A DNA stretch of 64,000 bases from Pseudomonadota bacterium (GTDB lineage: Bacteria; Myxococcota_A; Polyangia; Palsa-1104; JAEUJZ01): NCBI GenBank assembly GCA_035328405.1, contig DAOLIT010000010.1, positions 3,529 through 67,528 of the forward strand, written 5' to 3'. Under the pieces are notes generated by a model. That model had not been told where the DNA came from, searched no databases, and was given only the letters and a program-made list of their open reading frames with translations. This document shows positions 1-64,000 of this stretch, in pieces. Position 1 is the first letter of the stretch. Every line of letters begins with the position of its first letter. The translations under genes were made by a program, and so were the position numbers.

Positions 1-786
1 CCGAGTTACATGAGCCCGGAACAGATTGTGGGCGAACGGCTGGATTGGCGTTCAGATCAATTTTCGCTGGGCGTGGTGCTGTACCAAATGCTGACGGGAG
101 CAAAGCCGTTTGTGGAAGACGACCGTCACACCCTGGCCGAGAAGATTCGGACGCAGCCGCATCCGTCGATGGACAAACGCTGCCCTCGGGTGCCGCCGAA
201 GCTTGCGAACATCGTCAACCGCTGCCTGCACAAAAAGAAAAACGATCGATACCGGACGCCCGAACAACTGCTTTGCGCGCTGGAAGGTTTCGTCGGGGAG
301 CGCGTGGAAGCCAACGGCCATGCACACATCGTGGAGTTTCTGGTCGAGCATGGATTGCAACCGCGTTCCTCTCTCGCTGCGGATCGGTCGATCGCGACGG
401 TGAAAGCTCGGCGACGCTTGGTACTTCCAAACGCGATGCGACTGCCTCTTGCGCATGCAGCGGTGCTGGTCTTGTTTTTGTCGTCAGTGGCGCTCGTGCG
501 GGCACTCTTGCCGGGCTTGTTGCCATCGCCTCTTGCCGCACCGACGGTGCCGAACGAAAAACTGGCTCGGTTGTCCCTGACGGCTGATCCGTGGGCGGAA
601 GTGGTCATCGACGAGACGGTTGTGGAAACGACGCCGTTTGCGACGCCTTTGCGCTTGTGGCCGGGCCGGCATTTCGTCGAGCTGCGCGGCCCGTTTTTTC
701 GGCCCGTTCGACAGGTGTTGGATCTCTCGGCAGGCGAACACCGAACGATGCACGTCCGCATGCAGCGCTGGGGACAAGAAAAATGA
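1..786 (+). CDS. Ser/Thr protein kinase, C-terminal part (5' truncated by window edge)
   Basis: ORF 10..786 begins mid-kinase with the C-lobe motif '[20 protein letters not shown]' (post-APE helix), then a hydrophobic TM-like stretch ([16 protein letters not shown]). No start codon in window. Confidence 0.75.
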
Positions 787-1271
787 GACGGCATCTTCAA
801 GCGTGTGGGGTCGCGGGTTGGGTCGTTTGGGCAGGGTCTTTTCCGGCCTTGGCTCGGACAGAATCGGTGGGACCGGCGAAAAGCACGGTGGCGAGTCGAA
901 TGAAGATGACCGGCGCGCCTCAGAAACATGACGCGAGGGGAGCGGTGGCGGTGGTGTCGCCGTCTCACAAAGTCGAACGCGCTCGGTTTGATGTGGGGTT
1001 TCTGAAGGCAAAACAACTGTTTCAGACGGGCCAATATGTCGAGTCGGTGGTGTTGCTGACTCGAACGCTCGCGGAAACCCAACCGACGCTGGACCAGCAA
1101 GTGCAGGCCTATGAGCTTTTGGCGAGCGGATATGTTGCGCTCGGGCAACGGGACTTGTCGATCGGGGTGTTTCTTGCGCTGTTGCGCCTGCGACCGGACT
1201 TTGAACTCGATCCGGTCAAGGTGTCCCCAAAAATTCGGGCGGTTCTCGACGAAGCGCGGACACGGCTGTAA
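783..1271 (+). CDS. TPR-like repeat protein, hypothetical
   Basis: In-frame ATG at 783 overlaps the kinase stop (ATGA). Helical repeat-like C-terminal half ([29 protein letters not shown]). Confidence 0.45.
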
Positions 1272-1319
1272 GAAAAGCGCGCTTTTCGCCGGCAAAAAAA
1301 GAGTGTACATCCCGTTTCC

Positions 1320-2639
1320 ATGCGTATCCGCGTCGCGTGCGTCAGGTGGCTGGTTGTTTGTTTCGCGGTTTTGCCAACGGAAATTGGAGCAACGGACAAT
1401 GGGAGCTTGGCAGAACTTTCGTTCGATTCTGCGCTGCAAGAAGCTTTGTCGGCACCGAGGCTGACTGCCACCTCGAAGGCCCTTTCGGACAAGCGTGAGA
1501 TGGATCGAAACATCTCGACGGTGACGAACAACCCTCAGGTTGCTATCCAGGCCGGATATCGTCGGGAAACAGAGGTGGGAGGTCTGGAAGCGCAAGTGAA
1601 TGCTCAGCAGCCGTTCTCGTTCGGGCAGTACTCGCGGGCTCGAAAACAGGCGGCGCACGCAGAACAAAAACAACTTGAAGCGGAACTGGCTCGTCTGAGG
1701 TTTGACCGAACACTTGCAGCGGGACGAGCTTGGTTGCGTTTGTGGGGGACGATGCAAGTCCTTCACGCAGCGGAGCACGAGGTCGAATTGGCCCAGAAAT
1801 TGGCCGAACGAACGGCGCGAGCGGTGCACATCGGCGCGATGACGATGGCCGACAAAAGCGAAGCGGAAAGTTACTTGGCCGAGGCTGAACTGAGTCTGCT
1901 GTCGCTGGAAGGAGAAGCGTTCGAGCAAGGTTTGGAACTTTCCGCGAGTCTTGGTCGGGGTGGGCAAGCGCCTCTTCGGCCCAAAGGCAAGTTGCCGTCG
2001 ATTGCGTTGCCCGACATGAACGACGCGATGCGCAAAACGCTGTTTTCACAGGCGGCGCTTTTTCCGTCGGTGAAGGAAACACAGGAGGCGGTTGCCGCCG
2101 AGGCAGCGCGGCTCGAAGAATTGCGCAGCCAGAAGGCAGGTTCGATGTGGCTTGGGGCTCAGTTTGCACGGGAACCGACGGTGCCGTATTCGCTGGTGGG
2201 CCTTTTGGGGTTTCAATTGCCGCTGTTCGATCGAGGCGAACGCGAACGAGCCAACGCTCTTTCGGTGCTCGCACAAAAACAGGGCGATTTTGCCGAAAGC
2301 ACGCTGGCGGCGCGGATTCGTGTGACGTGGGCGCTGCACGATTTGGAACACAGCGACGAGATCGTGCGAAAGCTGCGCGACACGGCACTGCCCGCGACGG
2401 AACAAACGCTGCGGCTGAAAGAACGTCTTTTGGAACTCGGCGAAGCAACGATTTTGGAAGTGTTGCTTCAGCGACGGGCGGCATTCTCGCAAAGAGGCCG
2501 TCTGGGTCGCGCACAAGCCGAACACGCCGCGAGCCGCTTTTTCCTGTCGCAGCTTTTGCAGCATCTTCACAGTGAGCCACCCACGGCACCCCCGACCTAC
2601 ACGCCGACACATACACCCACTGTCGGAGCCAAGCCATGA
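1320..2639 (+). CDS. outer-membrane efflux protein (TolC/CzcC family) of RND system
   Basis: 439 aa with signal-like N-terminus. Coiled-coil/OMP-like composition. Stop overlaps the next gene's start (ATGA at 2636), first of a three-gene coupled operon. Confidence 0.7.
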   Translation: MRIRVACVRWLVVCFAVLPTEIGATDNGSLAELSFDSALQEALSAPRLTATSKALSDKREMDRNISTVTNNPQVAIQAGYRRETEVGGLEAQVNAQQPFSFGQYSRARKQAAHAEQKQLEAELARLRFDRTLAAGRAWLRLWGTMQVLHAAEHEVELAQKLAERTARAVHIGAMTMADKSEAESYLAEAELSLLSLEGEAFEQGLELSASLGRGGQAPLRPKGKLPSIALPDMNDAMRKTLFSQAALFPSVKETQEAVAAEAARLEELRSQKAGSMWLGAQFAREPTVPYSLVGLLGFQLPLFDRGERERANALSVLAQKQGDFAESTLAARIRVTWALHDLEHSDEIVRKLRDTALPATEQTLRLKERLLELGEATILEVLLQRRAAFSQRGRLGRAQAEHAASRFFLSQLLQHLHSEPPTAPPTYTPTHTPTVGAKP

Positions 2640-3799
2640 AGCGGGAAATGGCGCTCGGGTTGGTTGGCCTGGTGTGGACCGCATGGGGTTGCCAAAAAAA
2701 CACCGTTGAGGTAGCGCAACATCACACCTTGCCCGACGCAGCACAAACCGCAGGGCTCACGAGCGCAGCCACGCCGTGGGTGAAACTTCAGCCCAGCGCG
2801 CAAACTCCGTTGTTCGAGGGTCCGGCGCAAATCCTTCCGTCGCCGGGCTCGATCGCCAACGTGATGCCAGTGTTTTCGGCGCAGGTCACGAAACTCTTGG
2901 TGCAACCGGGACAGCGCGTGGCGGCAGGTGAGCCGGTTTGCATCGTGCTGGCCCCCGAAGTCCTGCGAGCGGCAGGCAGTCTTGTCGGCGCGGGTCTGCG
3001 GCTGCAAGCGCACCTTCAGCGAAAAGAACAGCTTTTGGCGCTCAAAAACGAGGGTTTGGCGCGGCTTTCGGATCAGCTCGAAACCGACGCACGGATCGCT
3101 GAGGCCAAAGCCACGCAACTGGAGGCCACAGCCGTGTTGCAAGCGGCGGGTGTTTCGGCGCACGAGGCGGCTACTTTTTTGCAAAACGGCGGAAAAATCA
3201 CGTTGCGCAGCCCGATTGCGGGCGTGGTGGTCAGCGTCAGCGTCAATCTGGGAAATGTGGTTTCGCCGGGGACCGCGCTTTTGAAAATCGTGGGCGCGCA
3301 GGACCATCGCATCGAGGCGCGGCTTCTGTCGAACGTGCCGGAACATGCGCGATTTGAACTGCGGCTGCCGTCGGGAAAACGAATGCCGCTGCGGCTTCTG
3401 GAACGCTCTCCGCAAGCCGACAGCCGAGATGGAACGCGGCTTTCGTGGCTGGTCGTCGAGGAAAGCGGCGCGCCCGGAAACCTGACCGGAAATACGCCAG
3501 CGACCAGCGAAGCAGAGCTCGTTCCGGGGTTGTGGGGAAAAGTGGTTGTCCTGTCCAAACCCCAACAGGGACAGGACAAATCGTATGTCGTTCCGTCGAG
3601 AGCACTGAAAATTGTGGGCACGGGAGCGCAGATTGTTCGGCGCGGCGCAAAAGACCAACCGGAACCCGTTTCGGTTCGAGTGCAGTGGAGTTCTTCCGTC
3701 GAGGCTCTGGTTTCTGCGCCGGAACTCCGCGACGACGATTGGATTGCGCAGGACGCCAGCCAGCACCAATTGAGCGGTGTGGGCGGAGTGGAACGATGA
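2636..3799 (+). CDS. RND efflux membrane fusion protein (periplasmic adaptor, HlyD/CzcB-like)
   Basis: 387 aa with N-terminal lipoprotein-like signal (WTAWGC) and biotinyl/lipoyl-like hairpin (VKLLVQPGQRVAAGEPVCIV). Stop overlaps next start (ATGA at 3796). Confidence 0.75.
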   Translation: MKREMALGLVGLVWTAWGCQKNTVEVAQHHTLPDAAQTAGLTSAATPWVKLQPSAQTPLFEGPAQILPSPGSIANVMPVFSAQVTKLLVQPGQRVAAGEPVCIVLAPEVLRAAGSLVGAGLRLQAHLQRKEQLLALKNEGLARLSDQLETDARIAEAKATQLEATAVLQAAGVSAHEAATFLQNGGKITLRSPIAGVVVSVSVNLGNVVSPGTALLKIVGAQDHRIEARLLSNVPEHARFELRLPSGKRMPLRLLERSPQADSRDGTRLSWLVVEESGAPGNLTGNTPATSEAELVPGLWGKVVVLSKPQQGQDKSYVVPSRALKIVGTGAQIVRRGAKDQPEPVSVRVQWSSSVEALVSAPELRDDDWIAQDASQHQLSGVGGVER

Positions 3800-6700
3800 G
3801 CGGGGCCCATTCAGACGAAGAAACGAACTCGTGGGTGGCGAAATGGGCGAAAGGTTCCGTGCTCCACCGTCGAACTGCTGTGCTGGTTTGGCTGGCAGTG
3901 ATGGCGGTTTTTGCGGTTCTTTCGACGAGGCTCAAATTCGACGCGCTGCCGGACATCACCAACAACCAAGTGTTGGTTTTGACACGCGCGCCGGGTTTTT
4001 CCCCCGAGGAAGTCGAACGGTTGGTGACGCGCCCGATTGAGGTTGCGCTCGGTGGCCTGCCGGGACTCGTCGAGCAGCGCAGCATTTCGCGGTTCGGAAT
4101 CTCGTCGGTGACGGCAGTGTTCGAGGACGAGGTACCGGTGCTCGATGCCCGTCAGCTCATCACCGAGCGGCTCGATACAGCCGACTTGCCCTCGCAAACC
4201 GAGAAACCTCAACTTGGACCGATTACGGGTGGCTTGGGCGAGATTTTCCATGTCGCTGTCACCTCTTCCCAACGGACACCTAGAGAACTTCTAGAACTTT
4301 CCACGCTCCAAATCGCACCACGTTTGCGTTCGGTTCCTGGTGTGGTCGAAGTCAACACCTGGGGAGGGCAAGAACGAACCATGGACGTGCGGGTCGATCC
4401 GATGCGCCTGGCGACGAGAAGACTCGATCTTCGACGGGTGCGAAACACGTTGGAAAACAGCATCGGCGGCGTCGCGGGGACTGCACTGCCGGCTGGATCG
4501 GGGCAAGCCCTGTTGCGAGGGACTTTCTATCCGCAAATTCCGGCAGAGATTGGTGGTTTGTTGCTCGAAGCCGGTTCGGATGCTCCGTCTGAGGACGGCG
4601 TGCCGCCCGTGCGCGTCGGCGATGTGGCCGAGATTTTGGAAGGAGAACGTCCCAGGCTCGGGGCAGCGTCGAGAAATGGCCAAGGGGAAACGGTCTACCT
4701 GATGGCGCAAATGCTCCGTGGGGAAAACGCGCTCCAAGTGATGTCTGGCCTGACCGAGCGCATGGAGCACATCAAAGAACAACTGCCGAAAGACGTTCGT
4801 GTCGAGCTGATTTATGACCGCAGTCATTTGGTGATGAACACGCTGCGCACCGTCGGAAAAAACCTGCTCGAGGGCGCGCTGTTGGTGGTCAGTTTGTTGC
4901 TCTTGCTCCTCGGGAGTTTTCGCGCGGCGCTTCTGACGGCTCTGGCGATTCCGCTCTCGATGCTGGGAGCGGCGATCGGCATGGTCGCGTTTGGCATTCC
5001 GGGCAATCTGATGAGCCTCGGCGCGCTTGATTTCGGCCTTCTCGTCGATGGTTCCGTCGTGATGGTCGAGCATCTGTTTCATCGCCTGGACGCGACCCAG
5101 GAATACGACGCGACAAGCTGGCAACGCGCCGTCGGACAAGCGTGCCAGGAAGTGGCCAAACCGGTGCTGTTTTCCGTCACGGTCATTTTGCTTGTGTATG
5201 TGCCAGTGCTTTCGTTGGATGGCGTCGAGGGAAAGATGTTTCGACCGATGGCGGCGACGGTGGTGTTTGCGCTGTTTACGTCGCTGCTCCTGGCGTTGTC
5301 GTTCATTCCCGCCAGCGCAAGTTTCCTGCTTTCTCGACGAGAGGTCGGCAAAGTTCAGGCTGCGCCGCCGTTCTTGTTTCGATGGTTTTTGCGTGCATAT
5401 CGACCGGCGTTGTTTTGGTCGGTGCGTCATCCGCTGTGGGTCGGGGGAGCTTCTGCGTTGCTGCTCGTCGTCGGGTTGGGTCTGTTTTTGCGTGCAGGCA
5501 GTGAATTTGTCCCCCAGCTCGACGAGGGCGACATGGTGATTCAGACCACGCGCTCGTCGGACATTTCGCTCCCTCAAGCGGTTTCGGAAGCTGGAAAATT
5601 GGAACGGGTGTTGCTGTCGGAGATTCCAGAAGTCACCCAAGTGGTTTCGCGCGTCGGAAGTCCGTCGGTGGCGACCGACATCATGGGCCTTGAACAAGCC
5701 GATGTGTTCGTCGCCCTCAAACCGCGCGAATCGTGGCGGAAAGGACTGTCGCGAGAAGCCCTGATCGAGGAAATCGACAAACTTCTTGCACGTCGAGCAC
5801 CCGGCGGCGATCCGTCGTTTACGCAACCCATTCAAATGCGTTTCAACGAAATACTCGCTGGTGCGGTCAGCGACGTGGCGGTGAGCGTTTTCGGAGAAGA
5901 TCTGCGCGAACTCCGACGGCTGGCCGAAGCGGTTGAAACCGAGTGCCGACAGGAAAAAGGGGCCGAGGATGTCAAAATTTTGGCTCCGCCTGAAATTGCC
6001 CTGTTGGAAGTGCGCCCCCGTCCGATGGACGCTGCTTTGGCGAGCCTGTCCGTCGGCGAAGTCCTCGAGGCCGTGCAAGCGTTGCGCACGGGCATACAGG
6101 TAGGTGTCACATTCGACGGGCCGCTAAAAATACCGGTCCAGTTGCGCATGCTCTCCGAGTCACCGACGGCGTTCTCGCTTCCGACGGTGCCGCTACCCAT
6201 CTCAACAGGCGGAGTCGTCCCGCTTTCTCGCGTGGCTGACATCGAGCTGCGCAAAGCGCCCGCGCTTGTGTTGCGACACAACGGGGAACGTCGGCTGCTC
6301 GTCGGTTTCAATGTGCGTGGAAAAGACTTGGGTTCTCTCGTCGCAAACCTGCAAACAAGAGTCGCAAAAACCGTGAAACTGCCGCCGGGCTATCGCATCG
6401 AATGGGGCGGTCAGTACGAGACGCTCGCGGCGGCAAAAAAGCGTTTGCGCGTCGTGATTCCGGTCGTTTTGCTCGGAATTTCCGCATTGCTCATCCTGTT
6501 GTTCCGTCGCACACGCCCGGCACTATTGCTTTTGGCACACGTTCCGTTTGCCTGCGTCGGAGGCATGGTCGCGCTGGCCATTCGCGGAATGCCAGTGTCC
6601 ATTTCGGCGGCGATTGGTTTTATTGCTCTATCGGGGATTGCGGTTTTGAACGGCGTGGTGCTGGTGGCGACGCTGCTCGATTTGGAAAAACACGGCGCAG

Positions 6701-7122
6701 AAGCCCACACTGCTGCGCGCGAGGCAGCTCTCTCGAGACTTCGGCCCGTGCTCATGACGGCGCTTGTCGCTGCCTTCGGTTTTGTTCCGATGATGCTCGC
6801 CAAAGGTGTAGGCGCCGAAGTGCAAAGGCCACTTGCGACGGTGGTGGTGGGCGGGCTCGTCACTTCCACGTTGCTGACGCTCTTTATTTTGCCGACGCTG
6901 TATCCGTTTCTGTCCGGTCGAGCCAAGCTGCCCAGTCCAAAAAATCCGCCACAAATTTCGACGGACTTTCCAACGGAAATTCCGCCAGAAAATCCGCCAG
7001 ACATTTCGCCAGAAAACTTGACGAGACAATCGCCAGAAACCGGAGAGGCTGAGGAAACGGCACCAGACAGCGAAGTTGCGGAAAAACCCGTTTCAGAAGG
7101 CGAAGGTTCCTCTGCCGATTGA
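3796..7122 (+). CDS. heavy-metal-efflux type RND permease (CzcA/CusA family)
   Basis: N-terminus ALPDITNNQVLVLTRAPGFSPEEVERLVTRPIEVALGGLPGLVEQRSISRFGISSVTAVFED closely matches CzcA-type pumps. 12-TM pattern. Low-complexity C-terminal tail (PPQISTDFPTEIPPENPPDISPEN...). Confidence 0.85.
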   Translation: MSGAHSDEETNSWVAKWAKGSVLHRRTAVLVWLAVMAVFAVLSTRLKFDALPDITNNQVLVLTRAPGFSPEEVERLVTRPIEVALGGLPGLVEQRSISRFGISSVTAVFEDEVPVLDARQLITERLDTADLPSQTEKPQLGPITGGLGEIFHVAVTSSQRTPRELLELSTLQIAPRLRSVPGVVEVNTWGGQERTMDVRVDPMRLATRRLDLRRVRNTLENSIGGVAGTALPAGSGQALLRGTFYPQIPAEIGGLLLEAGSDAPSEDGVPPVRVGDVAEILEGERPRLGAASRNGQGETVYLMAQMLRGENALQVMSGLTERMEHIKEQLPKDVRVELIYDRSHLVMNTLRTVGKNLLEGALLVVSLLLLLLGSFRAALLTALAIPLSMLGAAIGMVAFGIPGNLMSLGALDFGLLVDGSVVMVEHLFHRLDATQEYDATSWQRAVGQACQEVAKPVLFSVTVILLVYVPVLSLDGVEGKMFRPMAATVVFALFTSLLLALSFIPASASFLLSRREVGKVQAAPPFLFRWFLRAYRPALFWSVRHPLWVGGASALLLVVGLGLFLRAGSEFVPQLDEGDMVIQTTRSSDISLPQAVSEAGKLERVLLSEIPEVTQVVSRVGSPSVATDIMGLEQADVFVALKPRESWRKGLSREALIEEIDKLLARRAPGGDPSFTQPIQMRFNEILAGAVSDVAVSVFGEDLRELRRLAEAVETECRQEKGAEDVKILAPPEIALLEVRPRPMDAALASLSVGEVLEAVQALRTGIQVGVTFDGPLKIPVQLRMLSESPTAFSLPTVPLPISTGGVVPLSRVADIELRKAPALVLRHNGERRLLVGFNVRGKDLGSLVANLQTRVAKTVKLPPGYRIEWGGQYETLAAAKKRLRVVIPVVLLGISALLILLFRRTRPALLLLAHVPFACVGGMVALAIRGMPVSISAAIGFIALSGIAVLNGVVLVATLLDLEKHGAEAHTAAREAALSRLRPVLMTALVAAFGFVPMMLAKGVGAEVQRPLATVVVGGLVTSTLLTLFILPTLYPFLSGRAKLPSPKNPPQISTDFPTEIPPENPPDISPENLTRQSPETGEAEETAPDSEVAEKPVSEGEGSSAD

Positions 7123-7169
7123 GCGATCGCGGACGTACACTCGTCATCAAGCGTGAGGAGTCCCGTTCC

Positions 7170-8732
7170 ATGACCTTGACCCTGCGAGCGTTTTTGTGTT
7201 GTGCGTTGCTCAGTGCTCCGCTTTCGGTGGTGCGCGCCGACGGTCCGGCGGAAACCCCAAACTACGACGAACCCGAAACCAACCCGATCGACGACGGCCA
7301 AACGGGCCAAGTCTATCAACCCCCACCGGAAGGCATCTGTTTCGACGACGAAAACCAAATGTACGACTGTAGCAAAGACGAAGACTTCCAAAGCTACAGC
7401 AATCTCGACGACGGATACGACCCAAGCGCGTTCGACGACTTCCGAGACGCGCTTTCGCCGTACGGACAGTGGGTGCAGACACCACAGTATGGGCAAGTAT
7501 GGGTGCCTTCCTCAGATGCAGTCGGGCAGGATTTCACGCCGTATTACACCGGGGGCCGCTGGAACTACACCGACTATGGCTGGACCTGGGTTTCCGAATA
7601 CAACTGGGGGTGGGCCCCCTTCCATTACGGACGATGGCTTGTGCTGCCTGGGTTTGGTTGGTCTTGGGTGCCTGGGCGAATTTGGGGGCCCGCTTGGGTT
7701 CATTGGAGAACGGGCGGCGGGTATGTCGGTTGGACTCCTCTTCCGCCGCGCGGCATGGTGATCCCGCGACCTGTCATGGGAGCGCGCTTTTTGCCATGGG
7801 TATTCGTGGCTGCGCACGAAATTTTGGCCCCCCGTCCCATCAGAATCGGCCTGCACCTTCTGCCGAATCTTTTTCTGCGAACAACGATTGCGAACGACTA
7901 CCGATCGATCGGCACAAACCGGGTGATTGTCGGGCCTCCGTTGCATCACTTCCCCGGTGTCCGCGTCGTGCCTGCTCCGCTCGGTTCCATCCAAATTTCG
8001 TTGCCACGTTCCCACGTCGTTGTGCGTCCTGGCGTGCCTCTGTTTCAGCGAAGCTATTACTCTCCCTACAATCGACCGGGAGCATTCCAGGGACCACCCA
8101 ATCGTCCGGGGTTCCCGCTTCCTTATCAACGTCCGGGGTTCCCGCCTCCTTATCAACGTCCGGGGTTCCCGCCTCCTTATCAACGTCCGGGGTTCCCGCC
8201 CCCTTATCAACGTCCGGGGTTCCCGCCGGCTGGGCAGAATCCGGGTTTTCCATCTCCTCATCAGCGTCCGGGGTTCCCTCCGCCCTCTCAAAGGCCGGGA
8301 TTCCCAACGGAGCCGACGCAACGACCCCCTGTTTTCCAGCCAGGACCTCAGCCACCGCTGCACAGGCCACCGATTTTTCAACGACCTGGCCACGATGAAC
8401 ACCCGCATCCAAACATGCCGCCCCAGCAGCAGCCCCAAGTTCCAGAGCATCGGCCCCCTTCCTATCCGCGCCCTACGTTTGAACCGCGCCCCGTTCCGCC
8501 TCCGGTACAGCGCCCTACTTTTGAACCGCGCCCCGTTCCGCCTCCGGTACAGCGCCCTACGTTTGAACCGCGCCCCGTTCCGCCTCCGGTACAGCGCCCT
8601 ACTTTTGAACCGCGCCCCGTTCCGCCTCCGGTCCACCGGCCTCCGGTGTTTCAGCCCCCTATGCATTCCCCGGCGACTCGCGTCGTCCAGCCTCCACCGC
8701 CGACGGGTCAACCCGCCTTTCGCCGTCGGTAA
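7170..8732 (+). CDS. secreted W/G/Y-rich domain protein with two proline-rich tandem repeat arrays
   Basis: Signal peptide MTLTLRAFLCCALLSAPLSVVRA; RBS GTGAGGAG 10 nt upstream. Trp-rich domain (YGQWVQTPQYGQVWVP...GWTWVSEYNWGWAPFHYGRW). Repeats (PGFPPPYQR)x~6 and (PTFEPRPVPPPVQR)x4. Confidence 0.7.
   Translation: MTLTLRAFLCCALLSAPLSVVRADGPAETPNYDEPETNPIDDGQTGQVYQPPPEGICFDDENQMYDCSKDEDFQSYSNLDDGYDPSAFDDFRDALSPYGQWVQTPQYGQVWVPSSDAVGQDFTPYYTGGRWNYTDYGWTWVSEYNWGWAPFHYGRWLVLPGFGWSWVPGRIWGPAWVHWRTGGGYVGWTPLPPRGMVIPRPVMGARFLPWVFVAAHEILAPRPIRIGLHLLPNLFLRTTIANDYRSIGTNRVIVGPPLHHFPGVRVVPAPLGSIQISLPRSHVVVRPGVPLFQRSYYSPYNRPGAFQGPPNRPGFPLPYQRPGFPPPYQRPGFPPPYQRPGFPPPYQRPGFPPAGQNPGFPSPHQRPGFPPPSQRPGFPTEPTQRPPVFQPGPQPPLHRPPIFQRPGHDEHPHPNMPPQQQPQVPEHRPPSYPRPTFEPRPVPPPVQRPTFEPRPVPPPVQRPTFEPRPVPPPVQRPTFEPRPVPPPVHRPPVFQPPMHSPATRVVQPPPPTGQPAFRRR
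8100..8235 (+). repeat. 30-bp in-frame tandem repeat x~4.5 (encodes PGFPPPYQRP)
   Basis: Direct read of near-identical 30-nt units 'cgtccggggttcccgcctccttatcaa'. Confidence 0.9.
8470..8645 (+). repeat. 45-bp in-frame tandem repeat x4 (encodes PTFEPRPVPPPVQRP)
   Basis: Direct read of four near-identical 45-nt units. Confidence 0.9.
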
Positions 8733-8744
8733 TCAGGTTTCATC

Positions 8745-10256
8745 ATGCGCCTTCCCTGGCTCGTACTAGCACTCCTTTTCATGCTCAACGCGGGTTGTTT
8801 GCGGCCCGTGCCACTGCGCGACGAGTGGGTGATGTCCGAGGTGTTGCACCGTTACAATGATTTTTTTCCTGCTCCGTCCACACAGACCCCGCGCGCCGGT
8901 CTTCTGCGTCCCCGCTTCGGTGTGCCCGCGATTGCTCAAACGGGTGCGGCATTCCCCCTTGAATTGCTCGAGCAATCCGGTGGACCGTCGCTGCGAGCGG
9001 CGCTGCTTGCCCCCGATGCCTCCCCTGAAGAAAGTGTACGCTGTCTTTCGGGTGAGCATTCTCCCCAGTGTTCCCTGCTTTCTCTGGTTGAAAAAGACCG
9101 CCGACCGATGAGCCCGCAGGCGGCATGGGTTTTGTACGAAGCCCGTCCGTCTTTTGCGCTGTCCCCTGGTGGCTATGATTTCGTTCTGTCCGACGGGAAA
9201 AGTGAATTTCAACGGAGCCCCCAAGCGGTTTGGTTTCGGAACGACAACCCCGAAACGCTGTCCACGCTCAGGGTCGCGCATTTGTCCGACCTACATGTAG
9301 GCAAGGGCGACAACCGACACTCTGCCGAAATCCTTGCGCGCCTCTTTCAAGTCATCACCGAAGTGAATCTTCAACAACCCGATCTGGTCGTCGTGACCGG
9401 GGATTTGGTCCACCGTGGCCAGATATCTGGCATGCAGTTTGGTGCCCAACAGGTTCTGCGTCACGTTCGCGCGCCCGTGCTGGTCATTTTGGGCAACCAC
9501 GACATTGAATTCGGCCTGTTTCGAGCCCCAGTTCGTCGGTACGGTGCCGGCTGGGTTCACTTTGCGCGGGCGTTTCATCCGTTCCTGCATTTTTCCGTGT
9601 CACTCGGTGGATACGATTTTGTCGGTTTCGATAGCGGTCCCGCTGTGCGCTCCTTTCGGATTCTGACTCGAGGCCTGCATCGCGACAGCCTCGACACGCT
9701 TGCGGCGGACCTGAATCAAGCTGCCGACAAAGGTCGCAAAGGTGTTGTCATGTTCTCGCATGCACCATCGCGGGCCGCGCTGACCAAAACCTTCCGTCCG
9801 ATGGGGGCGGGGTTTTTCGGACGCATGGATCAAGGGCGCGCCGAATTTGAGCGTTTGTTGATCGAGGGCGGTCGTCGGGGACTTCAGGTGTTGCACTTGG
9901 CCGGACACACACACTGGTCCGATGTATTCGATCTGGTCCCAGAAGGGCGTCGCCTCAACTTCCGACCGTGGCGCGATCTGTCCCCGTGCCTGCGTCCTTT
10001 GCGAACGCCCGTCGGAATCGTCACCACGCAGGCTGCATCGCACGCGGGTGTTTCCGGCAAAACGAACGCGCGAGGCTACGGTTTTTCCGTGATCGAACTC
10101 GGGGGGCATGTCCCACGGGTCGCTACAGTTCAACACGTCTCGAGCCGTGCCACTGAGTGCGCGCAGAACGGCGCGATCGTGCTCTCCAACACCAGCGCGG
10201 CCTTTCCGTCTGGCAAACCCCGCAGGCCGTCCGCATCGCCGTCGGGGGCTTTTTAG
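8745..10256 (+). CDS. calcineurin-like metallophosphoesterase lipoprotein
   Basis: Lipobox LNAGC. Metallophosphatase motifs 'LRVAHLSDLHVG', 'VVVTGDLVHRG', 'LVILGNHD'. Confidence 0.75.
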   Translation: MRLPWLVLALLFMLNAGCLRPVPLRDEWVMSEVLHRYNDFFPAPSTQTPRAGLLRPRFGVPAIAQTGAAFPLELLEQSGGPSLRAALLAPDASPEESVRCLSGEHSPQCSLLSLVEKDRRPMSPQAAWVLYEARPSFALSPGGYDFVLSDGKSEFQRSPQAVWFRNDNPETLSTLRVAHLSDLHVGKGDNRHSAEILARLFQVITEVNLQQPDLVVVTGDLVHRGQISGMQFGAQQVLRHVRAPVLVILGNHDIEFGLFRAPVRRYGAGWVHFARAFHPFLHFSVSLGGYDFVGFDSGPAVRSFRILTRGLHRDSLDTLAADLNQAADKGRKGVVMFSHAPSRAALTKTFRPMGAGFFGRMDQGRAEFERLLIEGGRRGLQVLHLAGHTHWSDVFDLVPEGRRLNFRPWRDLSPCLRPLRTPVGIVTTQAASHAGVSGKTNARGYGFSVIELGGHVPRVATVQHVSSRATECAQNGAIVLSNTSAAFPSGKPRRPSASPSGAF

Positions 10257-10266
10257 GAAACACGCC

Positions 10267-11712
10267 ATGGCGCTGCCCAATCGACTCTGGCTGGCCGACG
10301 GGGGACAGGAACCGCCGACTTGGATTGTAGAGCCCCGCACAAGCACGGGACCTGCACCCACCCTCACCCACACAAGATGGCGACGAAAAGCTGTCTTGGC
10401 CGGCGGCGAGCATCAACCCGAACGGACGATGCTCGTCGAGTGGTTCCCGCTGTCCGAACTTCTGCCCCACCACCTTTTGCCGCTCCGCAACGTGATTCAC
10501 CACAACTTGTTGCGTTTTCATGAATGCGGGCCCGCCGATCCAAAAACCGCCTATGCGATGAGCGACGCACCGCTGGGTCTGGACCTTGCCACCATCGTGA
10601 AAACCGCCGGGGAAAAACTCCCGGTGTGGTGGGGCGTCGCTGTGCTGTGTGAAGCGGCACGCGGCCTGGTTGCGCTGCACGACCAACTTCGTCAACGGGG
10701 TTTCCCAAAGGGCCACGGTGCCGTCGATGCAAGCTGCATTTTTGTGAGTCCACAAGGTCGCGTCCAGGTCTTGTGTTTTGCGCCCCTGTGCAAACCTTCC
10801 GCGCTGCACGATCCGATTGCGCCCGAGGTGCGAAAAAGTTGGCGTTTGGCGACGGTAGCTTCCGATGTGTATTCGCTGTGTGTGTTGCTCAAATCCCTGC
10901 CGCTCCGCGAGCCGCTGCCCGAGGCGCTGTCGTCCCTTTCGGATCGCGGGATTTCTGTCCATGCCGAAAAACGACCGACGCTGTTGTGTATTTTCCGTGT
11001 ACTCTCGGCGGAACTTTTGAACCTGGGCGCACCCCTCGCCCTGTCTGAACACATCGGCCTCGAACTTTCGCGCGTCTTGCCCGCTGCAAAAACGGGCGAT
11101 GCCACCGGGTCCGATTGGGGCAACGCGGGTCCCGCGACCTTTGGGCCTTTGCCCAAAACGCTGTCGCCGCTGGCTGCAACCGCCGTCTCGCTGTCTGCAA
11201 CCTGGGACACGGTTTTGCCCAATCCCCCGAGCCCGAACAAGGTCCGTTTTCCTTGGGCCACGATCGCCCCGCTTGTATGCCTGTGTACGCTTGTGTGTGC
11301 ATGGCTCGCGTGGGCTCCTTTCGACGCCACGCCCAGCCCGCTCAAACAGGCGGCTGCACACGTTCGGATGCTGCGACCACCGCCGCCACCGCTTCCAGCC
11401 ATCCTGCCCGTCGCCATCGGGGCGTCGGGTCAATGGCGGGACCTGCGCGTGAGCATTCTGCGCAAGCACGACACCGAAGAGGAACAGCGTTTGCTGTTGC
11501 TCGTCATCAACCCGACCCAAACGAAACAGACCCTCGATCCTGAGACGGTCCGGTTGACGACAAACTCGTCGCCCACCGAGGCACCCCTATCGGCCCAACC
11601 CCAGCCGCTCGTCGAATTGCTTGCCGGACAGATGCAGACCGTCGAGTTGCGTTTCCACCTTCCACCTGGCACAACGCCTTCCGCCCCTTACGTCTTTCAA
11701 GTTTCCAAATGA
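10267..11712 (+). CDS. pseudokinase-like membrane protein (degenerate Ser/Thr kinase fold)
   Basis: Kinase-like order of motifs but catalytic residues lost: 'GHGAVDASCIFV' in place of HRDxKxxN, 'CFA' in place of DFG; 'APEV' and 'SDVYSLCVLL' retained. One TM segment (WATIAPLVCLCTLVCAWLAW). Confidence 0.5.
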   Translation: MALPNRLWLADGGQEPPTWIVEPRTSTGPAPTLTHTRWRRKAVLAGGEHQPERTMLVEWFPLSELLPHHLLPLRNVIHHNLLRFHECGPADPKTAYAMSDAPLGLDLATIVKTAGEKLPVWWGVAVLCEAARGLVALHDQLRQRGFPKGHGAVDASCIFVSPQGRVQVLCFAPLCKPSALHDPIAPEVRKSWRLATVASDVYSLCVLLKSLPLREPLPEALSSLSDRGISVHAEKRPTLLCIFRVLSAELLNLGAPLALSEHIGLELSRVLPAAKTGDATGSDWGNAGPATFGPLPKTLSPLAATAVSLSATWDTVLPNPPSPNKVRFPWATIAPLVCLCTLVCAWLAWAPFDATPSPLKQAAAHVRMLRPPPPPLPAILPVAIGASGQWRDLRVSILRKHDTEEEQRLLLLVINPTQTKQTLDPETVRLTTNSSPTEAPLSAQPQPLVELLAGQMQTVELRFHLPPGTTPSAPYVFQVSK

Positions 11713-13217
11713 CTTTTGCAAAACGAAAAACGCTATTCATGAAACTTCACGGTAGAGGGTTTAAGCTGTGGTTGTTATTAACTCTGTTGATTCAGCTCGC
11801 AGGTGCGCCTCATTCAATGAAAACTGAGATAGAGGCTGAATGGCAAAAAGGTCGATGGGACCAGTCTGCAATCGGTGTATACCGCCTCGGTCGCTCATTT
11901 TTGACTGATTCTGGGGATATACGAAGATATTATGCCTACACAAACGCCTTCTTAGGAAAGCCGCACTATTCTTATTATGTTCGCACCACAGAATCCTGGC
12001 GAGAAGATTTCAAAGAAGGAAAAGCGCAAATTGAAAGTGATTCTACATTGCGTTTTCCAACTTCGCCGATGGTTCCCTATCGAGACTATTTGGTTGAATA
12101 TCCTCCTGGTTTCTTTGTTGCGTCTCTCTTGCCCGCACTCGTTCTTCCGGCTGGAGATTATGGAGATCTATATACAAAACTATTTGTCTCTCTTATGATT
12201 CTATTTATTGGTGTATCTATTCATTTTGCGCTTCGTTTCCAGCCGTTTTTGACTTCCTCTCGAACTGATGTCGGCCAAACAACGCACACCGTGTGGATGT
12301 TCTCCGCCGTGGCTTGTTTCGCTTTGGGAACATGTCTCTGCCACCGTTTTGATCCGCTCATTGCCCTTCTGATCATGGCTCAATGTTTGGCGATGTTTTC
12401 ATCGCATTTCTACCTATTTGGCGCATTGTTTGCGTTGTCTGTCGTTTGCAAAGGAATTCCTCTTTTGCTGGCCCCCATTTGGATGTTGTTTTTGTGGAAA
12501 CATGCGAAAACGACCCCTGCAAAGCCGTGGTGGCAGCCTTTTGCCAAAGCGTGTGTGGCTGGACTGGCCTGCGGTTTGTTATTTGCCATCCCCGTCGTCG
12601 CGTCCAGCGGTCTCGCGATATTGGACGCCTTTCGATATCACGGCGAAAGACCGCTTCAACTGGAAAGCACTGGCGCGGCTCTTTTGGGTTTGTTGAATCT
12701 ATTTTTTCCGGGGAGCTTGCGCGTCCAAGATGGATACGGCTCAGCCAATGTAATCGCGTTGACAGATGGATTTTCTGCGCTGTCTCGACTTCTTTTGGCG
12801 ATGCAGTGGCCTGCTTTGGGTGTTGGTTTGATGGTGATCCTCTTCAGTTTGTTTCGCCGCATGCACGCTCTTTCGCGTGAGGCGTTCACAGAAAGAACTT
12901 TGCGAGCGATTTGCACGCTGTTTGTGATTTATATGGTCACAAACAGAGTTTTTAGCCCACAATATCTAACTTGGATTCTTCCTCTAAGTATATTTTTATC
13001 GTTTCGTGCGAAGAAACTATTGGTGATGATGTTTGTCGTTGTGCTCTTTCTGTCGCAACTGTTGTGGCGAGGTCCTTGGCTCAATTCACTTAGTTATTCT
13101 GGTGTATTCCTTCTTCTTTTTCGCAATGGTTTGTTATTCGTTTGGTCGATTTTGCTCTTTCGCTCTCCTCTTCCCCAGCAACCGGAGTCCTTGTCTTCGA
13201 GTGTCCCTGTCCTCTAG
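11709..13217 (+). CDS. polytopic membrane glycosyltransferase-like protein (GT-C / DUF2029-like), in low-GC island
   Basis: ATG overlaps the previous stop (ATGA). >10 predicted TM helices. 'VEYPPGFF' motif as in GT-C mannosyltransferase-like proteins. GC ~44% vs ~65% flanks. Confidence 0.55.
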   Translation: MTFAKRKTLFMKLHGRGFKLWLLLTLLIQLAGAPHSMKTEIEAEWQKGRWDQSAIGVYRLGRSFLTDSGDIRRYYAYTNAFLGKPHYSYYVRTTESWREDFKEGKAQIESDSTLRFPTSPMVPYRDYLVEYPPGFFVASLLPALVLPAGDYGDLYTKLFVSLMILFIGVSIHFALRFQPFLTSSRTDVGQTTHTVWMFSAVACFALGTCLCHRFDPLIALLIMAQCLAMFSSHFYLFGALFALSVVCKGIPLLLAPIWMLFLWKHAKTTPAKPWWQPFAKACVAGLACGLLFAIPVVASSGLAILDAFRYHGERPLQLESTGAALLGLLNLFFPGSLRVQDGYGSANVIALTDGFSALSRLLLAMQWPALGVGLMVILFSLFRRMHALSREAFTERTLRAICTLFVIYMVTNRVFSPQYLTWILPLSIFLSFRAKKLLVMMFVVVLFLSQLLWRGPWLNSLSYSGVFLLLFRNGLLFVWSILLFRSPLPQQPESLSSSVPVL

Positions 13218-13396
13218 AAATCCAGAATCTGGTCGTTGGTGCCGGCGCTCTCCGGTGGAATACAGCCCCTGTCTTTTCATCCGATGTGGGTTTTATCAGA
13301 CATATGAAATGCCCCTAAAGTCGAGCAAATCTCTGCACGACATTCTCGATGTCCTGGAATAAGATGAAACACCTGACGTTAAGAGAGGTTCTTTCT

Positions 13397-15553
13397 ATGC
13401 GAATTGAGTCCCTGGTGAAAAAGCGTGTGTTGTCTCTTCTGTTCTCTTTGCTGATGCTGTGTTTGGGCTCACCGTGGGCGACGGCGGCACCCAAGCTGCG
13501 GTTTCAAACGGACGTGAAGGGCGACCTTGTTCTCGTCGGAAACACGCTGGGGCAGGAGTGCCGAGCGTCGGACACACTGGGCATGCAGACTCCGCAGCCG
13601 GTGGTGGGAAAAGTCGGAAATTGCGGCGACGCGGCGACGATCGAGGACAGTTCGTCGGACGTGCTGTGGCGAGCCGACGATACGACGGCAAACGCGGACC
13701 TGAGCACGACGATCGGCGATGCGCGCAGCACGGCGATGTTGTCGCTGCCTCCGTCGTCGCAGGTGTTGTATGCGCGGTTGTATTGGGGCGGAAATCTGGG
13801 CGAGGACCCGGATTTGGCGAAAAGCGCGATCGCGTTTGAAAAAGTGGGCGCGCAGGGTTTTTCGATGAGCGTGTTGCCAAACCCAACGACAGATGTTCAC
13901 GCGAGTGTCGGCGGTGGTGGCGGTCAGGTGTACCAAGCGAGCTACGACATCACCGCTGTCCTGCAAAGGTATGGGTCGGGCGCGTATCGGTGCGGCAAAG
14001 TGGTGCGTCGAAACGTTGTAAACCGCGACGAGGACGTGCAGTTCAATGCGTGGTCGATGGTGGTTGTGTATCGCAACGACAAAGAGCCGGTGCGAAACAT
14101 CACGATTTACGACGGCCTCGACAGCGTGGACTTGGGACGCAGCGTAAACCTGGGCGTCATCGGTTTTCGCGTTCCCGAGGGTGGCAATCCACAGGGTCGG
14201 TTGGGCCTGATTGGATACGAAGGCGACACGGACAAGCGAGATTCGTTTCTGTTTAACGGAAAGCCTGTCGGTGACGCGCAAAACAACCCAGACAATGTGT
14301 TTAACAGCACGCGCAGCTTCGGAGGTTCGCCGGTTTCGATCACGGGAGACTTGCCGCAACTAACGGGCACCGCCGGAAGCATGTCAGGGCTGGATTTGGA
14401 TCAAATCGACATTTCGTCGATGTTGAAAGCGAACGACACGCAGGCGTCGCTGCAAGCCAATTCCGTCGATGACGTGTATTTCGTGGGCGGAATTTTTACG
14501 TCGATTCGGAGCCGCAAACCGGTCATCGAAACCAGGCTTCTGGCTGATCCAAGTTCGGTCCGTCCGGGGGACACAGTGACGTTCACTTCGACCACCAAAA
14601 ACATCGGTGACGACGACGGAACGGATTTGGTCATTCGGCATCCGCTGCCGGACGGACTTGTGTACGTGCCGGGTTCGCTTGTGTTTGTCAGCGGGCCGGA
14701 GCCGTCGCAAAACGGGAAAAAAACGGACACGATCGGAGACGATCAAGCCGAAATTGCGCAAGATCCGGTGACAGGAAAACCGGTGCTGGTGATTCGCATC
14801 GGCAAAGGCGCAAACGGCACGACGGGAGGCCGTCTGTCTCCGATGGATACGCCGGTGGTGGTGCAGTACAAACTCAAAACCGATCCGAATACGACGGCGA
14901 AACAGATTCCGACGCAGAGCGGAACGACAGCGACAACGGCTGGGAATCCGAATCTGCCTCCAGTGACGTTTCCGTCGGGGAACGGCGAGCAACCGGGTGC
15001 TCCAACGGTGGTGTTTCTGCCCAACGCACAGGCTGATTTGCGCGTGGTCGTGACGAAAACTCCGCCATTCCCCGACCCAAACACGCCAGTCAACTACGGT
15101 GTGGATGTCAAGAATGTCGGTGGGACGGGCGATCCGGGCCCGATCCATGTGACGTTCAAAGTGCCGCCGGGCGGCGTGATCGATCAGGTGACTCCGGGTC
15201 CGGGTTGGTCGTGTACACAACAAGAGCGAACGGTGTATTGCACTCGCTACGAACCGTTGCCTGCCGGCGCGGAAACGCACGCGGTGGACGTTGTGGTGCG
15301 GAATCCGAACCCGGTCGCTGCCGACAGCCAAGTGGAGGCACAGGCGGGATCGGATGGCGCTCTCGACCCGAATCCGGCGGACAACTACTGGAGTGAATAC
15401 GGGGCGAATCGGCGAATCGCGGGCGGTGGAATCGGTTGTTCGGTTCGCGGAGAGAACAGTTCGGCTGGCAGCGGCGCGCTGGTTGCGTTGCTTCTTTGCC
15501 TTGTGGCTTTGCTTGTGCCACGCAGCGCCCGCCGTATCGGAAAGCGATCTTAG
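13397..15553 (+). CDS. secreted DUF11-repeat surface protein with MYXO-CTERM-like C-terminal sorting signal
   Basis: Signal peptide with RBS AAGAGAGG upstream. DUF11-like segments (VTFTSTTKNIGDDDGTDLVIRHPLPDGLVYVPGS; RVVVTKTPPFPDPNTPVNYGVDVKNVGG). C-terminus GGGIGCSVRG...ALVALLLCLVALLVPRSARRIGKRS (Cys + Gly-rich + TM + Arg cluster). Confidence 0.7.
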   Translation: MRIESLVKKRVLSLLFSLLMLCLGSPWATAAPKLRFQTDVKGDLVLVGNTLGQECRASDTLGMQTPQPVVGKVGNCGDAATIEDSSSDVLWRADDTTANADLSTTIGDARSTAMLSLPPSSQVLYARLYWGGNLGEDPDLAKSAIAFEKVGAQGFSMSVLPNPTTDVHASVGGGGGQVYQASYDITAVLQRYGSGAYRCGKVVRRNVVNRDEDVQFNAWSMVVVYRNDKEPVRNITIYDGLDSVDLGRSVNLGVIGFRVPEGGNPQGRLGLIGYEGDTDKRDSFLFNGKPVGDAQNNPDNVFNSTRSFGGSPVSITGDLPQLTGTAGSMSGLDLDQIDISSMLKANDTQASLQANSVDDVYFVGGIFTSIRSRKPVIETRLLADPSSVRPGDTVTFTSTTKNIGDDDGTDLVIRHPLPDGLVYVPGSLVFVSGPEPSQNGKKTDTIGDDQAEIAQDPVTGKPVLVIRIGKGANGTTGGRLSPMDTPVVVQYKLKTDPNTTAKQIPTQSGTTATTAGNPNLPPVTFPSGNGEQPGAPTVVFLPNAQADLRVVVTKTPPFPDPNTPVNYGVDVKNVGGTGDPGPIHVTFKVPPGGVIDQVTPGPGWSCTQQERTVYCTRYEPLPAGAETHAVDVVVRNPNPVAADSQVEAQAGSDGALDPNPADNYWSEYGANRRIAGGGIGCSVRGENSSAGSGALVALLLCLVALLVPRSARRIGKRS

Positions 15554-15565
15554 GGAGCCTTCGCC

Positions 15566-17413
15566 ATGAACTTCTTTTCTCGTGCTTCTTTTTGCTTTCT
15601 CGTCAGTGTCGGTCTGTGTGCGCAAAACGCCTACGCCGAGCCCAAACAAGGTTTTGAGCTCAACCGATATCAACCCACGGCTGCCGGGGAATGGTCGTTT
15701 GCCGTAGACCATCCTTGGTATTCCTCGACGCGGTATTTTGCGGCTGGGCTCACGCTCAACTACGCACACAACCCGCTCGTCGCTGGAACGCAAGATCAAA
15801 ACGGCATTTTCAGTCAAACCGAGACGCTCATTCGGCACCAACTGATGGGACATTTGGATCTGGCCGGTTCGTTTTTGGACCGCGTGCTGATCACGGCTTC
15901 TTTGCCAGTGGTGTTTTTGAGTTCCGGAGACGCAGCCTTTTCGCACGGCGCATCGGTGGGCGATCCAAGACTCGGCGTGAAAGGACGGCTGTATGGCCAG
16001 CCTTATCTGCAACCGTTTTCGGTCAGCTTGGGCCTCGATGTGTGGATTCCGCTGCGCGCGATGACGGACCGCGTGTCTTCAACGGCAAGCGATCAGGCGG
16101 TGCGCGTGCTGCCGAAACTGATGCTCGGCGGTGTGTGGAACAAGTTTATGTGGGCGGGTACGTTCGGTTTCTTGTATCGGCCCGAGGCTGTCACGATGAC
16201 GCCCGCAGGTTTCGCTTCCAGCGTGGGGCGCGCGGCATCCGAGCTCCAGTTTGGTCTTTCTGCCGCCTATTTCGACGAAGACCGCCGATTTGCCGTCGGT
16301 CCCGAACTGCTGCTTTCTACCGCCGCGACGGGTGAGGACTCTTTTTCGCGCTTTGGCACGAGCCTCGAACTTCTGCTCGCGGGGCATTACAACATCGCAC
16401 ACATGATCCAAACCGGTTTGGCGCTCGGTGCTGGCTTTGTGCGTCAACCGGGCACGCCGGACTTCCGCGCACTGTTTCGGCTCGCGTATGCGCCTATGGT
16501 CGATCGCAAACACGACCGCGACGGGGACGGCATTCTTGACGTGGATGATGCTTGTCCCGACGAAAAAGGCATTCGGACTGGCAAACCCGCGACACACGGT
16601 TGCCCGCCGCCGCCGGATCGAGACAAGGACGGAGTTCCCGACGCCGTGGACATTTGCCCAGACGTGCATCAAGGCAAGAAACCCGATCCGCAAAAGCCCG
16701 GTTGTCCGTTTGTTGAGCAGGCTGTGGACCGCGACGCCGACGGCATTTTGGATCGTGACGACCTGTGTCCCGATTTGCCCAAGGGTGAGGTGCCCGATCC
16801 ACTGCGGCTCGGTTGCCCGGCCCCAGACACCGACATGGATGGCGTGCAAGATCCGCGCGATCTCTGTCCGCAAGAACCGATTGGGTATTTCCCCGATCCG
16901 GATCGCTTGGGTTGCCCGCTGCCCGACCGCGACAAGGATTCGGTGCCCGACAAGACCGATGCTTGTCCCGATAAGCCTGGCGCTCCGAATCCCGATCCGA
17001 AAAAGAACGGCTGCCCCGGTTTGCTCGAGGTGCGAGGTGGGCAGATCGTGATCATGAGGCCGGTCTTCTTTGCGACGGACAAGGACGTGATTTTGCCGCA
17101 AAGCTTCCCGGTCCTTCAGGCTGTGGCGGGCGCACTGGTCGCGACGCCTGGCATTCGGCTTGTGCGCATTGAGGGCCACACCGACAGCGACGGCAATCGG
17201 CTCTATAACATCGACCTGTCGCAGCGCCGGGCCCGAAGCGTACGCAACTGGCTCTTGGCGCACGGCATTGATGAGGCACGCCTGGCCGCCGAAGGCTTCG
17301 GTCCTGATCGTCCGGTAGACACGAACAAGACCCCGGCAGGCAAAGCCAAGAACCGTCGCGTCGAGTTTCACATCGCCGACCAGCCGACTCCCCCACAAGC
17401 CGCGCCGCAGTAA
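15566..17413 (+). CDS. OmpA-family outer membrane protein with thrombospondin type-3 (Ca-binding) repeats
   Basis: Signal peptide. Repeated DxDxDGxxDxxDxCP motifs (DRDGDGILDVDDACPD etc.). C-terminal OmpA domain 'RIEGHTDSDGNRLYNIDLSQRRARSVRNWL'. Confidence 0.85.
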   Translation: MNFFSRASFCFLVSVGLCAQNAYAEPKQGFELNRYQPTAAGEWSFAVDHPWYSSTRYFAAGLTLNYAHNPLVAGTQDQNGIFSQTETLIRHQLMGHLDLAGSFLDRVLITASLPVVFLSSGDAAFSHGASVGDPRLGVKGRLYGQPYLQPFSVSLGLDVWIPLRAMTDRVSSTASDQAVRVLPKLMLGGVWNKFMWAGTFGFLYRPEAVTMTPAGFASSVGRAASELQFGLSAAYFDEDRRFAVGPELLLSTAATGEDSFSRFGTSLELLLAGHYNIAHMIQTGLALGAGFVRQPGTPDFRALFRLAYAPMVDRKHDRDGDGILDVDDACPDEKGIRTGKPATHGCPPPPDRDKDGVPDAVDICPDVHQGKKPDPQKPGCPFVEQAVDRDADGILDRDDLCPDLPKGEVPDPLRLGCPAPDTDMDGVQDPRDLCPQEPIGYFPDPDRLGCPLPDRDKDSVPDKTDACPDKPGAPNPDPKKNGCPGLLEVRGGQIVIMRPVFFATDKDVILPQSFPVLQAVAGALVATPGIRLVRIEGHTDSDGNRLYNIDLSQRRARSVRNWLLAHGIDEARLAAEGFGPDRPVDTNKTPAGKAKNRRVEFHIADQPTPPQAAPQ

Positions 17414-17644
17414 TCCCCGTCTGACCGACCGCCAAATCCCCTGAATCCGTCACGCTGCGCTGAATCGGGCGCAACAGTGACGGTCCTCCTTCCCTACTTA
17501 GGCACACATATCAGGATCTATGGGTCGCCATGCGTGCGGCTCGACACACGAACACAGCACTGCACAAGCGGAACACACACCGCAAAAGGAACGAACTGTG
17601 GATTTGGGAGGGAAGATTGCGAGAAAGGAGGACGGAAAACAGAC

Positions 17645-17682
17645 GGCCCCTCTTTCGTTGTGGTTTTCGCGAAAGAGAGGCC
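17645..17682. terminator. hairpin between convergent ompA-family gene and groEL (putative bidirectional terminator)
   Basis: Inverted repeat ggcccctctttcg / cgaaagagaggcc (1 mismatch) with 11-nt loop, just 3' of the groEL stop. Confidence 0.4.
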
Positions 17683-17695
17683 GCTCGGCAGGCGG

Positions 17696-19330
<1,635 letters not shown>

Positions 19331-19362
19331 CTAAAAAGCGTTTGCGCTTTTGACTCGATGAA

Positions 19363-19659
19363 TCAATCCAACACGGCGAGGATTTCGTCCTCACGCAGGA
19401 TCAAATGCTCGACCCCGTTGAGTTTCACTTCGCTGCCCGCGTACTTGCCGAACAACACTTTGTTGCCCACGGCCACGTCCGGCGCAACCACTTTGCCATT
19501 GTCGAGCGTTTTGCCCGGACCGACGGCGATAACTTCCCCCTGAATGGGCTTTTCCTTCGCTGCATCGGGAATGATGATGCCGCCCTTGGTGATTTCCTCT
19601 TCCGGGGAGCGTTTGACAATCACACGGTCGTTGAGGGGTCGAATCTTGTTTCCTGTCAT
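19363..19659 (-). CDS. groES: co-chaperonin GroES (Hsp10)
   Basis: Internal Met gives a 98-aa protein [47 protein letters not shown]; RBS AAGGAGA upstream. The tracked ORF has a spurious N-terminal extension. Confidence 0.93.
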
Positions 19660-19790
19660 CGGTTCGTTCTCCTTTGACTTGTTCTGGTTTGACTTGCTTT
19701 GGCGTTGGAGTTCTGTAGGCCCCGCTTGAAAGCGCGATGCACGAACACGTTCGGACAGCGAGGCTTTTGGATTGAGAAGACAAAAACCCG

Positions 19791-19817
19791 TTGGCACTCA
19801 CGCGGGGCGAGTGCTAA
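19791..19817. promoter_or_regulatory. CIRCE element (HrcA operator) upstream of groES-groEL
   Basis: TTGGCACTC-N9-GAGTGCTAA, a perfect 9-bp inverted repeat with 9-nt spacer matching the CIRCE consensus TTAGCACTC-N9-GAGTGCTAA, ~135 bp upstream of groES. Confidence 0.85.
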
Positions 19818-19873
19818 CCGGCAGCTACTCTATTCACGGAGTTTTCTCGCGCAAGGGGGCAGAAGAAAAATTT

Positions 19874-21208
19874 TCAAGCCCTTTCAACACGTTTCACATC
19901 GAACTCGCGCAGCGCGCAGTCCAAGGTCGCGAGTCCCTCGTCTGCCTGCTCATGAGTCAACACAAGCGGCGGATTGATACGCACGCGAGGCGTATAAGCC
20001 ATCGTCAACAAACCACGTTTGAGACACGCACGAAACAGGGCCACACATTTTTCTTTCGGCCAAAGCGCACCGTTTTCCAAAAGATCAAAACCCAGCAAAA
20101 GACCGCGACCGCGCACGTTTTGGATGCAGCCATGTCGCTCAGCCAGAACAGCAAGTCCGCGTTTGAGGTGACTGCCCACACTCGCGGCGTGTTCGCTTAG
20201 GCGATCTTGCAAAATGATTTCGGTCGTCTTGTCCGCAGCGGCGCAGGCAAGCGGGTTCCCACCAAACGACGACGACGAATGCGACGGCAAAGACCACGGC
20301 TCGGATGCGGCCAAGTCCGCCCGCGTCATGAGTCCCGTTAGAGGAAATCCAGCCGCCACGCCCTTCCCAAACACAACCACATCCGGTGCAACACCCGCTG
20401 TTTCCGTCGCCCAAAGCGCACCCGTCCGCCCAAAACCCGTGATCATTTCGTCCACCACCAAGAGCGCACCCACTTCTCGCGCCACCGTCGCGAGCGCGGG
20501 CAAAAAACCGGGATGAGGTTCGACATTTCCAGCCGTGCCCTGGATAGGTTCAACCAGAATCGCCGCAATCCGATTTGCCGTCGCCAAACGGATTTGGTCT
20601 CGCAAAAAATCGACGCACGCGATCTGGCAACGATCGGACGTGAGCCTGAGCGGACACCGCGCACATTCAGCGTAAGGTGCCAGGTGTTGGCCGGGCAGCA
20701 CCGGAAGCTGACCGTGCCTCCACTCACTCCCGACGAGTCCCAAAACGCCCTGCGTTTTTCCATGGAAACCGCCCCAAAAACCGACGACTTCTGTGTGACC
20801 GGTGGCTGCCCTGCACAGACGCAACGCGCTTTCGACAGCTTCCGCGCCGGATGAATAGAACTGAACGCGGTTCAGACTCGGATGGGGTGCGTGCTCAGTG
20901 AGTCGTCGCAGAAGCGAAAGACGCGGCGCGGAAGTGAAACTGGTCGCACACAATCGGCCCGCCTGCTCGGCCAGTGCTTGCGCCAACCTCGGGTGCCCGT
21001 GACCGATGCTGGCGACACCGATTCCGGCGACCCAATCCAAAAAACGATTGCCATCGACATCCTCCAGCACTGCACCGTCGCCGCGCTCGATCGCAAGTCC
21101 AGACAACAGCGAAATCTGCTGGATTCCCGGAGCCAGACACTCCTTTTCCGCTTGTGTCAGCCTGAGCGATTTTGGGCCAGGGATATCCGTTCGGATGCGC
21201 GCAAACAT
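19874..21208 (-). CDS. class-III (omega) aminotransferase, PLP-dependent (GABA-AT / AcOrn-AT family)
   Basis: Start MFARIRTDIPGPKS; family motifs 'LLVVDEMITGFGRTGALWA' and 'DVVVFGKGVAAGFPL' (PLP-Lys). The tracked ORF has a long non-homologous N-terminal extension. Confidence 0.85.
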   Translation of the reverse strand: MFARIRTDIPGPKSLRLTQAEKECLAPGIQQISLLSGLAIERGDGAVLEDVDGNRFLDWVAGIGVASIGHGHPRLAQALAEQAGRLCATSFTSAPRLSLLRRLTEHAPHPSLNRVQFYSSGAEAVESALRLCRAATGHTEVVGFWGGFHGKTQGVLGLVGSEWRHGQLPVLPGQHLAPYAECARCPLRLTSDRCQIACVDFLRDQIRLATANRIAAILVEPIQGTAGNVEPHPGFLPALATVAREVGALLVVDEMITGFGRTGALWATETAGVAPDVVVFGKGVAAGFPLTGLMTRADLAASEPWSLPSHSSSSFGGNPLACAAADKTTEIILQDRLSEHAASVGSHLKRGLAVLAERHGCIQNVRGRGLLLGFDLLENGALWPKEKCVALFRACLKRGLLTMAYTPRVRINPPLVLTHEQADEGLATLDCALREFDVKRVERA

Positions 21209-21341
21209 GGCGAGGCAGCTTGTCGAAGCAAACTTTTTTTCGCAACTTTTGAGACGCGCGTTTTTTGAACCGACCGACTTTCCTTTTCCTGTCTCGCAAA
21301 AGCTCTCGTAAGATCGCCGCCGCAGCAAAGGTGTTTGTTCG

Positions 21342-23903
21342 ATGACCTCTCTTCTCATGAAACCGTTGGCCGGTCGGTTCTCGCTGCTCTCGTTGGTGGG
21401 AGAAGGTGGTATGGGCAGCGTGTGGAAAGCGCGCGATCTTGTCACCAAGGATTTGGTTGCGGTCAAACTGCTGAATCTGAACGTAAACCAGACCGAGGAA
21501 TTGGCCCGATTCGAACGTGAGGTTGCGTTGCTCGCGGAACTGAATCACCCGGGCATCGTGCGATACCTGGCGCATGGTCAGACCGACACGCAGGCGTACC
21601 TTGTGATGGAATGGCTGGAAGGACAGGACCTTGCTCGTCGGCTTGCGAAAGGCCCACTGCGGCCCACCGACGGGAAAAAACTATTCTCTCGCGTTACGGA
21701 AGTGCTCGTCGAGGCGCATCGAAAAGGCATCATTCATCGCGACATCAAGCCCTCAAACTTGTTTCTGCGTCGGGGCCAGTTCGACGATGTGGTCGTGCTC
21801 GACTTTGGCGTCGCGCGAAAAGGCGCGTTGCACAAGCAGCTTACGCGCACGGGCGTCCTGGTGGGTACACCGGAATACATGTCGCCCGAACAAGCCCGAG
21901 GACTGCGAGACATCACGTTCGCCGCCGACTTGTTTGGCCTCGGTTGTGTGATGTTTGAAGTGTTTACGGGACAGAAGCCATTTTCTGCGAAGCACATCAC
22001 AGGCCTTTTGTCAAAAATTTTGTTCGAGCCCGCGCCCAGCTTGCATCATCGGAAACCTGCTTTGCCGAGGACGCTATCTGAGCTGGTCGCCGATCTGCTG
22101 GAAAAAGACCCTGCCCGACGGCCTCAAAGTACAGAAGCCGTTCAAGAGCGACTCTCCAAAATCGTCGTGACCGATGATGAGTCTGCGGCGGGAGACATCA
22201 TACCGACGACCCTACCACCCTTGGATTCGTTGTCCGACAAAGAGATGTCTTTGTTCACGACGATCTTGGCGACGCCGCTCCAGCAACAGATCGCGACGAA
22301 CGAAACGGCCAAGCAAGCGGACGCGGCGACGTACCAAGCGCGAATGACGGCTACCGTCGAGCGTCTGCGAAACATGGGCCTTCGAGCCGAGCTTTTGGGC
22401 GATGGGTCTGTATGGGCCGCAGCGACCCAATCGCCCGTGGCGACGGATCTTGCCCACATAGCCATGCAAGGCGCGGTGGTTCTGCGGCATGAACTGCGCG
22501 GCTTTGCCATTGTTGTTGTGACGGACCTTTTTGAACACGAGGGTCCGCTGGCCTCGGGGCCGGGTTTTGATTTGCTGCAAAGCCTTTTGTCTACGGCGAC
22601 AACTCAAGAAGCGGCGCTGGAGGTTGTCATGGACGACGTGACTTCGGAACTTATCGCCGACCGTTTTCATGTGACCGTGGACACCGTCGGGGTCGGTCTT
22701 TTGGGTGCGCGTTTGGGCGAATCCGCTCGTCTTGCGAGAAATCCGCCGTGGTGTGGCCTCGACCGCGAAATCTCGATGCTTCATGCCAGTTTTGAGGGCG
22801 TCCAAACGGACCAAGTGTTTCGAGCCGTCGTATTTTCTGGTCCCCCCGGCTCGGGGAAAACCAGGCTGTTGGACGAATTTTTGCAGCGGCTTGCGGAAGA
22901 TCATTCGACGGCTGTGCCGTTGGTGGCGCGGCTGTGGCCACAATCCGTTGCAACGCCGCTGTCCGTGCCGCTGGGTTGGTTGCACAGCGCCGAACAAGTC
23001 GTCTCGACTCCACACGGGCCCGCTCCATTGTGGCGAGCTTTTATCGAGCATCGATATCCACCAGAAAAAGCGAAACGATACGTGGCCATCTTGTCGGGTT
23101 TGCTTACAGCAGGCCCAGCGACGAAAAGAACGGCAGAGTCTGTCGTAGATCGGGTGGGCATTGTTTCCGTCGTAGAGGCGCTGTCTGCCTTTGTCACTGC
23201 GATTTCGCGACCGTGCGTGCTCGCGATCGACGCACTTCAATGGATTGATGCCGCTTCCATCGAGGTCGTGACTCGTCTGACACACACGCTCCTCGACTTG
23301 CCCGTCCTGCTTTTGGGAATGGCCCGCCCGGATTTGCGCGAGATTCATCCGCGGATTTTCGATGGCTTGCCGATCGATCACGTTTCGATTCAACGCTATA
23401 CAAACAAGCCCATCCAAAAGAGTCTCGTCCGACTCAATATCGACGGAGAGAACAAGACGCAAGCGTTGCTAGAGCACTCCCAAGGCTTGCCGTTGTTGTT
23501 CCATTGGTTGGTTCGGGACATGTCTTTCGGACGCAGTTGTGGACAACGAGCCGTGGCGTATATGACGCAAGCCCGGACACGCCAACTGGACCCTCAAACG
23601 CGACAGGTACTGCGAGCGGCAAGTCTCCTCCAGAGACCTTTCTCCGAGGCCGATTTGCTGCATTTTTTGCCGTCCTCGTTGTCCGTGTCGGACATCTACC
23701 GATCCTTGCGTGCGCTGGTCGAAAACAATTGGTTTGAACCGGTACAACTGGCCGACGGAGGGCGCTGCTTCAAGTTTCGCTATTCTCCCGAAAGGTCTGC
23801 GATTTTTGAGACGCTCACGAGTGCGGACAAGCGGCTCGGGGCCGATCTGCTTGCGGCGCTCGAAAGCCAGAACCGCGACCAGACTCCCTCAAAACCGTCA
23901 TGA
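21342..23903 (+). CDS. Ser/Thr protein kinase fused to STAND/AAA_16-type P-loop NTPase
   Basis: Complete kinase motifs: GEGGMGSVWKA, VAVK, HRDIKPSNLFL, DFGVA, TPEYMSPEQ. Downstream Walker A 'VVFSGPPGSGKTRLLDEF'. Confidence 0.85.
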   Translation: MTSLLMKPLAGRFSLLSLVGEGGMGSVWKARDLVTKDLVAVKLLNLNVNQTEELARFEREVALLAELNHPGIVRYLAHGQTDTQAYLVMEWLEGQDLARRLAKGPLRPTDGKKLFSRVTEVLVEAHRKGIIHRDIKPSNLFLRRGQFDDVVVLDFGVARKGALHKQLTRTGVLVGTPEYMSPEQARGLRDITFAADLFGLGCVMFEVFTGQKPFSAKHITGLLSKILFEPAPSLHHRKPALPRTLSELVADLLEKDPARRPQSTEAVQERLSKIVVTDDESAAGDIIPTTLPPLDSLSDKEMSLFTTILATPLQQQIATNETAKQADAATYQARMTATVERLRNMGLRAELLGDGSVWAAATQSPVATDLAHIAMQGAVVLRHELRGFAIVVVTDLFEHEGPLASGPGFDLLQSLLSTATTQEAALEVVMDDVTSELIADRFHVTVDTVGVGLLGARLGESARLARNPPWCGLDREISMLHASFEGVQTDQVFRAVVFSGPPGSGKTRLLDEFLQRLAEDHSTAVPLVARLWPQSVATPLSVPLGWLHSAEQVVSTPHGPAPLWRAFIEHRYPPEKAKRYVAILSGLLTAGPATKRTAESVVDRVGIVSVVEALSAFVTAISRPCVLAIDALQWIDAASIEVVTRLTHTLLDLPVLLLGMARPDLREIHPRIFDGLPIDHVSIQRYTNKPIQKSLVRLNIDGENKTQALLEHSQGLPLLFHWLVRDMSFGRSCGQRAVAYMTQARTRQLDPQTRQVLRAASLLQRPFSEADLLHFLPSSLSVSDIYRSLRALVENNWFEPVQLADGGRCFKFRYSPERSAIFETLTSADKRLGADLLAALESQNRDQTPSKPS

Positions 23904-24977
23904 AAACAGGCGCAACAGATGCGCTTCATACATCGGGTTCGCGATTTCAACGCACTGCGCAGTGTCCGACACTGTAAGCAAACCTGCGTCCATAAGGTAA
24001 GACTGCACTTCGTCGCAACGATCGAATGGCACCGGTTCCGCTGAAAGAAGCCTTTGCAGAAATTCTTGTGCTTCTTTTCTGTCTTTTACCGCGTCGGAAA
24101 TGGACAAAAGGTGTACGCAATCCTCCGACACGATCTGCTCTGTGATGGCTCGGACTTCGTGGGCGGATATGGTTTTGCTCGCGTTCGGTTCATTCCCTTT
24201 GCGCGGATATCCGAGCTGTTCATCCAGTTGCCAAAGCACGCGACTGACGAGCCACGGTTGCCCTCGGGTTTTCAACCAAAGTTCCGTCCGGGCGCGCCGG
24301 TCCAAAGACACCCCACTTTCCAGACAGTATTCAGCCAGAAGTTGTTCGACCTCACTTTCGGAAAACACCGGCAAAAAAACCGTGTGGGACACGTTCCATA
24401 ACGATCCTGAGCCCCGCGTTTCGTCGATTTGCGGTCGCAGGTCGTCCCGCAGGTCCCGGACATGGGTTTTGCCGCACAGCACGATCGCGTGAACAAACGG
24501 CCTGCTGTCGTCTTGCAAACACAATGCCGAACGAAACGTGCGCAACAGCGAGATCGTCAACTTACGCGGCGGCGCGTCGTACTCGTCGAGCAGCAACACC
24601 AGTTTTTTGCACAGCCGTTTTTGGATTTCCCCCAGATAGAAACAGAACGACAGGCTTTGAGGTTCCGTGGGGCTCCACTTGGGCAACGCGGGCAACGGGT
24701 ACGACGCATGCAGCGTTGCTTCGATGTGTCGGCACAAACCGAGCAGGCTTTGGTCTTCGGCGACTTGAAGCGAACACAACGCGACCGCAAGCCCATCGCG
24801 GCGCAGCGCAACAGCGAGTTCGCGCAGAAACGACGTTTTCCCGGTTTGTCGTCCTCGGGCAATCAAAAGCGACTCGCCTCGCCGCACTGCTGTAAGAGGT
24901 CGGGCCAGCCGACTCGACAAATCCACCGCAAAATGCCGCCCCGGCACGCAAGGTCCCGTGATGTGAAACGTGCGCAT
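23898..24977 (-). CDS. AAA-like P-loop ATPase, hypothetical
   Basis: Walker A 'ARGRQTGKTSFL', Walker B-like 'LVLLLDEYD'. Convergent with the kinase gene and overlapping it by 6 nt. Confidence 0.6.
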   Translation of the reverse strand: MRTFHITGPCVPGRHFAVDLSSRLARPLTAVRRGESLLIARGRQTGKTSFLRELAVALRRDGLAVALCSLQVAEDQSLLGLCRHIEATLHASYPLPALPKWSPTEPQSLSFCFYLGEIQKRLCKKLVLLLDEYDAPPRKLTISLLRTFRSALCLQDDSRPFVHAIVLCGKTHVRDLRDDLRPQIDETRGSGSLWNVSHTVFLPVFSESEVEQLLAEYCLESGVSLDRRARTELWLKTRGQPWLVSRVLWQLDEQLGYPRKGNEPNASKTISAHEVRAITEQIVSEDCVHLLSISDAVKDRKEAQEFLQRLLSAEPVPFDRCDEVQSYLMDAGLLTVSDTAQCVEIANPMYEAHLLRLFS

Positions 24978-25189
24978 CGCCTCATCCTATCGCGTCACGC
25001 ACATTCGCAACTTGGCATCGAAATCTCTCAAACGGAACCTGCTTTGCACTCCTGTCTTGAACACCGCTTTTCAGAGTCGGCAAAGAGTTGTTTCGTGAAA
25101 CTGGTATAACCGACGCTGCCGCGTTACCTTGAGACCAGTGCTTCGGCACGTTGTCCCGCAATAACGCATCGCGAAAACCGAGGAAGTCC

Positions 25190-26116
25190 ATGGCCCACTT
25201 TCCCTTGTTTGCAAAAACCGCTGCGCTGCTTGGTCTTCTGTGCTTTTCCGGCTGCGCGAGCGTGCCGCGACCTGTACCTGTCGCTTCCGCGCCCGTTGCT
25301 TCTGCCCAAGTGGCCGGAGTCACCATTCATGTGCCCAGGCTCGGCCCCGACGATTACCCAGGCGATGTGCTCGAAGAAATGACGCCTGTTTTGGTCGTCA
25401 TCGAGAATCGCTCCCAAAGCGAAATCCTGATCAACCCGGATGGTTTCGTTTTGGTCGATCCTTCCGGCGCGCAAAACACGCCCCTTCGTCCCGAACCGCT
25501 CGCGCTCAAACTGCAAAAGAAAGAGGAAACCACTGCCGAACAGCCCCTCCTCTTGGCTTGGCGCGGACGTGGCGGAGGTTTCCGTTCGGCCCCTACCTAC
25601 CGTGGACCGAGTGGAGGCGGCGTTCGCGTTTCACCTCCCGCATACCGATCCGGCGGTTCTTTCGGCCACAGAGGCGGCTTCGGACACAGCGGCTATTCCG
25701 GTCGATCCGGCTATTACGGCAGGTCTGGCCATTACGGTAGGTCCAGCTACTACAGTCGGCCCGGTTATTACCGCCGCTCTGGCTATTTCGGTCGCCCCCG
25801 CATGTACGCCCGACCCTTCTTTATCGGCGCGTATCCGTGGTTGTGGGGCAACAGCTATGGCTTGTCCTGGTATGGAAGCTCTTTCTGGATCGACCAACAG
25901 GGACCCATCAACTTCAGCGGCCAAGAGCTGGTTCACATGGCACTGCCCGAGGGTCGATTGCCACCAGGAGGCCGAACGGGCGGCTTTCTCTATTTCCCCA
26001 AACTCCCCGGCGGAGAAGGCACCTCACTGACGCTCGGATGGCAAATCCGCGACAGTTCCGGCCAGCAAGTGTTGGGCGACGTGGCCATCCCGCTCGAGTT
26101 CACCGAAGAGCAATAG
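25190..26116 (+). CDS. lipoprotein with Gly/Arg/Tyr/Ser-rich low-complexity region
   Basis: Signal + lipobox (LLCFSGC); RBS GAGGA. Region 'GGGFRSAPTYRGPSGGGVRV...GRSGYYGRSGHYGRSSYYSRPGYYRRSGYFGRPRMY'. Confidence 0.65.
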   Translation: MAHFPLFAKTAALLGLLCFSGCASVPRPVPVASAPVASAQVAGVTIHVPRLGPDDYPGDVLEEMTPVLVVIENRSQSEILINPDGFVLVDPSGAQNTPLRPEPLALKLQKKEETTAEQPLLLAWRGRGGGFRSAPTYRGPSGGGVRVSPPAYRSGGSFGHRGGFGHSGYSGRSGYYGRSGHYGRSSYYSRPGYYRRSGYFGRPRMYARPFFIGAYPWLWGNSYGLSWYGSSFWIDQQGPINFSGQELVHMALPEGRLPPGGRTGGFLYFPKLPGGEGTSLTLGWQIRDSSGQQVLGDVAIPLEFTEEQ

Positions 26117-26151
26117 CCACAAGTCCCGACCCACCTTCAACATTCCCCCGA

Positions 26152-27336
26152 CTACGAATCGCGTTTTTTTCCAGCGTTACCGCGTGTCTTCTCAATCGGC
26201 GTCGTCGTCGTATCCGCCGGCCCGAAGAGTTCTTTCACCGCTTCTTGAAATTTGCTCACGCGGGGATAAGCGTTTTGCGGGATTTTTTCGTCGATGTGGC
26301 GCAGAAGCGCCCGCTGGGCTTCGGTCAATGCGTGCGGCGTTTCGACCACCGCTTTCACATGCAAATCACCGCGCGTCGTTGATCCCACTTGCGTTGGATA
26401 GCCTCGTCCTCGCAAACGGAAAACCGTTCCAGACTGCGTGCTGTGCGGAATCTTCATTTCGACACGGCCCTCCAGCGTCGGAACATCGACTGAACAACCC
26501 AGCGCAGCCTGCGTCACCGTCAGCGGCAAATCGGCCAGCAGCAAGGGCCCTTCTCGTCGCAGGATCGGATGCGGCAGAATGTTGACCGTCACATTTAAAT
26601 CGCCCGAGGCACTGCCCCGGCGGCCCGGTTCACCCTGGCCAGAAATCCGGCGCGTCGTGTTGTCGTCGGTGCCAGCCGGAATGGTGACGGTGTATTCGCG
26701 CACCTGTTCCGTAAGGCCTGCACCGCGACACTCAGCGCAAGCATCCACGACGATTTTTCCGGTACTTTGGCAGACCGTGCAGGGGCGACTGAATGAAAAG
26801 AAGCCCTTTCCTGGTTTCACTTCGCCTTTTCCCGCACATGTCGCACAGGTCTTCCGCCCGGCATCTCCACCCCGAGCGCCCGTGCCTTGACAGTCCGGAC
26901 AATCGGCCCGCACCGGAAAACGGATCGTTTTTTGTGCGCCGTGGGCTGCCTCGGCCAGCGAAATGTCGAGCGTGTAGCGCAGATCGCGACCTTTCCCCTT
27001 TTTCCCGCCAATGAGGTCGCCGAACAGGTTGCTGAACAGCGCCTTCATCGCCTCCAGATCGACGACCAGCGGATCGATGCCCGCTGCGTCTCGTGTCAAA
27101 CCCAGATGACCCATGCGATCGTATCGAGCGCGTTTTTCCGGGTCCGACAGAACGGTGTACGCTGCGGAAACTTCTTTGAATTTCTCCTCGGCGTGTTTGT
27201 CGTTTTGGTTTTGGTCTGGGTGGTAGCGCAAAGCCAACGCTCGGTAGGCCCGCTTGATTTCCGTCGCATCTGCATCTTTGGGCAGACCGAGCACTTCGTA
27301 AAAGTCGCGCCGTGTTTCAGCCAAGAAATGCCTCAA
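26152..27336 (-). CDS. dnaJ: molecular chaperone DnaJ
   Basis: J-domain 'DFYEVLGLPKDADATEIKRAYRALALRYHPDQN'; four CxxCxGxG zinc-finger repeats. TTG start as tracked; an alternative TTG lies 12 nt downstream (MAETRRDFYEVL). Confidence 0.92.
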   Translation of the reverse strand: MRHFLAETRRDFYEVLGLPKDADATEIKRAYRALALRYHPDQNQNDKHAEEKFKEVSAAYTVLSDPEKRARYDRMGHLGLTRDAAGIDPLVVDLEAMKALFSNLFGDLIGGKKGKGRDLRYTLDISLAEAAHGAQKTIRFPVRADCPDCQGTGARGGDAGRKTCATCAGKGEVKPGKGFFSFSRPCTVCQSTGKIVVDACAECRGAGLTEQVREYTVTIPAGTDDNTTRRISGQGEPGRRGSASGDLNVTVNILPHPILRREGPLLLADLPLTVTQAALGCSVDVPTLEGRVEMKIPHSTQSGTVFRLRGRGYPTQVGSTTRGDLHVKAVVETPHALTEAQRALLRHIDEKIPQNAYPRVSKFQEAVKELFGPADTTTTPIEKTRGNAGKKRDS

Positions 27337-27947
27337 TTTGCCTGGGTAGGCACCTCGGGTTTTTGGGGATCGTCTGCCGTTTCCGTTTTGCGCGTCACTA
27401 GCACGAGCGCCGGTCGCAGAAGCCGGTTTCCGATCATGTATCCGCGCTGAAAAACGATCCCGACATGCCCTGGCGGCAGCGACGGGTGTTCGATCTGACC
27501 GATGGCTTCGTGAAAGTTCGGGTCGAACGGCTTTCCCTCGGCGTCAAACGGTTTGATTTGCGACTTTTCGAGCGCCGAAAAAAAACTGCGCTGGACCATT
27601 TGCACACCTTCCAAAATCGAAGCCGACGTCGTCGAAGGATTTTTGCTCGCAGACAGCGCCCGATCGAAATTGTCCATCGCTGGCAAAAGCTCGCGCACCA
27701 GATTTTCAAGACCTCGCGCCGCCGCATCTTCCTGTTCCTTCCGAGCACGACGCTTGTGGTTTTCAAATTCGGCGGCCAGCCGGAGAAGGCGGTCGTTCAA
27801 GTCTCGTTTCTCGTCGGACAACTTTTCAAGCTGAGCTTTCAGATCGACCTCAGACGATCCAGCCTCGGCGGTCGTTTCAGACGGGCTTTGTTCTTCTCTA
27901 GATCGCCCAGTCGAGGCGTTGTGCGTTGTGGTTTCTTCTCGGGACAT
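27333..27947 (-). CDS. grpE: nucleotide exchange factor GrpE
   Basis: Start MSREETTT with RBS AAGGAGAAAG. Coiled-coil N-terminus and C-terminal 'FDPNFHEAIGQIE...VGIVFQRGYMIGNRLLRPALV'. Overlaps the dnaJ start by 4 nt. Confidence 0.9.
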   Translation of the reverse strand: MSREETTTHNASTGRSREEQSPSETTAEAGSSEVDLKAQLEKLSDEKRDLNDRLLRLAAEFENHKRRARKEQEDAAARGLENLVRELLPAMDNFDRALSASKNPSTTSASILEGVQMVQRSFFSALEKSQIKPFDAEGKPFDPNFHEAIGQIEHPSLPPGHVGIVFQRGYMIGNRLLRPALVLVTRKTETADDPQKPEVPTQAN

Positions 27948-28050
27948 ATTCTCTTTCTCCTTGGCTTTTGTTTGGCTTGAGGCGGCCCAAAGCCGTGTCA
28001 TCGGTTCACAAGCGGGTTTGCCAGGTCAGTCATTGGGCGCGATGACACCG

Positions 28051-28130
28051 GACACGGAACTCTGGACACGGAACTCTGGACACCGAACACCGAACACCGA
28101 ACACCGAACACCGAACACCGAACACCGAAC
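28051..28130. repeat. short tandem repeats in grpE upstream region: (gacacggaactctg)x2 then (caccgaa)x7
   Basis: Direct read. Lies ~100-180 bp upstream of the grpE start on the minus strand and upstream of the plus-strand CN-hydrolase gene. Confidence 0.9.
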
Positions 28131-28223
28131 ACCGAACAGAAGTTGAGCAGCAAAGTCCACAAGCGCAATATCCCGGCATCGACAAAGAACGACGGTTTCT
28201 CGGCAAGCAGTATACTGCGGGCC

Positions 28224-29084
28224 ATGTCGGTCCTAAAAGCCGCTGTGGTGCAGCTTCTATCGACAGCCGATGTCGCGCAAAACCTGCTCCGCGTCGAAGC
28301 CCTGTGTCGGCACGCTCGAACTCGAGGCGCCGAGCTTGTCGTGCTGCCCGAAAATTTCGCGCTGCTCTCATCGAATGAAAACGACAAGTTTGCCCACGCT
28401 GTTGTCGTCGAGACAACGGACGACCGCCGGTTTGTCGGACACGGGGCGATTGTGTCGCACATGCAGCAGCTTGCTCAACAACTCGGGGTCTATTTGGTCC
28501 TGGGCGGTTTGCCCGAAAAAAGCAGCTCGCCGGGCCGTGTGTTCAACACCAGTTTGTGCCTGCGCCCCGACGGAGAAATCGCCGCCGTATATCGAAAAAT
28601 CCACCTGTTTGACGTCGAGTTTGCGCAAGCCCAAACCGCGTTGCGTGAATCCACCACCGTCGAGCCAGGCGACCCGAAACAAGCCGTCGTCTGCAATACA
28701 CCGTGGGGTGGTTTGGGACTCTCGGTTTGTTACGATGTGCGTTTTCCTGAACTCTATCGACGGCTCGTCGCCAAATCCGCCCTCATGTTGTCCATTCCTG
28801 CCGCTTTCACGCTGCACACTGGGAAAGATCACTGGCATGTGCTCTTGCGGGCGAGAGCCATCGAAAATCAGTGTTTTGTGCTGGCCGCAGCCCAACAAGG
28901 CCGACACAGCCCGACGCGACTTACCTACGGACATAGTTTGATTGCTGATCCGTGGGGTACGGTGCTGTGCGAATGCCCCGACGGAGAAGGCGTGGCGATC
29001 GCCGAACTCAATTTCGATTCTCTCTTCCAAATTCGAGCCGAGCTGCCCGCGCTGGCCCACCGACGAATTCCATTGGAGCAATAG
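28224..29084 (+). CDS. carbon-nitrogen hydrolase (nitrilase superfamily)
   Basis: 'LKAAVVQL', 'ELVVLPENF', 'YRKIHLFD', 'VCYDVRFPELYRRL' (E-K-C triad context). Confidence 0.85.
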   Translation: MSVLKAAVVQLLSTADVAQNLLRVEALCRHARTRGAELVVLPENFALLSSNENDKFAHAVVVETTDDRRFVGHGAIVSHMQQLAQQLGVYLVLGGLPEKSSSPGRVFNTSLCLRPDGEIAAVYRKIHLFDVEFAQAQTALRESTTVEPGDPKQAVVCNTPWGGLGLSVCYDVRFPELYRRLVAKSALMLSIPAAFTLHTGKDHWHVLLRARAIENQCFVLAAAQQGRHSPTRLTYGHSLIADPWGTVLCECPDGEGVAIAELNFDSLFQIRAELPALAHRRIPLEQ

Positions 29085-29085
29085 C

Positions 29086-29925
29086 GTGCTGGCCTTTTTG
29101 TTTGGGTGTGCAATGTGCGTCCTTGTGCCCACCGTCGAAGTCGGTACCGATGTCGCGAAAGAGGTCGTCGCAGAAACGCCGAGCGGCCTTTTGGAATCAG
29201 GCATGCGAGGGGAAATCCGTCGCTTTTATTCCGCCGGCATTCGGGAAATCCGCCAGGGTCACATTCGAGACGCACTGTCGGAACTTCGGCAAGCGCGCGT
29301 GCTTGCGTATCGCGAGTATTTGCGCGGGCCAACTTTGGGTCCGTGGCCTCGTCGGCATTTCGTCCGCATTTCGTATGTCGAAGGCCAGGTGCATCAGCTT
29401 CAGCTCATCAACGACCACTTGAGTTTGCGGTCCGATCGAGGCAGCGATTACGCCACGTCGGTTCAGCTTCGGGCGCTGATTTTGCACAACATTTTTTTGG
29501 CCGTGCGCAGTTTCACCGGCAAAGCCGAAACGAACCTAGCCAAAGGTGTGTTTGAGGCCTACAGCGAAGCGATTTTGCTCCAAGGCCGTTTGAGTCGTGA
29601 CGTGTCCCTCGGCTATTCCGCGATGTTGGCCGAAGAAGGTCAATACGAAAATGCTCGACGAGAATTTGGAAAAATCTCGCCTGCCGACCTCGCCGCCGAG
29701 GGTGCCGATGTGGCGGTGATCTATACCCATCTGGCGATGGGCGAAACCAGCCTCGCCGTGAGACGGTTTTTGGAAACCACCCGTCGCGACAACTGGCAGC
29801 GAGCGGCCAAAGACGAGACTTCACTGCGAACGTCGATGTACCGCATGAATGACTTTGATCGACTCAGGTCGCACCCTCGCTTCGTCGAGATGGTCACGAT
29901 GCCCGAGGAAGAAGCCGACCGATAG
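29086..29925 (+). CDS. hypothetical protein (possible lipoprotein, helical)
   Basis: Long ORF 28942..29925; start placed at the in-frame GTG just after the upstream stop (VLAFLFGCAMCVL). No recognisable motifs. Confidence 0.4.
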   Translation: MLAFLFGCAMCVLVPTVEVGTDVAKEVVAETPSGLLESGMRGEIRRFYSAGIREIRQGHIRDALSELRQARVLAYREYLRGPTLGPWPRRHFVRISYVEGQVHQLQLINDHLSLRSDRGSDYATSVQLRALILHNIFLAVRSFTGKAETNLAKGVFEAYSEAILLQGRLSRDVSLGYSAMLAEEGQYENARREFGKISPADLAAEGADVAVIYTHLAMGETSLAVRRFLETTRRDNWQRAAKDETSLRTSMYRMNDFDRLRSHPRFVEMVTMPEEEADR

Positions 29926-29956
29926 ACATTGGGAAGTTGCGCAATTCTCGACGGGT

Positions 29957-30532
29957 CTACAAAAAACGAATACACCGAGGCGCTGCTTCGCTCGTCAGCA
30001 CGCCACAGGACGCGCACCGTTTTTCGCTTTCGCTTGCATCACAGTGAGCGCACCGTTCCAGCGTCGAAAGCGCCTGCGCAAGTTCCGTTCCCAAGTTGCT
30101 GATCAGCGCAAGTTTCCGTCGAATCTCGACCAAATGCCGTTCGAGCAAGGCGTGTAACACCAACGCAGATTCCCTGCACGGCTTTTCCGACCGAGCCAGC
30201 AGAAGTTTGCGAATGTCCTCGATGGAAAAACCGCAACCGCGCAGGTCGATGATGAGTTTCAATTTTTCGAGTTCACCGACGGCAAACAAACGATGTCCGC
30301 CCTCGGAACGGTGCGCAGGCGCGATCAAGTTTTCCGCTTCGTACAAGCGAACCGCGCGCGGCGTCGTGTGTGCCCCTTCGCACATCGCTTTGAGCGTCAG
30401 AAAAGACTTGCTTGGGTCTGCCCGTTCGGAAACGGCAGCCTGTTTTGCGTCTTTCGCGGGCGCTTTTTCCGGTGGATTCGACGACGACGATGTGTTCTTC
30501 CCGGCCAAAACCGATGACTTCGCGCGGGACAT
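29957..30532 (-). CDS. MerR-family transcriptional regulator
   Basis: HTH 'TPRAVRLYEAENLIAPAHRSEGGHRLF', coiled-coil dimerisation helix, C-terminal Cys cluster (CAHCDASESEKRCASCG). Confidence 0.75.
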   Translation of the reverse strand: MSRAKSSVLAGKNTSSSSNPPEKAPAKDAKQAAVSERADPSKSFLTLKAMCEGAHTTPRAVRLYEAENLIAPAHRSEGGHRLFAVGELEKLKLIIDLRGCGFSIEDIRKLLLARSEKPCRESALVLHALLERHLVEIRRKLALISNLGTELAQALSTLERCAHCDASESEKRCASCGVLTSEAAPRCIRFL

Positions 30533-30540
30533 GGTTTGGT

Positions 30541-31131
30541 TTAGCTGGTTTTTGGGGAAAGGGGGTCGGGTTGAAACAGGGGTTCCGCGTGGCCGCGAAA
30601 TTCAAAGTGCCAATTCTCGCTCGGGACGGTTCGCAAAAAACCGTATTTGTATGCATGGCGAAACAACCACCGCCGCACCCGAAGCGACCGCGTATCGAAA
30701 TCCATCGCATAACCGCTTTGGTGGCTGGAAAACCCAGGCCGCGCTGCCAATGGACCACGGCCCCGCCGATACAGGTCAAAGACCTCCTGCTGCCGTTCCT
30801 GCGTGCGAAAACCGCTGTTCACGGACAGCGAAAGACCATAGCGGGCCGCCGCATTCCTCATGCGGAAAAAAGCCACTGCCGTGTGGACTTCTGCGCACAC
30901 CGGAAGTCCCGAAGAACCCGGCACATCCACGACCAAAAGCGGCACTGGCACTGTGTTTGCGTATCCCACCGCAGTTTCGGCCTGCAAACCTCGCTGCACC
31001 TTGAGCGCCGCTCCCACCACCGAAGCAGACAGCCAGGAACGCTTCTCTCCGGCCTCGGACACCGTCTTCAGCGGCACCTGAGCAAGGACCGCCGCAATGA
31101 GTAGAGAGCTACCGAACATTGACTTCATCAT
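30541..31131 (-). CDS. peptidase M15 (VanY / D-Ala-D-Ala carboxypeptidase-like), secreted
   Basis: Signal peptide MMKSMFGSSLLIAAVLA. Motifs 'SGFRTQERQ' and 'SSHQSGYAMDFD'. Confidence 0.75.
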   Translation of the reverse strand: MMKSMFGSSLLIAAVLAQVPLKTVSEAGEKRSWLSASVVGAALKVQRGLQAETAVGYANTVPVPLLVVDVPGSSGLPVCAEVHTAVAFFRMRNAAARYGLSLSVNSGFRTQERQQEVFDLYRRGRGPLAARPGFSSHQSGYAMDFDTRSLRVRRWLFRHAYKYGFLRTVPSENWHFEFRGHAEPLFQPDPLSPKTS

Positions 31132-31239
31132 AAGACGCGATTTTGCAGAAAAGAAACCGCAAAAACGCGAAACCCCGCAGGTTTTGACCGGCAAAAAAGG
31201 GCGAAAGTCGCTGCATCGAAGGCGGGCGCGGACGCTCGA

Positions 31240-31656
31240 CTACTTGGTCGTCGGCATCCCGGCGGCTTTCCAGCCTGAAATGCCATCGGCCATGTGGCGC
31301 ACGTTTTTGTACCCCGCCTCTTGCAGAATTTCGAGCGCGTGGTGGCTGCGACCTCCTGCCGCGCAATACAGCAGCACGGGCCGATTCGGGTCGATTTCGT
31401 TCATCCGCGCTTTGATATCACCGACGGGAATGTGTTTTGCGCCCGCGATGTAGCCGCGATTCCATTCAAACCCCGTCCTGACATCAACGAGCTGCACTTG
31501 CGGATCGTTTTTCAGGATCTCAGCCACTTGGCTGACCGACAGATTCACCGGGTCCTGGGCCACCGAAGCGTGCGCCGCCCCTCCCGAACTGACTTTTTGG
31601 CACCCCAGCAGCGACACACCCGCCAGCAGCGCGGAATACAGACGGTTCATGGACAC
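31240..31656 (-). CDS. rhodanese-domain sulfurtransferase lipoprotein
   Basis: Lipobox LLGC. 'VQLVDVRTGFEWNRGYIAGAKHIP' and active-site 'LLYCAAGGRS'. Confidence 0.8.
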   Translation of the reverse strand: MSMNRLYSALLAGVSLLGCQKVSSGGAAHASVAQDPVNLSVSQVAEILKNDPQVQLVDVRTGFEWNRGYIAGAKHIPVGDIKARMNEIDPNRPVLLYCAAGGRSHHALEILQEAGYKNVRHMADGISGWKAAGMPTTK

Positions 31657-31681
31657 TCCTTTTTCGAGAAACGATTGAGTT

Positions 31682-33244
31682 TTAGGCGAACGTCCGCAAC
31701 CGACGAATCAACCACCGCACTTCGGGAGCGGTCGGGTCCTGCATGCGGTCGCGCAATTCCAACTCATCCGATAGATGCGAGATCGCTTCGTTGTGTCGCA
31801 AACTTTGTGCTTGCGGCCTGGAAGAAAGCAGCGTGACCGCCAACAGGTGCAAGCTGTCCGCCTCTCCCCAGGCGTACCCACATTCCGGCGACATCGACAG
31901 CGCCAGCGCGTTTCGCGCATCCTCTTCCGCCTGGGCCGTATTGCTGCGCCGAAGCGCCAAATGCCCACGCAAGTTCAGCAAATCGATCCGACAGCACCCA
32001 AGCATGAGTTCCTCGGCCATCGCGAGCGCCGTCCCCAGCGTCGCCGCCGCTGCTTCGTATTTGTTCTGTTCGAGCAGAAGCCTCGTTTCCTCTCGACCTG
32101 CCGCGCACAGGATTTCTGCTGCACCCGACGAGCTCGCAAACTGCATCGCCTCGGCCCACTGTTGCGCAGCGGCTTGGTGCTCTCCATCGCGACGCAGCGC
32201 GTCCGCCAAAAGCACCCGCGTTTCCGCCAAAGACAACAAGTCGCCCGCTTGCTCTGCCCGAACCAGCGTCTGTTCCAGCCACGTCCGCGCTTGCGTCACA
32301 TCCTGCAAACGCAACGCCCGCGCCGCCCGCAGAATTTCGAGCCGAATCGGCCAAAAATCCTGTGTTTTTTCGGCCCGCCCCGCTTCGCGCCACAACGACA
32401 GCGACTGCCGCAGATGCAAAAGACACATCGCCGTGTCGCCCAGAAGCAGCGCCAAGTGCGAAAGTTCCGCCGCCGCCGCGCCCTGCACCGAGACTTTTGG
32501 CGACAGCGTTTGCGCTTTTTGAGCAAGCCGCCTTGCGTGCCGCAACCGCCCCGACAGCCGTTGAATCCGGGCCTGCGCAAGCCACAGTTCCGGTTGTTCT
32601 TCCCAAGAAAAAGGCCACTGCCGCTGCGTCGTCAAAAGCGCCGCCTCAAGCTGTCCTGTCACACGCAACGCCTCTGTCTCAAAACGCAATAGTTGTGCGT
32701 ATTTTTCCCGCGCCGCCTCGTCCTGTTGCAAAGCCCGCGCGGCCAAATCCGGGCACAGTTTCCGCAAAAGTTCCAAAAAAAGCTGCGTCCGGCCCAGACG
32801 ACAGAACAGGTGCTCAAAACCGCCCAGGTCCTCCGTCAGGATGTCGTACGCACCCAGCGGATCTCCGCCTGCGAGTCGGCTGTGAAACGCGGCAACCAGC
32901 GTCTCGACTGCCCCAGCGTCAGGCGGAGGTTTTTGCTCACCCGAACGTGTGTGTCCCGAAACCACCTTCGCCTCGTCTTGCGGCACAACGTCCGCCAAAC
33001 CCAGCCGCCGCGCTTCGGCACCCACCGACACGTCCGACAACAGCGCCCGACCGAACGCCGAAAGTTGCCGCGTCTCGATCAGATGCTCCAAAAGCAGGTC
33101 GATCCGTTCCTCGGGCGCAAGCTGTCCCGGTGCCACCTGCCAAAGATCGATCCCAAGACCTGCGCACACGACCCCAAGCTGCGCCTGCGAACAAACGTGC
33201 GACAGGTGCTCTCCAAACCATGCCATCGACCCTTCGCGAGACAT
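31682..33244 (-). CDS. TPR-like repeat regulatory protein
   Basis: Start MSREGSMAWF with RBS GGGAGG; ATG shares one base with the upstream HK stop (TGATG). Helical repeat composition throughout. Confidence 0.6.
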   Translation of the reverse strand: MSREGSMAWFGEHLSHVCSQAQLGVVCAGLGIDLWQVAPGQLAPEERIDLLLEHLIETRQLSAFGRALLSDVSVGAEARRLGLADVVPQDEAKVVSGHTRSGEQKPPPDAGAVETLVAAFHSRLAGGDPLGAYDILTEDLGGFEHLFCRLGRTQLFLELLRKLCPDLAARALQQDEAAREKYAQLLRFETEALRVTGQLEAALLTTQRQWPFSWEEQPELWLAQARIQRLSGRLRHARRLAQKAQTLSPKVSVQGAAAAELSHLALLLGDTAMCLLHLRQSLSLWREAGRAEKTQDFWPIRLEILRAARALRLQDVTQARTWLEQTLVRAEQAGDLLSLAETRVLLADALRRDGEHQAAAQQWAEAMQFASSSGAAEILCAAGREETRLLLEQNKYEAAAATLGTALAMAEELMLGCCRIDLLNLRGHLALRRSNTAQAEEDARNALALSMSPECGYAWGEADSLHLLAVTLLSSRPQAQSLRHNEAISHLSDELELRDRMQDPTAPEVRWLIRRLRTFA

Positions 33245-34632
33245 CACGCCTCCCTTGCCCTGTTCGCTGTTGTCACCGCTGTCACCGCTGTCACCTCTGT
33301 CACCGCTGTCGCCACTTTGGCCTCTTTGGCCACCTTCGGCAGAGCCACCGTCACGCGCGTGCCCGCCGTCTTTTCGCCCTCGGGCCGCCGCGCATCGTCC
33401 GGCAACGGCGACGAAAGCAGCAGCCGACCGCCGTGTTGGCTCACGATGCTGCGGCAAATCCCGAGCCCCAGTCCCGTTCCTCGATCGCCTTTTGTCGAAA
33501 AAAACGGGTCGAAAATGCGCGGCATGATGTCCGGCGGAATGCCATTGCCGTAGTCGTCGATCTGCACGTACACCATCGGGCCAGACGGGCCGGCTTGGGC
33601 AGGTTCCCAGGGGTCCGAAAAAATGCGCAGGCTCAAACTCCCGCCCGGCTGCGTCGCATCCATCGCGTTGCGCAACAGGTTCAACATCACTTGCACCAAC
33701 TTGTCCCGGTTCACATTCGCCTGCGCCTCGTCTTGCAGGTCTTTGTTCACCTGCCGCACGCGAAAATCCGGGTCAAACCGCAGGATCGACAGCGCCTCTT
33801 TGACCGACAGCACCACTGGTTCGGGCGACAGACTGAGCACGGGCTGCGGGTCTTTCGCCTCTGTCGCCGCCGGCAGCTGCAACACCCCATGCACGCGCGA
33901 AAAATCGCGGATTTCCCCCACCAAACCGCCCAGCCGCGCCCGCGCCGTCAAAATCGCCGACGTAAACAGCTTGACCTCTGGATCGTCCGGGTAGCGATCT
34001 CGCACAAGCTCCGCGTAACTTAGCACCGACAGTTGGTTGCCGATTTCATGCGCGATGCCCGACGCCACTCGTCCCACCGCAGCCATCCGTTCGCTGTCCA
34101 AAAGCCGCTCTTGCGCCGAATGGATTTGCCGCAGCGCTTGCTGAAGTGCCTGGTTGTTTTGCTGAAGCTCGCCCACCGTCCGCCGCAGCATCCCCAGCAA
34201 ATCGCCCCGTTCCAGCGCGTTCCGCACCGTCAGGAGCAAGCTGTCTTTGTCCCACGGCTTTTCGACGCATTGGAAAATCCCCGCCTCGTTGATCGCCCGC
34301 AGCATCGTTTGTTTGTCTGCCTGCCGCGACAGCAACACCCGCACCGTTTCGGGAGACACCGCCTTCACTTTCGCCAAAAACGAAATCCCGTCCTGCTCTC
34401 GCAACTGTTCCTCGCACAGCACAAGTGGCGGCAACAGGGGTTCGTTTTGCAGCGCGAGCAACGCGACGCTCGGATTCCGAAACACCTTCACCACGTAGTC
34501 CGGGTTCTCCGAAAACGCCTGACAAAGGTCGGCCACTTCGCCCGCAGGCTCGTCACTCACCAGGTAAATCAGGTGTGGATATCCGGCAGGGCTCGGACCG
34601 GCAGAGCTCGAATCGGAAACGGGGGGCGACAT
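33244..34632 (-). CDS. hybrid response-regulator receiver / histidine kinase
   Basis: N-terminal receiver-like region (HLIYLVSDEP...), H-box 'AHEIGNQLSVL', HATPase_c motifs 'NLLRNAMDAT', 'DDYGNGIP', 'GTGLGLGICRSIV'. Confidence 0.8.
   Translation of the reverse strand: MSPPVSDSSSAGPSPAGYPHLIYLVSDEPAGEVADLCQAFSENPDYVVKVFRNPSVALLALQNEPLLPPLVLCEEQLREQDGISFLAKVKAVSPETVRVLLSRQADKQTMLRAINEAGIFQCVEKPWDKDSLLLTVRNALERGDLLGMLRRTVGELQQNNQALQQALRQIHSAQERLLDSERMAAVGRVASGIAHEIGNQLSVLSYAELVRDRYPDDPEVKLFTSAILTARARLGGLVGEIRDFSRVHGVLQLPAATEAKDPQPVLSLSPEPVVLSVKEALSILRFDPDFRVRQVNKDLQDEAQANVNRDKLVQVMLNLLRNAMDATQPGGSLSLRIFSDPWEPAQAGPSGPMVYVQIDDYGNGIPPDIMPRIFDPFFSTKGDRGTGLGLGICRSIVSQHGGRLLLSSPLPDDARRPEGEKTAGTRVTVALPKVAKEAKVATAVTEVTAVTAVTTANRAREA
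33258..33310. repeat. 9-bp tandem repeat (gtcaccgct)x~5
   Basis: Direct read. Lies in the last codons of the HK gene (encodes TAVTEVTAVTAVT). Confidence 0.85.
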
Positions 34633-34776
34633 GGGCGCGGAGCATATCCATTTTGTCTTCCACATGGAACGGCCACGCGAGCCTGCCACGCGGTCTTTTG
34701 CCCCCAACCACAACGGGCTTTTCCCGCGCACTGGCCCGACGTATTGTCTCGCCCGGAGGCCAACCCACACCACGCC

Positions 34777-35157
34777 ATGACCGATCGCATTCGCATCGAG
34801 GGACTTTCTGTGTTGGCTTGTGTGGGGGTCTATCCCGAAGAACGGCAGGCCCTAAGACCGCTTCTCATCGACCTGTCTTGCGAGCTCGACCTGTCTTTGC
34901 CCGCCCGCACCGAGCGCCTCGCCGACACCCTCGACTACGACCAGCTCGCCCGCTGCGCCCAAGAGTTGTCCGCCCGCCGGCACTATCCCCTCATCGAAAC
35001 CTTGGCTCAACACCTCGCCGAGCAAATCGTCAAAGACCACGCCCCCCGCGTCTTGTCCGTCACCGTCCGCATCCAAAAACCCGCCGCCATCCCCAACGCC
35101 CAATCCGTCAGCGTAGAACTCACCCGCCGTCCTTTGGAATTTGCAGACGGGAACTAG
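34777..35157 (+). CDS. folB: dihydroneopterin aldolase
   Basis: 126 aa; 'IRIEGLSVLACVGVYPEERQALRPLLIDL' typical FolB N-terminus. Confidence 0.8.
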   Translation: MTDRIRIEGLSVLACVGVYPEERQALRPLLIDLSCELDLSLPARTERLADTLDYDQLARCAQELSARRHYPLIETLAQHLAEQIVKDHAPRVLSVTVRIQKPAAIPNAQSVSVELTRRPLEFADGN

Positions 35158-36224
35158 CTCAAGGACCAGCTATACGAGACGCGGTACGAGCCGCCGTAGG
35201 CCGCCGTGCTGAGCGTGTAGGTCGCCGAGGCATCCGAGCCCCCAAAATGCGCCGTCCGGCTTTCCAGACGAATCGACACCGTGCGCACCGGGAACACGTC
35301 ATCCCCAAACAGCCCGATCAGCCAGTCCACCAGCCAGCCCAGCACCGTTGTCACCACGTTCGAGATGATCGTTGCGATCGGCCCCGAGATACCCGTGATG
35401 GCCGTAACCGCCGCAGCGATGATCTGCGACACCTTTTTCTTGACCTCATTCCACAAGCTCGACAGGAAGCTCCCAAAGCCCCCGGAATCTTTCTCGGCCA
35501 GCGCCACCGCCACACTGAACACCGCCGGATAGCTCAGACCCGAAAGCGGGAACGTGTGCAGCACACGCGGAGGCGAGTAGTTTTTCGTGTCCCCATCGTC
35601 AAAACCGCCCCCCACCGAGTACTCCGAGATTTGCGCCGACGTGCCATTCGGAGAAATCGCCACGCCGCCAATCGCAATCTCGTCCGACCCCCACCACTCT
35701 GGATTCGTTTCGTCCACGCACCGAACCTGGTGCAGCCGGAACATCAGGTTGTTGTGTTGCGGAGGCGTTGGCACCGGTGCCGGGACCGACATGTGGACAT
35801 CAAACAGCGCATCGTGCATAGCAAGAACGCGGCGTTCGTTCGTTGCTTCCTCGCGCAGATACGCAAATGTCCCTGGAATATCAATTTGATCCAACGGTGT
35901 TTTGTCTGCGCGCAGATTCACACGATATCGCAACGCAAGTGCTTTTGTCCGTTGGATTTCGTCTGTGCGGATTGACGCACCTCGTTGGAAATCACGCGGC
36001 CCGCGTTTCGTGGTTGGTTTCAGACTTGCCAAACGCCTTTGCACCACTGCCGCCAATTCCGAACGAGCCGGACCACCCTCTACCATGCGACCGTCTGGAC
36101 CCGGTGCTGCCGTCAGGCCACCCAGGATCTCGAGCTGGCAAAGCTCCAATGCCTGTGTCGCAAATTGTTTCCAGCTTGTGTTCAGGTTGATACCGCGCGT
36201 ACCCAGAAAAATAGAATCCGGCAT
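35154..36224 (-). CDS. hypothetical protein with hydrophobic C-terminal helical region
   Basis: 357 aa from internal Met (MPDSIFLGT; RBS GGGGA). C-terminal ~80 aa hydrophobic/amphipathic. GC somewhat below neighbours. No family recognised. Confidence 0.5.
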   Translation of the reverse strand: MPDSIFLGTRGINLNTSWKQFATQALELCQLEILGGLTAAPGPDGRMVEGGPARSELAAVVQRRLASLKPTTKRGPRDFQRGASIRTDEIQRTKALALRYRVNLRADKTPLDQIDIPGTFAYLREEATNERRVLAMHDALFDVHMSVPAPVPTPPQHNNLMFRLHQVRCVDETNPEWWGSDEIAIGGVAISPNGTSAQISEYSVGGGFDDGDTKNYSPPRVLHTFPLSGLSYPAVFSVAVALAEKDSGGFGSFLSSLWNEVKKKVSQIIAAAVTAITGISGPIATIISNVVTTVLGWLVDWLIGLFGDDVFPVRTVSIRLESRTAHFGGSDASATYTLSTAAYGGSYRVSYSWSLS

Positions 36225-36563
36225 AGGATCGTCCCCTTGGTGTTTGTGAGCGTACGGAAAGCCGCTTTGCGGCAACCAGATAGTCGCACGCCCAAAAACA
36301 ACAAACAGTGACTTATATCACACAAGCCAAAAGCACTTGTTTTCGCAAATGTTTCAACAATGGCTGCGCCCCCCACAAAAAAAGACAACACTTGGCGCTG
36401 CGAAACAGCCTGCGTCCAGACAAAACCGCATCAACAGGGCCGATTGAAGAACTCGCATTGCGATTCCCATCGCCGAGAGACGCGCAGAAGCTCCGTTCAT
36501 CGAGTTTCCTGCTTTGAAACTCCACCCAACACAACAAAGGAAAAGGGTCTGGGGCCGGTCTTT

Positions 36564-36971
36564 TCAGGGGTGGTGAAACAGATAAATGACGACGCCGGTC
36601 ACGGACACATAGAGCCACATCGGGAAGACCCACCGAACCAAGCGCCGGTGCTCTGCGATGCGTTTCTTGAGCGCCAGGTACACCGCCCGGAGCACCAGCG
36701 GCGGAACCAACGCAGCAAGCGCCATATGAGAAAACAGAATCACCAAATACGGACTCCTGTAGGGTCCATGGTAGTGCTGTGTTTGGGACAGCACGACGCG
36801 CGCCAAATACACCACAAGAAATAGCGCAGAAACCAAGAGCGCCGACAACATGATGCGCCTGTGTTTTTCCGGCTGGTGGCGTTTGGCAAAACCAAACCCG
36901 ACGACAAGAAGCACACACGACAACGTGTTCAGGAGCGCACAAGCAAGCGAAAGCGAACCAGACAAAGACAT
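36564..36971 (-). CDS. DUF420-like small membrane protein
   Basis: Four predicted TM helices. More protein-like than the overlapping Arg-rich ORF 36313..37125. Confidence 0.55.
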   Translation of the reverse strand: MSLSGSLSLACALLNTLSCVLLVVGFGFAKRHQPEKHRRIMLSALLVSALFLVVYLARVVLSQTQHYHGPYRSPYLVILFSHMALAALVPPLVLRAVYLALKKRIAEHRRLVRWVFPMWLYVSVTGVVIYLFHHP

Positions 36972-37078
36972 CGAAAACCCTCTCCCCCCTAAACCACTTT
37001 CCCCTCCCAAAAGCCACACGTTTTTTGGGGAAAGGTGCGGGCAGGTGTTGTTTGGGGAGGGCTATTTTTCGGGCAGGG

Positions 37079-37855
37079 CTATTTTTCGGGCAGGAATTGG
37101 CCGTGGCGGCCCGTGCCCGAGACAAAGGCGGTTGCGCCTCCGAGGGTTTCTCCGGTCAGGATGGTCTGCATACCAAGCTCAAACTCGCGCCTCAACGCTT
37201 CGGACAGGGGTTTGGGGTCATCCATTTGCAGAAGCGCCGCGCGCCGGTCGGAGCGGAGACAATGTTGTGGAAGCCGGGTCAAAGCACGGGCGAGGTTCTC
37301 GGCGCTTTCCCGCGCGGTTCCGACGGGAACGACGCGGTTTACAAGACCCATGGACAGCGCCTCGGCAGCATCGACGGGGCGACCGGTCAAAATCAGGTCC
37401 AGCGCACGCCCAAGACCGACAATTTGGGGCAACCGAACGGTACCTCCGTCGATCAGGGGGACGCCGAAGCGGCGACAGAAAACGCCCAGAACGGCGGTTT
37501 CGTCTGCGACGCGCAAATCGCAAAAACACGCCAGTTCCAGACCACCTGCGACCGCATAGCCGGAAATTGCCGCGATTGTCGGTTTGGAAAGCCGCAGCCG
37601 AGTGGGCCCAAGCGGACCGTCTCCGTCGGGAGAGAGGCGGTTGGGTGAGCCGTTGCCGATGGCTTTCAAATCGGCCCCGGCGCAAAAATGTCCACCGTCT
37701 CCAAAAAGGACGGCGACGCGCGCGGTTTCATCTTGGTCGAAGTCGCGGAAGGCTTGCGAGAGTGCTTCGGCGGTCGCTCGATCGACTGCGTTGCGAAACT
37801 GGGGTCGGGACAGCACAACCGTCCAAACGCCGTCCTGTTTTTCGATGGTCACCAT
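37079..37855 (-). CDS. enoyl-CoA hydratase/isomerase (crotonase family)
   Basis: 'AVLFGDGGHFCAGADLK' oxyanion-hole motif, 'TIAAISGYAVAGGLELACFCDLRVA'. Start MVTIEKQDG is internal to a longer Arg-rich tracked ORF. Confidence 0.85.
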   Translation of the reverse strand: MVTIEKQDGVWTVVLSRPQFRNAVDRATAEALSQAFRDFDQDETARVAVLFGDGGHFCAGADLKAIGNGSPNRLSPDGDGPLGPTRLRLSKPTIAAISGYAVAGGLELACFCDLRVADETAVLGVFCRRFGVPLIDGGTVRLPQIVGLGRALDLILTGRPVDAAEALSMGLVNRVVPVGTARESAENLARALTRLPQHCLRSDRRAALLQMDDPKPLSEALRREFELGMQTILTGETLGGATAFVSGTGRHGQFLPEK

Positions 37856-37990
37856 GGTTTGTCTCCGTTTTTGTGGGGTTTTGTGGATTTTGTGATGTTT
37901 GGTGGAAAAGTGCGTTTGTGTGCGCAACTTTTTTGGGGGTTGGCCGAACAAACACATCTCGTCAAAAACCTTCAACAAAAGGAGCGTTTC

Positions 37991-38668
37991 ATGTGTTTCG
38001 TTCGATTTTTCGTTCTGTATCTGGCCTGGGTCGCTTCGATGTCTTCGGTCACGTCTGTTTCGTGCGCGTGGGCGGGTCCGCCGCCTCCGACGACGATGAT
38101 CGAGCAGGCCGCGCCGAGCCAGCCAAGCCCCGAAGATCAGGCGATTCTGCGAGCAGTCCTTCTGAACGCGGGTCTTGGGAAGGATTCGCTGCGGGGGCTC
38201 AAGGTTCGACGGCACCTTTCGGCGCTTCTGCCGCAGCTTCGGATGACGTTTGGCCGAGGCTGGCAACTGACGACGAGCCGGGACATGTACATCGATTCCC
38301 AGGCGCCGGAAAACGACCGTTTGAATTACGCGGTCAGCGCGAGCTGGGATTTGTCGAAACTCGTGCATCCTTCCGACGAGCTTTCGATCGCAAAAGAGGA
38401 ACACCGCCGCACGCTGCTCCGCTTGAAATGGCAGGAACAGGTGGCGCGGCTGCTGGCGGAACGCTGCCGGTTGCAAAACGAGGCGGATAGCGACCCGGCG
38501 AAGCTCTTGGCCATCGAAACGACGCTGTGGCACTGGACCCAGGGGAATGTCGCGCTGGCACCCCACAAGCCGTCGTCGTGCCCGCCTTCCATGCGCAAAA
38601 TGCCCGAGATGAAACCGCAGCCAAACGAACCAGGCGAAACGCAGTCCACCGAGCCGTCGGAAGACTAA
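37991..38668 (+). CDS. hypothetical secreted protein
   Basis: RBS AAAAGGAG. Signal peptide MCFVRFFVLYLAWVASMSSVTSVSCAWA. Coiled-coil central region. Confidence 0.5.
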   Translation: MCFVRFFVLYLAWVASMSSVTSVSCAWAGPPPPTTMIEQAAPSQPSPEDQAILRAVLLNAGLGKDSLRGLKVRRHLSALLPQLRMTFGRGWQLTTSRDMYIDSQAPENDRLNYAVSASWDLSKLVHPSDELSIAKEEHRRTLLRLKWQEQVARLLAERCRLQNEADSDPAKLLAIETTLWHWTQGNVALAPHKPSSCPPSMRKMPEMKPQPNEPGETQSTEPSED

Positions 38669-38733
38669 ACCGGAGTCGGGAAAAATGAAGCTTGGCCCAA
38701 AATGGGGAAAGGGGGAAACCAGGAAGAACAACC

Positions 38734-39024
38734 TCAGCGAGCGAGAATGCCGGGACTTTTTTGTTCCAGCTGAGACAGGATTTGATCGACTTTGCCCGCG
38801 TCGTCCACGCACGCCATCACGCCATCGACGTAGACAATCGTTTTGTTGGGCTGACCGGCGACGCTGCCGACGGCAATCCTGGGATGGAGCAAGGACGCAT
38901 CGCAGCGCGGCATGCCGGCAAGAAGCGCCGGGCTCGCATCGGGGGCACCGTTTCCACATCCGACGGTCCACGCGCAAATCCAAAGCAGCGCAAAAAGGCG
39001 TGTGTTTCGTTTCGTGTCGCGCAT
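38734..39024 (-). CDS. small hypothetical lipoprotein
   Basis: Start MRDTKRNTRLFALLWICAWTVGCG (lipobox); RBS GGGAG. Confidence 0.45.
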   Translation of the reverse strand: MRDTKRNTRLFALLWICAWTVGCGNGAPDASPALLAGMPRCDASLLHPRIAVGSVAGQPNKTIVYVDGVMACVDDAGKVDQILSQLEQKSPGILAR

Positions 39025-39194
39025 CGTTTTCTCCCGCCATCCTAACACCAACGCGGCCTGCCTTTTCGAGCACGAAATCGAGCAGACTTCTGAACCGAGC
39101 CTGTGGTTTCGCGTGCGGTTTTGTGGGGTTTCTGTGTTTTTGCCTCTTGGCCCGCCCGTGCCAGCCGCGTTAGTTTCCCGGCCAGCGAGGGAAC

Positions 39195-41288
39195 ATGTCC
39201 AACACTTTGCGTTTTGCGTTCGCGCTGGGTCTTGCGGTTTCGCCCGCCGTTTTCGCCGGTTGTGACAGCGAATACGGCGAGGATTTCCAGACGACGGCCA
39301 TCATGAACGGCGGTGACTGGCGCGACGAGGTGATTTACCAAGTCATCGTTGACCGATTTGCCGACGGGGACTTGAACAACAACCACCGCGTGATGCCAAG
39401 CGCACTCGGGCGATACCAGGGCGGGGATTGGCAAGGTCTCATCGACCATCTCGATTATTTGGAAGCGCTCGGTGTGACGGCGCTGTGGATTTCTCCGGTC
39501 GTGAAAAACATCGATTACGACGCGGGTTTCGACGGATACCACGGCTATTGGACGCAATCGTTTACCAAAGTGAATCCGCACTTCGGCTCGCCTGCGAAAC
39601 TGCGCGAGCTGGTGCAAAAAGCGCACGACCGAAAGATGAAAGTCGTGCTCGACCTTGTGACGAACCACGTCGGGCAACTTTTTTACTACGACATCAACGG
39701 AAACGGGCAGCCCGACGAAATTGTGACGGGTTCAGAGTCGCTCGATCCGGTTGATCCGATGGCGCGGCTGGCTCGAGCCGACGAGTATGACCCGGACTTT
39801 GACCGGCGCGGCATTCAAGGACGAAACGGTCTGGGACCAGCGGGCCCGGCGCTGATTCGTTTCCTGAACATGCCGGAAATCAACCGCGTCGTGCCCGACC
39901 CGATCCGTTTTGGAGAAGGCAAGGACGACGTGCTCGATTTCAGGCGGCCCGGTGTGTACAACCGGCGCGGTCGCGTCACCAATTACGACAAGTGGGAACA
40001 ACTGACGACGGGAGATTTTCCAGGCGGGCTCAAGGACCTGGACACGCGGCGCAACGATGTACGCAAAGGTCTCATCACGGCGTTTGCCAAACTTGTCCGA
40101 GAGTACGATTTCGACGGCTTTCGGATCGACACGCTCAAACACGTCGAACACGAGTTTTGGCAAGACTTTGCACCCGCCATTCGCGGTTACGTGCGCGGCG
40201 AGCAAGGTCTTTACGGTGTCGAGCCGTTGTCGCGACCCAAGAAAAATTGGTTCATGTTCGGCGAAGCCTTCGACGGCGACGACGCGCTGCTCGGTGAGTA
40301 CACGTACTACAACGAGGTCGATTCCGTCTTCTACTTCTCCCAGAAGTTTCAGGTGTATCAGGATGTGGTCAAGTGCAGCGGCAAGACGAGCGGGGCGGCG
40401 CGGCTGTGGAACGACAGGCTGCGTTTTGACACGACTTCGATGACACCGGCGGTTCATGGTCCGTACCGGAATCCGGGCCGCTTCAAAACCATGGATGGTG
40501 CCTTGCTGGCCGACCCCGTCGCGGGCAAACCGATTTACAACCAAAGCCCGCTGCCAGGCGGAGCCGTGGACAGCCAAGGCAACGGCGTCGCACCCGCGCG
40601 TTTGCTTGTGAACTTTTTGGACAACCACGACGTGGCGCGCTTCTTGTCGCCGATCGACGGCTGTTATGTCGATGCAAAAGAGGCCGTTCGGCGGCTGCAC
40701 AACGCGGTCAGTCTGCTGTTTTTGCAAGACGGCATTCCGTGCCTGTACTACGGCACCGAACAGGAATTTTCCGGCGGAAACGACCCCGCGAACCGCGAGC
40801 GCATGTTCGACAACTTGATTGAAAACGTCTATCGCGGCGCGTCCTCGATGCAGCGCGAAACGATGTCCCAAACCGGCTTTTCGCAAGACACCGAGACGTT
40901 CAAGTGGGTGGCTCGTCTTGCGTCGCTGCGCAAAGCCATTCCTGCGCTTCGCCGAGGCGACCTGAAAGTGACGTGGGCGACCGATCGAACGGGCAACGAG
41001 GCTGACGCGGGCATCTTGGCGTTCACGCGCACCGACGGCGACAAGAGCGTGCTCGTCGTCACGAATGTTCACAACGGCCAGACCAGCCAGACGGAATTTT
41101 CCGGCATTCAAATGAAGGTTCCGTTCCGTTCCGGCACGCGGCTTGTCGAGGTGCTTCGCGATCCGCTCGATGGCACAAACGAGAACACGTACCTCGTCCC
41201 CGCGACCCAAACCATCACGGTGCGCGTCTCGTCCCGAGCCACCAAAGTCCTCGTCCCCGAACCCGAAGCCCCTACCCTGCCACGCTGA
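39195..41288 (+). CDS. alpha-amylase family glycoside hydrolase (GH13) lipoprotein
   Basis: Lipobox VFAGC. GH13 regions 'DRFADGD', 'VLDLVTNHVG', 'GFRIDTLKHVEHEFW', 'FGEAFDG', 'FLDNHDVARF'. Confidence 0.88.
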   Translation: MSNTLRFAFALGLAVSPAVFAGCDSEYGEDFQTTAIMNGGDWRDEVIYQVIVDRFADGDLNNNHRVMPSALGRYQGGDWQGLIDHLDYLEALGVTALWISPVVKNIDYDAGFDGYHGYWTQSFTKVNPHFGSPAKLRELVQKAHDRKMKVVLDLVTNHVGQLFYYDINGNGQPDEIVTGSESLDPVDPMARLARADEYDPDFDRRGIQGRNGLGPAGPALIRFLNMPEINRVVPDPIRFGEGKDDVLDFRRPGVYNRRGRVTNYDKWEQLTTGDFPGGLKDLDTRRNDVRKGLITAFAKLVREYDFDGFRIDTLKHVEHEFWQDFAPAIRGYVRGEQGLYGVEPLSRPKKNWFMFGEAFDGDDALLGEYTYYNEVDSVFYFSQKFQVYQDVVKCSGKTSGAARLWNDRLRFDTTSMTPAVHGPYRNPGRFKTMDGALLADPVAGKPIYNQSPLPGGAVDSQGNGVAPARLLVNFLDNHDVARFLSPIDGCYVDAKEAVRRLHNAVSLLFLQDGIPCLYYGTEQEFSGGNDPANRERMFDNLIENVYRGASSMQRETMSQTGFSQDTETFKWVARLASLRKAIPALRRGDLKVTWATDRTGNEADAGILAFTRTDGDKSVLVVTNVHNGQTSQTEFSGIQMKVPFRSGTRLVEVLRDPLDGTNENTYLVPATQTITVRVSSRATKVLVPEPEAPTLPR

Positions 41289-41400
41289 ACCACGCTGAGG
41301 AGAAACGAAAACAGGTGCCGAATCCGCGTGTTTGGAAGTGGATGCTGGCGGGCGGTGAAAATTTGTTATGTATGGGCGGTTTGTTGCGACCGCCTCGCGA

Positions 41401-41482
41401 GCCCGAGTGGCGAAATTGGTAAACGCAGAGGACTTAAAATCCTTAGCCGCATGGCGTGTGGGTTCGATTCCCGCCTCGGGCA
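41401..41482 (+). tRNA. tRNA-Leu (anticodon TAA)
   Basis: Cloverleaf: acceptor GCCCGAG/CTCGGGC, D-arm, anticodon loop cTTAAaa, long variable arm, T-arm GTGGG-TTCGATT-CCCGC, discriminator A. Confidence 0.85.
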
Positions 41483-41527
41483 CAAAAACGCTGCGCATTC
41501 CCAAAGACTTCGGCCTACAGTCCCGCC

Positions 41528-42016
41528 ATGGAACCGTCGGGCACGTCTTCTTCGGACATCGCAGTTTTTGCAAAGCCGCCTCTCAAGCTTGAGCGGCGCA
41601 ACCATGCTCGAGTGGCGCTGCGCGTGACGGTGACGACGCGGGTTTTCTCTGCGACCGCGCCGCCTCTTGTCCTGGTCGGCCAGTCCACCGATGTAGGTTT
41701 GGGAGGCATGCGGCTGTTTCGTTTCGCCCAGCAAGACGAGCCCCGGCTGCACACCGACAGCATCGTGCTCGTTTCGTTTGATCTGCCCACGGGCGCTGTT
41801 CTCTGCGACGTGCCGTGTTCGCTCGTATTCGAGGTCGTGCAAGGCAAACGCCACAACGTCCGCATGTCTGGCCTGTCTTTTTTGTCGCTTCACCCGAACC
41901 AGGAAGCCGCGCTCAAGACCTTTCTTCGCTCGCAGAAGAAAGCGAAACGTCCGTCGCGCGAACGTGCAGCGCAAGCTGATAAAGCTTCCTCCTCGGTTGG
42001 CCGGTCAACACGGTGA
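41528..42016 (+). CDS. PilZ-domain protein (c-di-GMP binding)
   Basis: 'RRNHARVALRVTVTT' (RxxxR) and 'STDVGLGGMRL' (DxSxGG) motifs. Confidence 0.7.
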   Translation: MEPSGTSSSDIAVFAKPPLKLERRNHARVALRVTVTTRVFSATAPPLVLVGQSTDVGLGGMRLFRFAQQDEPRLHTDSIVLVSFDLPTGAVLCDVPCSLVFEVVQGKRHNVRMSGLSFLSLHPNQEAALKTFLRSQKKAKRPSRERAAQADKASSSVGRSTR

Positions 42017-42809
42017 GCGCCGTCGAGATGTCTTTGGCCGTTTCCCCTCGCAACAGCCGTTTTCGCACTTCCTGTTCCACATCCAATTGAGCCGCCTCGC
42101 CGTCGCAAAGCGCGCCTTCTTCCGCCCCGGCCACCACCAGCGTGATTTCGCCGCGCACCGGCTGCGCAACCAGTTTTTGGGAAAGCTCGCCCAGCGTTCC
42201 GCGCAGCGTTTCCTCGAACAGTTTGGACAGCTCGCGCGCCACCACCGCCTGCCGACGTTCGCCCAGCACCTTCGCCAAATCGCCCACCGTGTGCGCCACG
42301 CGCTCTTTCGATTCGTAAAACACGAGCGTCCCCGGTTCCTGCCGAAGCGAGCCAAACAGCGCGAGCCTTGGACCCTCATCCCGAGGCGGAAAACCCACAA
42401 ACAAAAAACGCTGCGTCGGCAAACCCGACACCACCAGCGCGTGGAGCACCGCGCTCGGTCCCGGCACGACTTCCACCGGAATCTTTTGTGCGTGCGCCGC
42501 CGCCACCAAACCCTGTCCGGGGTCCGAGATGCCCGGCATGCCCGCATCCGTCACGAGCGCCACGGTTTTTCCCGCCAAAAGCTCCGACACAAGTTCCTGC
42601 TCGCGTGCCGTTTCATTGCCTGCGAAAAAACTCACCAGCCGACGATTCCCGACTGCAATCTGATGGTGCGAAAGCAGGTGCAACGCCTTCCGCGTATCTT
42701 CTGCGGCCAGAATCTCGACCGTCGCCAGCACGCGCAGCGCACGCAGGGTCACATCTTCCATGTTGCCGATCGGCGTACCGACGACAAAGAGCCTTCCCTT
42801 AGCCGACAC
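41913..42809 (-). CDS. rsmI: 16S rRNA (cytidine1402-2'-O)-methyltransferase
   Basis: 'GRLFVVGTPIGNMEDVTLRALRVL', 'VALVTDAGMPGISDPG'. Start placed at GTG (VSAKGRLF...) to limit overlap with murC; 3' end overlaps the PilZ gene by ~100 nt. Confidence 0.8.
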   Translation of the reverse strand: MSAKGRLFVVGTPIGNMEDVTLRALRVLATVEILAAEDTRKALHLLSHHQIAVGNRRLVSFFAGNETAREQELVSELLAGKTVALVTDAGMPGISDPGQGLVAAAHAQKIPVEVVPGPSAVLHALVVSGLPTQRFLFVGFPPRDEGPRLALFGSLRQEPGTLVFYESKERVAHTVGDLAKVLGERRQAVVARELSKLFEETLRGTLGELSQKLVAQPVRGEITLVVAGAEEGALCDGEAAQLDVEQEVRKRLLRGETAKDISTALTVLTGQPRRKLYQLALHVRATDVSLSSASEERS

Positions 42810-44247
42810 TTTTGCACTCCGCGTCTTGAAAACCGGGCACCTCGGCAAGTTCCGCGAGGAACCTGGGCCCCACTGCGGAAATGTCCCCGGCCCCGAGCGT
42901 GATCACCACATCGCCCGGTTTGCAGCCGCGCGCCATCTCTTGTGCAAGCTCTTCTTTGTCCACAAAGCGCACCCCTTTGTGCCCCTGTTCCCGGATGTTC
43001 TCGACCAGAATCCGAGCATCCACACCCGGAATCGGCGTTTCCCCCGCCGCATAAATGTCCGTCACGAGCAGCAGGTCCGCATCCGCAAACGCGCACGAAA
43101 AATCCGCAAACAGATCCCGCGTCCGTGTGTATCTGTGCGGCTGAAACGCAACGAGCAACCGCCGCGAGGGGAATGCCGCTTTCGCACCACGCAGCGTCGC
43201 TCGGATTTCCGTTGGATGATGCCCGTAATCGTCCACCAGCAGCACTTCCTGTTCGCCCTGACCTACCCTGCCCCGGACCGAGAAACGCCGTGACACCCCC
43301 GAAAAGGTCCGCAGCGCCTGAGCAGATACCTCAAACGGAATGCCCAACCCCTCTGCCACCGCCAGCACCGCGAGCGCATTCTGCACGTTGTGCGCCCCGA
43401 CGAGCGGAAGCTCCACCGGTCCCAAACAGGTGTCTTGCCGATACGCGACAAAACTCGACGTGAGCCCCGAAAACGCCAACTTGCGCGCGTGAAAATGCGC
43501 CCCTTCCGACAACCCATACGTGACCACCCGCTTGTTCAGCGCCCGTGCCAGGTCGCGCAACACCTCGTGGTCCCAGCACAACACCGCCCGCCCAAAGAAC
43601 GGCACTTTTTCCAAAAACGCCAAGAACGCCGCCCGCAACGCCCTTTCGTCTCCGTAAAAATCCAGGTGTTCTGGATCGATGTTCGTGACCACCGCCACCG
43701 TCGGTGTCAGGTGCAAAAAGGAGCCGTCCGATTCGTCCGCCTCGGCCACCAAGTACTCCGACTGGCCCAGCCGAGCATTCGACCCGAGCGCGGGCAACCG
43801 GCCTCCGACCACGATCGTCGGGTCCAATCCGGCGGCGTGCAGCACCGTCGCAATCAGCGAGGTCGTCGTCGTTTTTCCGTGCGAACCCGCGACCGCAATC
43901 CCGTACCGCAGCCGCATCAGCTCGGACAGCATTTCCGCGCGGCGAATCACCGGGATTCCCTTTTTCCGGGCCTCCTCCACCTCGGGATTCCCCCGCATCA
44001 CGGCGCTCGTCGTCACGACCACATCCGGTTCCTCACCCAGCAGCAAAAGATGGCTCGCGTCGTGTCCCTGCCGAATCACCGCGCCCAATTCGCACAACCG
44101 CTTTGTCGTGTCGCCGAGTTTCAGATCGCTCCCAGAAACCCCACACGCCATCCCCAAGAGCACCTCGGCGATGCCGGACATGCCGATGCCACCAATCCCA
44201 ACGAAGTGAACCCGTGTCGAGGGCTGTCTACGGACAAAAAGCGTCAT
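42799..44247 (-). CDS. murC: UDP-N-acetylmuramate--L-alanine ligase
   Basis: 'VHFVGIGGIGMSGIAEVL', 'VAGSHGKTTTTSLIA', Mur ligase middle and C-terminal domains. Confidence 0.92.
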   Translation of the reverse strand: MTLFVRRQPSTRVHFVGIGGIGMSGIAEVLLGMACGVSGSDLKLGDTTKRLCELGAVIRQGHDASHLLLLGEEPDVVVTTSAVMRGNPEVEEARKKGIPVIRRAEMLSELMRLRYGIAVAGSHGKTTTTSLIATVLHAAGLDPTIVVGGRLPALGSNARLGQSEYLVAEADESDGSFLHLTPTVAVVTNIDPEHLDFYGDERALRAAFLAFLEKVPFFGRAVLCWDHEVLRDLARALNKRVVTYGLSEGAHFHARKLAFSGLTSSFVAYRQDTCLGPVELPLVGAHNVQNALAVLAVAEGLGIPFEVSAQALRTFSGVSRRFSVRGRVGQGEQEVLLVDDYGHHPTEIRATLRGAKAAFPSRRLLVAFQPHRYTRTRDLFADFSCAFADADLLLVTDIYAAGETPIPGVDARILVENIREQGHKGVRFVDKEELAQEMARGCKPGDVVITLGAGDISAVGPRFLAELAEVPGFQDAECKSVG

Positions 44248-44321
44248 GGCCGCCGACCCTATCACGGTTCGCCAAAAACCGACGGTGGCGGTTTTGGGCC
44301 CACGAAGCCGCAGCCAATCCT

Positions 44322-44636
44322 CACCAGGCTTAGGGCAATCGGCGTGGGGCTTCGGGCAATTGGCGTGGGGGCTCGGGCAATTGACGTGGGGGCTCGGGCA
44401 ATTGACGTGGGGCTTAGGGCAATTTGCGTGGGGGCTCGGGCAATTGGCGTGGTTGCGCGGGCAATTGGCGTGGGGCTTCGGGCAATTGGCGTGGGGGCTC
44501 GGGCAATTGACGTGGGGGCTCGGGCAATTGACGTGGGGCTTAGGGCAATTTGCGTGGGGGCTCGGGCAATTGGCGTGGTTGCGCGGGCAATTGGCGTGGG
44601 GCTTCGGGCAATCGGCGTGGGGCTTAGGACGTTGTG
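44322..44636. repeat. 21-bp tandem repeat array (~15 units, gggcaattggcgtgggggctc-like) with 147-bp higher-order duplication
   Basis: Direct read. Units differ at a few positions (a/c at unit pos 9, ctc/ttc/tta, one variant 'ggttgcgc'). The 7-unit block is repeated twice nearly exactly. Lies between murC and the OLD-family gene; no spacers, so not CRISPR. Confidence 0.9.
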
Positions 44637-44643
44637 GTGGGGC

Positions 44644-46560
44644 TCATGGCGCGGTCAGCAGATCGAGCAGGGTTCGGATTTCCAAAGGAATGGCCCGATG
44701 GAGGTCCGGCAAGAGGTTTCGCTCTGCTTGCTCGACGATCTCGACCAGCGAACCCCGCAACGCAAAAGACCCCTTGGGCAACGTGTCGCGCAGCGCCTGC
44801 AGAAGAACGCGGGACCGGTCTTTTCCATGCTGAAAGACCGCCGGGTTTTCACGCACATCGGCGCGGGCCCGCTGGTTGGCGGTGTTTTCATCGAGCATCT
44901 TGCCGTCTTTGTCCGGGCGGCGATGCACCGCACGCCGACCATCGACCGCCTGATCTTCCAGGGCTCGGTCTTCGTCGGCCTTTTTCACCGCTGCGTCAAG
45001 CTGTGCCACAAGGTCCTCAGGCGCAAGGCGGATGTGCGGCGCAAGCCAAGCACTCAAACAGCGTGAGTCCAAAAACAGGCTCTCGATGCTGTGTCTAGAC
45101 CACGTAGCCTCCACCACCACGAGGTGGTTGGCCAGATTCGTGCTGGTGGGCGCTTTGGGTTCGCGGCCAAAGTCGCGATCTTTGACGAGGGCCGCTCTCA
45201 CCGGGACCCCGCTCTGCAAGGTGGGGAAGAGCGCAGGCGTGAGCAGTGCCTTCAACACGCCTTGGGCGCTCGCGTTGCCCACACCGTTGAGCGGAACGGG
45301 CGTGTAGTCCAAGAAGCGCTGCCAGCGATCCTGTTGATCTGCGTACAAGAGGCGAGCACAGGCTCGCAGAAACTTGTAGTCCGACGGCCCCTCGTAAAAA
45401 AGAACGCGACGAGACGCTAGAAAGTTCAAGGCCGTAAACGGCGTCAAATCACAGAAGGACCCAAGGGCTGCCACGATGTCAGAATCGTTGCGCAGCACAG
45501 CCACCGAAGGCGTGGCCTTTCGATCGACGTGAAGCAGCACAGCATCCCGGCGCTGTCCCAGGCGATTTGTCACCTCGACCGAGTGGGTGGCCAACACAAG
45601 CTGAACGCCAAACGTATGAAGCGCCAACTGGGTAAGCGCCTCGGCGGCCTCGGCCTGCAAACGCGGATGCAGATGCGCCTCTGGTTCATCGAGCAGAAAC
45701 AGGACGGGGCGGTTTTCGCTCTCTACTCGCTGCACCTGAAGGAGCTTCATCGCCGAAAACAGCGCAACAAGGTTGACCAGGCCCGAGCCCGCAGAAGACA
45801 GTTCCAGCTCTCCGTTGTCATCTTGAAAGTAGACGTGCAGATCGGCAGTGTTCTCGGCGTCGGCCTGCGCCGTTCTCCGCGTCAGGCGCGTCCCGAGCGG
45901 CGCAAGCAGCGTGCGGTTCAACTGCTCGAGGTCGGCGGCATCCAGTCGAGCAACCAAGTTCCGCACGATGTGGCTTTGATCGCCGCTGCCCAGCAACCGA
46001 GTCAACAGGGGACGCGACCGATGCTCCTCTGTCCGAATCACCCCATAGAACGCAGGGACAAACACAGACAGCGGATAGAGGCGCCCGAGGTCCATCTGCA
46101 GACGCGCTTTCACGTCCGATTTTCGAGCCATTCCCGATACCGATGCCAACGCCTGACGAGACCGTACCGCTACACTGCGCAAAAGCTGCCGGTTGCGTCC
46201 GTAGTGAAAGCTCACCCACAGTTCCTGGAGCGCATCTGTCTCATCGAAGGCCAGGGTGATGTCCAGGCTTGTGCCGTCCCCCACTTGCGCATGGTGAAAC
46301 AGTTGGGTCCAGTCGGACAAACCCACAAGCGCGCTCGGATCGGACACCACTTCCTTGCGAGAAGTCCAAATCCATCCGTCCGGGACTCGCTCTGGGAGGA
46401 ACGCGGCGGTCTGCGCCAGCGACTCACAAGCCAAACGGATCGCTTGCAGCACCGTGGATTTGCCCGAGCTGTTCTTGCCAATCAGCACGGTCACGTCGGA
46501 GAGATCCGCTTGAAACGCTGCAAAGCCTCGGTAGTTGGTGAGCTCGACCTTGCGTAACAT
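44644..46560 (-). CDS. OLD-family ATP-dependent endonuclease (ABC-type ATPase + TOPRIM), class-1 (solo)
   Basis: N-terminal 'LRKVELTNYRGFAAFQADLSDVTVLIGKNSSGKST' (Walker A), 'LFLLDEPEAHLHPRLQ' (Walker B/D-loop). C-terminal TOPRIM-like 'VLFYEGPSDYKFL' and 'VKDRDF' (DxD). Confidence 0.7.
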   Translation of the reverse strand: MLRKVELTNYRGFAAFQADLSDVTVLIGKNSSGKSTVLQAIRLACESLAQTAAFLPERVPDGWIWTSRKEVVSDPSALVGLSDWTQLFHHAQVGDGTSLDITLAFDETDALQELWVSFHYGRNRQLLRSVAVRSRQALASVSGMARKSDVKARLQMDLGRLYPLSVFVPAFYGVIRTEEHRSRPLLTRLLGSGDQSHIVRNLVARLDAADLEQLNRTLLAPLGTRLTRRTAQADAENTADLHVYFQDDNGELELSSAGSGLVNLVALFSAMKLLQVQRVESENRPVLFLLDEPEAHLHPRLQAEAAEALTQLALHTFGVQLVLATHSVEVTNRLGQRRDAVLLHVDRKATPSVAVLRNDSDIVAALGSFCDLTPFTALNFLASRRVLFYEGPSDYKFLRACARLLYADQQDRWQRFLDYTPVPLNGVGNASAQGVLKALLTPALFPTLQSGVPVRAALVKDRDFGREPKAPTSTNLANHLVVVEATWSRHSIESLFLDSRCLSAWLAPHIRLAPEDLVAQLDAAVKKADEDRALEDQAVDGRRAVHRRPDKDGKMLDENTANQRARADVRENPAVFQHGKDRSRVLLQALRDTLPKGSFALRGSLVEIVEQAERNLLPDLHRAIPLEIRTLLDLLTAP

Positions 46561-46620
46561 GGCCGGGAATCTATCACAGCCCTGTTACCGCTCAGTCGAG
46601 CAAACGCGCTGCGGTGAATC

Positions 46621-49056
46621 TTAGTAATCGAAACGGAGGCCCAGGTTGGGGAAGATCGGCAGGCCGACGACTCGGCCTTGTTGGTAGAGCTGGCGGCCTC
46701 CGTACAAGAGGCTTTCGGCGTTCTTGCGGTTGTACAGGTTCTGGATTTCCACATAGAAACCGAACCGAAAGCGCCGGAACAAAAACGTCTTGTCCACACG
46801 CACATCCAGCTGGTGAAAGTCCGGCAGGCGCACGGAATTGGGTTCCCCCGAAACGCCTTGGTAGTACTGCCCGGACACGTCGCGGAGGCCCCCAACAAGC
46901 TCGGTGGTGGGATTGCCGGTCACGTACCGGAACCGCGCCCCGCAAAGCAGCCCCCACGGCAATTGATAGGACAAGACGGCGGTCAAGATGTGCGTCTGGT
47001 CAAACCGAAAGAGCCGCCAAGGTTCCTCTGGGTGATCGCGCCGTTCGGAACGGGACAGGGTGTACGCCAAAAAACCCCACAGTCCCCGCCACAGAGGTTG
47101 ACGGGCCAGAAACTCGCCTCCGTACACACGCCCGAGCCCATCGTTGGAATACATCGTATGCGGATCGGACACGACGAGCTGCCGCAGGTCCTTGTAAAAC
47201 CCCTGTGCCTCTAGGTGCAGTCCCCCCGGCAAATCGGCATCCGCCCCCAATACATAGTGCGTGCCCGCTTGCCACGCGAGGTACGGATTCCCAAACAGAG
47301 GCGACAGCTCGGCCCCTTGCGGCGCTTGGTGATAGACCCCAATGCCTCCTTTCAAAAACAGCCTGTCCGGGACAAGCGTCGCGCGCAGCGTCAGCCTGGG
47401 CTCGACGAACAAAAGCGTCCGCGACACCGTGGTGAGGGCCGTCGCTTCACTGTCCTCCTCGCGACTGGGAATGCGAACATGGTCCGCAGACACCCGAAGC
47501 TGCGGCGACAATTCCAGCCGATTGTCGAACAGATGAAACCGCGCAATCAGATACGGAGACGTTTGCAGCAAGTGATAGAGGAGCAGCTCGCGCAGCACCG
47601 GCCCTGTGGAATCCGCGAAAAAACCGTCCCCAAAGAAACCATTTTCCGAACGGCCCGCGTCTTTCACCATGTCCGCTCCGCCGACCGGCAGGTTCTGGCT
47701 GTCTTGTGCCCCCTGCGCCAGCGGCATGAGCGTTTCGACTCGGGCGCGCACTCCCTCGAAGTCGAGTCCCAGCCCCACATCGAACCACTGCCGCCACTTC
47801 TTGTGAAATTCGCCGCGCAGGTTGTACCCAAGCTGAAGGACCTTGAGCGCCACCGGCTTGCCCCCCAACCCCTGATCCCCTGTCACCACCGAAAACGTGT
47901 CCCCCCCGATCGAAGGCATGAGCCACAGGACCGAATCCCCCGAAAAGCGATGGGTGTACCGCAAGCGCGCCCGGCCAAAATACGATTTGCTGTCGATGTG
48001 GACGCGGCTGTTGGGGTCGGGGTCGTCTACTTTCGCCGTGATGTTGCTGGTCGCTCCGAACACGAGCAGGTCCAGGTCGTCGCGCGGACCTGCGGCATAG
48101 TGCGCAGCCAGCTGGTAGTCCCAATAAAACGGAGAAAGCTGCGTGCTGCCCGAATTGAAAAGGGGCAAAAGCGCAGAAATCCAAGACACGCGCCCGCCCG
48201 CTGCGACGTGCAGTTTCTTTGTAACCGGGCCTTCGACCGTGACGCTCCCATCGATCAGGTCGAGCGTGATGGACCCGTGCCACCTATCGCTTTTGGGGCG
48301 GCGCGTGGCGACCTCGATCACCCCGCCCAGGCCCCTTCCGTAGTCGGCCCCGTACGCCCCCGGACGAAAGGACACGTCCGTCACAAACTCGGCGCTGATG
48401 GTCGAACGCACGCCGCCAAAGTGATAGACCCTCGGGATTTGCACCCCGTCCGCATAGACGCGGGTGTCCGATGGCGCAGAACCCCACACGACGATTTGCC
48501 CTCCTCCGAACGGCGCACGCGCGATGCCGGGCAAGTTCTGCATCGCTTTGATGGGATCGTTTTGTCCGCCCGGAATTTTCTTGAGCTCGGTCACAGACAA
48601 CGTGGTCGAGACGACCTCGCGGCGCAGCGGAGCGGCTTTGACGACCACCTCGAACGGATTGCCTTTGGGAGGCGCAAACAGCGTGATCTCAAGACGCCCC
48701 TTGGGCAGGTCCTGCTGGCCTTTTGTCGTCTGAATGCGCGCCGACCGCAGCGTCAAGTACACCGTCCCCGGCGCAAGACCGACAAGACGAAACCGGCCTT
48801 CCTCGTCCGTTTCCGTGACCACGGGCTTTTTGTCATCGGGCCAACGAGACACCGCGAGCTTCACAAAGGGCAGCGGGTCGCGCGTGCCTTGCTCTTTGAC
48901 GACGCCGAGGAATTCGCACAATTCCGAAAGCGGCGGAGGTTCGACTTCTTCTTCGCTTGGCGAGTCACTTGGCCGTTCTTCCGCCCGCACGACCTGCAAA
49001 AAACAAGCGACAAAACCAGGCACAAGCCACACAAGCCGAGCCAATCGTCCGCACAT
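46621..49056 (-). CDS. TonB-dependent outer membrane receptor (with N-terminal carboxypeptidase-regulatory-like domain)
   Basis: Signal peptide, plug-region 'DGVQIPRVYHFGGVRSTI', C-terminal beta-barrel ending '...LGLRFDY'. Confidence 0.85.
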   Translation of the reverse strand: MCGRLARLVWLVPGFVACFLQVVRAEERPSDSPSEEEVEPPPLSELCEFLGVVKEQGTRDPLPFVKLAVSRWPDDKKPVVTETDEEGRFRLVGLAPGTVYLTLRSARIQTTKGQQDLPKGRLEITLFAPPKGNPFEVVVKAAPLRREVVSTTLSVTELKKIPGGQNDPIKAMQNLPGIARAPFGGGQIVVWGSAPSDTRVYADGVQIPRVYHFGGVRSTISAEFVTDVSFRPGAYGADYGRGLGGVIEVATRRPKSDRWHGSITLDLIDGSVTVEGPVTKKLHVAAGGRVSWISALLPLFNSGSTQLSPFYWDYQLAAHYAAGPRDDLDLLVFGATSNITAKVDDPDPNSRVHIDSKSYFGRARLRYTHRFSGDSVLWLMPSIGGDTFSVVTGDQGLGGKPVALKVLQLGYNLRGEFHKKWRQWFDVGLGLDFEGVRARVETLMPLAQGAQDSQNLPVGGADMVKDAGRSENGFFGDGFFADSTGPVLRELLLYHLLQTSPYLIARFHLFDNRLELSPQLRVSADHVRIPSREEDSEATALTTVSRTLLFVEPRLTLRATLVPDRLFLKGGIGVYHQAPQGAELSPLFGNPYLAWQAGTHYVLGADADLPGGLHLEAQGFYKDLRQLVVSDPHTMYSNDGLGRVYGGEFLARQPLWRGLWGFLAYTLSRSERRDHPEEPWRLFRFDQTHILTAVLSYQLPWGLLCGARFRYVTGNPTTELVGGLRDVSGQYYQGVSGEPNSVRLPDFHQLDVRVDKTFLFRRFRFGFYVEIQNLYNRKNAESLLYGGRQLYQQGRVVGLPIFPNLGLRFDY

Positions 49057-49186
49057 GGCCGCACGCTACCGAATTTTCCGCCCTTTGCCCACGCCCCCAA
49101 AACACAACCCGGCCCGCAACAAAACGATATCGGTCGAGGGCACCGAACAAGCGTGCCGCTTCTTTCGAGAGATCCCTACACAGGCC

Positions 49187-49828
49187 TCAGCGCAACAGGC
49201 CGCAGTGCCGTCCAGTGCGGCGGGCTTCCTCGATCGCCTCCATGGGCGGCACCGGGCGAATCTCCCCCATCAAACCGTTTGGCAGAAGCTCGATGTCCAC
49301 AAACGAGGGATAGAAGTGACGGATCATGCGAACCATGTGCCGGTCTCCCTCGGAATAGGTCCGCACGAACGAAAAATTGCGGAACGGCCCGTCGTGCAGA
49401 TCCAGCAATTCCTGAAATGTGCCGTAATCGAGAAAACTCGCGATGTCCTTGGCGAGGCTGGGAAAGAAAATGAAGTTCCGAAACCGCGATTCATAGACCG
49501 CTTCTATTGGGGGAACAGCCTTGATCTCGCCCATGTATCCATTGGGCAAAATCTCGATGTCGGCGCAGGATTCTCCATACAGTTCGCTGACTCGCATCCA
49601 GTTTTTCCCATCGCGACAAAACCGTCGTTCAACCGCGAAATCACTTGATGGCCCATCGCTAAGAGAAAAAACTTCATCGAACGTGCCCAGGTCTTTCCAT
49701 TCCACGATCCGCTGAAGATCCCTGGGTCGCAACGTAAACGGCACAAGGTCTTCGGGCGGCGGGAGCCACCCAAACAAATCGTCCAACGGAGGGAGCGGTT
49801 CAAAGTCAGGCATGTGCAAAACCCCCAT
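49187..49828 (-). CDS. hypothetical protein with internal tandem domain duplication; candidate immunity protein for the adjacent toxin
   Basis: Two ~90-aa repeats (DGKNWMRVSELYGESCADIEILPNGYMGEIKAVPPIEAVYE / DRHMVRMIRHFYPSFVDIELLPNGLMGEIRPVPPMEAIEE). No signal peptide. Lies directly 3' of the toxin gene. Confidence 0.5.
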   Translation of the reverse strand: MGVLHMPDFEPLPPLDDLFGWLPPPEDLVPFTLRPRDLQRIVEWKDLGTFDEVFSLSDGPSSDFAVERRFCRDGKNWMRVSELYGESCADIEILPNGYMGEIKAVPPIEAVYESRFRNFIFFPSLAKDIASFLDYGTFQELLDLHDGPFRNFSFVRTYSEGDRHMVRMIRHFYPSFVDIELLPNGLMGEIRPVPPMEAIEEARRTGRHCGLLR

Positions 49829-49931
49829 CCAGGTTAGGTGGGTCGGTCAGGAAACAGAAGCAGTTTTCTGAGGGCAGGTCTTTGGGAGGCATCGCGTGGC
49901 TGCGCAAAGGAGTCCCGAAACAGAATCGCGG

Positions 49932-52900
49932 TCAGGGCTCGCGGTCGGGGTCCTCCATCGTGGACTGCACCGTTGGAACCCCATCGTCATCCAGAGAGGA
50001 AACCGTCCCCCCGCGCCCCAGCGCAGTTCGGCCCGAAAACGTCAGCTCCTGGTTCATTTGGAAGAACGGATCGTTGTGTTCGTCGCGCAGTCCTTGCGAG
50101 GCCGTCATCCCCATGCCCGTCGAAGGATCGTTGGATTCAAAGCGGCCCCGCAGTTGAATGTGTTGGAAATTTTTGCGTTCCTTGTTCCACCGGAGAAGCT
50201 GCGGAAGTTTGGCTTCCAACTCTGCCGCTTTGGCATCGGGAAACGTCTGCCGCAGGTTCGTAAGTTGCGCATTTCGTTCCGCGAGCGCGGCTTGCTGCAA
50301 GTCGTAGCCCATCGGAACTTGCAGTTTCTGAATCATCTCCGGCGTGAGCGTCGCTTCGAGCACACGCAAATTCTCCGCGCCGTCGGGATTGACGGTCGCC
50401 AGGCCACTAGACTCCCGGTTCACGTAGGGGTTTTTGGTCGGGTCGGCGGTCACGTAATCCAGGCCCAGGTTCTTGATGCGCTGGTCGGCGTTCATCCCCT
50501 CGGTGTTCTGGAGCAGACCCACATCCCCACTGACCGTCCAATTCGGGGTTCCCTCTTTGTAGAACTTGTCCGCCGTATCGCCGCCGATGACCTTGGCGAT
50601 TTTTTGCCCCGCTTGCACGTCCTCGAACAGCGCAATGTTCATTTTGAGCAGCAGTTTGAGTTCCTGGTCGGTCAGCTTGCCCCGCGTTTGTCCAAGCGCA
50701 TCGACTTCCGAGTGCGCCCCGATCGTCCGATGTTCCGTCGCGGGTTTGCCAGCGTTCGTCTGCGCTTCCAACTCGCGCGCCACGCTGTCGGGCATCGTCG
50801 CCTGCTGGTTCTTTTTGATGGTGCCCTTGAGCACTTCGATCTCGTCGGGCGTAAAGCCTTTGGACCGCAGCCGTTCTTCGACCGTGCTGGCTTTGGGCAT
50901 CGTCTTTGGATCGACGCCCAGCTCGGTCGCGAAACCCTGCAACGTGCGCGCTTCATCGACACCGAGCACAGAACCATCCGCTTTCTTCTGGCCTTCCGCC
51001 TTTTTGTGTTCCGCCTCAGCCGCCAGCTCGCGCAACGCCTGTTCGTCGCCCTTTTTCCGCGCCGCGATTTCCTGTTCCCACTGGTTGACCATTTCGTGGT
51101 CTTCAGTGGTCTTCGCCTGAGCGCGCAGATCTTCGAGAGCTTGCTCGTCTGCCGACAGCTTCCGCTTCGGACGCCCCTTGTCATCCAGGGTGCTCTCTTC
51201 ACCCACCCCAGCCTTGGCGTTCTTTTTGACTTTCGCGTCCGCTTCGGTGTCCTTGGCCTTTTCGCCCGATTCCGGTCCCACCGGCTTGGCCTGGTCCGTT
51301 TTGCCCTTCTCTTGCGCAGAAGCGTCCTGGCTCTTTTCGTGCGGATCGGCGGCTTTCCCGTCTGCCACATCTTGGGGTTTTACCGGGTGGTCGTCCTGTT
51401 TGGCTTCCTCGTGCCGCGTTTTTTCCTGGTCCGCCTGTTGCTTGCTTTCTTTCACCGCTTCTTCGGGCGCTTTTTCGTTTTTCCCCTTCTGTTTTTCGGC
51501 GGCCACCTCCTTGTGCACCTCGCTCACGTCGTCCTTGTCGCCCTTCTTGCTGTCGCCGTGCGCACCTTCCTCTGACCCCGCATCGCCCCCCTGGTTTTGC
51601 TCGGCCTTCGGTTTGTCTGGCCCCTGATCTGGGGTTTGAGCCTGCGCTTTTTTCGCTTCCTTCAGCTCCGCACGGGTCTCCGCGATGCTGTCGAGCGACC
51701 CCGAAAGTCCTGCACCACCCACCGACGTCACCCATTTCTTCGCGATGTCTTCGGGACGGCCAGAAAACATGCTGGGATCGAGCACATTGGCGGCGGTCTG
51801 GCCCGCTGCGCTGCTGCTTCCGCCCTTGATGGCCGAGAACATGTACGGATTCATCCCGTTTGGACCGTTTCCAAACGCTTTTCCCACGCCTGCGCTCGTT
51901 CCACCGTTCACAAAACTCGTCAGCATGCTCGAACCGACTTGGCTACCCATTCCTTTCACGAAGTCGCCAAAGTCCCCCTGGTAGTTTTGCTCGTTCATCA
52001 GTCCGCCCACCAAGCTGTTGATTCCGTTTTGCCCCGCGCTCGACAACCCCCCTTTCAACATCGTTTGCAGCATCGTCGCCGTCTTCGGGTCCGCAATCCC
52101 CACAAGCTTGTTGAGCTGTCCTTCCAGGCCGGGCAGTTTGAACGCACCTGCCGTCAGCGCGCTCGCCAGCGTCGTCACCGCATCCACCCCGATGTCTTCG
52201 AGCGCATATCCGCCCTCCAGCATCACCCCTTTGACCGCCATGCTGCTCGCTCCGCCTAGGAGCGCGGACAGCGCCGCCACCACCGCGGGAGACGCCGAGC
52301 CCGCCGTCGCAATCGAAACCGCTGCCCCCACCACCACCGCTGCGCCCGTCGCCACTGCGTTGGTCGCCGAATCCTTCGCCGCCTGGTAGTTCTGCACGTC
52401 CTGACCTTGGTATTCCGTCAGCACGCCCAACCGATCTTTGGCCGCCCCAGACCACGACCCGTCTTTTTGGGCTTGCTGGGCCAAGTTGTTGATTCGCTGG
52501 TGTTGGTAATCGAGCACTTGCCCAGAATCCGAAAACAGATCCGTCACACCGCGCGAGAACCAGTTGCTGCCGCTGCCGCGATCAAATTCGTAGGCCTCGT
52601 TCGCCCGCGACACCATTTCCTCTGGCGTTTCGGGTTTGCCTTTCATCATTTGGCCGATTTCAAAGCCGTCGCGCCCGCTCACTTCGCCTTTGAGCAACGC
52701 ATCCAAATCTTGTCCGTATTTCTCTTTGTACGTTTTCCGCAGCTCATCGATTTCTGTTTTGGACTTGCCTTCCAGCGTCTTGCGAATCAGTTCCTCATTC
52801 GTGCCAATCCCGTTCGTTGCATATTTCAGCGCAAACTCATCGCTGATTTTTCCGTCTTTTTTCAGTTGATTCGCTTTTTCCAAATCGAGCCCGGACAGCT

Positions 52901-54131
52901 CACTTTTCAGCATCTGGTCGAAATTCTGTCCGCCCGCTTTGTTGCCATATTGCTGGTTGTATTTGGCAATCAGTTGTTCGCGTTCTTTTGGCGATTTGCC
53001 CTCCATCGACTTGAAGATCGCCTCTTCGTCCGTGCCCCAAAAGTCTTCGGACGCTACTTTGACCCGAGCCGCTTCTGCCCCTGCCTTGTCGCCCTTGAGC
53101 AAATTCGACGCCACATCTTTTTCGGCCCCAGAAAACTCGCGCCCAAGCGCCTTGGTCAACGGTTCGCCCGTCTTTTTCTGGTACGCCGCCGCCAGCGCCT
53201 TGCGTTCTTTTTCGTCTTTGCACGATTCGATGGCGTCATACACCCCGTTTTCATCCGTCCCCAAACCGAGGTTGAGAAAACCGCCATTCATCGCTTCATC
53301 CAGCTTCACTGCTGCCGCTTTTGCTTTGTCCCCTTCAAGCAACGCTTTCGACAGTGCCAAATCGTTCCCGGACATTTCGCTTTTGAGCATCTTGTCCAGG
53401 CTCTGGCCCGTCTTCTTTTCATACGCCGCCACGATCTGTTTGCGCTGCGCTGGGTCTGTCACATTTTCCAGAACCGATTGAATTTTCTTCTCATCGGTTC
53501 CCATTCCAAACATTCCGCCATGGGCCGCATTGTCGAGCGCCGCAACCGCACTCTTGACCGGATCTCCCGACAGAGCCGCCTGCGCTTCTTCCAGGTCTTT
53601 GCCCCCCAGCTCCCCTTTGATGTCGTTGTCCAGGCTGCGGCCAAAGTGGTCCTGATACGCCGCTTTGATCGCTTTGACCTCCGCAGGAGACTTCCCTCGC
53701 AGCGCATTGTGAATGGCGTCTTCGTCGGTGCCCCAACCATCCATCGCCTTGAAAAGCTGGTTGGCCGAATCCCGAACCGCTTTCGGATCGATCGGTTTCT
53801 CCTCAACTGCCGGCGCCGCCTTTTTCGCGTCGAGCTTCGGATCGAGCTTCGGATCGAGCTTCGGATCGAGCTTCGGGTCAACTTGTGGACCACGCTTGTC
53901 CATCGGCTTGTCTGGCAACGCAGCGGGCAACTTCCCTGGCAACACCGGGCCAATCGGAGAAACGGGGTCGCCAGGTCCTCCAGGCCCCTTGGACGGCGGC
54001 GGCATTTTGTTGCCACCTCCGAACAAACTGGTCACTTTGGACCAAATCCCCTGCTCTCCGCCCTTCTGAGCGTCGGGCTTTTGCGTGGTCGGTTTGTTCT
54101 TGTCGCCCTGAAAAAAATCGAACAACGACAT
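49932..54131 (-). CDS. large annexin-repeat polymorphic-toxin-like protein
   Basis: ATG start (MSLFDFFQG; the tracked ORF begins at an upstream TTG, 54143). 5-6 annexin repeats with the endonexin motif (K-G-x-G-T-[38]-D/E; e.g. KAMDGWGTDEDAIHNALRGKSPAEVKAIKAAYQDHFGRSLDNDIKGELGG). Then a Gly/Ala-rich hydrophobic block, a K/E/D-rich linker and a ~400-aa C-terminal region. No signal peptide. Confidence 0.75.
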   Translation of the reverse strand: MSLFDFFQGDKNKPTTQKPDAQKGGEQGIWSKVTSLFGGGNKMPPPSKGPGGPGDPVSPIGPVLPGKLPAALPDKPMDKRGPQVDPKLDPKLDPKLDPKLDAKKAAPAVEEKPIDPKAVRDSANQLFKAMDGWGTDEDAIHNALRGKSPAEVKAIKAAYQDHFGRSLDNDIKGELGGKDLEEAQAALSGDPVKSAVAALDNAAHGGMFGMGTDEKKIQSVLENVTDPAQRKQIVAAYEKKTGQSLDKMLKSEMSGNDLALSKALLEGDKAKAAAVKLDEAMNGGFLNLGLGTDENGVYDAIESCKDEKERKALAAAYQKKTGEPLTKALGREFSGAEKDVASNLLKGDKAGAEAARVKVASEDFWGTDEEAIFKSMEGKSPKEREQLIAKYNQQYGNKAGGQNFDQMLKSELSGLDLEKANQLKKDGKISDEFALKYATNGIGTNEELIRKTLEGKSKTEIDELRKTYKEKYGQDLDALLKGEVSGRDGFEIGQMMKGKPETPEEMVSRANEAYEFDRGSGSNWFSRGVTDLFSDSGQVLDYQHQRINNLAQQAQKDGSWSGAAKDRLGVLTEYQGQDVQNYQAAKDSATNAVATGAAVVVGAAVSIATAGSASPAVVAALSALLGGASSMAVKGVMLEGGYALEDIGVDAVTTLASALTAGAFKLPGLEGQLNKLVGIADPKTATMLQTMLKGGLSSAGQNGINSLVGGLMNEQNYQGDFGDFVKGMGSQVGSSMLTSFVNGGTSAGVGKAFGNGPNGMNPYMFSAIKGGSSSAAGQTAANVLDPSMFSGRPEDIAKKWVTSVGGAGLSGSLDSIAETRAELKEAKKAQAQTPDQGPDKPKAEQNQGGDAGSEEGAHGDSKKGDKDDVSEVHKEVAAEKQKGKNEKAPEEAVKESKQQADQEKTRHEEAKQDDHPVKPQDVADGKAADPHEKSQDASAQEKGKTDQAKPVGPESGEKAKDTEADAKVKKNAKAGVGEESTLDDKGRPKRKLSADEQALEDLRAQAKTTEDHEMVNQWEQEIAARKKGDEQALRELAAEAEHKKAEGQKKADGSVLGVDEARTLQGFATELGVDPKTMPKASTVEERLRSKGFTPDEIEVLKGTIKKNQQATMPDSVARELEAQTNAGKPATEHRTIGAHSEVDALGQTRGKLTDQELKLLLKMNIALFEDVQAGQKIAKVIGGDTADKFYKEGTPNWTVSGDVGLLQNTEGMNADQRIKNLGLDYVTADPTKNPYVNRESSGLATVNPDGAENLRVLEATLTPEMIQKLQVPMGYDLQQAALAERNAQLTNLRQTFPDAKAAELEAKLPQLLRWNKERKNFQHIQLRGRFESNDPSTGMGMTASQGLRDEHNDPFFQMNQELTFSGRTALGRGGTVSSLDDDGVPTVQSTMEDPDREP

Positions 54132-54147
54132 CTTGCCCCCCAAAACG

Positions 54148-54205
54148 TTGTGCGTCGCGCCGTTGAGATTATCGTCTGGTTTCGACGCAAGTGTCTGTTT
54201 CGAGG
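54148..54205. promoter_or_regulatory. ~57-nt palindrome-containing element, copy A (immediately 5' of the toxin gene)
   Basis: ttgtgcgtcgcgccgttgagattatcgtctggtttcgacgcaagtgtctgtttc, with internal 7-bp inverted repeat TGCGTCG...CGACGCA. Near-identical to copy B at 58774-58830. Confidence 0.6.
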
Positions 54206-54410
54206 GAAGGTCGTGTTTGGGGAACTGGGTCTACGGAAGACCGTTTACCTACTGCGCATCGAGCCAGGACAGATCGCCCTCGAACAGGCACAGGTTCCTG
54301 TTGCCCGAGGTCTGGGACTCCCTTGGCCGAAGTCAGGGACTCCCTTGCAGGTTCCACTCCCGCCGTCTCCGCCCGAACTACCCCGGATAGGCATTCTCTC
54401 CATCCTGCCT

Positions 54411-54752
54411 TCAGTACCGGTGTTTCGTCGTCTCAATCTCCTCGACCTCGCGGGCACCCGCGACCGGGAGAATCTCGGTCAGCACCCTGTGCCGGGCGTT
54501 CGCCACGCGCTCGTCGTGCTCCATGTCCTCGGATTCGACCTTCAGGACCGCGTCGAGTATACCCTTGTAGTGATCGTAGAATCGTAGTCTTGCCTTGTCG
54601 CCGATGTCCGCACTGAGCCAGTCGTCCTCGTAGCGCCGCTCGGTGCTGTAATGGACCCAGGGGCGCTTCGTCGCCGGTTCGAGCAATTTCTTCAATCGAC
54701 CGAAATAGTCGTTGTCGGTCTTGAACCGCCAGGTGATGTAGGTCGTCTTCAT
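54411..54752 (-). CDS. small acidic hypothetical protein (candidate immunity protein for orphan cassette 2)
   Basis: 113 aa, begins 25 nt after the stop of the orphan cassette ORF, same strand. No signal peptide. Confidence 0.45.
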   Translation of the reverse strand: MKTTYITWRFKTDNDYFGRLKKLLEPATKRPWVHYSTERRYEDDWLSADIGDKARLRFYDHYKGILDAVLKVESEDMEHDERVANARHRVLTEILPVAGAREVEEIETTKHRY

Positions 54753-54776
54753 TCGTGCTCTCGCAATCTAGGAGTA

Positions 54777-56405
54777 CTAGTCCCTGTCGGGTCCAGTGTA
54801 CAGGGTCGGGGGCGTCGTGAACGGGTCGTTTCCAATGTTCAGCTTGAAGTCGAACAGCCCGTCCTTGTTTTTCGGATCTGCTAGCGTGGCCGGGTCATAG
54901 GCGCGCTGGTCCCATTCCTTGCCGTACCGGTAGAGATCGCCGCCCAGGTCGGTATTGGAGAACCCCGGCTTGCCGTCGGGTGAGCCGGTCTTGAAGATAC
55001 CGTAGTCGGCGTTGATCGGGTTGTCGATTTGCATCGCTCCGACCTTGGCCTGGTCGCTGAACACGGCGAGGTCGGTGTCGGATTCGGGCGTCCACGCGCC
55101 GCGCTGGAACCAATCCTCGTCGTTGCGTCCGCTACCATAGTGTTGCAGGAGCTTCATCGGGTTGTTCTTCCAGCCGGTGGTGCCTGAGCCGACCTGGACG
55201 ACCTGCATGTCGGTGATGCCATTACGGTCGGCGATGGCGGCGAGGCCCCCCTGGAAGTCGCGCATCTGCTCGGTGGCTCCGGCGAGATCGTTGACGTCGC
55301 CGCGTGCCCCCTTATAGGTCAGCGGCACCCGCTCGCCGTCCGCGTTTCCCTGGACCGCGAGCTTCAAGCGTTCGGCGGAGACATCGTTCGGGTGCTCGGC
55401 CTCGCCGCTTCGGACGCGCTCGTAGTTCGACTCGTTGAGCTTGCGCAAATGGTTGTGGGCGGCCTGGATGATCTCGTCGGGCGTCGAGCCCGATGTCAAG
55501 CCAGCGGCCTTTCCCGCCTCGCTGTTTACGAAGGCATCCATGCCATTGAACTCAAGCTGGTGCTTGTCGTGATCCTCCAGACTTATCTTCCCAGACGCGA
55601 AGAGCTCGGCTTCGCGCTCGCGGCTGAGGCGACCTTCCTTCGGCAGTACGTCGAGCTTGTCCATCGCCCACTTCACGGCCTTTTCAACCTCATTGGCGGA
55701 AGGCGGCAACTTCTTGGGCCCCTCCGCGTTGGAGACGTCCGCCGCAGTCAAGACGGCAGTCGTCTTGTCGTCATGAGTCTCGTCACCCAGGGTCGGCTTT
55801 GAGGTGTCCTCGGTCTTGGGTTTTACCGGGTGGTCGTCCTGTTTGGCTTCCTCGTGCCGCGTTTTTTCCTGGTCCGCCTGTTGCTTGCTTTCTTTCACCG
55901 CTTCTTCGGGCGCTTTTTCGTTTTTCCCCTTCTGTTTTTCGGCGGCCACCTCCTTGTGCACCTCGCTCACGTCGTCCTTGTCGCCCTTCTTGCTGTCGCC
56001 GTGCGCACCTTCCTCTGACCCCGCATCGCCCCCCTGGTTTTGCTCGGCCTTCGGTTTGTCTGGCCCCTGATCTGGGGTTTGAGCCTGCGCTTTTTTCGCT
56101 TCCTTCAGCTCCGCACGGGTCTCCGCGATGCTGTCGAGCGACCCCGAAAGTCCTGCACCACCCACCGACGTCACCCATTTCTTCGCGATGTCTTCGGGAC
56201 GGCCAGAAAACATGCTGGGATCGAGCACATTGGCGGCGGTCTGGCCCGCTGCGCTGCTGCTTCCGCCCTTGATGGCCGAGAACATGTACGGATTCATCCC
56301 GTTTGGACCGTTTCCAAACGCTTTTCCCACGCCTGCGCTCGTTCCACCGTTCACAAAACTCGTCAGCATGCTCGAACCGCTCAGCGCGTCCCTGTCTTGA
56401 GCCAA
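54777..56405 (-). pseudogene. orphan (5'-truncated) toxin cassette: homology block plus an alternative ~350-aa C-terminal domain
   Basis: Nucleotides ~55817-56380 are essentially identical to 51377-51945 inside the toxin gene (encoding SSMLTSF...EEAKQDDHPVKP). The reading frame then diverges into an unrelated C-terminal domain. No ATG/RBS at the 5' boundary (the tracked start is a TTG); the 5' end overlaps the upstream pentapeptide gene. Confidence 0.65.
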
Positions 56406-57124
56406 GCAGGAATCGTCGTCACATCAGGTGCAGGTCCGCCGTCGAAGTCGCCAGAAAAATCAGGGCTGATGATCTCACAGGCCCCTTCCATCACCGGTTC
56501 CCCCTGAACGCCATGAAACGCGCAGCGCTCGAACACTGCATCCTTGAGCTTCAGACCGTTGAAGTTGGCGCTGCGGAAATCGCACTGAACAAAGCGGGTC
56601 CGGTACGCGCTGCCTAGGGGCGGTCCCCCGGTTCGGGTGAGCTTCGCACCGCGAAAGTTGCAGTACTCGAACAAACTGTCATCGAAGGTCATGTCGTTGA
56701 GTTTTGCGCCGGTGAAATTGCAGCGGAGCGTGCGCGCTTCTGGAAAGGAGCTCCGATCCATGATCGCAAAAGAAAAATCCGAGTCGCTGATCATTCCACC
56801 GTCGTAGTCAATCATCGACAGCGTGCTGCCCACGAAGCGACAGCCTTCGATGCGAGCGCGCTCCAAGGCGCACATGCTCAAACTGGCGCGATCAAAGACG
56901 CAGCGAATGAGCTCGATTTCTTCAAAGCCGCACTGCTGAAACTGCGAATCACTGAGATCGCAGCTCACGAAGCGAGCGCCTAGAAAAATGCAACCGGCGT
57001 CGCGTGACTTACGGAACTCATGGCCTTCGAGATCGATGCGGCCCGCGCCGGTCTTTCCCCGCTCCAGCCACTGCCGATGTTCCCGTTGAACCTCTTTGGA
57101 GAGTTCGACTTGCCAGCTCAACAT
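56381..57124 (-). CDS. pentapeptide-repeat protein (candidate immunity protein for the deaminase-fold orphan fragment)
   Basis: Consecutive A(D/N)LxF-type pentapeptides (CDLSDSQFQQCGFEEIELIRCVFDRASLSMCALERARIEGCRFVGSTLS...). Starts 16 nt after the ADA-like fragment. Confidence 0.65.
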   Translation of the reverse strand: MLSWQVELSKEVQREHRQWLERGKTGAGRIDLEGHEFRKSRDAGCIFLGARFVSCDLSDSQFQQCGFEEIELIRCVFDRASLSMCALERARIEGCRFVGSTLSMIDYDGGMISDSDFSFAIMDRSSFPEARTLRCNFTGAKLNDMTFDDSLFEYCNFRGAKLTRTGGPPLGSAYRTRFVQCDFRSANFNGLKLKDAVFERCAFHGVQGEPVMEGACEIISPDFSGDFDGGPAPDVTTIPAWLKTGTR

Positions 57125-57139
57125 TGGGCCACCCTAAGC

Positions 57140-57550
57140 TCACTCCGCGTCCTGGTCAAGGCGTGCATTGTCCCGTGCGTCTCCGTCGGAAACCTGATCG
57201 CCGTAGGCGCTTGCGGACTCTTTTAGGAGGCTCATGCCCTGCGCGATTCGCGCCCGCTGCTCGTCTGACATCTGTTGGAAGTACTTCAGTTCTCCATCCA
57301 TCTCGATGGGGAAGCGGCCCTTCATATATGCCTTGAATAGCTGCTCGGCGCGCTTGTATTCCTTGCTGAGCGTGGTGTGCATCACCGAGTGCCCGTCGGT
57401 ACTGAGGATGGTTGGCACCCCCTCAGCAATCAGGTTGATGAGGGAGTGATTCTGGAAGGTGTTGTCGCGGCCCCCTCGTACCGGCTGGAGCGAGCCGGTT
57501 TGCTCGTTGCTGGTCAGGTTGACTTCCGCGTAGATCCCAAGCTCCTTCAT
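57140..57550 (-). pseudogene. orphan fragment encoding the C-terminal third of an adenosine/AMP-deaminase-fold (metal-dependent hydrolase) domain
   Basis: 'AEVNLTSNEQTGSL' ~ ADA 'CPxSNxxT' and 'VPTILSTDGHSVMHTTLSKEY' ~ ADA 'SINTDDP...EY'. Upstream (57590-57650) is a remnant of the toxin homology block in another frame (AAEKQNGKNEKAPDD) ending in a stop. Confidence 0.55.
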
Positions 57551-57671
57551 GCGCTTGATCTGCTCGGACGTTGCGTGCGTGGCATGACCGAAGCGATCTG
57601 GCTGAGCGCAGTGTCGTCGGGCGCTTTTTCGTTTTTCCCGTTCTGTTTTTCGGCTGCGACCTCACGGTCTG

Positions 57672-57975
57672 GGTGCCAGACTTGGTGGTCTTGGATCGGG
57701 CCTTGGCGGTCTTGGACCTAGACTGGGTGGTCTTGGACCTCGACCTGGTGGTCTTGGACCTAGCCTTGGCGGTCTTGGACCTAGACTGGGTGGTCTTGGA
57801 CCTAGACTGGGTGGTCTTGGACCGGGCCTTGGTGGTGTTGGACTGAGACCTGGTGGTCTTGGACCTAGACTGGGTGGTCTTGGACCGGGCCTTGGTGGTG
57901 TTGGACTGACACCTGGTGGTCTTGGACCTAGACCTGGTGGTCTTGGACGTGGCCTTGGCGGTGTTGGACCTAGAC
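57672..57975. repeat. 21-bp tandem repeat array x14 (ggtcttggacctagactgggt-like)
   Basis: Direct read of 14 consecutive 21-nt units with point variants. Open in several frames on both strands. Confidence 0.9.
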
Positions 57976-58140
57976 TTGGTGAAGGATCGCTCCCGATTTG
58001 TGAATCTGTGTTCACTTTTTGTGATGGAAAAACCACGCAATCCTGAAAAAAAATTGCTTTTTTTCAGCGTTTCCCTTGCGGCGCGAGATTTTTGAACTAC
58101 ACATGTGGCACTCGCACTCTGCGAGAAAGGAGACCGCCTC

Positions 58141-58635
58141 ATGGCCAAAGACCCAAAAAACCCTGTTCCCGGTGACCTCGCGATCGATTGCACGCCCATT
58201 GCTGACCTGATTGTGGACCTGCCCCCAGGTGCGATGACCGGCATGCGCAAAGAACGCGCAGGCCTCGACGCGCTGCTGACGGAGATTGCAGCCAATCAAA
58301 AACTCTTCGGGGTCCGAGCGGGCATTGTTGACGAGGAGGTGAAGGCGCTCGACAAGCTGACCGAGCAACTTCAGCACACCCGCAAATACAAAGAACCGCT
58401 GCGCAAACTGCTGGAGCTTGTCACCGAGACCGAAGCTGCCCTCGACAATGAGCGGCACCAGCGCATCAGCAGCATCGCCACAAGCGTTGAACAACGCGCC
58501 AAGATTCCCGGCAACGAGGACCTCATGAGTCTGTACCGAGCGACGCGCGAATACCGCTCTGCCGTCGGGAAAAAAGCGGCCCACACGCGCACCAAACAAC
58601 AAAAGAACGACCACGACCCCAAGCCCGCCGTCTAA
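58141..58635 (+). CDS. hypothetical coiled-coil protein
   Basis: RBS AAAGGAGA, start MAKDPKNPV. Ordinary composition, unlike overlapping Arg-rich ORFs. No recognised motif. Confidence 0.45.
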   Translation: MAKDPKNPVPGDLAIDCTPIADLIVDLPPGAMTGMRKERAGLDALLTEIAANQKLFGVRAGIVDEEVKALDKLTEQLQHTRKYKEPLRKLLELVTETEAALDNERHQRISSIATSVEQRAKIPGNEDLMSLYRATREYRSAVGKKAAHTRTKQQKNDHDPKPAV

Positions 58636-58773
58636 CAAACGAACGATGTAGCCCCTCGCCGACCCCCTAGGCCCTTCCCCGGCCCTTCCTGCTGTATCCC
58701 CCCGGCTGTACGCTCCCTTTTCCAAACGGTGTCTTCCGCACAGAGTCGATGTCTTTCCCACAAAAACAAACTT

Positions 58774-58830
58774 TGTGCGTCGCGCCGTTGAGATTATGGT
58801 CTGGTTTCGACGCAAGTGTCCGTTTCAAGG
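58774..58830. promoter_or_regulatory. ~57-nt palindrome-containing element, copy B (immediately 5' of the 58843 gene)
   Basis: ttgtgcgtcgcgccgttgagattatggtctggtttcgacgcaagtgtccgtttc; 2-3 mismatches to copy A; followed by RBS CAAGGAGA and ATG. Confidence 0.6.
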
Positions 58831-58842
58831 AGACCGCAGGCC

Positions 58843-59508
58843 ATGGGCAGTCCAAACATCGCGTATTTGCTCGGGGATACCCAAGCTGGGATTTCCACCT
58901 ACTTCGAGGCGGGAACGCTCCTGGCGCTAACCCAAGGCCCCGACCCCAAGCTGACGCAGTATCTCGCCACCGAGTTGGCTCAACTCCAAAGCACCTATCC
59001 AGCGGTCAAACGCGACTTGGCGCGTGTCGCGGCGGTGCTGCGCGTGTTTGGCCACGAACCTCCAAAAGAGCCGAAAATGCCGACCGACTTTCCGGTGTGG
59101 ACCCAAGCTGTCAGCAAGCAAGTCCACGCCGCGCTCGAAGAAGATCAGCCCGCATTTGCGCACTACTTGCTCGGATATGTACTCGGGGACGCTACTGCGA
59201 CGCTGCGCGTGCTTGTGTACGTTTCGGCGCTGCTCGGCTTTGTCCCGCAGGACAAACGGCTGCGCGACATCGAACAAAACGTGCTGGAAGCCCTGGAACG
59301 CGGCAGTGAGAAGCTCTCGCACCTGGCCCTCCATCCGGCGTTTTCCGGCGGAATGAAGCAGGTCCTGTCCCAGATGGTTCCGTGTGTGAATGGCCCCGCG
59401 CTTTGGGCGAGACAATCCGACTCGCCAGCAACAAAAACCGTCGCCAACACCCTTTCTGATTTTTTGCGGTTGCGAAAGCAGCTCGACGACGAACGCGAAA
59501 AGGCCTAG
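58843..59508 (+). CDS. hypothetical protein
   Basis: RBS AAGGAGA 8 nt upstream of ATG (MGSPNIAYLLGD). 221 aa, helical, no recognised motif. Confidence 0.5.
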   Translation: MGSPNIAYLLGDTQAGISTYFEAGTLLALTQGPDPKLTQYLATELAQLQSTYPAVKRDLARVAAVLRVFGHEPPKEPKMPTDFPVWTQAVSKQVHAALEEDQPAFAHYLLGYVLGDATATLRVLVYVSALLGFVPQDKRLRDIEQNVLEALERGSEKLSHLALHPAFSGGMKQVLSQMVPCVNGPALWARQSDSPATKTVANTLSDFLRLRKQLDDEREKA

Positions 59509-59549
59509 GTGTTGCGCGCGGACTGGCAAACCTTGCGTCGGTTTTTGCG

Positions 59550-60503
59550 GTGCGTGAAAAACAGCGCGCAGGCCAAAAACGCGGGCCGGGGTGGACGCAC
59601 GGCAGCCTTGGCCCCGCCTTTGCGGGATATAGTCCGAAGGTGAGCCTTGCACCGACCGATTTGGTTTTGCCCGAGTTTGAAGGGCCGCTCGATTTGCTGT
59701 TGCACTTGGTGCGCAAACACGAGCTCGACTTGTTCAACATTCCGATCTCGTTTGTGACCGCGCGCTATTTGGAAATGCTCGAGCAGATGCGGTCGCTCAA
59801 CGTGGACCTTGCGGGCGAGTACTTGCTCATGGCCGCGACGCTCGCGTACCTGAAATCGCGTGAACTTTTGCCCGCAGAGGCCCGCCCCGAAGAGCCCCCA
59901 AAAGACGACGCGGACGACGGAGAAGACCCTCGGCAGGCGCTCATCAAGCGGCTGCTTGAATACCAGCGATACAAAGAGGCTGCGCAGTCTCTTTTGAATC
60001 GACCTCTGTTTGGCAAAAACGTGTTTGCCCGAGGCCAAAACCCGGCGGTGTTGCCCGAACCGGCCCAAGACGCGCCGCTTGCGGAAGTGCCGGTGTGGGA
60101 GCTCATCACGGCACTCGCCGGGCTTTTGAAAAGCACGCGACGCAAGCTCTCGCACGAAGTCACGGTCGAACGGCTGTCGCTGTCCGATCGCATCCACGAG
60201 CTGTGCGACCTTTTGGAAAAACAGCCCGAATACACGTTTTTCGATGTGATTTCGACGCTCGCAAAACGCAGCGACAGCGTCGATGGCTTCGGATACCAGA
60301 TTGTTCTCACCTTCATGGCGGTGCTCGAGCTTTCGCGGCTGAAACTTCTGCTTCTTGTGCAGATCGAAGACCGTTCCGCGCTATTGATTCGGCGTGTCGA
60401 AGGTGCCATCTTGCCGCGCCACGCACAGAAACTTCAGGGCGAACTGCCGCTGGCCGTGCCCGACGAGGCAGACCCGCCCGCTGTTTCTTTTGCGAACACC
60501 TAA
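59550..60503 (+). CDS. scpA: segregation and condensation protein A
   Basis: 'LPEFEGPLDLLLHLVRKHELDLFNIPISFVTARYLE' kleisin N-terminus. Start uncertain (ATG 59550 or GTG 59640). Confidence 0.85.
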   Translation: MREKQRAGQKRGPGWTHGSLGPAFAGYSPKVSLAPTDLVLPEFEGPLDLLLHLVRKHELDLFNIPISFVTARYLEMLEQMRSLNVDLAGEYLLMAATLAYLKSRELLPAEARPEEPPKDDADDGEDPRQALIKRLLEYQRYKEAAQSLLNRPLFGKNVFARGQNPAVLPEPAQDAPLAEVPVWELITALAGLLKSTRRKLSHEVTVERLSLSDRIHELCDLLEKQPEYTFFDVISTLAKRSDSVDGFGYQIVLTFMAVLELSRLKLLLLVQIEDRSALLIRRVEGAILPRHAQKLQGELPLAVPDEADPPAVSFANT

Positions 60504-60506
60504 ACC

Positions 60507-61571
60507 ATGAACCGACCGACCCAGCAGCCTCGTGCAGAAACTTCGCCGTCAGACGATGCCGTGCCGGTTCACGACGAGCCTCCCGAACACGCCGCGCCGG
60601 CCCTTTGGTCCGGTTTTTCTGACGATGAGCCGGAAACGCTGTTCGCGCTGTCTTCGGAGCGGCTGCAATCGGTGCTCGAAAGCTTGCTGTTTGCGTCGGA
60701 CAAGCCGCTTCCCACCGAACAGATCCACGATCTATTGGAAGAAACGGCAAAAGGTCCCGTCGAGAAAAGTGGGCCGCCGCTCTACACCCGGCAGACGATC
60801 GATGACGCATTGGGTGCGCTCGCCGTCGCGCTGGAAAAGCAAGGCCGAGGCATCGGTCTTTTGCAGGTCGCGGGTGGTTGGCAGCTTCGCACCGCTGTAC
60901 AAAACGCGCCGTTTGTGCAACGGCTGCTCAAACAAAAACCCGTGCGACTGTCGCGTGCGCAGCTTGAAACGCTGTCCATCGTCGCGTATCGCCAGCCGGT
61001 GACGCGACCCGAAATCGACGACATCCGAGGCGTGGATTCCGGCGCGGCGCTGCGGACGCTTCTGGACCGCAATTTGGTTCGCATTTTGGGCAAAAAAGAG
61101 GAACCGGGTCGGCCACTTCTGTGGGGCACGACGCGGGATTTTTTGGAATTTTTCCACTTAAAAGATCTGAAGGAATTGCCGACGCTGCGCGAGTATCAAG
61201 ACTTGTCCGACGAAGGCCGCGAGGCCGTACAAGCCGCTGGGTTCGAGCTGCCGACGCTGATTTCCCCGAAAACCGCCCATGCGGAATCGCCCGAGGTCGG
61301 CGAATCCGCCTCGACACCGAGCGACGAACGCGCTGGGGCCAAAGACACTTTTTCGGGTCTTTTGGAAAAACAGCTTGCCGACGATGCGGACAATTTGGCG
61401 CGCATCGACGAAATGATCCGCACCGTGCAGACCGCGTTTCCGCTGCTCGACCCGAACGCACACACCTTGACCCCTTCCCCGAAAAAACCTGAGCCGACCG
61501 AAAACGACGACGACGGCATGACCCACGACTTGGGCGCGACCCACGCGCACCACGCAGGAACACCCACATGA
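60507..61571 (+). CDS. scpB: segregation and condensation protein B with C-terminal extension
   Basis: Two winged-helix repeats: '[21 protein letters not shown]' and '[41 protein letters not shown]'. Confidence 0.85.
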
Positions 61572-62626
61572 ACCAGATCCGTTTGCAACTTTTTTTGGCC
61601 AAAGCAGGCATCGCGTCGCGCAGACACGCTGAGGCGCTCATCGTGCGCGGTCGCATCTCGGTGAACGGACATGTGGTCACGCAGCTTGGCACGCGCGTGG
61701 ACCCTGCGACCGATCGCATTTGGGTGGACGGAAAACTCGTCGAGCCCGAGCCGCTTGCGTATTACCTTTTGCACAAACCAAAAGGCTACGTCACAACCGC
61801 AGCGGACCCCGACGGCAGGCCCACGGTGTTCGATTTGCTCAAAAACGTGCCGGTGCGCGTGTTTCCCGTCGGACGGCTCGATTTCAACACCGAAGGCGTG
61901 TTGCTCTTGACAAATGACGGAGAACTCGCCCACGCCCTCATGCACCCAAGCCGGGGTGTGGAAAAGGTCTATCACGCCAAATTCCGCGAGGAACTCACGC
62001 AAAACATGCTCTCGCGCCTTCGTCAGGGCGTCGAGCTTCCGCCTCCGCGCATTTTGGGAAAAGACGGCGTGCCGTTGGCACAGCCTGCGCCGCTCGGGCC
62101 TCCCGAACGAAGTGCGCCCGCCGAAGTTCGGGTGCTGAAATTTACGTCCCGACACACCTGGGCCGAAATTCGGCTGCACGAGGGCAAAAACCGCCAAATT
62201 CACCGCATGGCCGAGGCGGTTGGCTCGTCGGTGCTGAAACTTACGCGGGTGCAATACGCCGGTCTTTCTGCGGAAGGTGTCGAGATGGGCGAATCTCGGC
62301 CTTTGTCGGCTGCCGAGGTGAAAAACCTGCGGCTTTTGTGTGGTTTGGCCCCTGCGCCAGGCCGACCCCTCGTGCCGCCGACGCAAAAAAAGCAAAAGAC
62401 ACCGAGTACACACAAACCGCCCGCGCGTCGCGCCGAAGCCGAACCTCCCTACGCAAAACCTGATTTTCCCCGCGCAAAACCCGATTTTCCCCGCGCAAAA
62501 CCCGATTTTCCCCGCGCAAAACCTGCTGGGCATGCCAGCACGAGGGCACCGGAACAATCGCCGCAGCCGGCCTCCCGGGGTTCGTCGAATCGGTTTCGTC
62601 CCCACGAAACGCCCCGCGTTCGCTGA
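61568..62626 (+). CDS. rluB: rRNA pseudouridine synthase (RluB/RsuA family) with repeat-containing C-terminal tail
   Basis: S4 domain '[31 protein letters not shown]'; catalytic '[21 protein letters not shown]'. Tail (KPDFPRA)x3. Confidence 0.88.
62455..62525 (+). repeat. 21-bp in-frame tandem repeat x3.5 (gcaaaacccgattttccccgc)
   Basis: Direct read within the rluB 3' region. Confidence 0.9.
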
Positions 62627-62732
62627 CCGCAAACTCCGCAGCCACTTTTTTGAGTGAAACCAAGCGGACTTGTAGGCAGCCTCAGTTGGTTGTCGCGGAC
62701 GTGTGGTACCGTCGCGCGTGAGGTTTTGGGGG

Positions 62733-63476
62733 ATGCGCAAACAGACGCTTTCTAGAAGCTTGGTTTTTGTCTTTGTTTGTCTGCTGGGATCGCTTTTGCC
62801 CGGTTGCGATCTCATGAAAATGGTTCGGGACACGTCGCGCGGTATCCAGGAAACCAACCAGCACCTGCGCGAAACCAGCGGTTTGATTCGGCAATCGGGG
62901 CAGCTCATCGGCCAAGCGTCCGAGTCGATGACCAAAATGCAGCCCAGTTTGGACAACGTCGCGCAGCTTGATGGCTCGATGCGACAACTCGCCGAAATGA
63001 AGGGCTCGATGGATCGGCTGGCGGCGATGCAGCGCGATTTTGAAGCGATGGCGCACAGCATGCGCGACTTGGCCGCGATGCGTCCCGCGATGGAGCAAAT
63101 GGCCACGCTCGGGCCGCAAATGCAGGCGGTTGCGAGCCTCAAAACACCGATGGGCGAAGTCGCGGGTCTTCGGCCCACCTTGCAAGCCGTGGCGGACCTG
63201 AAACAGCCCATGGACAACCTGACGGGCCTGGCAGAGCCGATGAACCGTGTCTCGAGGCTGGAAGCGCCACTGGAAAAAACCGCCGCGCTCGTCGGGCCGA
63301 TGAACGCGGTCGCCTCGCAGATGAATACGCTGGAAAACCTGCAAACCAAAAACCTGCTGCTGTGGAGCGTGCTCGGCCTCAGTCTTTGGGTGCTGGCAAC
63401 CGCGCTGGGTGCGGGCCTGGGCATTTACGTCGGCAATCGTCTCTCGAATCGAAAACGCGGCGAACCGGTCGCGTAA
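62733..63476 (+). CDS. Met-rich repeat lipoprotein with C-terminal TM helix
   Basis: Lipobox LLPGC. ~11-residue periodic repeats rich in Met (MRQLAEMKGSMDRLAAMQRDFEAMAHSMRDLAAMRPAMEQMATLGPQMQ...). C-terminal TM LLWSVLGLSLWVLATALGAGLGIYV. Confidence 0.6.
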   Translation: MRKQTLSRSLVFVFVCLLGSLLPGCDLMKMVRDTSRGIQETNQHLRETSGLIRQSGQLIGQASESMTKMQPSLDNVAQLDGSMRQLAEMKGSMDRLAAMQRDFEAMAHSMRDLAAMRPAMEQMATLGPQMQAVASLKTPMGEVAGLRPTLQAVADLKQPMDNLTGLAEPMNRVSRLEAPLEKTAALVGPMNAVASQMNTLENLQTKNLLLWSVLGLSLWVLATALGAGLGIYVGNRLSNRKRGEPVA

Positions 63477-63523
63477 ACCTCCACCCGCTTTTCCGACGAG
63501 CATTCCGTCGTTCTTGCGCAACC

Positions 63524-64000
63524 ATGCCCATTTTCGGAGAACATGGAGGACACACCGAGCACAAAGGTGCGGAAGTGGAGGACGATGTGAGCGAAGCGAA
63601 ATTTGAGCGTTTGGAAGAGGTGGTCCAAAAACTCCGGCAGGCGCGGCAACACCCAGCGCCGATTCGACGCTGCGGAGGCGACAATGAACCATTGCCTTCG
63701 CGAGAACGGCTCGTTTCCGTCGTGGCGTCTCTTCGGGCGGCACTGTTCCCAGCGCATTTTGGGCCACCCGATTTGTCGTTGGACGCCGTCGATCATTTCG
63801 TCGGATATTCCCTCGACCGCGCGCTCTACACGTTGCGCGAGCAAATTCGTCGGGGTCTGGCGTTCGCCGGGACCTGCTGCGGAGAGGAAGCCCGCGTTCG
63901 AGCCGACGACATCACGATGAAATTTGCCGCCCAGCTTCCGGCTCTGTGCGCGCTGCTCGACAGCGATGTGGCCGCCGCGTTTGCCGGAGACCCGGCCGCG
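63524..64000 (+). CDS. cysE: serine O-acetyltransferase, 5' portion (3' truncated by window edge)
   Basis: Manual translation from ATG 63524: ...ADDITMKFAAQLPALCALLDSDVAAAFAGDPAA, the conserved SAT N-terminal helical region. Not in the ORF track because no stop occurs in the window. Confidence 0.7.
   Translation, partial: MPIFGEHGGHTEHKGAEVEDDVSEAKFERLEEVVQKLRQARQHPAPIRRCGGDNEPLPSRERLVSVVASLRAALFPAHFGPPDLSLDAVDHFVGYSLDRALYTLREQIRRGLAFAGTCCGEEARVRADDITMKFAAQLPALCALLDSDVAAAFAGDPAA

Follow-up and report, generated by a model that had tools for sequence, protein, structure and literature searches.

Does a single AT-rich gene in an otherwise GC-rich locus mark a recent horizontal import, and if not, what does it encode and how did it come to differ from its neighbours? 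The gene that raises this question lies at positions 11709..13217 (+ strand) of the window, by which we mean the whole 64,000-nucleotide stretch of DNA analysed. Its open reading frame has a GC content of 0.465 (GC1 0.505, GC2 0.431, GC3 0.457), compared with 0.59-0.62 (GC3 0.63-0.68) in the five flanking genes. The first-pass annotation, which had reported a sharp drop across one gene to about 44% GC, correctly located the anomaly, although that figure and its drop of roughly 20 points slightly overstate the change in total GC (46.5%; 13-15 points); 20 points fits GC3 instead, where the drop is about 21 points. With the 64 kb serving as background, the gene lies at z = -6.9 relative to all 1509-nt windows elsewhere (mean 0.595, sd 0.019, minimum 0.546), and 300-nt minima within the dip reach down to 0.417. 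The 5' edge is a fall in GC from 0.58-0.62 to 0.38-0.40 inside about 40 nt near 11680-11700, where the upstream gene runs through its last ~8 codons; on the 3' side GC rises again at about 13440, past a 179-nt spacer and the signal-peptide codons of the downstream gene.

The dip is not a membrane-protein effect, because a polytopic RND transporter at 3445-7122 has a normal composition (GC 0.59, GC3 0.625). Codon usage is equally atypical, with a CAI-like index of 0.51 vs 0.64-0.78 for the 13 window genes on which this index was built, and with TTA, CTA, ATA, AGA, ACA, ACT and TCT strongly enriched. Such atypical composition and codon usage is one mark of a horizontally acquired genomic island. 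FYMINK residues make up 23.5% of the protein vs 15-18% in orthologues without a dip. GC3 is 0.38-0.52 across all classes of residue conservation, and GC1 ranges from 0.61-0.68 at conserved residues down to 0.39 at variable ones. The GC1/GC2/GC3 values of 50.5/43.1/45.7 resemble those of a gene long equilibrated near 46% GC; a gene that came from a low-GC genome would show them as well.

The product (502 amino acids from 11709, or 492 from an alternative start at 11739) is an inverting GT-C-fold glycosyltransferase (GT) of the PIG-M/PimE (GT50/GT87) type, with its activity assigned by analogy. Most of the 91 homologues found carry PF09594 (GT87). This Pfam model, formerly DUF2029, matches 10 of the 20 close homologues in our alignment A1 (best E = 1.7e-11) and does not match the window GT itself at E <= 0.1; the window GT therefore falls in a divergent clade on the fringe of the GT87 family. 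A profile of 39 sequences (alignment A3) matched almost the whole of GPI mannosyltransferase I (E = 1.1e-10), and PimE with E = 1.3e-3, while the PIG-M model PF05007 matched one of the 20 homologues (E = 2e-4) and not the window GT. In the AlphaFold model (pLDDT 87.7, pTM 0.90) the protein adopts the polytopic GT-C fold, complete with the conserved N-terminal transmembrane module and a first extracytoplasmic loop that contains juxtamembrane helices.

The conserved acidic residue of this loop is D70, predicted from sequence and model to be catalytic. It opens the motif D70-I-R-R-Y74 (11916..11930), which would supply the catalytic base and a supporting tyrosine where the first juxtamembrane helix begins (residues 69-81 in the model, with D70 at its start). 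Both residues are invariant in A1 and at least 90% conserved in A3. In GPI mannosyltransferase I (Gpi14), the residue aligned with D70 is the second Asp of the DID motif, and the D-x-x-x-Y spacing is the same as for D58/Y62 of PimE, whose residue roles we take from PMC12041525. The end of periplasmic loop 1 carries the family signature P123-YRDYLVEYPPG-134 (12075..12110), in which P123, Y124, R125, D126, E130, Y131, P132, P133 and G134 are invariant in A1 and which includes the previously noted 'VEYPPGFF' at residues 129-136. Its 'EYPPG' aligns with PimE 'FTYPPF', placing Y131 opposite Y92. K248 (12450..12452), a predicted polyprenyl-phosphate ligand, is invariant in 39/39 A3 sequences and aligns with K195 of PimE ('GVKLTPL') and with the Lys of Gpi14 'HFKIYPI'; in PimE, Y92A and K195A each abolish activity (PMC12041525). 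A second conserved periplasmic motif, Y310-H311-G-E-R314-P315-L-Q317-L-E319-S320 (12636..12668), probably binds phosphate or sugar. Its residues are invariant in A1, R314, E319 and S320 also in A3, and its 'YH' aligns with the 'YH' of Gpi14; a correspondence to PimE H321/H322 is suggested on grounds other than alignment. In the predicted mechanism, D70 would serve as catalytic base from the tip of the first juxtamembrane helix, with the lipid phosphate held by K248 and the Y310-H311 motif. From the conservation of K248 and the YH motif we infer a polyprenyl-phosphate-linked sugar as donor, by analogy most likely mannose; the identities of donor sugar and acceptor are both putative.

GPI synthesis is not known from bacteria, nor are phosphatidylinositol mannosides from Myxococcota, and both prototype enzymes differ from the window GT in several respects. 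GPI mannosyltransferase I (PIG-M/Gpi14, CAZy GT50; PDB 9wno) shares only 14% sequence identity with it. PIG-M is a eukaryotic ER enzyme that acts with its partner PIG-X and transfers mannose from Dol-P-Man onto GlcN-acyl-PI, whereas the window GT is bacterial and has a far longer first periplasmic loop of about 100 residues with the PYRDYLVEYPPG signature. Mycobacterial PimE (CAZy GT87, PF09594; PDB 9dm5; PMC12041525) is 13% identical and differs in gene context, since the window GT is accompanied by a pseudokinase and a metallophosphoesterase.

This context is a conserved one. The GT gene closes a vertically inherited cluster whose genes encode a DUF6600 protein, a metallophosphoesterase lipoprotein, a pseudokinase and the GT-C enzyme, an order kept in about 10 loci of uncultured Polyangia/Myxococcales; the cluster-bearing uncultured Polyangia/Myxococcota come from activated sludge and similar habitats. 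The first gene (7170..8732, + strand; start taken from the gene call of the near-identical contig L084) encodes a secreted DUF6600 protein (Pfam E = 2.4e-32) whose translation displays a signal peptide and proline-rich C-terminal tandem repeats; it is syntenic in loci L003 and L007. The second (8745..10256, + strand) encodes a calcineurin-like metallophosphoesterase (Pfam Metallophos E = 7e-16) whose N-terminus carries a lipoprotein-type signal sequence (…MLNAGC) and which is predicted to be a periplasmic lipoprotein. Syntenic orthologues with 66-77% identity are present in L003-L007, and in L093, L094 and L097 the gene likewise lies 5' of the pseudokinase. Metallophosphoesterase, pseudokinase and GT follow each other in the same order in all eight of these loci and in part in L095. 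Recurrent neighbours in the relatives are a polysaccharide deacetylase, a second GT-C (PMT_2), a GT4, an MMPL transporter and an LPG_synthase_TM protein; in the window, groESL, dnaJ, grpE and murC are found near the GT.

The third gene (10267..11712, + strand) had been called a high-GC pseudokinase, which fold and sequence bear out: the product shows a protein-kinase fold together with loss of the VAIK Lys, the HRD Asp and the DFG Asp. It consists of a cytoplasmic kinase-like domain (~1-315), one transmembrane helix (~333-349) and a beta-rich periplasmic C-terminal domain (~375-480). A Foldseek search of the PDB returned 150 matches at E <= 0.001, and among the matches listed 50/50 were protein kinase domains; the model has a pLDDT of 60.7 overall, with C-lobe blocks at 80-92 and an N-lobe below 50. 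The window protein itself gave no Pfam kinase match, 3/13 homologues matched PF07714, and the family profile gave weak matches to PknA, BIK1 and Tribbles (E = 0.014-0.9). The family shares the APE and DVYSL motifs, the conserved beta-3 (VAIK) Lys and the glycine-rich loop are absent from its alignment, and in the alignment to PknA, the register of which is somewhat uncertain, (E/Q/D)RG stands opposite HRD and SxG opposite DFG. Receptor-type Hanks kinases such as PknB likewise combine a cytoplasmic kinase-fold domain, one transmembrane helix and an extracytoplasmic domain, but the window protein lacks their catalytic residues and has no PASTA or other known sensor domains. Another comparison is the mycobacterial MviN pseudokinase domain, since the window protein is itself linked genetically to an envelope biosynthesis enzyme.

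Whether pseudokinase and GT are translationally coupled, as had been proposed, is uncertain. The ATGA overlap is present (AAATGA at 11706-11712, joining the pseudokinase stop and the GT start), but it hinges on the choice of start codon: the NCBI annotation (HMU38146.1, 492 aa) begins at Met11 (11739), 30 nt downstream, which leaves a 26-nt gap. Neither start, 11709 or 11739, is preceded by a clear Shine-Dalgarno sequence, and in orthologous loci a spacer of 80-100 nt or a whole additional gene separates the two genes.

The phylogeny of the GT agrees with that of its neighbours. Its tree shows the same clades as the metallophosphoesterase and pseudokinase trees (neighbour-joining, 416-460 columns, several deep nodes below 50% bootstrap), and the window lineage has a three-point branch, measured against clades A and B, that is proportionate among the genes (metallophosphoesterase 1.50, pseudokinase 1.55, GT 1.54; GT 1.73 with non-dip taxa alone). 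The GT protein branch is accelerated by only ~15%. The dinucleotide signature is likewise host-like, with a distance to the host of 0.102 vs a background of 0.073 +/- 0.027 (18/119 host chunks are as distant or more) and with the host's TA depletion and AA/TT excess retained. The closest relative of the GT, however, is L002 (94-96% bootstrap, 51% identity), which lies in another genomic context, so that some rearrangement or paralogy took place; L093 has two GT copies in tandem, which leaves room for hidden paralogy.

Vertical inheritance with the same low GC in all relatives had been named as an outcome that would speak against the island reading. The first part holds, whereas the low GC is lineage-specific and graded. 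In the window, GT GC deviates from flank GC by about -14 points; the corresponding value is about -9 in L003, L004 and L094, and ranges from ~0 to -4 in L005-L007, L093 (both copies), L095, L097 and L002. Non-dip taxa part the two dip lineages in the tree, and the weaker dip of the L003/L004/L094 sub-clade arose independently of that in the window. We consider it likely that the locus holds an intact GT-C gene in a vertically inherited envelope cluster that was made AT-rich in place and was not recently imported; the established grounds are the fold, the conserved catalytic residues, the synteny, the congruent phylogeny and the composition pattern. In this reading, the synonymous sites of the gene shifted throughout, whereas first and second codon positions changed only at sites where the protein allows it. 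The sharp limits at the gene edges and the equilibrium-like codon-position GC could also be explained if homologous recombination had swapped the resident GT for the allele of an unsampled lower-GC relative with the same cluster. The population does recombine, in patches of ~1-1.5 kb (pS 0.013-0.020) that affect different genes in different samples, and the pairing of the window GT with L002, and not with a syntenic orthologue, would fit such an exchange. We nevertheless regard this orthologous (xenologous) replacement as unlikely, since all sampled family members reside in loci of 55-75% GC with no candidate donor lineage among them, the donor would need exactly the recipient's distance from clades A and B, the weaker dip would require another such event, and the compositional signature is host-like.

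A different role for the enzyme had been suggested by the gene that follows it, namely glycosylation of a DUF11/MYXO-CTERM surface protein. This gene (13397..15553, + strand) encodes a secreted, Ser/Thr/Asn-rich DUF3344/DUF11 protein (DUF11 E = 7e-11, DUF3344 E = 2.5e-6); the DUF11 assignment thus stands, but the NCBIfam/TIGRFAM MYXO-CTERM model gave no match at E <= 0.1. By eye, its tail 'GGGIGCSVRG…LVALLLCLVALLVPRSARR' (Cys/hydrophobic/basic) is MYXO-CTERM-like. The next gene (15566..17413, + strand) encodes a TraB-like OmpA-family protein with thrombospondin type 3 repeats (Pfam OmpA E = 1e-19, TSP_3). An identification as the outer-membrane exchange protein TraB was rejected (NF033763, 199 bits vs a cutoff of 700); only the TSP3 plus OmpA architecture is common to both. 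That the GT acts as a protein O- or N-mannosyltransferase on the DUF11 protein is doubtful in the extreme, even though the GT and DUF11 genes are same-strand neighbours, the protein is rich in Ser, Thr and Asn and some GT-C enzymes do glycosylate proteins. The adjacency is confined to same-species contigs and missing from every relative examined, which places the DUF11 gene outside the conserved cluster, just as the OmpA-family gene follows the GT locus in this species only, and the recurrent neighbours in relatives are glycan and lipid enzymes (see above). In addition, an AT-rich intergenic spacer (13218..13396, 179 nt, GC 0.469), presumed to contain the promoter region of the next operon, separates the two genes. 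Promoter and terminator matches in it were no commoner than in shuffled sequence, and Rfam returned nothing at the gathering score, the sole match being CRISPR-DR23 (E = 0.65).

Recent acquisition of the single gene from a low-GC donor, by insertion between the pseudokinase and DUF11 genes, would account for the strongly atypical composition and codon usage, the sharp limits and the equilibrium near 46% GC. It is largely refuted by the synteny, with orthologues at the same site and behind the same neighbours in ~10 distant loci, and is highly improbable given the congruent phylogeny, proportional branch lengths and host-like dinucleotides. Moreover, no tRNA was found in 1-30000 or within 30 kb of the GT, the repeats present are only short chance ones of which none brackets the gene, and its neighbours are envelope and housekeeping genes with no integrase or transposase among them. 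Among 5.8 billion proteins, there was no homologue between 47% and 98% identity, the next best match being 47% identical, and therefore no sampled donor. Equally improbable is an incipient pseudogene losing GC through AT-biased mutation under relaxed selection: the GT is the fastest-evolving cluster gene (47% identity vs 73% and 53% for its neighbours), its within-species pN/pS is ~0.45 vs 0.05-0.18 in two other genes (small counts), its amino-acid composition has moved toward FYMINK and the ENA gene calls split it into 73- and 340-aa pieces, but this split is a gene-calling artefact, because contig L084 shows zero mismatches to the window across 21.4 kb (its one gap, a 27-nt repeat copy, lies elsewhere) and the sole difference in L085, at 14119, falls beyond the gene, while the frame is unbroken in 9/9 same-species contigs spanning it (one further contig ends inside the gene), all 51 columns invariant in A1 are retained including the catalytic set, the branch is only ~15% faster and the model folds with high confidence. 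The low-GC gene is an intact, functional GT gene.

A likeness to such an AT-rich gene is offered by O-antigen and capsule clusters with their low-GC wzx/wzy/GT genes, and by the GtrC-type serotype-converting GT-C genes. Their products too are polytopic glycan-processing membrane proteins, and the genes are rich in rare codons and the lowest in GC of their region; in Salmonella, such genes have 28-37% GC vs 51-52%, a pattern that 'needs explanation' (PMC3715488). However, these genes are hypervariable, patchy and usually ascribed to horizontal transfer, whereas the window GT is a syntenic orthologue with congruent phylogeny in a housekeeping neighbourhood, is present in every same-species contig that reaches the locus and has no adjoining GtrA or GtrB partner. 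The AT enrichment is restricted to one gene. Our best guess as to its cause is that, for this gene specifically, selection on GC and codon usage is weak or reversed, perhaps because slow or low translation is favoured in a polytopic enzyme or, alternatively, through escape from the force that holds the rest of the genome GC-rich. The enzyme class is ordinary, and the envelope cluster is conserved yet uncharacterised; within it, the GT would work on the periplasmic side of the inner membrane, moving a sugar from its polyprenyl-phosphate carrier onto an envelope glycolipid or glycan.

The glycosyltransferase gene (GT) at 11709-13217 on the forward strand (502 codons) has a GC content of 0.465, with 0.505, 0.431 and 0.457 at the first, second and third codon positions, compared to 0.59-0.62 (GC3 0.63-0.68) for the five genes around it and 0.592 for the entire window. 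As other 1509-nt windows outside the GT region average 0.595 with a standard deviation of 0.019 (minimum 0.546), the gene has a z-score of -6.9 relative to windows of its own size elsewhere in the window. The dip has sharp edges: within about 40 nt around 11680-11700, GC drops from about 0.6 to about 0.38, and it comes back up at about 13440, once an intergenic spacer of 179 nt and the codons for the signal peptide of the following gene have been passed. The first-pass annotation had given a GC content of about 44% and a drop of about 20 points; the drop itself stands, but both figures are slightly overstated for total GC and right for GC3. The effect is not general to membrane proteins, since the gene for an RND transporter (3445-7122) has normal values (GC 0.59, GC3 0.625). 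In a CAI-like index built from 13 window genes, GT scored 0.51 compared to 0.64-0.78 for the reference genes, and the rare codons TTA, CTA, ATA and AGA were among those many-fold enriched. The GC and codon statistics that had been proposed as a check thus place the gene outside the variation of the window.

This composition had been taken as the sign of a recently acquired single-gene island. The order of the genes for a lipoprotein metallophosphoesterase (Metallophos, 8745-10256), a pseudokinase (10267-11712) and GT is kept in the relatives' loci L003-L007, L093, L094 and L097 and partly in L095, and some relatives carry one extra gene between the latter two. The syntenic loci belong to uncultured Polyangia/Myxococcales, with 41-47% GT identity to the window; a DUF6600 gene (7170-8732) is also kept in L003 and L007, and the RND pump in L003. 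Neighbour-joining trees of Metallophos, the pseudokinase and GT all returned the same two clades, A (L093, L095, L003, L004, L094) and B (L005, L006, L097, L007), with the window on its own long branch, so that the GT phylogeny, also suggested earlier as a check, agrees with those of its neighbours. Measured against those of A and B, the window branch had a length of 1.50 (Metallophos), 1.55 (pseudokinase) and 1.54 (GT), the last rising to 1.73 when only relatives lacking the dip were used. GT is thus as divergent from the orthologues as expected from its neighbours, the excess being no more than about 15%. L002, the sister of the window GT, has no other gene in common with the window. Corrected for composition, the dinucleotide distance of GT was 0.102 compared to 0.073 ± 0.027 for the host, where 18 of 119 chunks were at least as distant, and the strong TA depletion of the host is retained; the signature is within the host range. 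We found no tRNA within 30 kb, no repeat bracketing GT and no mobility gene, and among 5.8 billion proteins there was no homologue between 47% and 98% identity and therefore no sampled donor. Synteny, congruent trees and the dinucleotide signature contradict a recent horizontal acquisition, and neither integration hallmarks nor a sampled donor speak for it.

A 520-aa 'insert' in L093 proved to be another copy of GT, the true clade A orthologue, and its inclusion left the tree and branch conclusions unchanged. The two copies lie in tandem behind the pseudokinase gene (L093 3218-4780 and 4785-6326) and are 56% identical to each other; the first in order is the clade A orthologue, and the other is a paralogue that is older and whose placement is uncertain. 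Just upstream of Metallophos in L003, a stretch of 300 nt (6500-6799) with a reported GC of 0.343 may represent masked Ns or AT-rich intergenic DNA.

Ten same-species contigs reach GT; the ORF is intact in all nine that span it, and one contig is cut within the gene. The activated-sludge contig L084 showed zero mismatches to the window over 21.4 kb and one 27-nt repeat-copy gap, and L085 carries a single mismatch, at 14119, outside GT. NCBI calls GT as one protein of 492 aa, whereas the ENA calls for L084 (11711-12951) and L085 (3426-4666), which correspond to window 11977-13217, comprise a 340-aa fragment and a 73-aa out-of-frame ORF. A pseudogene in some strains is ruled out by the nucleotide identity of these contigs; the atypical composition led the gene callers to an artefactual split. 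Between L001 and the window, 17 of 25 differing sites fall within GT (binomial p = 1e-8). A GT-specific SNP hotspot is ruled out, as equally dense patches occur elsewhere: in Metallophos in L090 and in OmpA and downstream in L088, both of which have no SNPs in GT, and pS is 0.013-0.020 in all patches of the three contigs. Across 8603-18142, the window, L001, L088 and L090 are identical save for these patches of about 1-1.5 kb, which are about 1% divergent and affect a different gene in each contig. The same-species contigs, which come from different samples, are therefore a mosaic of homologous recombination tracts.

To describe how the GC loss is distributed, we compared GT with its flanking genes in each locus. 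GT lies about 14 points below its flanks in the window, about 9 points below in L003, L004 and L094, and about 0 to 4 points below in L005-L007, L093 (both copies), L095, L097 and L002. In L003, too, the dip is limited to the GT gene. The two lineages with a dip do not group in the GT tree: between them fall taxa without one, namely L002 next to the window and L093a and L095 as sisters of L003, L004 and L094, and two independent GC declines are therefore the simplest reading. In the window GT, GC3 is 0.38-0.52 across all conservation classes, codons of at least 90% conserved residues included, and GC1 ranges from 0.61-0.68 at conserved residues down to 0.39 at variable ones. FYMINK residues, whose codons are AT-rich, make up 23.5% of the protein compared to 15-18% in orthologues without the dip. 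This pattern would be expected if a pressure towards AT acted throughout the gene and protein constraint filtered its effects. Purifying selection on the gene continues, as all 51 family-invariant residues are retained, the ORFs are intact and the within-species pN/pS is about 0.45 (small counts). Alternatively, GT may have been replaced by an allele from an unsampled low-GC relative. We consider such a replacement unlikely, and give it some weight on account of the equilibrated look of the codon-position GC values and of the recombination in the same-species population. If the GC was instead lost in place, the AT pressure confined to this gene may reflect selection for a polytopic enzyme to be translated slowly or at a low level, selection for AT-rich DNA that serves as a regulatory target, or a local escape from what maintains the GC-richness of the genome.

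The GT protein is 'hypothetical' in all public sources and had no useful match of its own in Pfam or NCBIfam scans (DUF4029 at E = 0.035 is below threshold). A search of 5.8 billion proteins returned 91 homologues, the majority of which carry PF09594 (GT87, formerly DUF2029), and 10 of 20 aligned close homologues, each scanned singly, matched GT87. A profile of 39 family members matched GPI mannosyltransferase I (Gpi14/PIG-M) over nearly its full length (E = 1.1e-10) and mycobacterial PimE with E = 1.3e-3. Invariant K248 aligns with K195 of PimE, which binds phosphate and is essential, and Y131, part of the 'VEYPPG' motif noted in the first-pass annotation, aligns with the likewise essential Y92 (PMC12041525). 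The second Asp of the DID motif in PIG-M is aligned with invariant D70, and D70-x-x-x-Y74 has the same spacing as D58 and Y62 of PimE, the catalytic base and its support (PMC12041525). These profile matches and residue placements support well the assignment to the GT-C superfamily and the idea of a lipid-linked sugar donor; the protein would work like PIG-M or PimE. The window GT fails the Pfam GT87 model, unlike half of the homologues scanned, and belongs to a divergent clade at the GT87/GT50 edge. Mannose would be the most likely donor sugar, since Dol-P-Man or polyprenyl-P-Man is the donor of three of the four enzymes that come closest among the solved matches.

The pseudokinase protein has no Pfam match, although 3 of 13 homologues matched PF07714. 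Its family retains the APE and DVYSL protein-kinase motifs, and the family profile gave weak matches to PknA, BIK1 and Tribbles. The AlphaFold model has a pLDDT of 60.7 overall, with C-lobe blocks at 80-92 and a poor N-lobe, and gave 150 matches in the PDB with E <= 0.001; all 50 of the matches listed are protein kinases. The HRD-aligned position reads (E/Q/D)RG and the DFG-aligned position SxG, and neither the VAIK lysine nor the glycine-rich loop is present. A kinase fold without catalytic residues supports the earlier designation as a pseudokinase. The protein has a single transmembrane helix and a beta-rich C-terminal domain, which should be periplasmic. Just before it, the metallophosphoesterase is encoded with a lipoprotein-type signal, preceded by the secreted DUF6600 protein with proline-rich repeats. 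These repeats (8099-8642) comprise a QRPGFPPPY-type unit about six times and PVQRPTFEPRPVPP four times with a 42-nt period, and their copy number varies among same-species contigs, as in the 27-nt gap between the window and L084. We found nothing relevant in the literature on DUF6600 or on GT87 in Myxococcota.

Downstream of GT follow genes for a DUF3344/DUF11 protein, an OmpA/TSP3 protein, groEL, groES, an aminotransferase, a Ser/Thr kinase, dnaJ and grpE, a housekeeping neighbourhood. The promoter and terminator scan gave matches no commoner than in shuffled sequence, and the sole Rfam match was CRISPR-DR23 (E = 0.65). The DUF3344/DUF11 protein, with a Cys/hydrophobic/basic tail, and the OmpA/TSP3 protein (13397-17413, forward strand) could be a TraA/TraB-like adhesin and anchor; the latter scored 199 bits against the NCBIfam TraB (outer-membrane exchange) model with a cutoff of 700, and the pair matched neither the TraA nor the MYXO-CTERM models. 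At 21342-23903 (forward) a Ser/Thr protein kinase is fused to an AAA_16 ATPase domain, a STAND-type kinase typical of Myxococcota, and the adjoining ORF at 23898-24977 (reverse) has a sub-threshold AAA_35 match (22.4 bits, cutoff 27). A 1403-aa ORF at 49932-54143 (reverse) contains at least three annexin repeats (PF00191, E = 4.9e-45), domains that are uncommon among bacteria.

The ATGA overlap between the pseudokinase and GT, from which translational coupling had been proposed, is present in the sequence, but NCBI places the start at Met11, 30 nt downstream, and neither start has a clear ribosome-binding site. Coupling is thus possible but neither established nor conserved, as the start is ambiguous and orthologues show an 80-100-nt spacer or an extra gene at this junction. 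The DUF11 protein, previously suggested as the target, adjoins GT only in this species, and the relatives' neighbours are glycan and lipid genes instead. They include a polysaccharide deacetylase (PF01522; L003 13697-14401, L097 3128-3979, L008 9403-10281, L009 9476-10324), a second GT-C of the PMT_2 type (L007, L093, L095), and genes for GT4, an MMPL transporter and an LPG_synthase_TM protein, none of which is near GT in the window. Together with the structural relatives of GT, which all act on lipid-linked glycans, this comparison points to a glycolipid or glycan as the probable acceptor rather than the DUF11 protein.

The conserved link of GT with the pseudokinase and the periplasmic phosphoesterase is a hint of an envelope glycolipid pathway that is still uncharacterised; nothing we found sets this cluster apart in kind from known GT-C systems. 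Very tentatively, we propose that a functional GT-C gene passed on by vertical descent has lost 9-14 GC points on at least two independent occasions, strictly inside its own coding sequence and with all neighbours staying GC-rich, and that the conserved set of lipoprotein phosphoesterase, membrane pseudokinase and GT-C forms a regulated module for glycolipid mannosylation in the envelope of Polyangia that has so far gone undescribed. The compositional history of the gene is modestly interesting and unexplained, and the gene lies in an uncharacterised conserved cluster. A strong compositional anomaly was here insufficient to call horizontal transfer, which synteny, phylogeny and dinucleotides contradict. 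Atypical composition also misleads gene callers, which, together with the 'hypothetical' labels, leaves a whole PIG-M/PimE-like enzyme clade in Myxococcota unannotated. That polytopic glycan-processing genes are low in GC is known; this is usually ascribed to horizontal transfer, and one source holds that it still needs explanation (PMC3715488). As transfer is disfavoured for GT, the case is unusual among such genes and offers a clean natural example for the question of why they tend to have the lowest GC of their region. If the loss in place is true, horizontal transfer is not needed for polytopic glycan-processing genes (wzx, wzy, GtrC-like) to become low in GC; a gene-specific selective or mutational regime can bring this about, with selection for slow or low translation or for silencing as one candidate.

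Follow-up and report, generated by a model that had tools for sequence, protein, structure and literature searches.

The 64-kb stretch of DNA analysed here, referred to as the window, contains a long gene for an annexin-repeat protein flanked by small genes and truncated modules, and it raises the question of whether this locus encodes an exchangeable toxin with its own immunity genes and, if so, by which route the toxin might reach its target. As the original prediction had proposed, it is quite probably a polymorphic toxin/immunity locus, belonging to a Haliangium-related myxobacterium (a Myxococcota metagenome-assembled genome), because C-termini are swapped among relatives, pairs of C-terminal (CT) domain and immunity gene recur, and the CT2 cassette is missing in a strain-level relative. 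The protein is modular: a conserved carrier formed by the N-terminal ~900 aa comprises, in order, a leader, five annexin repeats, a conserved helical segment with a hydrophobic hairpin, and a Gly-rich amphipathic block, and a ~200-aa charged flexible linker and an exchangeable C-terminal toxin complete it. Each C-terminal domain travels with its own small downstream gene, and two 5'-truncated spare modules, a recent one carrying CT2 and Imm2 and a decayed deaminase-type remnant, lie upstream (Table 1).

Table 1. Features of the locus, with positions in the window.
Feature	Position	Strand	Basis
Imm1, predicted cognate immunity protein, 213 aa	49187..49828	-	Tandem duplication of ~105-aa domain
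Full-length polymorphic toxin gene, 1399 aa	49932..54131	-	ORF and translation
CT1 toxin domain, aa 1041-1399 (~360 aa)	49935..51011	-	Predicted fold, conserved residues
K/E/A/D-rich low-complexity linker, aa 851-1040	51012..51581	-	Composition, homology end points
567-nt repeat, main-gene copy (aa 734-920)	51370..51936	-	99.8% identical to 55814-56379
GKPETP/helical/L.EY..QD segment, hydrophobic hairpin and Gly/Ala/Ser-rich block	51582..52616	-	Hydropathy, composition
Five annexin repeats, aa 116-505	52617..53786	-	Pfam PF00191, motif positions
N-terminal leader, aa 1-115	53787..54131	-	Alignment with L006, L008, L009, L011, L012, L013
63-nt 5' element, immediately 5' of toxin start codon	54143..54205	-	94% repeat
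Strain-variable CT2 cassette: repeat, CT2, Imm2 and 113 nt	54298..56379	-	Absent from L005
Imm2, predicted immunity protein for CT2, 113 aa	54411..54752	-	Homologous ORFs 3' of CT2 homologues
Orphan module ORF2	54777..56405	-	Translation; 542 codons from TTG
CT2 toxin module, ORF2 aa ~208-542	54780..55784	-	Homologues P0004, P0005
Pentapeptide-repeat protein, 247 aa	56381..57124	-	Pfam Pentapeptide_4 2.4e-20, Pentapeptide 1.6e-19
Truncated adenosine/AMP-deaminase-like toxin remnant	57140..57619	-	PF00962 partial match
50-nt remnant of carrier linker	57614..57663	-	92% identical to 51460-51509, 55903-55952
Second copy of 63-nt 5' element	58768..58830	-	94% identical to 54143-54205

The toxin ORF (49932-54143, minus strand) counts 1403 codons from a TTG and encodes 1399 aa from the ATG at 54131, so that the gene anticipated for a 1400-aa protein is real and its length is corrected by one residue. 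A near-identical orthologue of 1387 aa (P0006) occurs in the strain-level relative L005, and the orthologues in L006-L008 share 72% identity. Pfam searching of the protein detected no PAAR, RHS, LXG, WXG, haemagglutinin or eCIS_core domain, and neither an HExxH motif nor a hydrophobic signal-peptide core is present in the 1399 aa; the annexin-based N-terminus of this myxobacterial toxin is therefore, as predicted, without a signal peptide, the first five of these domains or other known trafficking domains. The leader carries two conserved short motifs, MS[LIF]F[DG][FW][FL].G and G[IFL][WF]S.[VI]T..FG.G.K.P, within a Pro/Lys-rich and probably disordered region, and is a candidate signal for export or loading. 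In the adjoining 63-nt element, a consensus scan located a sigma-70-like promoter match (CAGACA-18-GATAAT, 54197-54168). The second copy of the element also contains a promoter-like match in the consensus scan (58822-58793), has no toxin gene or matching ORF downstream in the reading frames, and may be a relic of the promoter of an upstream paralogue.

The annexin identity of the repeats is upheld by the PF00191 profile (E 4.8e-45), which matched five stretches, settling at five the count previously given as five to six. Four GxGT motifs (aa 132, 209, 289 and 441) and one variant, FWGT around aa 366, each have the acidic residue of a type II Ca2+ site ~39 residues further on, and the signatures are intact. 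The next segment, homologous to residues 1270-1571 of the distant carrier P0010 (iE 8e-16), includes a Kyte-Doolittle-positive helical hairpin at aa 588-638 (ATGAAVVVGAAVSIATAG-SASP-AVVAALSALLGG), with AGxASP as its turn and invariant columns in the alignment of this region (A4). A Gly/Ala/Ser-rich amphipathic block (G 16%, A 15%) extends to about aa 850, and the linker composition over aa 851-1050 is K 17%, E 15%, A 15% and D 10%; hydropathy and composition thus bear out both the Gly/Ala-rich hydrophobic block and the highly charged K/E/D linker described from the sequence.

The exchange of CT and immunity modules at the linker, proposed as a check in related genomes, was observed among ten myxobacterial loci (Myxococcales), in which the N-terminal ~900 aa are kept and the C-terminus is swapped within the linker. 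Full-length orthologues with CT1, followed 3' by Imm1, are encoded in L006-L008; in L009-L013 homology stops at aa 889-926 and a different C-terminus lies beyond, and L001 is homologous up to about aa 906. These end points, together with the orphan module of the window, which splits from the main protein after aa 919, mark the linker as the exchange zone. The CT1/Imm1 and CT2/Imm2 pairs also recur together on unrelated carriers.

Within the window, ORF2 is a 5'-truncated carrier (a copy of aa 734-919 of the main protein) fused to CT2; in NCBI it is given as 530 aa from an ATG at 56369, identical to P0001 ("MAG TPA hypothetical protein PKE31_04140"). The repeat encodes 186 residues identical in the two proteins, which diverge thereafter, and its main-gene copy shares no more than 98.2% identity with its orthologue in L005. 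These 567 nt of near-identical sequence, common to the cassette and the main gene, provide a substrate for homologous recombination. The cassette position in L005 holds 478 unrelated nt containing a 153-aa ORF, of which only the last ~13 codons remain in the window, and the junctions are sharp; by this comparison, the CT2 cassette looks like a recent strain-specific gain that overwrote another small ORF. Homologues of CT2 share 85% (P0004) and 60% (P0005) identity with it, and Imm2-type ORFs lie directly 3' of both (L002, 73% identity; L003, 27%). In P0004 the module sits on a different ~150-aa N-terminus and adjoins FtsK_SpoIIIE and WXG100-like genes. The AF2 model of CT2 is poor (pLDDT 52.8). 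Imm2 itself exists as an ORF, and with a pI of 6.5 it is hardly the acidic protein it had been called.

Of the two upstream cassettes said to reuse the linker homology, the second does so (99.8% over 567 nt), while the third is only partly preserved: its pentapeptide-repeat gene is intact, and conserved in L005, but its linker persists solely as the 50-nt, 92% identical remnant, out of frame with the downstream deaminase fragment, and its CT has decayed beyond use. That fragment aligns with positions 213-295 of the 330-position PF00962 profile, scoring below the gathering threshold (E 4.5e-5), and with PDB 6iv5 (E 0.014). It covers the last ~40% of the fold and lacks the N-terminal half that binds metal, and a stop lies just upstream. 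To judge from its position, the pentapeptide-repeat gene is probably the orphan immunity gene of this decayed cassette.

CDI (CdiA-CT/CdiI), Rhs and MafB loci share with the window locus a conserved carrier, a homologous junction, variable pairs of CT and immunity gene, 5'-truncated spare modules and strain-to-strain cassette variation. The window locus differs: haemagglutinin, RHS/YD, PAAR and MafB-N domains are absent, as is any junction motif of the VENN/PxxxxDPxGL type. Its orphans, moreover, lie upstream of the full-length gene, whereas those of CDI, Rhs and MafB loci lie downstream, and the earlier view of them as cassettes displaced in the CDI/Rhs manner was not sustained. This placement argues against the polymorphic-toxin explanation, in that simple recombination across the direct repeats would remove the carrier and not swap the toxin.

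Pfam and PDB sequence searches returned no match for CT1, in keeping with the description of a C-terminal domain without a recognised motif. In its model, an N-terminal helical subdomain precedes an alpha/beta core with an ADP-ribosyltransferase-like fold, and the best structural matches are the NADase/ART-fold interbacterial and host-directed toxins Tne2-Tni2 (6b12), SPN-IFS (3pnt) and Rhs ART (6xtd, 7zhl), which, like CT1 with its predicted Imm1, are paired with a dedicated immunity protein and have an acidic residue preceding the beta-strand equivalent to ART beta5. In CT1 numbering, K140, G162, G172, G183-L-D185 and P296 are invariant, and N320 and E322 nearly so (at least 90% of sequences); on the model, K140, S161-G-D163 and N320-x-E322 are candidate catalytic residues, and CT1 may be an NAD+ glycohydrolase or, alternatively, an ADP-ribosyltransferase, with NAD+ as its substrate in either case. 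The suggestion of a membrane-targeting toxin is accordingly not favoured: CT1 looks like an NAD-using enzyme rather than a membrane-damaging toxin, with the annexin region more probably playing an accessory part in binding or entering membranes. In Haliangium, annexin is described as an accessory domain with which toxins delivered by PVC breach membranes (PMC3482391). CT1 is also found on eCIS_core, SPFH and short-leader carriers. In some distant proteins CT1-like domains are internal and followed by EndoU, calpain or lipase-like domains, so that a non-toxic adaptor role would fit too.

The internal duplication noted in the 213-aa protein was confirmed, the halves of Imm1 being 38% identical (E 2e-17). 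Single-domain homologues of Imm1 are encoded immediately 3' of CT1 homologues in two further loci. The one in L004 matches the two halves at E 6e-8 and 8e-6 when Imm1 is taken at full length and at 5e-9 and 9e-7 when its halves are taken apart; for the one in L016 the values are 1e-5 and 3e-4. After release, the annexin repeats would bind anionic phospholipid of the target membrane in a Ca2+-dependent manner, the hairpin and Gly-rich block would insert into the membrane, and the long linker would let the C-terminal enzyme reach the target cytoplasm; Imm1, as a tandem-duplicated binder, would block CT1 in producer and sister cells.

Counting against the polymorphic-toxin reading, the protein lacks eCIS_core, an HExxH motif and a signal peptide, and no secretion-system genes were found in the 64-kb window. 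Distant carriers sharing the annexin-hairpin module begin with eCIS_core (DUF4157, PVC-metallopeptidase; 3.4e-10 in P0010, 9.7e-21 in L014, 7.1e-27 in L015), so that an extracellular contractile injection system (eCIS), with the toxin loaded into it, is the leading candidate for export, even though the window protein has no eCIS_core. Taken as a full explanation, namely a PVC-type eCIS cargo whose leader replaces DUF4157 as loading signal, with the toxin injected from the tube and the annexin/hairpin acting inside or at the target membrane, possibly of a eukaryotic grazer, this reading is possible but tentative. Besides the three independent distant homologues, it draws on the enrichment of annexin in eCIS loci, where DUF4157 is a marker located N-terminal to toxins with long linkers (PMC8213781), on known loading signals being short polar N-termini with no consensus (bioRxiv 10.1101/2023.11.13.566157), and on a divergent AAA ATPase gene adjoining P0010. 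Set against these are the absence of eCIS_core and HExxH from the protein and of sheath, tube, baseplate and AAA genes from the window, the awkwardness of a 1399-aa passenger with a hydrophobic hairpin, and the presence of immunity genes, which PVC-type toxins often lack (PMC3482391).

More doubtful is a protein of colicin or AB-toxin type that delivers itself after leaving the producer by lysis, in vesicles or along some other myxobacterial route, for example a Tad-like Kil apparatus; in it the annexin would bind the receptor and the hairpin and Gly-rich block would form an autonomous translocation domain with no need of an injection machine. The domain order offers the complete series of receptor-binding, hydrophobic, linker and enzymatic parts, Pfam revealed no known trafficking domain, and the conserved leader of the window-type subfamily differs from DUF4157; nevertheless, the scheme is purely inferential, with no homology to characterised translocation domains and no nearby lysis gene. 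Its precedent is the annexin-Pyocin_S-Colicin D protein of Burkholderiales JOSHI_001 (PMC3894181), in which several annexin repeats and a membrane segment likewise precede a bacteriocin-type toxin; it differs from the window protein by its colicin D nuclease and by a translocation domain that can be recognised as that of a pyocin, and the likeness is one of described architecture.

A type VII-like (WXG100/FtsK-SpoIIIE) substrate is very unlikely: L002, whose GC content resembles that of the window, carries CT2 at 85% identity on a helical N-terminus immediately 3' of an FtsK_SpoIIIE ATPase and a 92-aa WXG100-like protein, but this evidence comes from another carrier, the WXG100 match reaches 21.9 bits against a Pfam cut-off of 27.3, the annexin protein has no WXG/LXG-like N-terminus, and no FtsK/SpoIIIE-type ATPase occurs in the window. 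Equally improbable is an intracellular, membrane-anchored toxin-antitoxin or abortive-infection module, whose annexin would respond to Ca2+ or to a damaged membrane by setting free a domain that depletes NAD: the missing secretion signal, an OLD/GajA/AriA-like defence ATPase two genes downstream and the fact that defence effectors commonly work by NAD+ depletion would suit it, but that ATPase is not conserved beside the homologues in L006-L013, none of the toxin and immunity proteins of the locus is matched by a PADLOC model, and swapping C-termini, orphan modules and the same CTs on eCIS_core- or WXG-linked carriers are hallmarks of exported toxins.

The polymorphic toxin/immunity locus has close relatives in the PVC-SS/eCIS toxins of Haliangium ochraceum, which combine a PVC-metallopeptidase (DUF4157, eCIS_core) and annexin with Ntox3 or a lethal-factor-like peptidase (Zhang et al., 2012, PMC3482391; Kodavali et al., 2014, PMC3894181); the general design was therefore already known, contrary to the statement that its features had not been seen together. 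Those toxins and the window protein share the lineage, an annexin region N-terminal to a variable enzymatic toxin, a long linker, a constant N-terminus with a variable C-terminus and, in some, predicted transmembrane segments; P0010, L014 and L015 have exactly the Haliangium architecture and the annexin-hairpin module as well. The window protein differs in its leader, in having no metallopeptidase domain, in its five annexin repeats against one or two, in its CT1 and CT2, which fall outside the Pfam-modelled toxin families, and in the adjacent immunity genes and orphan modules of its locus. It is a variant of the annexin-toxin design described in 2012, with a swappable toxin end and its own predicted antidote gene.

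The minus strand between 49187 and 58830 carries related units in a tandem series, the features of which are collected in the table. Annexin (PF00191) was the sole Pfam family found in the 1399-aa product of the main gene (E 4.8e-45; 151.9 bits against a gathering cut-off of 25), and it was matched in five stretches, so that the annexin assignment of the original prediction passed the HMM check; of the five to six repeats then proposed, five were found, and neither Pfam nor motif reading gave a sixth. The GxGT motifs lie at residues 132, 209, 289, ~366 (variant FWGT) and 441. On direct reading, the Ca2+ signature GxGT-(~38)-D/E is present as four canonical G.GT[DN]E motifs and one FWGTDE, with a glutamate at +39/40 after each, and this acidic residue ~39 positions past each GxGT is predicted to complete a classical type II Ca2+ site. 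The expected hydrophobic Gly/Ala-rich block and charged linker could both be delimited, the former preceded by a hydrophobic hairpin.

The leader of the subfamily to which the main protein belongs has two conserved motifs, MS[LIF]F[DG][FW][FL].G and G[IFL][WF]S.[VI]T..FG.G.K.P. Within the leader, a 12-nt unit repeated perfectly in tandem (3.9 copies) encodes the DPKL repeats; the orthologue in the strain-level relative L005 (P0006) counts 12 residues fewer in all and differs in sequence across this stretch. The protein contains no HExxH motif and no signal-peptide-like hydrophobic core. The reported absence of a signal peptide is thereby upheld, and that of PAAR, Rhs/YD, LXG/WXG and haemagglutinin repeats agrees with the Pfam result.

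Features of the toxin locus, its surroundings and related loci (nucleotide positions refer to the window unless another locus is named)
Feature	Position	Strand	Description
Main toxin gene	49932-54131	-	1399 aa
Pro/Lys-rich N-terminal region	aa 1-115 of main protein		
Conserved helical segment	C-terminal to annexins		GKPETP ... L.EY..QD
Hydrophobic hairpin	aa 588-638		strongly hydrophobic, AGxASP turn
Gly/Ala/Ser-rich block	after hairpin, to about aa 850		
Linker	aa 851-1040		K/E/A/D-rich
C-terminal toxin domain (CT1)	aa ~1041-1399		~360 aa, protein end
12-nt tandem repeat	53824-53879		DPKL repeats of leader
Imm1	49187-49828	-	213 aa, predicted immunity protein
ORF2 (truncated carrier and CT2)	54777-56405	-	orphan module
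Imm2	54411-54752	-	113 aa, predicted immunity protein
567-nt repeat, main-gene copy	51370-51936		
567-nt repeat, ORF2 copy	55814-56379		
Segment differing from L005	54298-56379		repeat, CT2 and Imm2
Remnant of L005 ORF	near 54260-54297		
63-nt element, main-gene copy	54143-54205		directly 5' of main start codon
63-nt element, second copy	58768-58830		
ORF	58141-58635	+	called gene in L005
ORF	58843-59508	+	called gene in L005
21-nt-period array	44327-44625		intergenic, MurC-like gene / OLD-like ATPase
21-nt-period array	57678-57981		just upstream (minus sense) of deaminase remnant
21-nt-period array	62452-62523		within 742-aa ORF 61196-63424 (-)
OLD-like ATPase	44644-46560	-	638 aa, AAA_15/AAA_21
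TonB-dependent-receptor-like gene	46621-49056		
ORF of L005	L005 3396-3857		153 aa
Alternative ending region	L009 4654-6366 (also L010-L012)		
FtsK/WXG100/CT2 cluster	L002 303-6164		

Two further cassettes had been predicted upstream of the main gene, of which one is well preserved and the other is decayed. In the former, the 567-nt repeat shares 99.8% DNA identity with the main gene and yields 186 identical residues (main aa 734-919), beyond which ORF2 enters an unrelated C-terminal domain of ~335 aa, CT2, with the 113-aa ORF encoding Imm2 directly after it. Cassette 3 is far more decayed, retaining a 50-nt linker piece (92% identical) in a different frame. Of the adenosine-deaminase fold, its 136-159-aa fragment covers the C-terminal part alone (PF00962 positions 213-295 of 330, E 4.5e-5, 23.1 bits against a cut-off of 27; PDB 6iv5, E 0.014); a full TIM barrel with the N-terminal HxH metal site is absent, a stop codon and unrelated sequence lying upstream, and a metagenome scan returned no relatives of the fragment. 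The pentapeptide-repeat gene of the same cassette is intact (PF13599, 2.4e-20; PF00805, 1.6e-19). Self-comparison of all fetched loci gave no further orphan repeats.

The 63 nt preceding the main start codon recur at the far end of the series with 94% identity, with no toxin ORF behind the second copy. Across 49-59 kb just two sigma-70-like sites appear, recognised by consensus only, and each copy contains one of them. Two plus-strand ORFs between this orphan element and a 21-nt array sit where a presumed upstream toxin paralogue may have been replaced; the first, tested as 58105-58635 (+), had no Pfam match. Three 21-nt-period arrays occur in the window, with unrelated unit sequences and, in two of them, a 63-nt super-period; the copy number of the array at 57678-57981 differs from that in L005.

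To place the locus among its relatives, a profile of the hairpin module was scanned against one genome per species, giving ten loci. Full-length orthologues in L006-L008 are 72% identical and keep CT1 and Imm1. The carriers of L009-L013 are ~70% identical only as far as aa 889-926, after which a different C-terminus and a different (570-aa) gene follow; in L001 the carrier match ends at about aa 906, and ORF2 itself diverges from the main protein after aa 919, so that the break points cluster in the charged linker, where C-terminal exchange between related genomes had been anticipated. The alternative C-terminus of L009-L013 ends in '...AAQGF..YDPSLPY(T/S)PASTGL...', and a related ending closes the eCIS_core giant protein of L014. 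What follows it in L009-L012 is a conserved ~570-aa ORF, not a small immunity-like gene; the L009 toxin (annexin repeats aside) and the L009 ~570-aa ORF have no Pfam match.

Toxin domains and downstream genes also travel together. Imm1, confirmed as an internally duplicated protein (halves 38% identical, E 2e-17), accompanies CT1 in the window, L004, L005-L008 and L016; in L004 and L016, CT1 homologues of 34-40% identity are each followed by a single-domain Imm1 relative that matches both Imm1 halves. Likewise, an Imm2 relative (73% and 27%) comes next after each of the CT2 homologues of L002 and L003 (85% and 60% identical). Both domains also recur on unrelated carriers. The L002 copy of CT2 has another, helical N-terminus, and its gene lies directly downstream of those for an FtsK_SpoIIIE ATPase and a weak WXG100-like protein. 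A CT1 homologue ends P0010, a 2392-aa protein with eCIS_core and annexin domains; others form the end of short proteins whose leader is of the MFDFL type, and more distant forms lie within proteins that contain SPFH, EndoU, calpain or lipase domains.

Strain-level variation completes this picture. L005 aligns collinearly with the window at 96-99% identity except at the segment holding the repeat, CT2 and Imm2, in place of which it has 478 unrelated nt with a 153-aa ORF. Because all that the window retains of that ORF is its last ~13 codons, the CT2 cassette appears to have been gained in the window lineage. Identity between the two repeat copies of the window is 99.8%, against 98.2% between either copy and the L005 orthologue, which points to a recent copy or gene conversion. 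The L005 ORF, for which no relatives were detected, may be another orphan immunity gene. Since the spare modules are upstream direct repeats, a simple deletion would remove the carrier, and only unequal exchange (duplication) would be expected to create a full-length carrier-CT2 gene.

Four lines of evidence, namely C-terminal swapping, pairing of toxin and immunity genes, unrelated carriers and strain variation, thus identify the locus, at the level of sequence, as a polymorphic toxin system (sensu Zhang/Aravind 2012), with a constant N-terminus and variable C-terminus, a co-varying downstream immunity gene and orphan cassettes sharing the junction. The original observation is confirmed, and its toxin/immunity reading is supported in its essentials.

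The C-terminal domain of the main protein, described earlier as lacking any recognised motif, indeed belongs to no Pfam family, alone or across 20 family members, and neither its sequence nor its profile has a PDB sequence relative. It is rare, with 27 representatives among 1.84 billion proteins in a full HMMER scan; the lack of any match in a word-indexed homologue search was accordingly a false negative. The confident AlphaFold2 model from the 20-sequence alignment A2 (pLDDT 91.1, pTM 0.90) comprises a helical N-terminal subdomain and an alpha/beta core. Its two best structural matches were Tne2-Tni2 and SPN-IFS, followed by TreTu, CopC, DarT, pertussis toxin S1, CARDS, Scabin, heat-labile enterotoxin and TccC3, all of them NAD-using toxins of the ADP-ribosyltransferase (ART) fold. 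Foldseek with the model against PDB and BFVD gave nothing significant.

K140, G162, G172, G183-L-D185 and P296 are invariant in CT1, and N320 and E322 are present in at least 90% of sequences. In the model, N320-x-E322 stands immediately before a beta-strand, with K140 and S161-G-D163 on the two preceding core strands; the [QE]xE motif of ARTs also directly precedes a beta-strand. Setting K140, S161-G162-D163 and N320-x-E322 against the ART pattern [R/H] - [S/Y] - [QE]xE is a correspondence assigned by eye. The modelled fold is probably ART-like, and CT1 would on this basis act enzymatically on NAD+, as an NADase or as an ADP-ribosyltransferase. Each of Tne2-Tni2 and SPN-IFS pairs a toxin with an immunity protein, and SPN needs its immunity factor even though it targets host cells; the presence of Imm1 therefore says nothing on whether the target is bacterial or eukaryotic. 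In P0025, P0028, P0023 and P0029 a CT1-like domain retaining the conserved residues lies mid-protein and is followed by a second effector domain, which is an EndoU nuclease, a calpain-type protease or, by motif only, lipase-like (GHSLGG) or NTase-like (GS..DLD), and some such proteins begin with an SPFH/Band 7 domain. The 5104-aa Ig-repeat protein P0024 was discarded as a spurious, repeat-summed match.

CT2 has only two homologue clusters in 5.8 billion proteins and no PDB sequence match, and its AF2 model from three sequences was poor (pLDDT 52.8). An impression of a nucleotidyltransferase-like motif ('GSG...DxD') was not adopted, NTP_transf_2 being non-significant (E 0.2) and the NTase-like region of P0029 giving no profile match.

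The combination of features, put forward as one not seen before, has precedents in the literature. Among the repeats listed for the toxins that Haliangium delivers by PVC is annexin, there combined with Ntox3 or a lethal-factor-like peptidase, and it was proposed to help breach target membranes (Zhang et al. 2012, PMC3482391). Haliangium proteins combining DUF4157, annexin and toxin domains, annexins with transmembrane segments and a protein with annexin, Pyocin_S and Colicin D were also described (Kodavali et al. 2014, PMC3894181). Given these precedents, the annexin-toxin combination is not new. Compared with the Haliangium PVC/eCIS annexin toxins, however, the window protein lacks the metallopeptidase and has a distinct leader, five repeats and a delimited conserved hairpin module, and its locus adds cognate immunity genes, upstream orphan modules, a strain-level gain and two toxin families not modelled in Pfam.

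Membership of the CDI/Rhs/MafB systems was rejected, as Pfam found no filamentous haemagglutinin repeats, RHS/YD repeats, PAAR or MafB N-terminal domain; the orphan modules are also arranged differently from those of CDI/Rhs loci, lying upstream of the full-length gene. A SitA/outer-membrane-exchange toxin was rejected for want of a lipoprotein signal, and a T6SS PAAR/prePAAR effector for want of PAAR and of an Eag-type chaperone gene.

No trafficking or secretion domain is recognisable in the main protein, and no secretion apparatus occurs in the 64-kb window, nor was one seen in the short stretches available around P0008 and P0017. The protein may be loaded into an extracellular contractile injection system (eCIS). 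The annexin-hairpin module is homologous to that of P0010 (iE 8e-16) and ~25% identical to those of the L014 and L015 giant proteins, and all three of these proteins start with eCIS_core (PF13699; 3.4e-10, 9.7e-21 and 7.1e-27), the PVC-metallopeptidase that marks toxins loaded into eCIS (Zhang et al., PMC3482391; Geller et al., PMC8213781). Against this, the window subfamily has no PF13699 match, and sheath, tube, baseplate and AAA genes are absent from the annotated ORFs of the window. As the N-terminal loading signals known for eCIS are short and polar and share no consensus (bioRxiv 10.1101/2023.11.13.566157), such loading may still apply to this subfamily.

A rival explanation is that the protein enters its targets autonomously, in the manner of a colicin. 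In its fullest form, which we regard as improbable, the MSxFxxF-leader subfamily (five annexins, hairpin/Gly-rich block, no DUF4157) would be an autonomous delivery device, exported by a novel myxobacterial route via the leader, binding anionic lipids in a Ca2+-dependent way and inserting itself without an injection machine, to deliver two undescribed enzymatic warheads, CT1 (as a divergent Lys-containing ART-fold family) and CT2. A T7SS-like route is unlikely, as the main protein has no WXG100/LXG-type N-terminus and the window no FtsK/SpoIIIE ATPase, such genes being matched only around the CT2 homologue P0004 in L002 (WXG100 E 2.2e-4, below cut-off). That locus (JGI 3300006092, GC 58.5%) comprises a 937-aa FtsK_SpoIIIE ATPase, a 92-aa WXG100-like protein, an uncharacterised 298-aa protein, the toxin with helical N-terminus and CT2, and the Imm2 homologue, and may represent a type VII-like cluster of an organism that is probably related to the one in the window. 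An intracellular defence role is equally unlikely, PADLOC matching no toxin or immunity protein here.

The remaining genes of the window are ordinary, encoding AcrB, a Ser/Thr kinase, an OmpA-family protein, DnaJ, enoyl-CoA hydratase, a MurC-like ligase, ScpB, a TonB-receptor-like protein and an OLD/GajA-like ATPase. As the second gene downstream of the toxin locus, and one kept in L005, the ATPase gene scores strongly against AriA, GajA and Old in PADLOC (best 2e-29) and has the look of a solitary defence-type gene of the OLD family. The TonB-dependent-receptor-like gene and this ATPase were rejected as parts of the system, being kept only in the strain-level relative and not beside other homologues. 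P0001, an NCBI entry assigned to a 'Pseudomonadota bacterium' MAG, has exactly the sequence of ORF2; matching the main protein and P0001 exactly against contigs gave none. Among named organisms, Haliangium sp. UPWRP_2 has the protein nearest to the carrier, a partial annexin protein at 84% identity, and the related genomic loci all derive from Myxococcales or Kofleriaceae MAGs.

The locus establishes no new principle, and its novelty is moderate given that annexin-toxin fusions have been known in Haliangium since 2012. The toolkits with which the predatory myxobacteria kill are poorly mapped; here an uncultured Haliangium-like lineage provides a clean, naturally occurring case of toxin modules being exchanged. 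The locus defines two toxin/immunity families that are uncharacterised and directly testable, CT1/Imm1, probably NAD-directed according to the model, and CT2/Imm2, which is common to the window and a WXG/FtsK-SpoIIIE-linked carrier. It also delimits a conserved carrier of annexin repeats and hydrophobic hairpin that occurs with and without the eCIS marker domain, and comparing carriers with and without DUF4157 would test the role of bacterial annexins in toxin delivery and the need of DUF4157 for loading.

Follow-up and report, generated by a model that had tools for sequence, protein, structure and literature searches.

Orphan toxin cassettes with homology handles are an accepted route of diversification of CDI, Rhs and related toxins. 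To our knowledge, work on them has been confined almost wholly to enterobacteria, and in every case the orphan was located downstream. Orphan cassettes of the CDI/Rhs type have been listed previously (PMC3150448). For instance, the rhs orphan of Salmonella Typhimurium LT2 recombines through 522 bp at 95% identity, which was proposed to follow a duplication (PMC3967940), and the available text of another study describes toxin-antitoxin (TA)-like behaviour of a Salmonella Rhs orphan (PMC7043789). In the PVC/eCIS class of polymorphic toxins, annexin domains are on record (Zhang et al. 2012, PMC3482391; Kodavali et al. 2014, PMC3894181); the available text of these two papers makes no mention of orphan cassettes with a homology block.

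Here we describe a toxin locus in a stretch of 64,000 nucleotides (hereafter, the window) from a metagenome-assembled genome (MAG). The kind of system is familiar, and its geometry is unusual. Like the orphan rhs-CT/rhsI and cdiA-CT/cdiI modules (PMC3967940, PMC3150448), it comprises a promoter-less, 5'-truncated putative toxin tip (CT2) with its own putative immunity gene (imm2) and a stretch homologous to the full-length toxin gene beside it (Table 1). The shared stretch is apparently a substrate for homologous recombination and measures 563 bp at 98–100% identity, against 522 bp at 95% in Salmonella. As in Salmonella rhs, a duplication is invoked by which immunity would be retained. Unlike CDI/Rhs orphans, which lie downstream and are fused to the main gene by a deletion, this orphan lies upstream, where a deletion would remove the delivery half. 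The delivery scaffold also differs, since it consists of annexin and Gly-rich regions here and of Rhs/YD or filamentous haemagglutinin repeats in the CDI/Rhs systems.

The explanation that we favour overall, and consider probable, is an annexin-class polymorphic-toxin locus on the chromosome of an uncultured bacterium resembling Myxococcales, with an imported CT2/imm2 cassette, recombining block copies and a spare located upstream. The host bacterium recurs in several metagenomes, one of which was labelled activated sludge. All genes of the toxin locus are on the minus strand. Read 5' to 3' on this strand, the order is an old promoter copy, the wreck of an older toxin (a linker scrap and one third of a tip), a pentapeptide-repeat gene and the block-CT2-imm2 cassette, followed by a promoter, the full-length toxin gene with its block and CT1, and imm1.

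Table 1. Features of the toxin locus, with positions in the window.
Feature	Position	Strand	Description
imm1	49187..49828	-	putative CT1 immunity gene, 213 aa, internally duplicated
Full-length toxin gene	49932..54131	-	1399 aa, ATG at 54131; from the ORF list
CT1	49932..51374	-	variable linker and ~350-aa C-terminal putative toxin domain
Block copy, main gene	51375..51937	-	aa 734-919, end of Gly-rich region and most of charged linker
D4 copy 1	54143..54205	-	promoter/5'-UTR element, 63 nt, directly upstream of toxin start codon
orfX remnant	54249..54297	-	last ~45 nt and stop; orfX intact in sister strains without cassette
Cassette tail	54298..54410	-	113 nt, came in with cassette
imm2	54411..54752	-	putative CT2 immunity gene, 113 aa
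CT2	54777..55817	-	orphan toxin module, 346 aa, intact frame
Block copy, orphan 5' end	55818..56380	-	begins 1 nt past TGA of pentapeptide-repeat gene
Pentapeptide-repeat gene	56381..57124	-	247 aa; Pfam Pentapeptide_4, 2.4e-20
Adenosine-deaminase-fold fragment	57140..57604	-	C-terminal third of domain
Third block copy (linker remnant)	57617..57663	-	47 nt; 44/47 identical to 51509-51463, E 4e-15
D4 copy 2	58768..58830	-	ancestral toxin-promoter position; adjoins divergent 221-aa gene
Divergent 221-aa gene	58843-59508	+	adjoins D4 copy 2

Full-length toxin and the CT1/imm1 pair

From N- to C-terminus, the full-length toxin consists of a low-complexity region with DPKL repeats, annexin repeats, a Gly/Ala-rich hydrophobic region (aa ~590-830), a charged linker and CT1. 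Five annexin repeats were found at aa ~127-520 (Pfam Annexin, E 4.9e-45, 5 stretches). Among its 129 homologues, identity is 78–88% in the annexin and mid regions. The C-termini vary and include CT1, a second tip (P0003-P0009) and others, with PLD, DUF4157/eCIS_core, YwqJ deaminase, Fic and RelA_SpoT domains among them. As in the polymorphic toxins defined by Zhang et al. 2012, a conserved scaffold carries alternative, unrelated tips, and the same toxin domains, both CT1 and CT2, are found on different delivery scaffolds. An adjacent downstream putative immunity gene co-varies with the toxin domain.

Homologues of CT1 form the C-terminal end, or lie close to it, in proteins of 373-2392 aa that differ in their other parts, one of which combines eCIS_core with annexin. 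The structure model of CT1 is confident and has no close solved relative; CT1 may be distantly ADP-ribosyltransferase-like. NAD-using interbacterial toxins with an ADP-ribosyltransferase fold (Tne2, TreTu, ArtA/pertussis S1, SPN) are among the closest known systems. Homologues of imm1 follow CT1 in the window and in the loci L001, L002 and L005-L007 (47% identity in L002 and L005-L007), and imm1 had no match in family profile searches.

The available text on PVC/eCIS annexin toxins (PMC3482391, PMC3894181) describes annexin N-terminal to a variable enzymatic domain in delta-proteobacteria and Myxococcota, as in our toxin, and predicted transmembrane or Gly-rich segments are common to both. Unlike these toxins, the window protein has five annexin repeats without the DUF4157 metallopeptidase-like domain, and the 64 kb contain no eCIS genes. 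More generally, neither a signal peptide domain nor PAAR nor DUF4157 was found in the toxin protein, the scanned ORFs of the window include no secretion genes of contractile-injection/eCIS or other type, and PF13699 (eCIS_core) gave no match in the window toxin whereas its relatives do carry it. A toxin delivered by eCIS/PVC would be recognised by DUF4157/eCIS_core or a linked eCIS cluster; the window offers neither for this toxin, although an eCIS locus may lie in another part of the genome.

Duplicated block

An ungapped self-comparison at an offset of 4443 yielded one unbroken run of 563 bp at 100% identity (51375-51937 = 55818-56380). The initial annotation had claimed a ~570-bp nucleotide-identical duplication at 51377-51945 and 55817-56380, which the self-alignment (563/563 identical) bears out with coordinates that were correct within a few bases. 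The identity ends as sharply at both block ends as had been claimed. On the minus (coding) strand, the 5' junctions read ...CCAAGT/CGGTTCGAGC in the main gene and ...GCGCTGAG/CGGTTCGAGC in the orphan, and the 3' junctions read ...AAACCC/CAAGATG at CT1 and ...AAACCC/AAGACCG at CT2. The peptides given previously (SSMLTSF...HPVKP, followed by QDVADG or KTEDTS) are right for this strand. The block is a pre-toxin segment, the end of the Gly-rich region plus charged linker, common to both toxin reading frames. VENN and PxxxxDPxGL demarcation motifs are absent from the toxin, in which conservation fades past ...GMGSQVG.

The third, decayed copy that had been reported at 57590-57650 is real, but it is 47 nt long, located at 57617-57663 and identical to the main-gene block at 44/47 positions. 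Its reading frame is not that of the adenosine-deaminase-like fragment downstream of it.

In L016, a near-clonal independent assembly (19 substitutions over 19.5 kb relative to the window), the two block copies differ at 11/563 positions. Hence, the perfect identity in the window is due either to a gene conversion that took place recently or to an assembler that homogenised the copies. An identity of 98% or more is robust. None of the other annexin-toxin family loci examined carries a duplicated block, and the family at large therefore does not share this feature.

Origin of the CT2/imm2 cassette

CT2 has only four relatives among 5.8 billion proteins. In its homologues, the fusion partner is either prePAAR-PAAR (P0124) or, in a protein encoded beside an FtsK/SpoIIIE gene, a helical N-terminus (P0122). 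Nucleotide homology to the unrelated CT2 locus L003 extends over 55814-54404, that is, from 4 nt past the block to 7 nt past the imm2 stop, and the view that the shared block ends exactly at the start of the CT2 module is supported by these alignments. Homologues of imm2 (106-113 aa, 73-21% identity, 10 invariant residues) follow CT2 in 5/5 contexts. Comparative evidence thus shows CT2/imm2 as a putative toxin/immunity pair that is conserved, mobile and used on other delivery scaffolds. A CT2 motif, GSGTTGW...SDTDLAVF, resembles nucleotidyltransferases at E 0.22 only.

The initial annotation regarded CT2 as a displaced tip. This is contradicted by the sister strains L001 and L027, which have the same CT1 in the main gene and the unrelated orfX at the cassette site. 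In L001, orfX is located at 3396-3857 and ends in ...NLCLFEGDLSWLDAQ*; homology between the window and L001 restarts at 54297, and the window keeps only the ~45-nt remnant of orfX. Judged from these alignments, the cassette is a recent import with illegitimate junctions on both sides and not the former tip of the resident gene. The comparison shows it to be strain-specific, having taken the place of 478 bp of orfX via non-homologous junctions. The orphan block differs from the resident block by nine substitutions, eight of which are synonymous, and this points to an allele from a strain that was ~1.6% diverged. The cassette tail contains a 22-nt tandem repeat (x2) with the palindrome GGGACTCCC (TRF row 54301-54348); it had no match in the rest of the window or in the loci compared.

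The surroundings preserve traces of an older arrangement. The two D4 copies are 94% identical and contain the only two promoter-like sites, a predicted sigma-70-like CAGACA-18-GATAAT at 54197-54168 in copy 1 and a predicted CGGACA-18-CATAAT at 58822-58793 in copy 2. In L002 and L006, a homologue of the 221-aa gene diverges from the toxin start at a distance of ~85 bp. A divergent 221-aa gene beside the toxin start, as in these two loci, is the ancestral layout. The adenosine-deaminase-fold fragment matches positions 209-291 of 323 of TIGR01430 (E 1.5e-7) and 214-295 of 330 of Pfam A_deaminase (E 6e-5), and by these alignments is the truncated remnant of an older toxin tip. A complete adenosine deaminase domain of ~320 residues with an N-terminal HxH metal site can be discarded, as only model positions ~209-295 are present. 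From its position only, the pentapeptide-repeat gene is presumed to be the immunity gene of this decayed toxin.

Gene order and exchange between the block copies

On the coding strand, the orphan (56380-54777) precedes the main gene (54131-49932). Because of this upstream location, a crossover between the direct repeats would delete the N-terminal half of the toxin and not swap its tip. An intrachromosomal crossover would disarm the cell, since CT2, imm2, the promoter and toxin codons 1-733 would be lost, leaving pentapeptide gene, block, CT1 and imm1. The initial annotation had predicted that CT1/imm1 would be replaced by CT2/imm2; the gene order gives another product, and exactly this product is the structure of two contigs, L033 and L040. 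Unequal sister-chromatid exchange across the block, in contrast to the deletion, would produce a reversible tandem duplication, with promoter, N-terminus, block, CT2 and imm2 ahead of an unchanged CT1 gene. In this layout CT2 would be added and no immunity gene would be lost. Arming with CT2 would be possible only by this route. It is an arming step that has never been seen, since no full-length protein joining the N-terminus, block and CT2 is on record among the CT2 relatives in 5.8 billion proteins. The cassette may be selected for immunity to CT2-armed kin and as a silent spare warhead.

Assemblies from the population suggest that the two copies do exchange sequence. L016 has the same layout as the window, on an independent 88-kb contig. 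Of the 19 substitutions that distinguish L016 from the window, nine lie within 232 bp of the main-gene block (binomial P ~4e-13), all nine match the orphan copy, and eight are synonymous. Across assemblies, the main-gene block has a resident ('M'), an orphan-type ('O') or a mosaic haplotype, the mosaics being L017, L033 and L040. These haplotypes in near-clonal assemblies and the two contigs with the deletion structure strongly suggest recombination of the block copies and point to both conversion and crossover. All of this evidence comes from short-read assemblies, and the suggestion is subject to that caveat: repeats at 98% identity can be homogenised or turned into mosaics when bubbles or bulges are merged, and repeat collapse can yield loop-skipping contigs (A-R-C). 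L033 may be chimeric because its terminal 110 nt have no match elsewhere, and L017 closes on itself and is ambiguous. With respect to the initial interpretation, a polymorphic-toxin locus with a truncated cassette and a shared segment is retained, as is, at the level of a suggestion, exchange between the copies; the predicted outcome and the displaced-tip label are not.

Alternative explanations

Possibly, although we think it somewhat unlikely, the cassette is a passive relic or immunity islet, kept only for imm2 against CT2-armed neighbours, in which the block is a hitch-hiking leftover without a role in changing tips. The identity of the block would then result from mere recency of arrival or incidental conversion. 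Such a relic would be in agreement with the upstream position, which makes the easy crossover destructive, with the similar decay of the older adenosine-deaminase-like cassette beside an intact neighbouring gene, with the absence of the CT2 fusion from the record and with the lack of a handle in the other family loci examined. However, the 346-codon frame of CT2 is open and shows no substitution among 10 assemblies (which may reflect youth only), and if the block copies exchange sequence, duplication recombinants must arise at some rate.

A more far-reaching reading of the imported cassette, which we consider unlikely, is that the upstream orphan acts as a one-step, reversible 'add-a-warhead' switch. 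The reciprocal product (pentapeptide gene, block and CT1) would be disarmed but immune, and natural populations would be standing mixtures in which disarmed cells occur beside cells armed with one or with both warheads. If so, the mosaic haplotypes, the self-closing L017 and the deletion-type L033 and L040 would be its footprints.

Independent expression of the orphan is very unlikely. In this reading, a 530-aa protein, translationally coupled to the pentapeptide-repeat gene, would form an intracellular TA-like pair with imm2. The initial annotation denied the orphan both an ATG and an RBS. An in-frame ATG does exist (56369-56367), 12 nt past the stop of the upstream gene, and is annotated in GenBank as the start of a 530-aa CDS (HMU38179.1); the upstream D4 copy could provide read-through transcription, and the available text on the Salmonella Rhs orphan offers a TA-like parallel (PMC7043789). 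Yet, the orphan has no obvious RBS or promoter, no RBS-like sequence is evident at the ATG, and the 530-aa protein would lack the annexin part as well as the greater part of the Gly-rich delivery region.

Equally doubtful is an assembly artefact, in which the duplication, or merely its perfect identity, results from collapse of strain variants in metagenome assembly. Assemblers merge bubbles between 98%-identical sequences. The window stems from a MAG, the edges of the block are where most related contigs break off, and the L016 copies differ at 11 sites. Against an artefact, the independent 88-kb contig of L016 contains the two copies, separately resolved and in the order seen in the window, and the unique junctions, pentapeptide stop/block and tail/orfX remnant, have no k-mer in common with the main gene and were seen again across many samples and assemblers. 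The pentapeptide stop/block junction is present in 11 contigs (L016, L033, L037-L044 and others), the block/CT2 and imm2-tail-promoter-N-terminus junctions in 10, and no junction of the layout is without a counterpart in independent assemblies.

The classic displaced-tip mechanism of the initial annotation, a deletion crossover that swaps CT1 and imm1 for CT2 and imm2, is scarcely credible: CDI/Rhs orphans do look like this, with a promoter-less cassette that opens with a shared, near-identical block (PMC3150448, PMC3967940), but the gene order already contradicts it, the deletion product is that of L033 and L040, no second homology exists downstream of imm1 or imm2, and CT2 was, according to the sister strains, imported and not displaced.

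Implications

The locus yields two uncharacterised putative toxin domains, CT1 and CT2, each with a conserved putative immunity partner, and CT2 is common to PAAR (type VI-type) proteins and a protein encoded beside an FtsK/SpoIIIE gene. It also offers an example from nature of near-clonal assemblies whose differences stem mainly from exchange within the handle. Under the imported-cassette explanation that we favour, the principle of orphan cassettes with handles would extend to the poorly known annexin-class toxins of Myxococcota, where gene order would set the outcome: the easy crossover would disarm the cell, and only a duplication would arm it.

Layout of the toxin locus and the duplicated block

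Self-comparison of the window showed that positions 51375–51937 and 55818–56380 are identical without a break over 563 bp (offset 4443), and that this identity starts and stops within one base. A repeat of this length cannot have arisen by chance. The near-identical duplication reported in the initial annotation is therefore real, and its coordinates and peptide strings were essentially right. One copy of the block (R2) lies inside the full-length toxin gene and the other (R1) at the 5' end of the orphan cassette, which carries a second C-terminal toxin module (CT2) and its immunity gene (imm2). The perfect identity of the two copies is possibly inflated by assembly; in L016, a contig with the same layout, they are 98.0% identical. 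A third, 47-nt scrap of the block matches 51509–51463 at 44 of 47 positions (E 4e-15). Neither duplicated blocks nor orphans were found in five other loci of the family (L002, L006, L008, L009 and L011). A VENN-like boundary at the 5' edge of the block was considered and dropped, because conservation falls off gradually after aa ~735.

Features of the toxin locus, listed 5' to 3' along the minus strand
Feature	Position	Strand	Remarks
D4 copy 2	58830–58768	minus	63-nt promoter element
164-aa gene	58141–58635	plus	unrelated material
21-nt tandem array	58002–57602 (TRF 57678–57981)		between the 164-aa gene and the adenosine-deaminase-like remnant
47-nt linker scrap	57663–57617		part of the older toxin wreck
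Adenosine-deaminase-fold C-terminal third	57604–57140	minus	TIGR01430 positions 209–291 of 323, E 1.5e-7
Pentapeptide-repeat gene	57124–56381	minus	
Orphan block R1	56380–55818	minus	begins one base after the TGA of the pentapeptide gene
CT2	55817–54777	minus	346 aa
imm2	54752–54411	minus	113 aa
Tail	between imm2 and orfX remnant	minus	113 nt
orfX remnant	54297–54249		last ~45 nt; ORF intact in sister strains
D4 copy 1	54205–54143	minus	promoter element
Full-length toxin	54131–49932	minus	1399 aa
imm1	49828–49187	minus	213 aa

Along the full-length toxin, five annexin repeats (Pfam E 4.9e-45) are followed by a hydrophobic region rich in Gly and Ala, the block (aa 734–919), a further linker and the C-terminal module CT1. 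Within its N-terminal region, a 12-nt repeat encoding DPKL (53830–53876) varies in copy number among strains, which results in proteins of 1387, 1399 and 1411 aa. The neighbours of the locus are housekeeping genes: scpA, scpB and a pseudouridine synthase gene at one end, and genes for a TonB-receptor-like protein, an AAA_15 ATPase and a Mur ligase at the other. The ATPase gene (638 aa; AAA_15/AAA_21, OLD/AbiEii-like; 44644–46560) is a possible defence gene; it adjoins the TonB-receptor-like gene a short way downstream of the toxin locus. The window and L016 have different copy numbers of a 21-nt repeat within the coding sequence, at the 3' end of the pseudouridine-synthase gene (62429–62533). 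No secretion apparatus is encoded within the 64-kb window. An Rfam scan of 48–60 kb for RNA elements gave no matches, and a tRNA scan for an integration site returned a tRNA-Leu at 41401, 8 kb off, as the sole tRNA of the window.

Only two sigma-70-like sites were found in the 49–59 kb region. They occupy the same position in the two D4 copies, which form a direct repeat of 63 nt with 94% identity, and both point toward the toxin. From D4 copy 2, transcription could read through into the remnant array, running antisense to the 164-aa gene.

The 21-nt array has a 63-nt super-period and ~14–19 copies, the number of which varies among the window, L016 and the related locus L001. Read on the minus strand, the array yields PRPPSLG-type repeats; the ORF that contains them (58036–57662) ends exactly at the start of the 47-nt linker scrap. 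Because the ORF stops where the scrap starts, it is plausible that the array may be what is left of a low-complexity N-terminal region of the older, decayed toxin gene. We keep this as a side note, as its sole match support is 11 nt (E 0.8).

Origin of the orphan cassette

In the more distant loci L002 and L006, ~85 bp separate the toxin start from a homologue of the 221-aa gene (58843–59508 in the window), which runs divergently. Hence, D4 copy 2 marks the ancestral position of the toxin, and the adenosine-deaminase-like wreck, in which the deaminase-like fragment is out of frame with the linker scrap, is the leftover of a gene that once stood there.

The initial annotation spoke of the classic displaced-tip mechanism. 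Our comparison with sister strains contradicts an origin of the orphan by displacement from the resident gene. L001 shares 96–99% nucleotide identity with the window and has the same wreck, pentapeptide gene and CT1 toxin, but it is without the block, CT2 and imm2; the 478 bp at that site are the 5' part of orfX, an ORF of which the window retains only the 3' end. L027 is a second strain without the orphan. Neither cassette junction shows homology: one reads TGAG|CGGTTCG, and the other has a CAG microhomology. The cassette block is a diverged allele: nine sites set it apart from the resident type, eight of them at synonymous third positions and the ninth a change of Q847 to K. This is the pattern that an allele would show after evolving within an expressed gene of a strain ~1.6% diverged. 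On these comparisons, the cassette is a foreign, 5'-truncated allele that was imported recently, and the resident gene did not give rise to it by displacement of a former tip. The 113-nt tail came in together with the CT2 cassette. It contains two tandem 22-nt repeat units (54301–54348), each with the palindrome GGGACTCCC. The tail and orfX matched nothing else that was searched.

Evidence for recombination in natural populations

We recovered the locus from ~25 further contigs, representing ~20 runs or assemblies and several assemblers. Over 19.5 kb, only 19 substitutions separate the 88-kb contig L016 from the window. As many as nine of the 19 are packed into 232 bp of the main-gene block (P ~4e-13 for clustering of this kind), and each time the window has the base of the orphan copy. 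The main copy of L016 carries the resident-type haplotype M, as in L001, and its orphan copy the orphan-type haplotype O. Haplotype O is found in both window copies and in the main copy of L018, and the main copy of L017 has M at the four 5' sites and O at the five 3' sites. Two further contigs, L033 (assembled with MEGAHIT) and L040 (a scaffold from another project), have the order pentapeptide gene, block, CT1, imm1. This is the structure predicted for a crossover deletion, with a fused 664-aa ORF, and their blocks are patchy (O/M/O/M) or single-switch mosaics. CT2–imm2 showed zero substitutions in any assembly.

The simplest reading of these data is repeated gene conversion from the orphan copy to the main copy, with occasional crossover. 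A serious caveat is that all population contigs are short-read assemblies, and it is for this reason that we grade recombination as strongly suggested and not as proven. Merging of bubbles or bulges may homogenise repeats that are 98% identical or turn them into mosaics, and a collapsed repeat may give contigs that skip the loop. L017 closes on itself with a 123-nt overlap. It was not accepted as proof of a duplication recombinant, since it has only 4 nt of CT2-type sequence past the block and the k-mers there also occur at the orphan junction. The final 110 nt of L033 (5924–6032) match no other locus and resemble part of an unrelated gene; either the contig is an assembly chimera or it carries an additional rearrangement within the TonB-receptor-like gene.

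Potential outcomes of recombination

In coding-strand notation the locus reads A-R1-[CT2-imm2]-P-N-R2-[CT1-imm1], where P is the promoter and N the delivery half of the toxin. An intrachromosomal crossover between R1 and R2 would remove CT2, imm2, P and N, leaving A-R-CT1-imm1 and a cell that is disarmed rather than re-armed. This contradicts the earlier proposal that recombination across the block would replace CT1 and imm1 by CT2 and imm2. Double crossover or conversion of the whole cassette is impossible, because no second homology handle was found 3' of imm1 or imm2 when we looked for one.

Unequal exchange between sister chromatids (R2 with R1) would instead produce A-R1-CT2-imm2-P-N-R-CT2-imm2-P-N-R2-CT1-imm1. 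In this tandem duplication a full-length CT2 toxin would be expressed and no gene would be lost, so that the duplication itself would be the arming step for CT2. No N-R-CT2 gene product is on record among the CT2 relatives from 5.8 billion proteins searched. Of the roles proposed for the cassette, immunity to kin that carry CT2 is the most secure. What usually becomes of such cassettes can be seen in the older, adenosine-deaminase-like one, whose toxin part has decayed and whose neighbouring gene has been kept.

Toxin family and toxin modules

The 1399-aa toxin has 129 relatives, mostly from Myxococcales-like MAGs, which share an annexin and Gly-rich front but have many different C-termini, including PLD, DUF4157/eCIS_core, YwqJ-type deaminase, Fic, RelA_SpoT and 'polymorphic toxin type 4' domains. 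Annexin domains in PVC/eCIS-class polymorphic toxins have been described (Zhang et al. 2012, PMC3482391; Kodavali et al. 2014, PMC3894181).

For CT2, a search of 5.8 billion proteins yielded just four relatives, one of them being the orphan. The other three are a protein with a helical N-terminus encoded beside an FtsK/SpoIIIE ATPase gene (84% identity), a stand-alone protein of 309 aa and a prePAAR–PAAR protein; two further diverged copies occur in metagenome contigs. An imm2 homologue (106–113 aa, 10 invariant residues) follows CT2 in five of five contexts. The window is homologous at the nucleotide level to the FtsK-linked locus over 55814–54404, beginning 4 nt past the block end and ending 7 nt past the imm2 stop codon. 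Therefore, the 3' edge of the block is the exact edge of a mobile CT2–imm2 module.

In L003 (303–4318), the CT2 homologue P0122 has a helical N-terminus with a W-x-D/WXG-like motif. It is encoded directly after two small genes and the gene for the FtsK/SpoIIIE ATPase, an arrangement that suggests a type VII-like export setting for the same toxin domain. In an unrelated metagenome contig, a CT2-like gene is closely preceded by a long pentapeptide-repeat-rich stretch (L014:6100–8940), which is reminiscent of the pentapeptide gene adjoining the window cassette.

The AlphaFold2 model of CT2, built from a four-sequence alignment, was poor (pLDDT 55). A Foldseek search of the PDB with CT2 returned only noise, and a profile search of PDB sequences matched only the PAAR part of a homologue. 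Assignment of CT2 as a nucleotidyltransferase was not adopted, since its basis was a single motif and a Pfam E-value of 0.22. For CT1, a word-based homology search gave no matches, probably because its candidate list was swamped by the low-complexity linker; homologues were recovered by an exhaustive HMMER search.

The imm1 proteins of the window and L001 (8242–8883) share 90% identity, with ~61 nt differences in 400 bp, whereas the adjacent CT1 is 100% identical, with zero differences in ~1.2 kb. This contrast suggests a separate recombination history of the immunity gene. In L002, the imm1 homologue is followed by another two genes, which are similar to it in size (202 and 220 aa).

Comparison with known systems

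The locus shows those defining features of a polymorphic toxin system that are testable in silico. It lacks the downstream position and the origin by displacement of classic displaced orphans, and we found no DUF4157 domain in the toxin and no eCIS linkage in the 64-kb window. The Salmonella Rhs orphan lies downstream, and a prior duplication has been postulated to keep the immunity gene (PMC3967940). In contrast, the orphan in the window lies upstream, and here the duplication itself would arm CT2. The locus belongs to a known kind, and its unusual gene order alters the possible outcomes of recombination. Unsurprising in principle, it is a solid and instructive example, with hints of handle activity in natural populations and two putative toxin domains.
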